This document shows positions 1 to 48,877 of a stretch of DNA of 48,877 nt, piece by piece. The notes under the pieces were generated by a model, which was not told the origin of the DNA, did not search any database, and saw nothing but the letters and a program-made list of their open reading frames with translations. Position 1 is the first letter of the stretch; each line of letters opens with the position of its first letter. Source of the DNA: Welwitschia mirabilis (lineage: Eukaryota); NCBI GenBank assembly GCA_051453625.1, contig JBOZIK010000001.1, positions 28,035,670-28,084,546 on the forward strand, written 5' to 3'. The translations under genes were made by a program, and so were the position numbers.

Positions 1-337
1 TTCCATTTAAGCATAGAGTTATACATGATTTGTTCTTTACATCTTTTATAAAAATGAGGTTCATTCCACTCATAGTCACTGATCCTATGAAGAAAATATT
101 TGCATTAGTTATAGTTCCAATGATGAGGTGTTTTTATAATAACAAGTTAGTTCATAATGTTAGCATACTAAGGAGGGGGATGAGTAGAAGAGATGGCATA
201 AAGATGGTCAATAGCAAATATTTATTCATTTGGATATGAGTCATTTATGGGAATTTCATCATGAGAACAAGAAACTTAAGATAGATGATCTATAATGCTA
301 TTATGTTTTCCATCCTTATCAATGATGGTGAGTTTAA
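1..337 (-). pseudogene. pol remnant of A (RNase H/integrase junction region)
   Basis: Co-linear with the paralogous pol at 31318-31620 and 23730-24050. It resumes at 4111 after the CACTA insertion. Confidence 0.8.
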
Positions 338-640
338 TACTACAAGAAATATAGTCTTTTAAGGCATTTTTAATATGCCTTAAAAGGCCTTAAAAAACAT
401 CTTAAATGCTTTTAAGATGTTTCTTCACAAAATGCCTTATATAGCATCACCTTAAAGGCCTATGTGCTTTTAAGGTGTTTTTAAGGTATTTAAATAAAAA
501 TGTCTTAAAGGGATTTTGAGCCCTTTTTTTCTAGTAAGTGCCTCAAAAGCCTAAAATGACCTTTTAAGGAATTTTACTAAATAAACTCCTCAAAATCCTT
601 TTAAGGCATTTTATCAATTAAATGCCTCAAAAGGTTTAAC
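338..640. repeat. CACTA left TIR and subterminal repeats (TTTTAAGGCATTT / AAATGCCTTAAAA, both orientations)
   Basis: Many degenerate copies, e.g. ttttaaggcattt at about 357 and 599, and aatgcctcaaaa at about 621. Such repeats are typical of CACTA subtermini. Confidence 0.85.
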
Positions 641-1973
641 TTAGAAAATAAAAATTACATAAAATTCTACAGTCTCTCATCTTCTACTTTACCTTCTTTC
701 TCAATGTTTATATCATCATCATTAAAAAAGTCCATTAAATATTCAAACTTACTCAATAGACTATTTGAAGATTCATAAATTTTAGATCTCTTCAGATGTA
801 GATAATCGACTGAATGGAATCAAGGTATCTTAAATAAACTAAATGATGTCAATGAAATAAATTCAATGAAAACTCTAATATATCTTAAATAATGGGTTTT
901 AAAATTTTTATATTTTATTTTTTAACAGTGCTCAACAAATTTTGATTTGTAGTATTTTATTATTTGTCACTGTTCAGTGAAACCAAATGATCATGAAATG
1001 TAATAGGTAATGACGAAAATATTAACCTCAGCATTCCTAATATTCTTATCTTTAATCCAAATTAGCATATAAAATGTTAAATTAAAATAGTATCTCAAGT
1101 CATACTGATAACTAGATAAATAAAATATAATGGTGCAAATTTATAATATGATGATACCTCTTCAAGCTAATGGAAGGCATCATACATACCTCTAAATATT
1201 TTTGAGAAAATTGCATACTAAATCTAAGTACCCATAAAATAGACCTAAATGAAGAAGTTGATCATAATATTATTTGAGAGACCCATTCATATGAAGATAG
1301 TATTATCTATTAGCTAGGCCAAGAAAAATCAGATATGATAGGATGGTAAAGTAGCAATCTAATATTATTAGAATCCAGAGAGAAATCAATTCATCAATGT
1401 ATCAATTAAAGACCAAAAAAATAAGCAGCATGAAATGATATGCAAGACTATAGATTACTAAAGATTTGAATCTATTAAGAAACTCAAGATAAAAAAGCCC
1501 TAGGAATCCTAACTAGCTAAACAAAAACTACAATTTAAGATAGTGCATACATCAAGACAAAATCCTACAGAGGATGAAAATTCTTAAGTTGCTTAAAAAG
1601 AAACAATTGATCATTAGAAGATAATAGTCAAATATAAGATAAAAATTAAATAAAAATGCATTCCTAATGGAATATTCTTTAGAAGTTAAAACAAATAGGC
1701 ATCTATCTAAACTCAAAGATTGAAGACAGTTTTACAATGAAATGTTAAAGAACCAACAAAGTAAATATTCATACATATATTGTATATGATACTGAACACC
1801 TTTTGAAATGTCTCAGCTTGCTATAGTTTAAAGATTATAGTTATCATTATTATTGAAAGAAATAAACCACATGGTTAAAGAAAAATTTACAACTAGAACA
1901 GTGTAAACATGTCAGAGATAAGAAATTCTATTCATAGTGTAAGAAATTTCTTTGGCCTTCGTTTGATCTTCCT

Positions 1974-2370
1974 TGAAGCCCTAGGCCTCTTGTTGCTACA
2001 AGAAGAACATTTGTACTATGTGATATGTCCTACTCGAGTAGGTGTAATTTTTACACATTTTCCATGAAACCATTTTTCACAAATATCACAGCATATCCAA
2101 AACTCATCAGAATCATAATTTTTATCACAAGCACCATACAATGTATTATCATGCTTATCATCTTCCTCTTTAACTACTGAATCATCTTCATCTTTAAGAG
2201 GTGGCAACTTCGGTGTTTTAGCTTGTGATTCAAAAGCTCATAACCCAAATTTGTTCTTGCTACTATTGTTATTAGCAATAGATGACTTTTTCTTTGATTG
2301 TTTCTTTGCAACACCAATCATGATCTCAAAAATAGTTGAAAGGTCATTAATCATGTTAAAGAGCTGCCTC
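1974..2370 (-). pseudogene. Captured 3' fragment of an Alfin-like (AL) PHD-finger gene
   Basis: One frame reads RQLFNMINDLSTIFEIMIGVAKKQSKKKSS...[23 protein letters not shown]...[54 protein letters not shown]. This matches the AL family ([69 protein letters not shown]). Stops at 2238-2240 and 2016-2018, first PHD Cys changed to Tyr, N-terminus missing. Confidence 0.93.
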
Positions 2371-2693
2371 ATGTAATAGTAAGAGGTCATTTAATAAATA
2401 GTAAATGAACTTACACAAACTATACTTTAGAAATAAAAAAAATGCTATCTTAAAAATTTATAATAGTAAGTTAACTTTTATCCTTAAGCATTAATGAGAA
2501 GAGAGGAAATCCTAAAAGACGAGGAAAATACATAGTGAATCATTGGAAATGGCAGCAAATATTTATATTTTGGAATGTCCTCATTATGCTAACTTAAGTT
2601 TCATTATTTCCTTTTGACATCAGAATCTAAATTCAATNNNNNNNNNNGGAAATAATTCACATAAAATCATTTAACGTGAGAAGATGAACTTAC

Positions 2694-3621
2694 ACCAATC
2701 CATAATAGTTCTCAATAGAATGTCTTAGAAATTGTTGAAAAACATGGAGTACATAGTAAGAAGATCCTAGAAGCAGAAAAATAAAATAAAAGAATTTGAA
2801 TGATAAAATAGCTTAAATAGAAGAAATAGTAATTGTGGTTGGTCTTATACATACATACTTCTAAATTCATAGTATTACAGAAAAGACTGAAAATAAAATA
2901 ATATAAGTATCCTAAAGATGAAAAACAAGTGCTGAAATGAAGGTGAAACATATTATTATGAAAAGCAATGGAGATTAAAGATCTCACTTAAAATCATAGA
3001 AATATTTAAGAGATATAGGTAAATCATTCACAAGCGAAGGAGTCCAAGAATAAAACCCTAAAAATGAGGAATAAAGTGATAACACTACATCTCAAATAAA
3101 AAAACACGAAAAAATAACCTGAATAACATAACAGCCGATGAAATTATGAAGATTCATGAGGACAATTAAGCATAGATCATGAATCTTCTCAATGATACTC
3201 TTTTACAGTTTTTTGTAGATGCTAGATAATCTCTATTTCCATTAAATCTATTGAAATGAAATGAAATACAATAAAAAACCCCTCCTCATTTTTAATTAAT
3301 AGTGCATACCAATTCCTAAAAACCATCAAGGCTTCTGAAATACACTCTCCAAGTTCTGGTCTTTATATGCTAATGGGGTGGACCCATCCATCTCCTTTCA
3401 AGAGCTTGGTTTAGACTCCTTTTTAATTTTTAAACATGTTTAGAGGTAGGTACCTTTATTTTTTTTAAATATTTTCTGATAAAACTTGATATTTAATAAA
3501 ATAAACAAAAGAACAATGTCACATTAACAAAAAAAAAACCTTAAAAAGAAAACATCCTAGAGATGCTAAGCAACTATCTCAAACTCTAAATCAACAATGA
3601 GTTGAAGGAAGCTGCGAAGAC
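2694..3621 (-). pseudogene. Candidate second captured gene fragment: four exon-like blocks (3540-3621, 3310-3475, 3119-3247, 2694-2766), product unidentified
   Basis: Each block is preceded on the minus strand by a T-rich tract and YAG (ATGTAG, TATCAG, CAATAG, TTCTAG) and followed by GT (GTTTTT, GTATGC, GTTATT, GTAAGT). Implied introns are 64, 62 and 352 bp. All three joined frames contain stops. Confidence 0.4.
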
Positions 3622-3839
3622 CTACATTTATATAAGTTAAGTAAAGAATGAATCAAGCCTTCAAAGGAATGAAACAAAGCAAATAAAAAAAATAGATAAC
3701 ATCTTTAATAGATCCTTTATTTAAAGAGAATAATTGACTCATTGAAGCAATCATGCCAAATTTTGAAATGCCTCTATGTGCAAGGTTTTATTTTTAGGAA
3801 TGGGCAGAAATTCTTTGTAAAAGTAAACCAAGAATTCAC

Positions 3840-4107
3840 GGCATTTGTTAATTAAACACCTTCAAAGAGGTAGGCTTCTATGGCATTTTTTTAATTAAAC
3901 ACTCTAAAAGGTCAAAAGCATTAATGCATTTTTTATAAATGCCTTCAAAATCTTCAACAAGGGCTTTTAAGGCATTTATTTTAAAAAATGCTTTAAAAAG
4001 ATTATAATTTTTTTCCAAAGGTTTTTATTGAAATGAATGCCTTAAAATTTCCAATAAATAATGCATTTATTTAAATAAACACTTAAAAGCCTCTATTTCT
4101 TATAGTG
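3840..4107. repeat. CACTA right subterminal repeats and TIR
   Basis: Copies such as aaatgccttcaaaa (~3937), cttttaaggcattt (~3964) and aatgccttaaaa (~4036), ending ...ATTTCTTATAGTG. Confidence 0.85.
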
Positions 4108-4110
4108 TAA

Positions 4111-7100
4111 ATGCTTACATGAGAAGCATCCATCTAATAAGTCTAGCATTAGAATCTTTCTTAGTCATAAGATAGCATATTACTACATGACCTATGTAAA
4201 CATTAATGTGGAAGCCAATAAGATAATGTTAAATATAATCAAGGTAAAAGATAATGAAATGCATTTTCTGTTTAGTAATAATGTAGTTGGATTGAGCTTT
4301 GGATAAAGTTTTACTAAGATAGGATAAAACTTTAAAACTAATTTCATATTTTTATCTAAGAAAACCATCCATAGCAATGTTGCTTACACCACACATGATT
4401 TCAAAATCTTTAGTCTAATCGGGACTAATGACAATAGGTTTAGAATAAATGTTTTCCTTAAGTGTATCAAATCCAAGTTAACATGAATTAGTCTAATCAA
4501 TTTTAGTATCTTTTTCGAGTAATGAGTAAAGGGATTTACAAACCTTAACATAATCATGAATAAAACAATAATAGAAACTAGCATAATCAAGGTATGATTT
4601 AATTTATTTAACATTAGTTAAAGGGCTAAGGTTTTTAGTGATATTAACTTTTGTAGGATTCATCTTAATCCCTTCCTTCAAACTATGATGACTTGAAATA
4701 ATTTCATAACGACAAGGAGAAAACATTTTTTCCAACTCAAATGTAGACCACTATCTATACATCAATCCAAGACTTTCTTTAATCTTTCTATGATTTTTTT
4801 AAATGTTTCATCAAATATGGAGAAGTTATCGATAAATATTTTAATAGAATCCTTTATTATATTAAAAAATATCCTCATCATTACTTTTTGAAAAGTTCTT
4901 GTAGTATTTTAAAGTATAAAAGACATTCGTCTAAAGATAAAGATTCCAAAGGATGAGGTAAAGATTGTTTTAGCTTGGTCTTTACTTACTACAAAAACTT
5001 GATTATAGCTACTATACCCATCAATAAAATAATATTAGACATAACCTTAAATTCTATCAAGCACTTGATCAAGAAAGGATGAAAGGCAATGATCCTTTTT
5101 AGTAACCTTACTAAGTTTTCTAAAATTAATGCACATCTTCCATTTCCATATTTTTCTAGAAATACTATCAAAGGGCTAATCCACTCACTATTGGATATAG
5201 CATAGATGAACCCAACATCCATAAGTTTAATAATTTCATCTTTAACTACTTGCTTAAGAATTAAGTTGAGCCTTCATTAGGGTTGCCTAATAGGTTTAGT
5301 ATTATCCTTAAGGTAAATTTTCTATTGGACTATGGAAAGTAGGATGGTAACTAAGTATTTATGAGTCTAATAAAAGGAATCTCTTTAGAAGTTTAGAGTG
5401 AGATCAAGTTAGATTCTTGCTGAAGAATAATAAGATCACTTGTTATTAAAGGATTCTTTAAATTATTAGATAGGAAAATATATTTTAGACCTTTGGGCAA
5501 CTCCTTTAGTTCTAAGTTATAATTTTTAACTATCATCCTATTTATCATGGAAATGATGGACATGAGATGACACTCTTTAAAAAGTTTTCCTTATTGAGAG
5601 AATATGTTGGGTTTCCTTGAAAGATTTCTCATTCTCATATTTAAGACAATGTATTTCGGTCAAGTCATCATATCAAGTTGATTCCTGTAGGATTATCAAT
5701 CTCTCCTCAATTGAATAATGTTGTAAAAACAAGGTTGATTTAAGTTATTCTTCTAAGTTAAACTCATCTTTTGTTTCTTTTTTAGTAGCATCAAAAACTC
5801 AAATGACAAACTTTTTATTGCCTTGATGACATTCCATCATTCCAATTCATTTATCAATGANNNNNNNNNNNNNNNNNNNNNNNNNNNNNNNNNNNNNNNN
5901 NNNNNNNNNNNNNNNNNNNNNNNNNNNNNNNNNNNNNNNNNNNNNNNNNNNNNNNNNNNNTTGCCTTGATGACATTCCATCATTCCAATTCATTTATCAA
6001 TGATATAAGGGTTAGTTACACAAAAGGCTCTTTCTAAGAGTAGTGGATAACCTCCATCATATTCTATCTTAATTATGACTATATCTATGAGATAAAAAGC
6101 TTCCTCTATTTGAATGACTAAGTCCTTGATAATCCGTAAGGCTTTCTTCATTGAAGTATTAGCCAATTCTAAGATAATTCATGTAGGTTCTATTCTATTT
6201 TCCAACCTAAGTCTTTCACATATGTGAATAGGCATGTTGTTTACACTAGCTCCTATGTAAATTAAAGCCTTTTGAATTATTTTATTTCTTTTTAAAGTAA
6301 TGCTCACTGTTGCTGCCTCAGGGTCTTTAAATTTAGAATACTTTTTCATGGCTAAGTTGAAAATAGATTAAGCAAGAAAAAGTTTTCTTAGATTGATACA
6401 TTTTTATTTTCTTCTTACTACATCTTTTCATAACTTAGAATATTTAGGATTTTTTTGCAAGTATTTCCAAAAAGATAAGTTGTTGTTTATCTCTTGCATT
6501 AAGGTTTTCAATTTCTCATCATAAGTAGGATTTGTGTTTAACCTATCAAGCTAAGGAGTAAATATTTTCTTTCCTTTATTTTCTTGTGAATAATTTTTAG
6601 TGGTGGTTTTAACATATGATGTTGATGGCAAGTTATATGAGTCCAAAATTTCTACATTATCTTCTTTATTACTTTATTCATTATTTTTAGAAGTTGAAAC
6701 CTGATTAGTATGAGGTGTTATATCATTTTTACTTCTCATTACTACTTTTAAATCTCTCTTGAATTCATTGGATTGGGTAAAGGTTGAAATGTAAGAGACC
6801 CTTATGGTCTTTGATTTGTGAGCATTGTTTGTCAAAGCAAATTCACTAAGTTTTCACTATTACTATTAGTCATTTCTTACATCTTCTTCAATTCTTCTAT
6901 GGAATCTCTAAGTGATCATTTTGATTTGGTTGAAAATTGAGGTTATTTAGTTGGAAGTTTAAATTTCTAAGTATATTCTTAAAAGGTTTCCATTGTGATT
7001 TTCCACCTAATCTTTGTTGAAATTATTATTGGATTTTAAAGTTAGGTATTCTTTAGTTAAATGCAACACATACCTGCTCAAATATCTTCTCTTTATAAGT

Positions 7101-7900
7101 TGATAATAAGGGACACTTTTTAGTTAGATAAGATATGTATTCACAAATATTACATATTGAAGTTGTTTTTTTCATTTTTTAGTCATTTGAATCAACTATC
7201 AATTGAGTTTACTTCTTTAAAGTGGTATTGAAATCCTTTATTAAGTTGGTTGAATTACCTCGTTCTTATTCTTTCTCATGTTTTACTTCTTTTAAATCTT
7301 TTATGATTTGGCCTATAGTTTAATTTTCCTTAGTGGATTATGGCTAAGTTTGACTTAGTTCTATTAGATTTTCAAGACATTACATGCATCCTGTAAACTA
7401 AGTTAATTAAGTTACCATCACAAGAAAAGTCTACAAGTTATTTATTTTGACTACTCAATCCACTGTATAAATAAGAGACTAATTTGTCTTTACAGAATTC
7501 ATTAATAGGATTAGAATGGATATCTATGATAAAACACTCATATGTTTTGGCATAATCCTCATGTGGTTGTTGCTAAAAGTTGATAACTTCCTTTTTTCTT
7601 TTTCTCATGTTACTTTCACTCAAAAATATTTTAATAAAGACTTATTGTACTTGACTCCATAATTTAGGACTCTTATGTGAAATGGTTTTAAGCCAAAGTT
7701 TTACCTTTTCTCTAAGTGTGACTGAAAAATAATCATGTAACTATGATCATTAATGTATTTCTTATCATTTCCTAAGATAATCATAAATTATTTAATATCA
7801 ACTAGATGTTGAAAATATAAGATAGGCATTAAAATTTCTTAATTCTACATCATTACTAGCAAGTAAATTCAAAGTATTTTGGATTTTACATTTTTTATTA
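4111..7900 (-). pseudogene. gag-PR-RT-RNase H remnant of element A
   Basis: RT motifs IYAISNSEWISPLIV (ORF 4989-5222) and IFIDNFSIF (~4815-4840), protease ALIYIGASVNNMP (~6232-6270), gag region ~7400-7900. Many stops and frameshifts. Confidence 0.85.
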
Positions 7901-8594
7901 GTAATTAACTCTCTAAGATTAACATTTGAATTCAAACTAGAAGTTCCTATCATTATTGATGTATTAAATGAAGTAATTTATTTTTGGTTTTGTGAGGATG
8001 TCAACATAGATGAAGAAGAAATGATGCAATCTACTTCTATCCTATAATTTTAACAACTTTCTTTTACAGAATCTGACTTTAAAATAATAAAAGAAAAAAA
8101 TATTCTTTTTTAATTATTAGAATTTGCATGCCTAGAATGTGCATACCTAGATTTTTATTAAAGTCAAATAATCATTTTCTAATATTTTTTCAATCAAGTT
8201 CCACTCTCTCTGATATTTCATTTTTCTACCAGAATTCATCATGTCCATGCATATCTTAGATATCAAACAAAAACTGAAATAAAAAATAACTAAAAATCAT
8301 CCACCTTTTCATGGGGACAATAAAGAAGAGCATTGTAATCTTTTATTACTACTACTAACAAAAAGAAAATTTATGAAAGAAAATTTAAATTCAAAAATAT
8401 AAATTATAATTTTCAATGTTATGGGGATGATTGAAAGGATGACAGTGAATTTTAAAACTACAAAAAATAAAAAATTTCTGAAATAAACCTGCTAACTACA
8501 ATAAAAAAATATAGTACTATTTTAAATAAATAACCTAAACTAAAATTCAAGGTACTTATCTAGATAGTGACAATCCTCTAACTCCTTATGGCAT

Positions 8595-8611
8595 TTCTCA
8601 GTAATGATCCA
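8595..8611 (-). promoter_or_regulatory. Degenerate PBS of A (tRNA-Asp type, Athila-like)
   Basis: ttctcagtaatgatcca resembles the reverse complement of TGGCGCCGTTGCCGGGGA, differing mostly by transitions, 4 nt from the LTR start. Equivalent sites lie at ~29575-29592 and ~37734-37751. Confidence 0.6.
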
Positions 8612-8615
8612 AAAA

Positions 8616-9000
8616 TGTGGTAGTGTGAATTTATGCAATATTTATGTCCTTAAGAAAAACCTATAAATCACAATACTTTTAGAAGACACATACTAATATA
8701 AACAGAAGTTAATTCAAATGTCATAATCTATTGAAGCCATTAGGATAGAAGTTAGAAATTTTACAAAGTATTTTTTTCTTTCCATTTTAGTAAATAACAA
8801 TGAACAATAATGCAAATAAAATGTAAGATGAATGATGGTAAAATGCAATGGATGCAATGCAATTATAATGAGTTCTATTCGGATTTCAATCCGCCTATCA
8901 CAAGAATTAGCTCTTTATAATTAAAATCAATTAGAAAAAGTTCATCACTTATTCTTAAACAACATGAACTATAACATATGCCAAAAAGAATATGGGTAAT
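8616..9000 (-). repeat. 5' LTR of A, left part (interrupted by B)
   Basis: Starts TGTGGTAGTG (compare TGTTGCAGTG at 37755) and is homologous to the first ~385 bp of the intact LTRs. It continues at 39017. Confidence 0.8.
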
Positions 9001-9934
9001 TATTTTAGTGTGAATTTGTGCAATCTTTAAGTTTTTTAGGTGAACTTATAAATCACAATACTTGCATAAAATACACATTAGTATAGATGGGAGATAACCT
9101 AAATATCATAATTCATTGAAGGCACTAAGCTTAGAGTTATAAAATTGATTTCACAAAGAGTATTTTTGGTCATTTATCTTTTAATAAATTAATGTAAACA
9201 AATATAAAAATATAATGCAATAATGAATGAAGATGAAATGTAATAAATAACATGTGAAGGAGATGAGTTATATTTGGATCCTAATTCTTCTATCATAATA
9301 ACTATCTCTCTATAATTCAAATCAATTAAGAAGATTTCATTGCTTATTGCTAACCAATGCAAACTATGAAATATCCCAAATAGAATATATAATGTAAAAG
9401 TGAAGAAAAGTAAGGGTATTTATAGTTTTACATTGAAGTTCTAGAAGTTCAATCATAGAAGTTAGAGAAGAAACCCTAGTATCCCAAATGTGTCACATGA
9501 CCTCATTACAAAGATAAATCTTTCCATTCATAGAAAAATAGATGTCATCTTGACTATTATGAAGATTAACATGAGGACGTTACCTCATGTTAAAAGGTAC
9601 TTCATCAGCTTTAGGTCCCATGGTTAGATTCATAACCTTCATCCATGTCAGTAGTGCTATCATCTTACTTGTCATGGGGATGACAGAGGGGATGATAGGA
9701 TTCTTCATCTTCAATCTTAAAAGTAAATCAATCCTCTATGTAGTACATCCTTCTTCCAAACTATGAAGTGTCATAGTAAGCCTGAGAAGCTTCCAAATAT
9801 GCTAAGAATCACATGTTTTAGTGATCATCCTATTAGTTCCCTATAATCATTAATATTGCATCTAAGCCTATATAAAAGTTTTGTAAAGCCACTTAAAATA
9901 CACCATCAAATTTCTACAAATTGGCATTGCAACA
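9001..9934 (-). repeat. 3' LTR of B (about 320-bp internal deletion near 9395)
   Basis: Ends ...GGCATTGCAACA and is followed by tagcctcatacttag (reverse complement of a decayed Athila-type CTAAGTGTGGGGG PPT). Length 934 bp versus 1257 bp for its partner. Confidence 0.8.
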
Positions 9935-10142
9935 TAGCCTCATACTTAGCCTTATCAATCCCTAATAAAGTAAGTGATCAACTATATTATGAGCTAATAT
10001 GACTAAGATAAATAGAAACTAGAAAAATGTAAATTGAGTTCAATTTAATCATGTAGAAATAGATATTTTAAACTAATTAACTAGGACTTATACTACCATA
10101 TTCATAAGCCTTCTATTTAAGCACATTATTATAGAATGAATA

Positions 10143-10560
10143 TGTAACATCCAATAATTTCTAATGTTGAAAAAAATCAAATCTTCCTTTTAATTCTTAG
10201 CTCTGATACTAAAATGTAAGACCCTAAATTTTATAGTTGAAACTTTAAGACTTACTTTATTACTTTGATACAAAAATGTGAAACCCTAAATTTCATAGTT
10301 GAAACTTCAAGACTTACTTTATTGCTCTGATACCAAAATGAAACATCCTGAAATTTACATCTTTAAAAATCTTCAAACTTACTAAATAGCTCTGATACTA
10401 AAATGTAATGACTTAAAATTCTACCATTTTAAAACTTGCTTTGAAGCTCTGATACCAAAATGTAAGGGCCTAAAAATTTTACCATTGAAAAATCAAACAC
10501 GCTCTAATACCAAAATGTAATGCCCCAAAGTCTGATAGTTGAAAAAAAAATTGAACTTAC
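10143..10560 (-). repeat. Tandem array of LTR-terminus + tRNA-iMet PBS units (6 PBS, 7 att-like termini)
   Basis: GCTCTGATACCA-like motifs (reverse complement TGGTATCAGAGC) at 10200, 10262, 10324, 10389, 10446 and 10501, each followed by AAA and TG(T)AA..CC. PBS-to-PBS periods are 62, 62, 65, 57 and 55 bp. Confidence 0.92.
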
Positions 10561-10744
10561 AAATGGTATTCAAAATATAAAACCTCTCGATATAATTAAA
10601 TCAAAAGCTAAAAGTCTTAATATTAGCCTTATATAATCATATAAGTTGCATTTTAATTTAATCATTAAATAAAATTACTTAAGTTATTTAGACTATTAAA
10701 TGTTATTCATTCATTAAATGGCACTAGTGATTTAAAACATTTGC

Positions 10745-11180
10745 AAATGATAAAATAGAATGTGTTTTTGATTGAAAACATCTCATTTTTACCTTAAAGG
10801 GCATGGATTAAACTTAGATCCATGAAACAATGTTTTGGAAGTTACATTCGAGCCTTTTTTACATTTTTAAAGAAAATAAGAATTTAAAACAGTAAACCAA
10901 AATGTTGGAAAATGATAAAACGGACTACATTTTTGACTGGAAACACCTAGGTTTTACCCTTAAGAGTATGGATTAAGCTTAGATCTATGAACATATATTT
11001 TAAAAGTTATTTTCAAGCTTTTTTTAGATTTTTAAAGAAAATAAGAATTTGAAATAGTAAACGAACATTGGAAAATGATAAAATAGACTATGTTTTTGAC
11101 TGGAAATACCTAGGTTTTACCCTAAAGGGTACAGATTAAGCTCATTTTTGTAAAAAATACGATTTAAAAGTTACATTTGA
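10745..11180. repeat. About 165-bp tandem repeat (roughly 2.7 copies) in the LTR of E
   Basis: The unit aaatgataaaa(c/t)(a/g)ga...tttttga(c/t)tg...ttttaccctaaaggg...ggattaagct starts at 10745, 10910 and 11073. Confidence 0.85.
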
Positions 11181-22866: not shown

Positions 22867-25800
22867 GGATTGAGATTTATGAATGAGTTGACGATGTAAA
22901 GCATGAGTACATTTTTCATCTAAATGATCAAGTTGGACTAATCAAGCTTTAAAATTATCATGTAAGTTTACAAGGTTAAGTTAATGGGTGGATTGATAAG
23001 AATTATCGCAAACATCAACTAGTAAAACACAAATTGTTTGTACACAAGTTCATATGGTGAGAAACTTAGAGAGTTATGCTAAGTAATATGATAAGCCCAA
23101 AGAACTTCATTAAGTTTAAAACACCATGTTTTCTTATTAATAGAGACTAATTTTTATAGCATCTTCTTAATTATTTGATTTGCATTTTTGGTTTGGCCAT
23201 TACTTTGAGAATGATAGGAATATGGAGTTTGATGTTTAATGCCGATAGATAAAAGAAGTTTTTGAAAAAGGTGGTTAATGAAATAAGTTCCTTGATCATA
23301 ATGATAATTTGTAAAAAATCAAAACACTAAAAGATATGAGTTTGAACAAAGTTGCAAATGGTTCAGGTATCAATTTTTGTTATAGAAACAACCTCTACCC
23401 ACTTAGTAACATAATCAACAGTGATAAGGATATAATTTTTGTCATAAAAAGGTGGTATAATAGGGCCTATAAAATTAATTCCATAATAATCAAAAGGTTT
23501 ATACTCAAGTATAGGTTTAATGGGCATATTATGATAATGCGTTAGGCTAATATAACATTGACATGAATTACACCTTCTAGCAAAGTCATATGAATTCTTA
23601 AAAAGAGTATGTCAATAAAAACTAGAGTGAATAATTTTCATGACAGCCTTTTAACTAGTAAAGTATCCCTTACATAATCCATCATAGCAAATTTTTAATA
23701 TTTTTAATCTTTTCTAGTTAGGTACATACTTATGAATGATTTAATCTTTACAATGTCTATATAGATGGGGTTCATTCCACTCATAGTTACCGATCCTATG
23801 AAGAAAATTTTTACATTGGCTATAGTTCTAATGCTAGAGAATTTTCATAGTTAAAAGATAGTTCATAATATCAACATACTAAGGAACAGGATGAGTAGAT
23901 GAAATAGTGTAAAATTGTTTAACCACAAAGAATTATTCATTGGAGAAAGAATCATTAATGAAAACTTCATCATGAGAGCAAGAAAGTTGAGATAGATGAT
24001 TAGCAATACTTTTATGTTTTCCAACCTTATCAATGATGTTAAGACTAAATTCTTGCATGAAAAGGATTCACCTAGTAACTCTAGCATTATATTTTTTTTT
24101 TGTTTTAGTCATAAAATAGTGGATGGCAGCCTTATCTGTGTAAACATTGAGGTGAAAATCAAGAAGGTAATGTTAAAGATAATCCAGACAAGAAGTAATG
24201 GCAAGCATTTCTCTCTCAGTAGTAGTATAACTGGATTAGGTTGGAATAAAATTTTACTAAAATAAGATATTACTTTGAAATCATTTTTATACTATTGGCC
24301 AAGAACCCCTCTATAGCAATGTTGCTTCAATCACACATAAGTTCAAAATATTTACTCCAATTGGGACATGTGATAACAAGTATGAAAGATATGTTTTCTT
24401 TGAGAGTTACAAAAGAAAATTAACATGATTCATGCTAATCGAATTTAACATCTTTTTCAAGTAAGAAGTGAGAGGTTTACAAATTTTAACATAATCATGA
24501 ATAAAACATTAATAAAAATTATTATAACTAAGGAAAGATTTAACTTCTTTGACATTAGTTGGAGGTCTAAGGTTTTTAATGATATTAACTTTTTTGGAAT
24601 CCATTCTAATTCCTTCTTTTGAAATGTGATCTCCTAAGAAAATTCCATGATTAACAAGGAAGGATTTCTTTTTCTAACTCAAGTGTAAGCCATTCTCAAT
24701 ACATTGATCTAGGACTTTCTATAATCTCTTTATGATTTATTCAAAAGTACCACTAAATATGGAGAAGTCATCCATAAAGATTTTAATATAATCTTCTATT
24801 ATATTAGAAAATATTCGCATCATGGCTTATTAAAAGGTTCTAGGAGCATTGCAAAGTCCAAAGGGTATTTTCCTAAAAGAAAAGGTTCCAAAAGATAAGG
24901 TAAAAGTGGTTTTAGCCTAGTCTTCACTTGCAATACAAATTTGATTATAGTCACTATACCCATCAAGAAAATAATAGTAGGTATAACCTTAGATTCTATC
25001 AAGTTCTTAATTAAGAAAGGGTAAAGGGTAATGATCCTTTTTAGTGATCTCATTAATTTTTCAAAAATTTATGTACATTATCCATTTTCCGTCCTTCTTT
25101 GGAACTACTATTAAAGGACTAACCCAATCACTATCAGATATGGCATGTATGATTTTTGCATCCATAAGTTTAATGATTTCATCTTTAATAATTTTTTTAA
25201 GGGTTAAATTTATTCTTGTTTAGGACTACTTAATAGTCTTAGCATTATCTTCAAGGTAAATTTTATGTTGAACTATGGAAAGAGGAATGGTAGCTAAGTC
25301 TTTATGTATTTAAGCAAATGAATTTTCTTTCAAAGTTAAGAGGGAGATCAAAAAGAATTCTTATTGAAGAGTAAAAAGGTCATTGATTATCATAGATTTT
25401 ATTTTATTTTCAAATATAATAACATATTTTAATCCTTAGGGTAATTTCTTATGTTCAAGGCTATGATTTTGAGCTATTATTCCATCTGTCGTGGGGACAA
25501 TAGATGTGGGATGCCACTTTGCAAGAATTTATTTTACCAAATACAAATATTGAGTTTATTCCTAGTTAGTATGTTCTTCATCCTTAGACTCAAGATAATG
25601 TGTTTTAGTGGGGTTATTATATAAAAATTGTTCATGTAGCATGATTAATCTCTCCTCAATTGGTTAATGTTGTAAAAACATAGTTAGTTTTAGTTCTTCT
25701 TCAAGGTTAAACTTAGTTTCTATGTTCTTTTTAATAGCATCAAAATCTATAATGGTAATTTGTCTATTGCCAAAATAATATCTCATCATACTAGATCATG

Positions 25801-26696
25801 TGTTAATGATACAATAGGAAATTGCATAAAAGTCTCTTTCTAAAAGGAGTGGATAATCTCCATCATGTTTTGTCTCAATGATAACAACATCTATGGGGTA
25901 AAAATCTTCCTTAATTTGAATAAATAAGTTCTTCATAATTCTTAATGGTTTTTTTATTATGTTATTAGCCAATTTCAAGATGGTTTGTATATGTTCTATT
26001 CTATTTTTCAATCTAAATCTCTCAGATCTATGGAGAGGTATGATGTTTACACTTGCTTATATGTCAATTAAAGCTTTTCGAATTCTTTTGTTTCCTTCTA
26101 AGGTAATACTCATAGTTACAGCTCTAGAGTCTTTGAATTTAGGGCACTTTTACATGACTCAGTTAGAAATATATTGAGCAACTTTACTAGGAATGTTATG
26201 TTTTTGCTTTTTTTTTTTTTTTTTACTAAGTCCTTCCATAACTTAGAATATTTAAGATTTCCTTGCAAGAATTTCCAAAAATCCAAGTTGATGTTTACCT
26301 CTTGCATCAAAGTTTTCAAATGGTCATCAAAGGTAAGATTTATATTTAATTAAACAAGTTAAGAAGTAGATGATTTCTTCACTTTGTTTTCTTATGAGGC
26401 TTTAGTAAGAGATGTTAGTGAAAGATTTATGAATCCAATATTTCTACATCATCCTATTCATTTATTTCATTATTTTTAGAAGTTAAAACCCAATAGTTTA
26501 GAGGTATTGTATCATTTCCACTTCAAGTTACTATTTTTAAGTCTTTATTAACTTTATTTGGATTAGATAAAGGTTGAGACGTAAGAGACTCTTATGGTAT
26601 TTGATTGGAAAGCATTATTTGGTGGAGCACATTTACTGAGTTCCCAATGTTTTTATTAGTTTTCTCTTACACTTTTCTCATCTCTTCTATGGATTC
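22867..26696 (-). pseudogene. pol remnant of C (PR-RT-RH-INT order)
   Basis: RT AISDSDWVSPLIVVPKKDGKW...KKDHYPLPFL...YYFLDGYSDYNQI (~24940-25145) and IFMDDFSIF (~24755-24780); RNase H ELMCD (~24330-24345); protease ~26035-26075. Confidence 0.88.
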
Positions 26697-26796
26697 NNNN
26701 NNNNNNNNNNNNNNNNNNNNNNNNNNNNNNNNNNNNNNNNNNNNNNNNNNNNNNNNNNNNNNNNNNNNNNNNNNNNNNNNNNNNNNNNNNNNNNNN

Positions 26797-28750
26797 TACA
26801 ATGGGCAGCTGTATAAAAAGATCTTTCTAGAAGTAGTGAATATTCTCCATCATGTTATATCTCAATTATGACAACATCAATGGGATAAAAGGCTTTCTCA
26901 ATTTGGATAACTAGATCTTTAATAATTCCTAGAGGTCTTTTGATTAAAATATCAGCTAATCCCAAGATGATAGGTGTAGGTTTAAATCTACTTTCTAATC
27001 TAAGTCTTTTATATATATGAAGAGGCATGATGTTTACACTTAGACCTCTGTCAATTAAAGCCTTTCTAATTCTTTTATTTCTTTCTAAGATAACATTCAT
27101 AGTTATAGCTCCAAGATCTTTAAATTTAGGAATTTTTTATATAACTAAGTTGGAAAGAGATTGGACAAGAAAAACTTTACTAGGAATGATATGTTTTTCT
27201 TTCTTCTTACTAAATTTTTTCATAACCTAGAATATTTAGGGTTTTCTTATAAGACTTTCCAAAAGAATAGGTTGATGTTGACTTTTTCATCAAGGATTTT
27301 AGATGTTCATCAAATGTAATATTTGTATTCAATCTATTAAGCCATGGAGTGGATGGTTTCTTCCTTTTGTTTTATTTTAAATTATTTTTAATGGAGGCTT
27401 TAACAGGTGATGTAGATGGAAGGTTATAAGAGTCTAAGATTTCCTCATCATCTTCCTCATTTGATTCATTTTGATAAGAATTTGAAACCTCATGGATAGA
27501 AGGTATTGTCTTCTTTTCACTTCTTGTCATAAATTTTAAATCTCTTCTAACTTCATTTGGATTAGACATTGGTTAAGAAGTAAGAAACCCTTATCATCTT
27601 TGGTTGGAAAGAATTATTTATTGAAGAACACTTACTAGGTTCTTAATGTTGCTATTGGTTTTTTCTTACAATTTTTTCATTTTCTTAATGAATGCCCTAA
27701 GGAATCATTTAGATTTTATTCAAAATTCAATTGAAAGGTGGAATTTTTAAATATATTTTCAAATGGTTTCCATTAAGGTTGTCCATTTGATCTTTGTTGA
27801 AATTGTGATTAGTTCTTAAAGTCAGGTGTTATTTGGTTGAAGGCACACAAGTCTTCAAACATCTTTTCTTTGAAAGTTGGTAACAAGGAATATTCTTTTT
27901 TTGGATGGCATTCATATTCATAAATTTCACAATTAGAAGTTGAGGTTTCATTCTTAACTACTTTTACATCAACTATCATTTAAGTGTACTTCTCCAAAGT
28001 AGTAGTAAAATATTTCATCAAGTTGATTGAATTCTTCCTTTCTTATTCCTTATCATGCCTCAATTCTTTTAAATCTTTTATAATTTGTCCTATAGTATGT
28101 TTTTCCTTATTGGGCTTAGGCTAAGTTTAACTTATTTCTATTAAATTATCTAGCACACTCCATGCATCATCTAAGCTTGAGTTCAACAAGTTGCCTCTAT
28201 AAGTAAAGTCTATAAGTTATTTGGTTGAGGTATTTAATCCACTATAAAAATAATCTACTAGCTTTTCTTTATGAAATTCATCAATAGGATTGGAATGGCT
28301 AGCTATTATAAAAGATTCATAGGCTGTTGCATAATTCTCATAAGGTTGGTGTTAAAAGTTGGTTACTTTTTTTCTTCTTTTTCTCATGCAACCTTCACTC
28401 AAAAATCATTTAATAAATACTTCTTAAAATTGACTTTAATATTTAAGAATTTTATGTGAAATGGTTTTAAGCCAAATTTTTGCACTTCCTCTGAGTGTGA
28501 CTAGAAAAATAATCATATCAGTATAGTAACTATATGTTTCTTCCCATTTCCTAAGATAAGTACAACTTATTCAATCCCAGCCAAATGTTGGAAAGGATTT
28601 TCCTTAGGATTCATTAAAAAAGTTAGATATGCACTTAAATATCTTAATTCTGCATCATCTTCAGGAGGTAAATCAAAGAGATTTTAAATTTCACATTTTC
28701 TATTGGCAGTTAAATCTCTAAGGGGAATGTTTGCATTTGAGGAAATGTTC
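26797..28750 (-). pseudogene. gag-protease remnant within C (second, diverged protease copy)
   Basis: ORF 26855-27100 reads KALIDRGLSVNIMPL...DLVIQIEKAFYPIDVVII. Gag-like sequence at ~28100-28700. Confidence 0.8.
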
Positions 28751-29595
28751 TTATTACGATTGGGGTATTAGATGAAGCAACATGCTTTTGTTTTTGTAAA
28801 GATTTTGATACATTTAATATATTTGAAGAAGAAATGAAATGATCTACTTCTATACTATAATTTTCTTTTGTAAAATCTAATTCTGAAACAATAAACATAG
28901 AAAAATCTTCTTCTTTAATTCTAGAAATTTGTGTACCTAGGGTGTGCATACCTGGATTTATCTTGAAATTAAATGATCCTTTTTTGATGTTTTCTAATAT
29001 TTTATCTTCCTAATAAAATTCACAATGTCCTTGCATGCTCAACTAAGAAATAGAAAACCAAAATAAAAAACAACAACTAGTCATCCACTTGGTTGTGAGA
29101 ATAATAAGAAGAATGATAATCATAGTAACAAAAATTCAAGAGTCAAAAAAATTATTGAAAGTAAAGTATCTATACTATCATTTAGGCTATCATGGAAATG
29201 ATAAATAAGATGACAGTAACTTTATTCAAATTGTAAAAAATAAAAATTGCAAACTTTAAAAAAGAAGCAGACTATCAAACAGGCTGTCATGAGGACAATA
29301 GATAAGATCATAGTAATTGTATAATTAAACTATGAATAGAAGAAATATTGTAAAAGCAGAAATAAATTTTAAAATTTCAGAACTATCATGCCCAATGTTA
29401 TCTGGATAACAGAGAGAATGATAGAATCCCTAAAAATTATGAAACTTAAAGTTTATAGATATTAATATACTTTAAGATAAACTAGAAATATAGTAATAAT
29501 TCAAATAAATAAACTAAATAAAATATTTAAGGTACTTCTCTAGTTAGTGACAATTCTCCAATTCCTTATGGCCTTTTCTAGAAACAACATTAAAA

Positions 29596-31312
29596 TTTTT
29601 TGATGTGAATTTATATGATCTTAAAGTCCTTTAGATAAACTTGTAAATCAAATAACTTACAAAAAAACACACACTCATATAAATAGGATTTTACTTGAAT
29701 GTCATAATCGTAATAAAGGGATTAGACTCAAAGTTAGAAAATTGATTTTCAAAGGTATTTTTAGTCTGTTATCTATTAGTAAGTGAAAGAAAGTAGAGTA
29801 AATGTAATGCAGTGTAATAGATATGAAATGGAAATGGAAATGGAATGAATTCTATTTGGTTCCTAATTCTTTTGTCACAAGAACTAGTTCTTTATAATTT
29901 AGATCAATTAAGACGAGTGCTTAAATTATTCCAAATAAACATAAACTATGAGATATACCAAGTAGAACAAGGAATGTAATATGAAATGGAAATTAAATAA
30001 TAATGCAATCTAATACTAAATAAATTTAACCTTAATAAAGGTTGTGATCATGACACAAATAAATCATTGAACTATTACTTAACTATAACCAACTTAAACC
30101 ATAAAAGACATAAACATAATTAGAATGAAAATAGTAATTATATTGATTTTAAAGGACTTTACATTTACATACAATAAAAAAGTAGCATCTTAATGGAAGA
30201 GACTCAATTTAACACTAAGGGAACTCCTTTTTTTAGCTTCTGGATGGATCTCTTATCCTTCAATCTTCTATCACAAGCATATCAGGTACAAAAGATGGAA
30301 ACAGAAATGAAGGAGGGNNNNNNNNNNNNNNNNNNNNNNNNNNNNNNNNNNNNNNNNNNNNNNNNNNNNNNNNNNNNNNNNNNNNNNNNNNNNNNNNNNN
30401 NNNNNNNNNNNNNNNNNNNNNNNNNNNNNNNNNNNNNNNNNNNNNNNNNNNNNNNNNNNNNNNNNNNNNNNNNNNNNNNNNNNNNNNNNNNNNNNNNNNN
30501 NNNNNNNNNNNNNNNNNNNNNNNNNNNNNNNNNNNNNNNNNNNNNNNNNNNNNNNNNNNNNNNNNNNNNNNNNNNNNNNNNNNNNNNNNNNNNNNNNNNN
30601 NNNNNNNNNNNNNNNNNNNNNNNNNNNNNNNNNNNNNNNNNNNNNNNNNNNNNNNNNNNNNNNNNNNNNNNNNNNNNNNNNNNNNNNNNNNNNNNNNNNN
30701 NNNNNNNNNNNNNNNNNNNNNNNNNNNNNNNNNNNNNNNNNNNNNNNNNNNNNNNNCAGGTACAAAAGATGGAAACAGAAATGAAGGAGGGAAAGGGTAT
30801 TTATAGTTTTACATTGAGGTTCTAGAAACTCAATAGTAAAAGTTGGAAAAGAAGACATAACATCCCAAATGGGTCACTTGGCCTCATTACAAAGATAATT
30901 CTTTCCAATAATAGAAAAGTATTTATCATCCTGACTATCATGGGGATAACAGAGGCAATATTACCTTACATTAAAAGGTACTTCATGAGCTTCATGCTCC
31001 ACTGCGACCCTGCATCTTTTGTTCATGTTAGTAATGCTATCATCTTTCCTGTCATGGGGACAAATGAGAGGATGATTGGCTTAATTAGCTTTAATCTCAA
31101 AGGTAAGTCAGTCTTTTGCATGATTAATCCTTCTTCTAAGTATGAAGTATCAGAATCAACTAAGAAACCTCCTAATATTCTAAGAATGGCATGTTTCATT
31201 GATCATCCTATTAGATCTCCACAATTATCAGTATTGCATCCAAACCTATCTAAATGTCCTACAAAATCACTCAAAAGACACCATTAAATTCCTAGAAATT
31301 AGCATCTCAACA
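29596..31312 (-). repeat. 5' LTR of C (contains an assembly gap at 30318-30756)
   Basis: Homologous end to end with 19249-20492 and preceded by a degenerate PBS. Confidence 0.85.
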
Positions 31313-31317
31313 TGGTC

Positions 31318-34300
31318 TTTGCATCTTCTATAAATATGGGATTTATTCTACTCATAGTTATTAATCCTTTAGAGAAACAATTTGCATTGGTTATGGTTTC
31401 AATGCTAAGGTGTTTTCATAGTAATAAAGTAGTATATGATATCATCATAATAAGTAGTAAAATGATTAGAAAAGATAACATAAAGTTGCTCAATTTCAAA
31501 GAGTTATTCATTTGGAAAAGAATCATTTATGGGAAGTTCATCATGAGAACAAGAAAGTTGAGATAGATGATTAATAACACTATTATGTTTTCCAACCTTA
31601 TCAATAATGATGAGATTGAATTTTTTCATGAAAATAAATCAACTAATAAGTCTAACACTAAAATCTTTCTTAGTCATAAGAGAGCAAATGGCTACATGAT
31701 CTATATAAACATTAATGTGGAAGCCAAGAAGATGATGTTAAAGATGATCAAGGAAAAAAATGATGGCAAGGAGTTCTCTCTTAGTAGTGGTATATTTAGA
31801 TTGGACTTAGAACAAAGTTTTAGTAAGATGGAATATAACTTTTAAATCATTTCCATATTTTTGGTCAAAAACCCCACCTATAGCAGTGTTAGTTACATCA
31901 CACCTAAGTTCAAAATTCTTGTTCTAATCAAGATCCGTGATAATATGTTTAGAATAAATGTTTTTCTTAAGTGTATCAAATGTAAGTTTACATGACTTAT
32001 TCTAATTAAATCTAGCATCTTTTTCATGTAAGAATTAAAATAGTTTACGAATTTTAGCATAACTATGAATAAAATAATGATAGAAAATAACATGATCAAA
32101 AAATGATCTAACTTATTTGATATTAATTAGAGGGCTAAATTTTTTAATGATATGAACTTTATAGGATTCATTTCAATCCATTCCTTTAAAATATGATGTT
32201 CTAAAATAATTCCATGATTAATAAGAAGATAACTATTTTTCCAATTCAAATATAAGACAATTTCTATACATCAATACAAAACTTTCTCTAATCTTTCTAT
32301 GGTTTAGTTAAAATTTTCACCAAATATGGAGACATCATCCATAAAAATTTTAATAAAATACTCTATCATGTTAGAAACAATCCATATCATTACTTGTTAA
32401 AAAGTTATAGTGGCATTGCAAAGTCCAAAGAACATTCATGTAAAAGCAAAGGTTCCAAAGGATGAGGTAAAAGTCATTTTGGCTTAGTCTTCACTTGATA
32501 TGCAAATTTGGTGATAGCCATTATACCCATTAAGAAAATAATAGTAGCCATTACTTTGGATTCTATCAAGTGCTTGATCAAGAAAGGGTAAAGGGTAATG
32601 ATCCTTTTTAATGACCTCATTAAGTTTTCTAAAATCAATGCACATTCTCTATTTTCCCACTTCTTTGAAACTACTATCAAAGGGCTAATCCACTCACTAT
32701 TAGATATAGCAATAAGTTTAATGATTTCATCTTTAACTATTTACTTAAGGACTGGGTTGAGCCTTCTTTGAGGTTACCTAATAGGTTTAGCATTATCTTT
32801 AAGGTAAATATGATTTTAAAATATAAAAAGAGGAATGGCAGCTAAGTCTTTATGATTCCAAGCAAAGGCATCTTCTTTAGAAGTTAAAAGTGCAATCAAT
32901 TTTGACTCTTATTAACAAGTAATAACATCACTTATTATCAAGGATTTCTACAGATTGTCAAATAGAAAAATATATTTTAAACCTTGGAGTAGTTTCTTTA
33001 GTTCTAGTTTGAGATTTTTAGTTGTCATCCCATCTATCGTAGAAATGACACACATAGGATGACACTATAGAAAAAGCTTTTCTATAGAGTTAATATGTTG
33101 AATTTCTTCATAGTTGATGTAATTCTCATCCTCAAAATTAAGATAGTATATTTTAGTAGGTCATAATATAAACCTAGTTCATGTAGCATGATTAATATCT
33201 TCTTAGCTAGTCAATGTTCTAAAAAAAACTTGGTTTCAATTCCTCTTCTAAGTTAAGATTACTTCCTATGTCCTTTTTAGTAGCATTAAAAACTCAAATG
33301 GTAAATGTTTTATTACCTGTGTAACACTTCATCATCCTAGTTCGTGTGCTAATAACACAGTGTACAGTTACAAAAAAGATAAGTATATAACCTCCATCAT
33401 CTTCCACCTCAATGATAACCACATATATGGGGTAAAAGTCTTCCTTAATTTGGATGACTAAGTACTTGATAATCAATAATGGTTTCTTAATTAAAGTATC
33501 ATCTAATTCTAAGATAATTTATGTAGGTTATATTCTATTTTCCAACTCAAGTCTCTTACATATATGTAAAGGCATGATGTTTACACTAGCTCTTATGTCA
33601 ATTAAAGATTTTTGAATCCTTTTTTTCCCTTACAAGGTGACACTCACAGTTGTGGCTCTAGGATCTTTAAATTTAGGGCACTTTTTCATGACTAAGTTGG
33701 AAATAGATTGAGTAAGAAAAACTTTTCTAGGAATGGTATATTTTTATTTTCTTCTCACTAGGTCCTTCCATAACTTAGAATATTTATGGTGTTTTTGCAC
33801 GATTTTACAAAAAGATAAGTTGATGTTCACCTCTTGCATTAGGGTTTTCAAGTATTCATCAAAGGTAGGATTTGTATTTAACTAATTAAGCCAAGAAGTA
33901 GATGACTTCTTTGCATTATTTTCTTGTGAAGAATTATTAGTGGAGGTTTTAGTATGTGGTATTGATGGAAAGTTATATGAGTCCAAAATTTCTACATCAT
34001 CTTTTTCATTCACTCCAAAATTTCTACATCATCTTTTTCATTCACGTAATTCTCTTTAGAAGTTGAAATCTCATGGATAGGAGGTGTTGTATCATTTCCA
34101 CTTCTTGTTACTACTTTCAAATCTTTCTTAACTTCATTTGGATTGGGTAAAGGTTGAAATGCAAAATACCCTTATGATCATTAATTAGCAAGCATTGTTT
34201 ATTGGATCACATTCACTAAGTTTTCAATGTTACTATTAGTTTTTTCTTGCATCTTCCTCATTTCTTTTATAGATTCTCTAAGTGGATGATTCTGATTGTG

Positions 34301-35330
34301 TTGAAAATTATCTTGAAAGTTGGAATTTCTGAATCTATTTTCAAAAGGTTTTCATTATGATTTTCTAGCTATTCTTTTTTGAAATTATAATTAGATTTTA
34401 AAGTTAGGTATTCTTTAGTTAAAAGCATAAATATCCTCAAACATCCTCTTCTTGTAAGTTGGTAACAAAGGACACTCTTTAGTTGAATCAGAGTTGTCTT
34501 CATAAATTTGACAAGTCAAAGTTAAGTTTTAATCCTTTAATACTTTTGCATCAACTATCATTTGTGTCTTCTCTAACGTGGTACTGAAATATTTAATCAA
34601 GTTTGTTGAGTTACCTCTCTCTTCTTCCTTGTCATGTTTAATCTACTTTAAGTCTTTTATGTTTGAGTTATGGTTTGATTTTATTTAGTAGGTTTAGGCC
34701 AAATTTGAATTGTTTCTACTCTATTTTCCAACATACTCCATTCTTATTTCAAGACTAAGTTTAATAAGTTACCTCCATAAGAAAAATCTACAAGTTGTTT
34801 AGTTTGATAATTCAATTTACTATAGAAATAATTGACTAATACTTTCTTATGGAATTCATCAATAGGGTTGGAATGGCTATCTATAATAAAATGTTTATAA
34901 GATGTAACATAATCCTTGTGAGGCTGTTGTTAAAAATTTATTGCTTCTTTTCTTCTTTTTCTTATGGAATTTTCCCATAAAAACATTTTGATAAATACTT
35001 TTTGCACTTAACTTGAATATTTAAGACTCTTATGTGGAATAGTTTTAAGCTAAATTTTTACCCTTTCTCTAAGTGTAACTAGAAAAATAATTATGTAGGT
35101 ATGATCACTAATATGTTTCTTCCCATTCCTTGAGATAAGCACAAGTTGTTCAATATCAGCTAAATGTTGGAAAGGGTCCTCCTCAGGTTCCCCTAAAAAA
35201 GTTGGATATGCACTCAAATTTTGTAACTCTACATCATCATCAGGGGGTAAATCAAATGGATATTGGATTTAACATTTTTAATTAGTGATTAAATCTCTAA
35301 GAGTAAGATTTGCATTTGTAGTAAAAGTTC
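31318..35330 (-). pseudogene. gag-pol remnant of B
   Basis: Gag YPTFLGEPEEDPFQHL (~35162-35210), protease LIDIRASVNIMP (~33570-33606), RT ~32300-32780 and RNase H ~31620-31910. Confidence 0.85.
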
Positions 35331-36094
35331 CTATTATAATTAGAGTACTAGATGAAGCAACTTACTTTTGTTTTTGTGATAATTTTGACATATTAGAAGA
35401 AGAAATAACATGATCCTCTTCTATGCTATATTTTTCTTTTGTAAAATCAAATTCTAAAATAATAAAGGTAGAAAAATCTTCTTCTTGAATTCTTGAAATT
35501 TGTATACCTAGAGTGTACATATTTGGATTTTATTCGTAGTCGAATAATCCTTCTCTGTTGTTTTCTTCAATCAAGTTCTACTCTCTCTAATATTTTGTGT
35601 TTCTACCAGAATTCATCTTGTTTCTACATATTTAGAGAACAAATAAAAATGAAAACAAAAAATAATAGACTATCATCCTCTTAGTCATGGAAATGACAGA
35701 GAGGACAATGATCACAGAAATAGAAAATGAAACTTAGATAAAAGTTATGAAAAGTAAAAATTTAGACTATCATCCAAGCCATCATGGGGACAATAGATCA
35801 GATGATAGTATTTTTATTATAAATTAAAAAAATAGAAAGAAAATTTAAGAAAAAAGGAATTACACTTAAAAATTTAGAACTATCATTCTAAGTGTCATTG
35901 GAATGACAAAGAGGATAATAGAGATGCTAAAAACTATGAAAAAGAAATATTGCTAAAATAAACCTACTGAAGCTATGCTAAAAATACAATGATANNNNNN
36001 NNNNNNNNNNNNNNNNNNNNNNNNNNNNNNNNNNNNNNNNNNNNNNNNNNNNNNNNNNNNNNNNNNNNNNNNNNNNNNNNNNNNNNNNNNNNNN

Positions 36095-37754
36095 TCTTTG
36101 TTAAAATTGTGATTAGATTTGAAAGTTAGATGTTCTTTGATTGAAAGCACAAACTTCTTAAAACATCATTTCTTTGCAAGTTGGTAACAAAGGATACTCT
36201 TTAGTTGAATGAGAGTTTTCTTCACATATTTCACAAATTGAAGTTAAATTTTTATTCTTTACTACCTTTACATCAACTATTAATTATGTGTACTTTTTTA
36301 GAGTGGTAGTAAAATCTTTAATTAAGTTGGTTGAATCATTTCTCTCTTCTTCCTTGTCATTTTTAACCTCTTTTAAATTTTTAGGCCAAGTCTTTTCAAC
36401 ACACTTCATGCATATTCTAAGACTAAGTTCAATGATAAGCCTCCACAAAAAAAACTACAAGTTGTTTAGTTCGAAAATTCAATCCCCTGTAGAAATAATC
36501 AACTAAATCTTTTATAAGTAATTCATTAAAATGTTTAGAATGGCTAGCTATGATAAAATTTTCATAAGATATGGCATAATCCTCATAAAATTGTTGTTAA
36601 AAGTTAGTCATTTCCTTTTTTTTTTTTTAATGGAATGTTCACTCAAAAATCATTTGATAAAAACTTCTTACACTTAACTCCATAATTTAAGAATCTTATG
36701 TAGAATGGTTTTAAGCCAAAATTTTGCCCTTCCTCTAAGTGTTACTCAAAAAAATAATCATGTAGGTACAATCATTAATATGTTTTTTTCCATTCCTCGA
36801 GGTAAGCACAAGTTTTTCAATGTCAGTTAAATATTGTAAAGGATCTTCCTCAGGTTCCCTTAAAAAAGTTGGATAGGCACTCAAATTTCTTAACTCTACA
36901 TCAATACTACAGATAAATCAAAGGGATTTTGAATTTCATATTTTTGATTAGCAATTAAATCTCTAAAAATAATATTTGTATTTGAAATAAAAGTTTCTAT
37001 TATGATTGAATTACTAGACAAAGCAACTTACTTTTATTTTTGTGATGATTTCAACATATTTGAAGAATAAATAGCATGATCTACTTTTATGCTACAGTTT
37101 TCATTTGTAAAATCTAATTCTAAAGTAATAAAAGAAAAAAAATTTCTTCTTCAATTTTTGGAATTTGTGTACCTAAGATTTGTGTACATGGATTTTCTCA
37201 TAGTTAAATAATCCCTGTCTAAGGTTTTCTTTAATCATATTTTACTCTCTCTAATATTTTGTCTTTTTACTAGAATTCACTATATCCCTACATGCTCAAA
37301 TAGCAACCAAAAGCAAAATGAAAACCAATAGACTAGTGTCCACCTAGTCATGGGGATGAAATGAAGGATGATGATCATAGTAATAGAAAACCAAACTCAG
37401 ATGATAAAAACTCTTAAAAATAAAAATTAGACTATCATCTCAGTTGTCATAGGGGTAATAAGTAAGATGATAGTATTTTTGTTATTGATATAAAAAAAGA
37501 AAGAAATTTTTTTTTAAAAAATAAAATAAATTTAAAAATTTAAAATTATCATTTCCAGTGTCATTAGAATGATAGAGAGATGACAAGAATTCCAAAAACT
37601 ATAGGAAATAAAAATTACTAAAATAAACCTATTGAATCTATACTAAAGTACATTTCTATTTCAAATGAATAACCTAAATAGAAATTGCAGGTACTTATCT
37701 AGATAGTGACAATTCCTTAGCTTCTTTAGGCCTTACTTAACAATGACACTAAAA
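36095..37754 (-). pseudogene. Second, diverged gag + 5' leader + PBS segment preceding the 5' LTR of B
   Basis: Co-linear with 34373-35994 but with many substitutions. Separated from it by a 100-N gap. Confidence 0.75.
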
Positions 37755-39011
37755 TGTTGCAGTGTGAATTCTACAGTTCCTAAGTCCTTTAGGTAAACTT
37801 GTAAATCATAATACTTTCATAAAAAAACACCTTTATAGACAGGAGTTAACTCAAATGTGATAATTTGATAAAGGAATTAGGCTTAGAGTTAGAGAATTAA
37901 TTTTACAAATAGTATTTCTGGTTTTTAATCTTTTAATAAATGAAAGTAAACAAATGTGAAAATACAAAGCAATGATGAATAAAGATGAAATGTAATAGAT
38001 GAAATGTGAATGAGATAAGTTCTATTTGAATTCTAATTCTCTTGTCATAAGAAATAGATCTCTATAATTTAAATCAATTAAGAAGAGTTTATTACTTATT
38101 TCTAACCAATGTAAACTATGAGATACATGAAATAGAATATGAAATGTAGATATGAGATGGGGATACAATAAAAATGCAAATATAAAATAATAGGATAAAC
38201 TTTAATAAAGGTTATCCTTATGACCTAAATAAATTTTAGAATTATTCCTAACCTATAATCAACTTAAATCAAAGGGATATAAAGAGAATTATAGTAAAAA
38301 GAGTAATTGAATTTGATCATTAAACATTTACATCCATTTAAAACGAACTACTAGCACCTCAATGGAGGATACTTAGCCCAACACTAAGGTAAATTTCTCT
38401 TTGTAGCTATCAGATGGACTTCTTATCCTTCAGTCTTTTATTATAAGAACATCGAGTATAAAAGATGAAAACAGAAGTAAAGAAAAGAAATGGTATTTAT
38501 ATTTTTACATTAAAGTTCTAGAAGCTTAACCCTAAAAGTTGAAGAAGAAACCCTAAAAGCCTAAATGGGTCACATGACTCCATTACAAAGAAAAATATTT
38601 CCATCCATAGAAAAATAGCTATTATCCTAACTATTGTGGGGATGATCATGGGGATATAACTTCATGTTAAAAGGTACTTCATTAGCTTTAGGTCCTATAA
38701 TTAACCCATAGCCTTCATCCATATTAGTAGTTCTATCGTCCTGCCTATTGTAAGGATGAAAGAAGGGGTAAGAGGCTTCTTCATCTTTAATATTAAAGAA
38801 AAATAAGTCTTCTACATAGTACAATCCTTCTTCCAAAGTATGAAGTATTAGAATAAGCCTGATAAGTGTCCAAATATGCTAATAATCATATGTTTCAATG
38901 ATCATCCTATTAGTTCTCCATAATAATCAATATTACATCCAAAACTATATAAAATTCCTTCAAAAGCACTCAAAATACATCATTAAATTCTCATAAATGG
39001 GCATCACAACA
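37755..39011 (-). repeat. 5' LTR of B
   Basis: TGTTGCAGTG...CATCACAACA, 1257 bp, preceded by the PBS remnant cttaacaatgacacta. Confidence 0.88.
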
Positions 39012-39016
39012 ATAAT

Positions 39017-39882
39017 GCAAATATGAAATAGAATAAATAAAATATAATGTAAGATTTAAACTAACCAAATCAACCTTAAAAAAGGTTTTCATTATAATCT
39101 AAATAAGCTATAGAGTTTTCATCAAAATATAATCAACTTAAACCATAAGGGATAGTTATAAAATAGTAGTAAAAAGAGTAATTGAATTAATCATCAACTT
39201 TTACATTCACTTATAATAAAGCAGTAGCACCTCAATGGAGGATACTCAACCTAATACTAAGATAAACTTCTCTCTATAGCTATTGGATGGACCTTTTATC
39301 CTTTAATCTTCCATCAAAAAAATATTTGGTATAATAGATGAAAATGGAAGTGAAGGAAATGAAGGGTATTTATAGTTTTACATTAAAGTTCTAGAATCTC
39401 AATCCTAAGAGTTAAAAAAGAAATCCTAGCAACCCACATGGGCTAATAACTCCATTACAAAGATAATTCTTTTCATTCATACAAAATAATTGTCATCCTA
39501 ACTATCATAAAGATGATAATACAGATATTAATCCACATTAAAAAATGATCCCTCAGCTTTATAACCCATAGTTAACTTCATAGATTTCATCCATGTCAAC
39601 AGTTTTATCATCCTATTTATCATGAAGATGATAGAGGAGATGACAGGCTTCTCCATCTTCTAGCTTAAAGTGAAATCAGTATTTTACATGGTTAATCCTT
39701 CATTCAAAGTATTAAGTATTAAAATAACCCTAAGATGCCTTCAAATATGCTAAGAATTGCATGTTTTAATGGACATTATATCAGTTGTTTATAATTATCA
39801 GAATTACATCCAAACCTATATAAATATCCTGAAAAAGTACTTAAAATAAACCATCAAATTCCTACAAATTGATGTAACAACA
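39017..39882 (-). repeat. 5' LTR of A, right part
   Basis: Begins mid-LTR at the point where 8616-9000 stops and ends ...GTAACAACA. Confidence 0.8.
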
Positions 39883-42800
39883 CCTAGCCTTATCAATAAG
39901 GGTAAGATTGAATTCTTACATGAGAAGGGTCCACCTAATAAGTCTGACACTAAAATATTTCTTGATCATAATGTAAAGTATAACCATATGATCCCTGTAA
40001 AGATTGATGTAGAAGTTGAGAAGATAATGTCTAACTTTATCAAGGTAAAAGATGATAGTAAGAATTTTTTTCTTAGTAGTAGTGTAATTTATCTAGGCCT
40101 TAAACAAATTTTTACTAAGATAAGATATGACTTTAAAATATTTTTCATATTTTTGGCTACGGATCCCACCCATAATAATGTTGTTGGCATCACATATAAG
40201 CTCAAAGTTTTTAGTTCAATCTGGTCCTATTACAATAGGTTTAGAAGATATTTTATTTTTAATTATTTCAAAATCAAGTTGACATGAATCATTCCAATCA
40301 AACGTAGCTTCTTTTTCAAGTAATGAATTAAAGGGATTTATAAATTTTTGCACAGTCGTAAATAAAATAATGATAGAAACCGGTATGACCAAGGAAAGAT
40401 CTAAATTGTTTAATATTAGTTGGAAGGTTAAGGTTTTAAATGATAATAACTTTTAAGGGGTACATCCTAATTCCCTCATTTAAATGTGATTACCTATAAT
40501 AATTCTAATTTTTATAATGAAAAAACATTTCTTCTAATTTAAGTATAGGCCACTTTTTATACATCTGGATAAGAATTGCTCAAACCTTTTTATGATTTGT
40601 TTAAAAGTTTCATCAATGATTAGAAGGTTGTTTATAAATATCTTAATGAATTCCTATATTATTTTAGAAACGATAGCCATCATTGTACATTGAAAAGTTT
40701 TAAAGGAATTACAAAGTTCAAAGGAAATTCTTTTAAAGGTAAAGGTTCCAAAGGAGAAAGTAAATGTTGTCTTTGATTAGTTCTCATTAACTGTGTAAGC
40801 TTGATTATAGCCATTATATCAATAAATAATAGTAATAGGTATATCCTTAGATTCTATTAAGTACTTGATCTAAAAAGGTTATAGGATAATGATACTTCTT
40901 ATTAGCTTTATTAAGTTTTCTAAATTCAATACACATACTCCACTTTCCACTCTTCTTAGGTACTACCATTAAGAGACTAATACACTTACTATTGGATATA
41001 GCATAGATAATCTTGACATCCATAAGTTTAATAATTTAACCTTTAACAACTTTATTTATGGCTAGGTTAAATCTTCATTAGTATTTCATAACTGGTTTAG
41101 CATTATTTTCAAGGTAGATTTTATGTTGAACTAGGGAAGAGGGATGAAAGCTAAGTTTTTGTGGGACCAAGCAAAGGCATTTATCTTAGAAGTTAAACAT
41201 GAGATTGATTTGGATTCCTATTAAGGGATAAGATGTTCACTTATTACCAAGGATTTCTTAGGATTATTGAAAGATGTACTTCAAACCCTTTGGTAATTCT
41301 TTCAATTCTAATTTATAATCTTCATTTACTATTATTAAATTTCCATCATTGACTATCATCTAGATAAAAATTGTGTAAGAATCCTATATCACATAATTTC
41401 TCCATTGATATTACATGTTGGACTTTTTTTCAAGTTTAGAATTCCACTTCTTAATCCTCATGATCAAAGCTATTGAGTTCATAATAGCTAAGTCCTTGTA
41501 CGTTTAAGCAAAGGCATGTGCCTTAGAATTTAAATGTGAAACTAATTTAGATTCTTGTTGAGGGGTAANNNNNNNNNNNNNNNNNNNNNNNNNNNNNNNN
41601 NNNNNNNNNNNNNNNNNNNNNNNNNNNNNNNNNNNNNNNNNNNNNNNNNNNNNNNNNNNNNNNNNNNNNNNNNNNNNNNNNNNNNNNNNNNNNNNNNNNN
41701 NNNNNNNNNNNNNNNNNNNNNNNNNNNNNNNNNNNNNNNNNNNNNNNNNNNNNNNNNNNNNNNNNNNNNNNNNNNNNNNNNNNNNNNNNNNNNNNNNNNN
41801 NNNNNNNNNNNNNNNNNNNNNNNNNNNNNNNNNNNNNNNNNNNNNNNNNNNNNNNNNNNNNNNNNNNNNNNNNNNNNNNNNNNNNNNNNNNNNNNNNNNN
41901 NNNNNNNNNNNNNNNNNNNNNNNNNNNNNNNNNNNNNNNNNNAGAAAGAAATGTGTACTTCAAACCCTTGGGTAATTCTTTTAATTCTAAGTTGTAATCC
42001 TTATTTATTATTATTGAACTTCTATCATTAACTATCATCTAGGTATATCATCCAAATAATAATGCTAGATGACATCCTATATTATATAATTTTTCCATTG
42101 ATATTACATGTTGGAATTATTTCCAATTTAATAATTTTACTTCTTCATCCTCATAATTAAAGCTATTGGGTTCATCAAAGTTAGAAGATTTTAAACTATC
42201 TATTTCAATTAGATCATCGTACAAAGTTATATTACATTAGAAATCTCTCTTTAACTAAGTAATATTATAAAAATAAAGTTGATTTAATTTATTCTTCTAA
42301 GTTTCATGCATCTTTCATATCTTTTTTAGCAGCATTCAAAAATCTAATGATAAATTTTTTATTTCCTATATAACACTCCATTATTCTAGTTCATGTATCT
42401 ATGATGCAGTGGATAATTGCATAAAAAGTTCTTCCTAAGAGTAGTGGGTAATCTTCATTATGCTCTACTTTAATGATAACCACATCTATGGGATAGAAGA
42501 CTTCTTCTATTTAAATGAATAGATATTTAATGATTCCTAAGGATTTCTTGATTGAATTATTAGCTAATTCTAAGATGATTCATGTAGGTTAAGTTCTATT
42601 TTTCAACTCAATTCTTTATCATATGTGAAGAAGCATGATATTTACACTTGTCCCTATATCTATTAAGGCTTTTATAATTCAATTACTTTCTTCCAAAGTA
42701 ACATTAACCATTGCTCCCCTAGGAATTTTGAACCTGAGACATTTTCTCATGACTAAGTTATAGATAGATTATGTAAGGAAGACCTTATTAGGAATGGTAT

Positions 42801-43417
42801 GTTTCTATTTTCTTCTAACTAGATCTTTCCATAACTTATCATTCTTATGATTTTTTTTTGCAAGAATTCAAAAGGATTAGTTAATACTTACATCTTACAT
42901 TAAAGATTTCCAAGTGTTCATCATAGGTACAATTTATGTTTAGCCTATTAAGCCAAGGGATAGCTGGTTTATTTCATTTATTATATTATAAAGAAGGTTT
43001 TGTGGTAGGCATACAATTTAAAATTGAAGGGAGGTTATGTATTTCTAATATTTCCACATCATTATCTTTCTCATATTTCTCATCATTCTTGAAAGTTGAA
43101 ACCTTATGATCAGGTGGTATTATATCATTTTCACTTCTATTCACTACATTCCAATTCTTCTTAAACTTATTTAGATTTGGTAAAGGTTGAGGTGTAAGAT
43201 ACATTATCATTATTGATTAGCCAACATCATTTCTTAAAATACACTAACTAAATTTTCAATGTTCTTACTCTAATTTTTAATGATTGTATTAGTTCTTTCT
43301 CGTGTTTTTTTAACTCCTCTATTGAATCTCTAGGTAAATTACTATAACTTTGTTAAACATTTAAGTACTTATTTAAAAATTAGAGTTACTTGATTGGAAT
43401 TTAAAATCTTGAATTAT
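39883..43417 (-). pseudogene. Element Z: RNase H-RT-PR-partial gag remnant of an Athila-like element, cut by A on the left and G on the right
   Basis: VVPKKSGKWSMCIEFRKL (~40915-40968), LELKELPKGLKYTFLS (ORF 41547-42038), protease ALIDIGTSVNIML (~42632-42670). Confidence 0.8.
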
Positions 43418-44681
43418 TGTCATGCATGTTTGTGTAAATATTATATCCTCAAACAAATCCTATAAATGATAAATGTATATAGATTTTACACAACAAAATG
43501 TACTAATATTAATGGAAGTGATCCAAATGTCATATTCTTATTAAAGGCATGGATGAGAAGAAATAGAATTAGTTTTAAAAATCAAATAATATGTGTCCTT
43601 AAAGTAGAATAAATAATAATGTAGAAATAATAATAAAAATAAACATAGAATGTAAATGAAATGTAGGACTAGACTAAATGCAACTTTCATTCAAATACCA
43701 AATCAACCTGTAATAGAGATTGACCCTGTAAAATCTAGATCAATCAAGAAAAGCCATCTCTAGATCAAGACCAATCTAAGCTATTAGATATTTCAAATAA
43801 AATATGAAAATAATGTAAAGTTAATATAGGAAATAGAATGTAATGCACCTAAAGTAATAATATCAACCTTAACAAAGGCTGATCTTATGATATATATCAT
43901 CAAAAAGTCTATCATGGAGTTAAAAATAATATAAACTATAAGGAAGATATACAAAATAAAGGATATGAAAAGAAAAATAGAGTGTTGATTAAAAGTAATT
44001 TAACATCTGTGTTAAAAAGCAATAGCATCTTAATGAAGGATGCATAGCCCAACACTAAGGAATATGTCTTCCTACAATAACAATGGATGAACCATCAGCC
44101 ATTTGATCTCCTATCATAAGAATTTCTACTCCAAATAAAGATAAAATTAGAGTCAAAGGTACAAGAATTATTTACTCTTAATATAATCTAAAACAGAAAA
44201 TACTAATAGACACATGAATAACACTAAGAAGCATGCAATAGAGTGTGAGATAAATGGACAAAGTTTGGTGAAGTTTGGTGAAGCATTTATCACAAGTGTC
44301 ATCTTGTTAATCATCCAAACATTAGAGGAGATGATGCCATCTCATAAGAATTCCACATTAGCCACTATATTGATTTAGTTGGTATCCTACCTAGCTTAAG
44401 TATATTTGTCATTCATATAGTTGTCTAGATGATGAGGTGGATGATAGGATTTTATGACATATTTTATGTATCACATTGACCTTTTTGATTATAGAACTAT
44501 TGTTTCATATAAGAAGGATTATAAATTGCTTTAAATGCTATCAAATGTAATGAAGATTGTAAATTTCTATGATATTTTCTTTATCTCTCCATTATCATCA
44601 AAACTCAGCATAAATCTATCTAATGTCTTCTAAAACTAGTTATAATATACTATTACATACATATGATTTGCCAATGCAACA
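43418..44681 (-). repeat. 3' LTR of G
   Basis: About 1264 bp. Shares landmarks such as aatagcatcttaatgaaggatgcatagcccaacactaagg with the other LTRs. The left boundary is approximate. Confidence 0.65.
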
Positions 44682-45122
44682 TTACCCTTTACTTAGTCTT
44701 AGTAGTCCCTGACAAAACCAAGCAAACAACCACAATTACAAGCCAAATTATCTAATGATAAATCAATTAAGAAACTATAAATTAAGCTTACAAAAATTTT
44801 TAGGAATCTCACAATATGAAATAGAAATATTAAAAATAGATAACTAAACATTTGACTTGTATAATGCAACTGAGTGTACTGTCATCCTAGTGATTGTTCA
44901 CTAATATGTATAGCAAATAAAGATAGTTATGAATAATACAAACAACCCTCATCATAAAGTATAAAAGAAAAATGATATGTAAAAATATGTAAGATATATA
45001 GTAATAAAAGTATGTACCATAATTATACTCAAAAAATANNNNNNNNNNNNNTATATAAATATAGATCATTAATTTAAATTCACTCCATGGAGGGAAGGAG
45101 ATAATAATATAATAATAAATAG

Positions 45123-46400
45123 TCAATCCCCTTGTCTGGTCATAATAAACTCCTGGTGGGCTATAGGCTTAGGTGTAAGAGGAGAAGAGGAAAGATGCTC
45201 AGGATCTATAGGGAAATATTGATCAAAAGATTTCATAGTAGTCTACATCATCTCATCTATCTCTACTTGCACTGTCTTTGGAAGATCCATCATCACATTG
45301 TACTCTATTTGTATGATGTTCTATCATACATCCACTATCTACTTCTTAATGTATTGTACTTTCCTCTTAACAATCTGGATCCTCTACTTTAATGTAGAAA
45401 TTCCTTGGTCCATAATGCCTATGATGGTCTTAGTGATCTCTGCTAGAAGGGCCTAAATTTGCTCAAGTAAAGTACCAACCGTACATCTCTGAATCTAAGA
45501 TCTCTCCGCTTCTCCTAGTACTTGTATGTCCATGTCTTATACATAATGAGCTAAAGTCTATATATATATATATAAATCACCACTTGTCCACAAGATTTAG
45601 TATACTAAAGTGCCTAAACATGGCTAAGAGGAGGTTAGATTCTGAATTTGTTATGCCTCTACTATAGTCTTACGTCTCCTCTATATGAATATGGGTAAGT
45701 CAATCTACTCATCTTGCCTAAATACTGCTAATATATATAAGTGCACCATCATGGNNNNNNNNNNGGAATAACTATTACGAAAAAATGAGTTGATGTTCTG
45801 AATAATCCATCTATGTAAAATCAAAGAGGTAGGAGCTAATTATGTCACCAAAATGTGTTGCCTATCTAGTCTCAAATCCACTGGTATATCTAATATTGCA
45901 TCGTGTGTATGATGGTGTTTTTTCCTACTAGCTAAATGTATATGAACACTTCTAATACCATCAATACTATTACTATTGTAATATGGTTTTAGATGATGGT
46001 AATATCTGGTCTCGAATCATGGCTATAATCATATCTATTAGTTAACCATGGAAGTTTTGATGATGCTCTATGTATGCTGTCATAAAAATATCTACTCTCA
46101 AATTTATAATATGTTCCTTGAGCATCTAAAATCCAATGGAGCTATAAGTTTATAAGCTATTAGCCTATCTTACACTTAATGTAGCTTATGAAATCATCAA
46201 AGTACCTCTCAACATGAATGATCATGGGCTAGTTAGTTAATGAGTAAATATATTGAGGTGGAGGATGGACTAGCTCTACTCGCTTAATCTCTAGTGGTTC
46301 TAATGGGCCTAACTCTTACTTAACAGTTTGGCCTTAGCCTAAATCAATTTAGCTCTATGTGTGCATGACTTAATCAATCATAAATACATAAGACATCATG
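45123..46400 (-). pseudogene. Extra 3' ORF remnant of G (Athila env-like/ORF2 position)
   Basis: The minus frame reads ...IHVERYFDDFISYIKCKIG**LINL*LHWILDAQGTYYKFESRYFYDSIHR..., resembling the ER..F / W..L...Y....R.FY pattern of Athila extra ORFs. It lies between pol and the PPT and ends near ...TRQGD* at ~45123. Recognised by eye only. Confidence 0.5.
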
Positions 46401-48877
46401 TGAAATCAGGTGAATATAGTTAAAATATCTTGTGTGGATGCTCAAAATAACCCCATAAACTAGTTTAAAATGTGTAAAAACTATGAAAATATGTCTTATT
46501 CCATCCTCTCAAAAGTATCACTACATCCCATGTTACTTAGTCATGCAAAGAAAAATGCAAAATGAGTGAAAAATTTGAAAATATTTTAAATGGGCCACAC
46601 ATAAAGTGAAAAATGAAAGTGCTTAAATAAAAAATCTAATTACTAGAAATTAAAGCGGCATCATACTGATTAATTTTTCCTAAAGGTTCATTATGTTTTG
46701 ACTTATGATTTACAAGAAAATGAGTTTTAAAGTTAAAAACCTAATTCTATCTTGTAAAGCATACAATTCATTATAAATTTTAAAATATGCAACAAAGACT
46801 AGATTTGTAAGTTTCTAATCAAATAGATCAAAAAACTAAATAAAATATTTGGAAACTATGCATTAAAAGATTAAGAAATAGAAGAAAAAATTGAAAAAAA
46901 ATAATGAAGAGAGAAACATATCTTGTTTTTGAGAATTAACTAAAATCTAAAAATAGGATGAATGATCTTAGTAAGAATAAGTTCCTACATGTTGGCATAG
47001 ATCAAGAACACTATTGCCTCATGAGAGAATGGTGGAAATAATAGAGAATGGAAGAAAAATGAAAAAAAAATAGGGCACACTATGGTTTTATCACATTGTC
47101 ATCTAGCTACGTCCTCNNNNNNNNNNNNNNNNNNNNNNNNNNNNNNNNNNNNNNNNNNNNNNNNNNNNNNNNNNNNNNNNNNNNNNNNNNNNNNNNNNNN
47201 NNNNNNNNNNNNNNNNNNNNNNNNNNNNNNNNNNNNNNNNNNNNNNNNNNNNNNNNNNNNNNNNNNNNNNNNNNNNNNNNNNNNNNNNNNNNNNNNNNNN
47301 NNNNNNNNNNNNNNNNNNNNNNNNNNNNNNNNNNNNNNNNNNNNNNNNNNNNNNNNNNNNNNNNNNNNNNNNNNNNNNNNNNNNNNNNNNNNNNNNNNNN
47401 NNNNNNNNNNNNNNNNNNNNNNNNNNNNNNNNNNNNNNNNNNNNNNNNNNNNNNNNNNNNNNNNNNNNNNNNNNNNNNNNNNNNNNNNNNNNNNNNNNNN
47501 NNNNNNNNNNNNNNNNNNNNNNNNNNNNNNNNNNNNNNNNNNNNNNNNNNNNNNNNNNNNNNNNNNNNNNNNNNNNNNNNNNNNNNNNNNNNNNNNNNNN
47601 NNNNNNNNNNNNNNNNNNNNNNNNNNNNNNNNNNNNNNNNNNNNNNNNNNNNNNNNNNNNNNNNNNNNNNNNNNNNNNNNNNNNNNNNNNNNNNNNNNNN
47701 NNNNNNNNNNNNNNNNNNNNNNNNNNNNNNNNNNNNNNNNNNNNNNNNNNNNNNNNNNNNNNNNNNNNNNNNNNAGAAAAAATTCTAGTGTCATCCTAGT
47801 ATTGTTTAAATAACCAAGTAGATGATGAGACTTTAAATAATTTCAAAAAAGTTGAGATCATAGGTAAATAACTTAGGATGCATGTGAGTGTATCTCTCAA
47901 TCAAAAGTAGAAAAATTCATTTTTTTAGCGGGGGGAAAAAGTATTCTGATGATTCCTTATATAATATGACCTGAAATTAGGAATGGTAAAGAGTTATGAT
48001 GAATGAAGATGAGAAGAAAATGCTAAAGGATTGAAAGATAGGAAGATGAAAAATGCACTAACTAGAATGAAAGATATTAAACAAAAATAAAAAATGTGTC
48101 CAAACTGATAAATAAACCTAAAGATATGTAGAATTGTAAAAGAGTTTAAAAAGAATGCTCATAAAATTCATGAAGAGTAAGATATGTTTTTTTAATTAAA
48201 ATGCTAAAAAAAATCAACTATTATTAAAAGAAATAACATGAATGATAAGAAGAAAACTACTAAATGATAAGATCCTAGATAAAGATAAAAAAGTACAAAA
48301 GTGAAATTAAAATAACAAATTAAAGAACTAAAGAAAAAACAAAAATTAACATAAGAAACATGAAGAAGATGGCTCACCTACCCTATCTTTTAACCTAGAA
48401 AACTCCATTTAAAGACATCATAAAGCCACCTAAGTAAAAAGGCATGATAAAATGTATCAATTTCATAAAGTTCCATTTGATAAGGTAGTGATTATGCTAA
48501 TATTAAAGATCAAATGCTTAGAGCAATGGATGATAATAGCATAAGATGCTAAAAAATGAACTCACATGCTCACACCTCAAAACACACTTAAATCCTTCAA
48601 AGTAAAATGATGATGTGGGAATAATAAGAGTCTAAAAAACAAGTAATGCCTTTGTAATACTAGGAACACCATTGATTCCATAGCCTCAAATTTTTATTAC
48701 TACTTTCTATGATGAGGGGAGTGCATCCATAGTTAGAGAAGTAAGGACTTGTAAAGCATGGCCAACTAATTCCCCATTTTTATTTCCACATCTATTAACA
48801 CTGCTAAAGGTTCTTTTTAGAAAAATTTACCTAGGTATAATAGGACATTATCATGATTATGTATTTTAGCATAAATA

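Follow-up and report, generated by a model that had tools for sequence, protein, structure and literature searches.

Tandem U5-end/tRNA-iMet PBS junctions at the U5 end of an LTR with Del/Tekay-like termini in Welwitschia mirabilis

In the standard model of LTR element replication, minus-strand strong-stop DNA starts beside the tRNA-bearing PBS and gives its U5 to both LTRs. Voronin and Pathak reportedly worked in 2004 with retroviral vectors containing two PBSs, where more than one PBS is said to be able to start reverse transcription and the PBS used to set the content of the LTRs. Among chromoviruses, the U3 att of Del elements is described in the accessible part of PMC4029996 as close to TGTAACACCC, with bases 3, 6, 9, and 10 conserved, while the U5 att of type A carries GGG at -8 to -10. 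The available sections of PMC7215508 name TGGTATCAGAGC as a conserved tRNA-complementary PBS and consider that the tandem arrays of Cassandra arise by recombination. A rearranged LTR/PBS border is known from Culex cqgypsy_1, where the border holds a tRNA dimer together with a duplication of 26 nt of the LTR, according to the accessible part of PMC3286476. Tandem arrays of PBSs within an LTR were not found described in the openly accessible article texts searched.

The array reported here is located in a stretch of 48,877 nucleotides from Welwitschia mirabilis, which was analysed as a whole and is called the window. The window stems from a short-read assembly, is interrupted by 14 N runs, has a GC content of 25.6%, and shows duplicates flanking gaps. 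Most of the window is made up of an old repeat family with four or five copies at 61-83% identity (4100-10123, 19470-22168, 23745-28480, 31316-35500, and 38000-42740), and an insertion, element E, is found in one of them. By eye, short ORFs of the old family resemble gypsy-type RT, protease, and integrase; a Pfam search with eight window ORFs that appeared RT-, protease-, or integrase-like gave no matches (0/8). The host repeat flanks E and has a continuous paralog, with 9759-10123 resembling 20317-20682 and 16273-16690 resembling 20698-21107, and the paralogous site at about 20680-20700 is uninterrupted. The insertion of E is supported because this paralogous site is empty. Moreover, the two terminal 10-mers of E form an inverted repeat with 8 of 10 positions in agreement, and the orientation of the PBSs places the array at the U5 end of a minus-strand LTR. 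The features of the element are as follows:

10138-10142, no strand: left TSD GAATA, read directly and the same as at 16272-16276
10143-16271, minus strand: element E with TG...CA ends, 5' TGTCACGTCC at 16271 and 3' ...GGATGTTACA at 10143
10736-11142, no strand: 165-bp tandem repeat in 2.5 copies (TRF, 80% matches), deeper inside the LTR
11111-12801, minus strand: LTR body copy A from self-BLAST, with about 80% identity to copy B
12909-14842, minus strand: LTR body copy B from self-BLAST, either the other LTR or an internal duplication in tandem
16262-16271, minus strand: U3-side terminus TGTCACGTCC, forming an imperfect inverted repeat with the U5 terminus; positions 3, 6, 9, and 10 are Del-like
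16272-16276, no strand: right TSD GAATA, adjoining the U3-side end of E

Four N gaps lie within E (12809-12908, 13368-13490, 13974-14073, and 15220-16180). The LTR body copies A and B abut across the first of these, a gap of 100 N, and share 79.5-90.2% identity over four blocks in self-BLAST. E is either a full LTR retrotransposon with its middle hidden in gaps or a solo LTR that contains an internal duplication of 1.8 kb. The first-pass annotation assumed a full element, with a second copy of the array predicted within the gap 12809-12908 and followed by a seventh PBS. No N-free ORF of at least 120 aa was found in the gap-interrupted E, which is either non-autonomous or has its coding part within the gaps. 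A second tandem repeat of the LTR (36 bp, 2.7 copies, TRF) is located at 12635-12736, and the contig breaks at 12808 and 12909 are at or beside tandem repeats of the LTR. Further, the sequences on either side of the 100-N gap 13974-14073 (13759-13973 and 14074-14280) are 86.5% identical, suggestive of redundancy in the assembly or of a local duplication.

On the minus strand, 10143-10580 consists of six repeats of a spacer of 30-47 nt, an LTR end that closes with TTACA, TTT as linker, and a tRNA-iMet PBS, followed by a seventh LTR end, GGATGTTACA (plus strand 10143-10152), that closes the array and adjoins the 5-bp TSD GAATA. Unit length ranges from 55 to 72 bp. The first-pass annotation of this DNA had proposed tandem units of U5 terminus, linker, and tRNA-iMet PBS at the U5 end of an LTR, closing at the TSD; this anatomy holds, and all coordinates and sequences given there for the array were confirmed. 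The units are listed here with the 10-mer at each LTR end as read on the plus strand, and with the mismatches of each PBS 12-mer on the minus strand:

10143-10214, minus strand: unit 1, the outermost, with terminus GGATGTTACA at 10143-10152 (plus-strand 10-mer TGTAACATCC at 10143), a 47-nt spacer, PBS TAGTATCAGAGC at 10200-10211 (one mismatch), and linker TTT at 10212-10214
10215-10276, minus strand: unit 2, with att GGGTCTTACA (plus-strand 10-mer TGTAAGACCC at 10215), a 37-nt spacer, decayed PBS TTGTATCAAAGT at 10262-10273 (three mismatches), and TTT
10277-10338, minus strand: unit 3, with att GGGTTTCACA (plus-strand 10-mer TGTGAAACCC at 10277), a 37-nt spacer with 0.91 identity to unit 2, a perfect PBS at 10324-10335 (no mismatch), and TTT
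10339-10403, minus strand: unit 4, with att GGATGTTTCA (plus-strand 10-mer TGAAACATCC at 10339), a 40-nt spacer, PBS TAGTATCAGAGC at 10389-10400 (one mismatch), and TTT
10404-10460, minus strand: unit 5, with att AGTCATTACA (plus-strand 10-mer TGTAATGACT at 10404), a 32-nt spacer, a perfect PBS at 10446-10457 (no mismatch), and TTT
10461-10515, minus strand: unit 6, with att GGCCCTTACA (plus-strand 10-mer TGTAAGGGCC at 10461), a 30-nt spacer, PBS TGGTATTAGAGC at 10501-10512 (one mismatch), and TTT
10516-10565, minus strand: unit 7, the innermost clear LTR-end motif GGGCATTACA (plus-strand 10-mer TGTAATGCCC at 10516) with its own spacer, missing in many other copies
10560-10590, minus strand: candidate eighth PBS/LTR-end junction, decayed, plus strand ...GGTATTCAAAATATAAAACC..., noted by eye and from skip joints in reads

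The perfect PBS TGGTATCAGAGC is present in only two of the six units, three have one mismatch and one has three, while TTT directly precedes the PBS in all six. A decayed eighth junction is probably present at about 10560-10590, judged by eye and from the skip joints described below; the unit profile search of the window gave no match there. That search returned exactly six units with E values from 4e-15 to 1e-10 (next best 0.64); no others came up anywhere in the window, the second copy of the LTR body included. Matches to the PBS with at most one mismatch number five in the window, every one inside the array, against 0.10 expected, and none of 100 shuffles reached five; likewise, five matches to the 20-mer TTACATTTTGGTATCAGAGC stand against 0.01 expected. 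At three mismatches, PBS matches outside the array are at chance level (25 found, 22.9 expected). One PBS-like sequence with three mismatches, TGGTATGAGATG at 14939-14950 on the minus strand, stands right after ...CTTTCA inside E and is not above chance. TRF reports the array with a period of 62 (3.3 copies, 82% matches) and with a period of 65 (2.0 copies).

The termini have a Del/Tekay-like form. The U3-side end TGTCACGTCC agrees with the U3 att TGTAACACCC of Del/Tekay at 7 of 10 positions, among them 3, 6, 9, and 10, as far as that att is described in the accessible part of PMC4029996. At -8 to -10 of the U5 att, GGG is found in three of the seven ends, GGA in two, and GGC and AGT in one each, to be compared with the GGG described for type A in the same part of PMC4029996; GG at -10/-9 is shared by six of the seven LTR ends. 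The PBS is complementary to tRNA-Met, TGGTATCAGAGC, as in Del/Tekay chromoviruses. The earlier suggestion of Del/Tekay-like LTR ends thereby agrees with the att description in the available sections of PMC4029996.

Conservation is unevenly distributed over the units. Pairwise identity is 0.86 for the 12-nt PBS (0.92 leaving out the near-duplicate unit), 1.0 for the linker TTT, and 0.67 for the ten-base LTR end, whereas the spacers reach 0.58-0.62 with many indels and are near random. Five of the seven LTR ends close with TTACA and the other two deviate from it by a single change, so that a conserved core of 20 nt emerges, TTACA-TTT-PBS. This bears out the repeat-spacer architecture that the first-pass annotation had recognised, with PBS and linker better conserved than the spacers (0.86-0.92 and 1.0 versus 0.58-0.62), and PBS and att have not diverged as fast as the spacers; equally fast divergence is what the same annotation had named as speaking against its reading. 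Its remark that only two spacers are near-duplicates is equally correct: these are U2 and U3 (0.91), followed by U3-U4 at 0.72. Apart from U2-U3, pairs of units, taken as spacer plus att, range from 0.53 to 0.72 against a shuffled null with a mean of 0.51 and a 95th percentile of 0.58. Compared to the canonical form, PBS and linker are changed at 6 of 90 positions, and five of these six changes are G>A or C>T. A decay of about 10% per copy is implied by the roughly 80% identity of the LTR body copies A and B, and because the rate of change in PBS and linker matches this decay, the PBSs were probably intact when E inserted, at which time the spacers were probably already divergent.

Other copies in the same species were approached through sequencing reads. 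A run search gave 14 rows from five studies under two organism labels, and three contig sets and one raw-read run (X15, sampled at about 1 in 100 of its reads) were aligned to 9900-10735 at 80% likeness. All units are covered by raw reads of the same species. Summed depth in X15 is 82-830 on the array and 582-1828 on the adjoining LTR, and it differs about tenfold between units, so that not every copy has the full array. Most aligned reads (11450 of 14055) match only partly, and some may originate at single junctions in related families. Joints within X15 reads either go back by 61 nt (30 reads) or 179 nt (20 reads) or skip 59 nt (31 reads) or 79 nt (19 reads), and they indicate other unit orders and numbers elsewhere in the genome, including copies without unit 7. 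The latter is bypassed by skip joints of 59-67 nt leading from 10498/10506 to 10564/10568, to which the 59-nt skip in 31 X15 reads belongs. The possibility, raised beforehand, that the array is unique to this locus is thus contradicted by reads with joints in other unit orders. Among the pieces listed, no read or contig spans the entire stretch, and the unit order rests on one short-read contig of a family with many copies.

The reads also shed light on the decay of individual units. At 10341, the majority of reads has T instead of A (362/674), which makes the att of unit 4 (10339) identical to that of unit 1; at 10413, C replaces T (90/126) and the att of unit 5 (10404) becomes TGTAATGACC; at 10272, C replaces A (113/158) and restores one base of the weak PBS of unit 2. 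The first-pass annotation had stated that all seven att 10-mers differ. This is true of the assembled sequence, but by read majority the ends at 10143 and 10339 were the same before decay.

Analogues were found in metagenome contigs, which were scanned for three exact PBSs spaced 42-72 nt apart. The scan returned 12 loci; the same three-PBS pattern had no matches in prokaryote genomes, and a two-PBS pattern had none in viral contigs. In five of the 12 loci (L003, L005, L008, L009, and L011), each unit consists of CA, 0-3 nt, and a PBS. The remaining seven (L001, L002, L004, L006, L007, L010, and L012) have no CA before the PBS and were set aside as not LTR-like. No similarity was found between E and the fetched metagenome loci, and no LTR pairs were found in L001, L002, L003, L009, L010, and L012.

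The most informative analogue is L005, a young element whose LTRs (1-425 and 3603-4027) are 98.6% identical. It represents a family other than that of E, and its 5' flank ends with the contig, which places a TSD outside the view. Each of its LTRs reads ...CCCCAACA, AT, PBS, 30 nt, AAT, PBS, and a further 27 nt ending in CCAACA, i.e. contains two internal PBS units. The 5' LTR is followed by AAT and a third PBS with internal sequence, and the 3' LTR by an unrelated flank. This structure is the product expected from reverse transcription begun at the third PBS, and since the LTRs match the product of third-PBS priming, we regard L005 as decisive for the mechanism. The mechanistic point of the first-pass annotation, that the choice of PBS fixes the U5 end, is borne out by exactly such a product. 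L005 is plant DNA, with a TIR domain (E value 2.8e-30) and an LRR receptor-like gene alongside. Further, L008 and L009 have three and five perfect PBS units, respectively, following a common LTR end ...GTGACA-GG, so the number of units differs between copies.

Several additional observations were made on these contigs. The L005 element of about 4 kb (1-4027) has one sense-strand ORF of at least 100 aa (3296-3622), which enters the 3' LTR; this LTR abuts or overlaps the TIR-domain ORF in the region 3810-9120, beside the LRR receptor-like gene, and the element may be an insertion in a resistance-gene cluster. In L003, the region 1-330 has units of 64-65 bp with a PBS, upstream of a G-rich tract and an LTR start TGTAACACCC, and at 1340-1400 a 50-nt piece, TGTCACACCCC...GGGGCATGACA, joins both LTR ends back to back; after this piece come GG, a PBS, and an ORF resembling a protease. 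Three of the loci set aside share a 21-bp minisatellite whose unit includes the exact 12-nt PBS motif, with no CA before it (L001 14-109, L004 2650-2745, and L006 4681-4776). The units of L009 (2086-2400) and L008 (reverse strand, 655-1000) are 56-57 nt long, each with GCTCTTCACCA about 16 nt upstream of the PBS, and this motif could, by eye, pair with the PBS as a hairpin.

The observations to be explained are the anatomy of the array, its TSD, its conservation pattern, the occurrence of similar arrays at other places in the genome, and the analogous structure of L005. We favour, with moderate confidence, an origin by repeated duplication of the U5-end/PBS junction combined with priming at a downstream PBS. 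The unit would consist of a U5 end of about 45 nt with TTACA as its last bases, a 3-nt linker that integrase would trim, and the 12-nt PBS, and this junction would have been duplicated again and again in a replicating lineage. The most likely cause would be template switching by RT: the enzyme would jump from about 45 nt within U5 to a point just past a PBS, either backwards on the same RNA or onto another, co-packaged one. Priming downstream would then draw the upstream units into the U5 of both LTRs, and the end of a copy would be the LTR-end motif just before the PBS used. For E, this would mean priming beyond unit 1, at a seventh PBS, which would leave six PBSs inside the LTR and the seventh LTR end at the TSD.

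The core would be kept while spacers drift if each unit works, or worked until shortly before insertion, as a junction for priming and integration: a PBS in use would be rewritten from the tRNA, and an LTR end in use would have to satisfy the integrase. Continued use of the inner PBSs might explain the conserved core, and we favour this over recent capture from working junctions, to which we nevertheless give substantial weight: conservation may reflect such recent capture instead of selection, and only weak purifying selection is expected on each PBS because the PBSs are redundant. A more far-reaching version, in which some plant LTR retrotransposons possess a natural multi-PBS leader with every unit live, the LTR boundary sliding with the PBS used, LTRs accreting units outward, and PBSs being rewritten from tRNA, is a tentative proposition that we hold to be rather doubtful. 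If it were true, the surplus of PBSs could protect the element from PBS mutation or from PBS-directed silencing by tRNA fragments.

Other histories of the array have to be weighed against duplication with downstream priming. The array could be a patchwork in which U5-end/PBS junctions of diverged subfamilies were captured via template switching among co-packaged RNAs, each core being intact since it functioned in its source, and the inner PBSs now being passengers out of use. Intact cores beside spacers that are near random to each other would suit such a capture, as would the up to tenfold difference in depth, as if unit types differed in genomic abundance, and the presence of two further decayed units (the innermost junction at about 10560-10590 and PBS 2 with its three mismatches). 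We still consider it unlikely, given that most spacer pairs exceed the shuffled null with neighbours tending to be most alike (U2-U3 0.91, U3-U4 0.72), which fits duplication in one lineage, and that the six PBSs show no decay gradient from inner to outer. A simple minisatellite, in which slippage or unequal crossing-over would have expanded a 60-bp unit of a dead LTR at this locus once E had inserted, with no replicative meaning, is largely refuted and hardly credible, even though TRF sees a plain tandem repeat and U2/U3 (0.91) are a recent duplication. Decay should then strike PBS and spacers equally, but 6 changes in 90 positions contrast with a difference of about 40% with indels; moreover, the genome has other arrays with other unit orders, and the young element L005 has the same unit number in both LTRs. 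That the array is a chimera assembled from junction reads of many family copies might be suspected because the short-read assembly is broken by 14 N runs and has gap-flanking duplicates, and because the family is highly repeated. However, the units differ outside the 20-nt core and would not collapse at usual k, every bin is covered by four runs from three studies under two organism labels, tandem joints exist in the reads themselves, and L005, L008, and L009 demonstrate that the arrangement is real elsewhere, which makes an artefact highly improbable.

Two functional explanations are likewise very unlikely. According to the first-pass annotation, the different LTR ends might be maintained as a keyring of att sites, allowing several helper integrases to integrate a non-autonomous element. 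The ten-base ends do vary at -4 to -8, no coding sequence was seen in E, and each PBS would give its own end under the standard model and as in L005. Yet TTACA, in two cases with one change, recurs at all ends, and GG stands at -10/-9 in six of the seven; together this is a single pattern resembling type A of Del in the accessible part of PMC4029996, and the variable positions are largely those that this part of the source describes as less conserved within Del elements. The ends at 10143 and 10339 were identical before decay. The keyring proposal is not supported: all seven ends fit one att type, part of their differences is decay, and nothing hints at several integrases. A leader RNA with six to eight PBSs might otherwise act as a decoy or sponge that titrates tRNA-iMet, 3' tRNA fragments, or RT, with many intact PBS copies on one transcript-sense strand; targeting of the PBS by tRNA fragments is raised in the discussion of a cranberry preprint (10.1101/2021.07.15.452536, as far as accessible). 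The conserved linker and TTACA would be superfluous for a sponge, and the array folds no better as RNA than shuffled sequences (-77.7 kcal/mol, z -0.58, 25 of 100 shuffles as good), i.e. without special structure, so that this role appears scarcely plausible.

The arrangement is real and recurrent. If duplication with downstream priming is its true origin, it would be a natural case of what the two-PBS retroviral vectors reportedly built, where the choice of priming site decides the LTR end. It would offer a simple route for LTRs to lengthen and gain tandem repeats, and in a large plant genome the use of priming sites could be read from such arrays. In such families, LTR borders can be misplaced by annotation tools built on the assumption of a single PBS immediately outside the 5' LTR. 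Moreover, with a 20-nt core standing out from near-random spacers, nature provides a clean test of which LTR-end bases are constrained.

Compared with the two-PBS retroviral vectors, which are artificial and have two sites, E is natural and has six or more, in tandem and each with its own LTR end. Its junctions resemble the canonical 5' LTR/PBS junction of Del/Tekay, with ends of the form TGTAACACCC and GGG..TTACA, few nt from CA to the tRNA-iMet PBS, and long LTRs, as described in the accessible part of PMC4029996; unlike Del/Tekay, which has one junction just outside the 5' LTR in that description, E has six inside the LTR and a seventh end at the terminus. Tandem repeats in cranberry LTRs and UTRs are similarly short, with 2-8 or so copies inside or beside LTRs, but in contrast to E they are not reported with a PBS or LTR terminus in the available portion of 10.1101/2021.07.15.452536. 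Cassandra TRIM arrays share the head-to-tail repetition of LTR...TGGTATCAGAGC modules, yet their units are whole elements of LTR plus internal domain with several hundred bp, unlike the 55-72 bp junction units within one LTR of E (PMC7215508, accessible sections). Gypsy and Ty3 likewise have more than one tRNA-complementary site per genomic RNA, but according to the available part of PMC1635307 the second one is located close to the RNA's 3' end and binds a different portion of the tRNA, without being a tandem copy. Finally, Culex cqgypsy_1 resembles E in its rearranged LTR/PBS border with duplicated LTR-end sequence, while it differs, in the part of PMC3286476 consulted, by a single insertion of full tRNA-like sequences where E has an array of PBSs.
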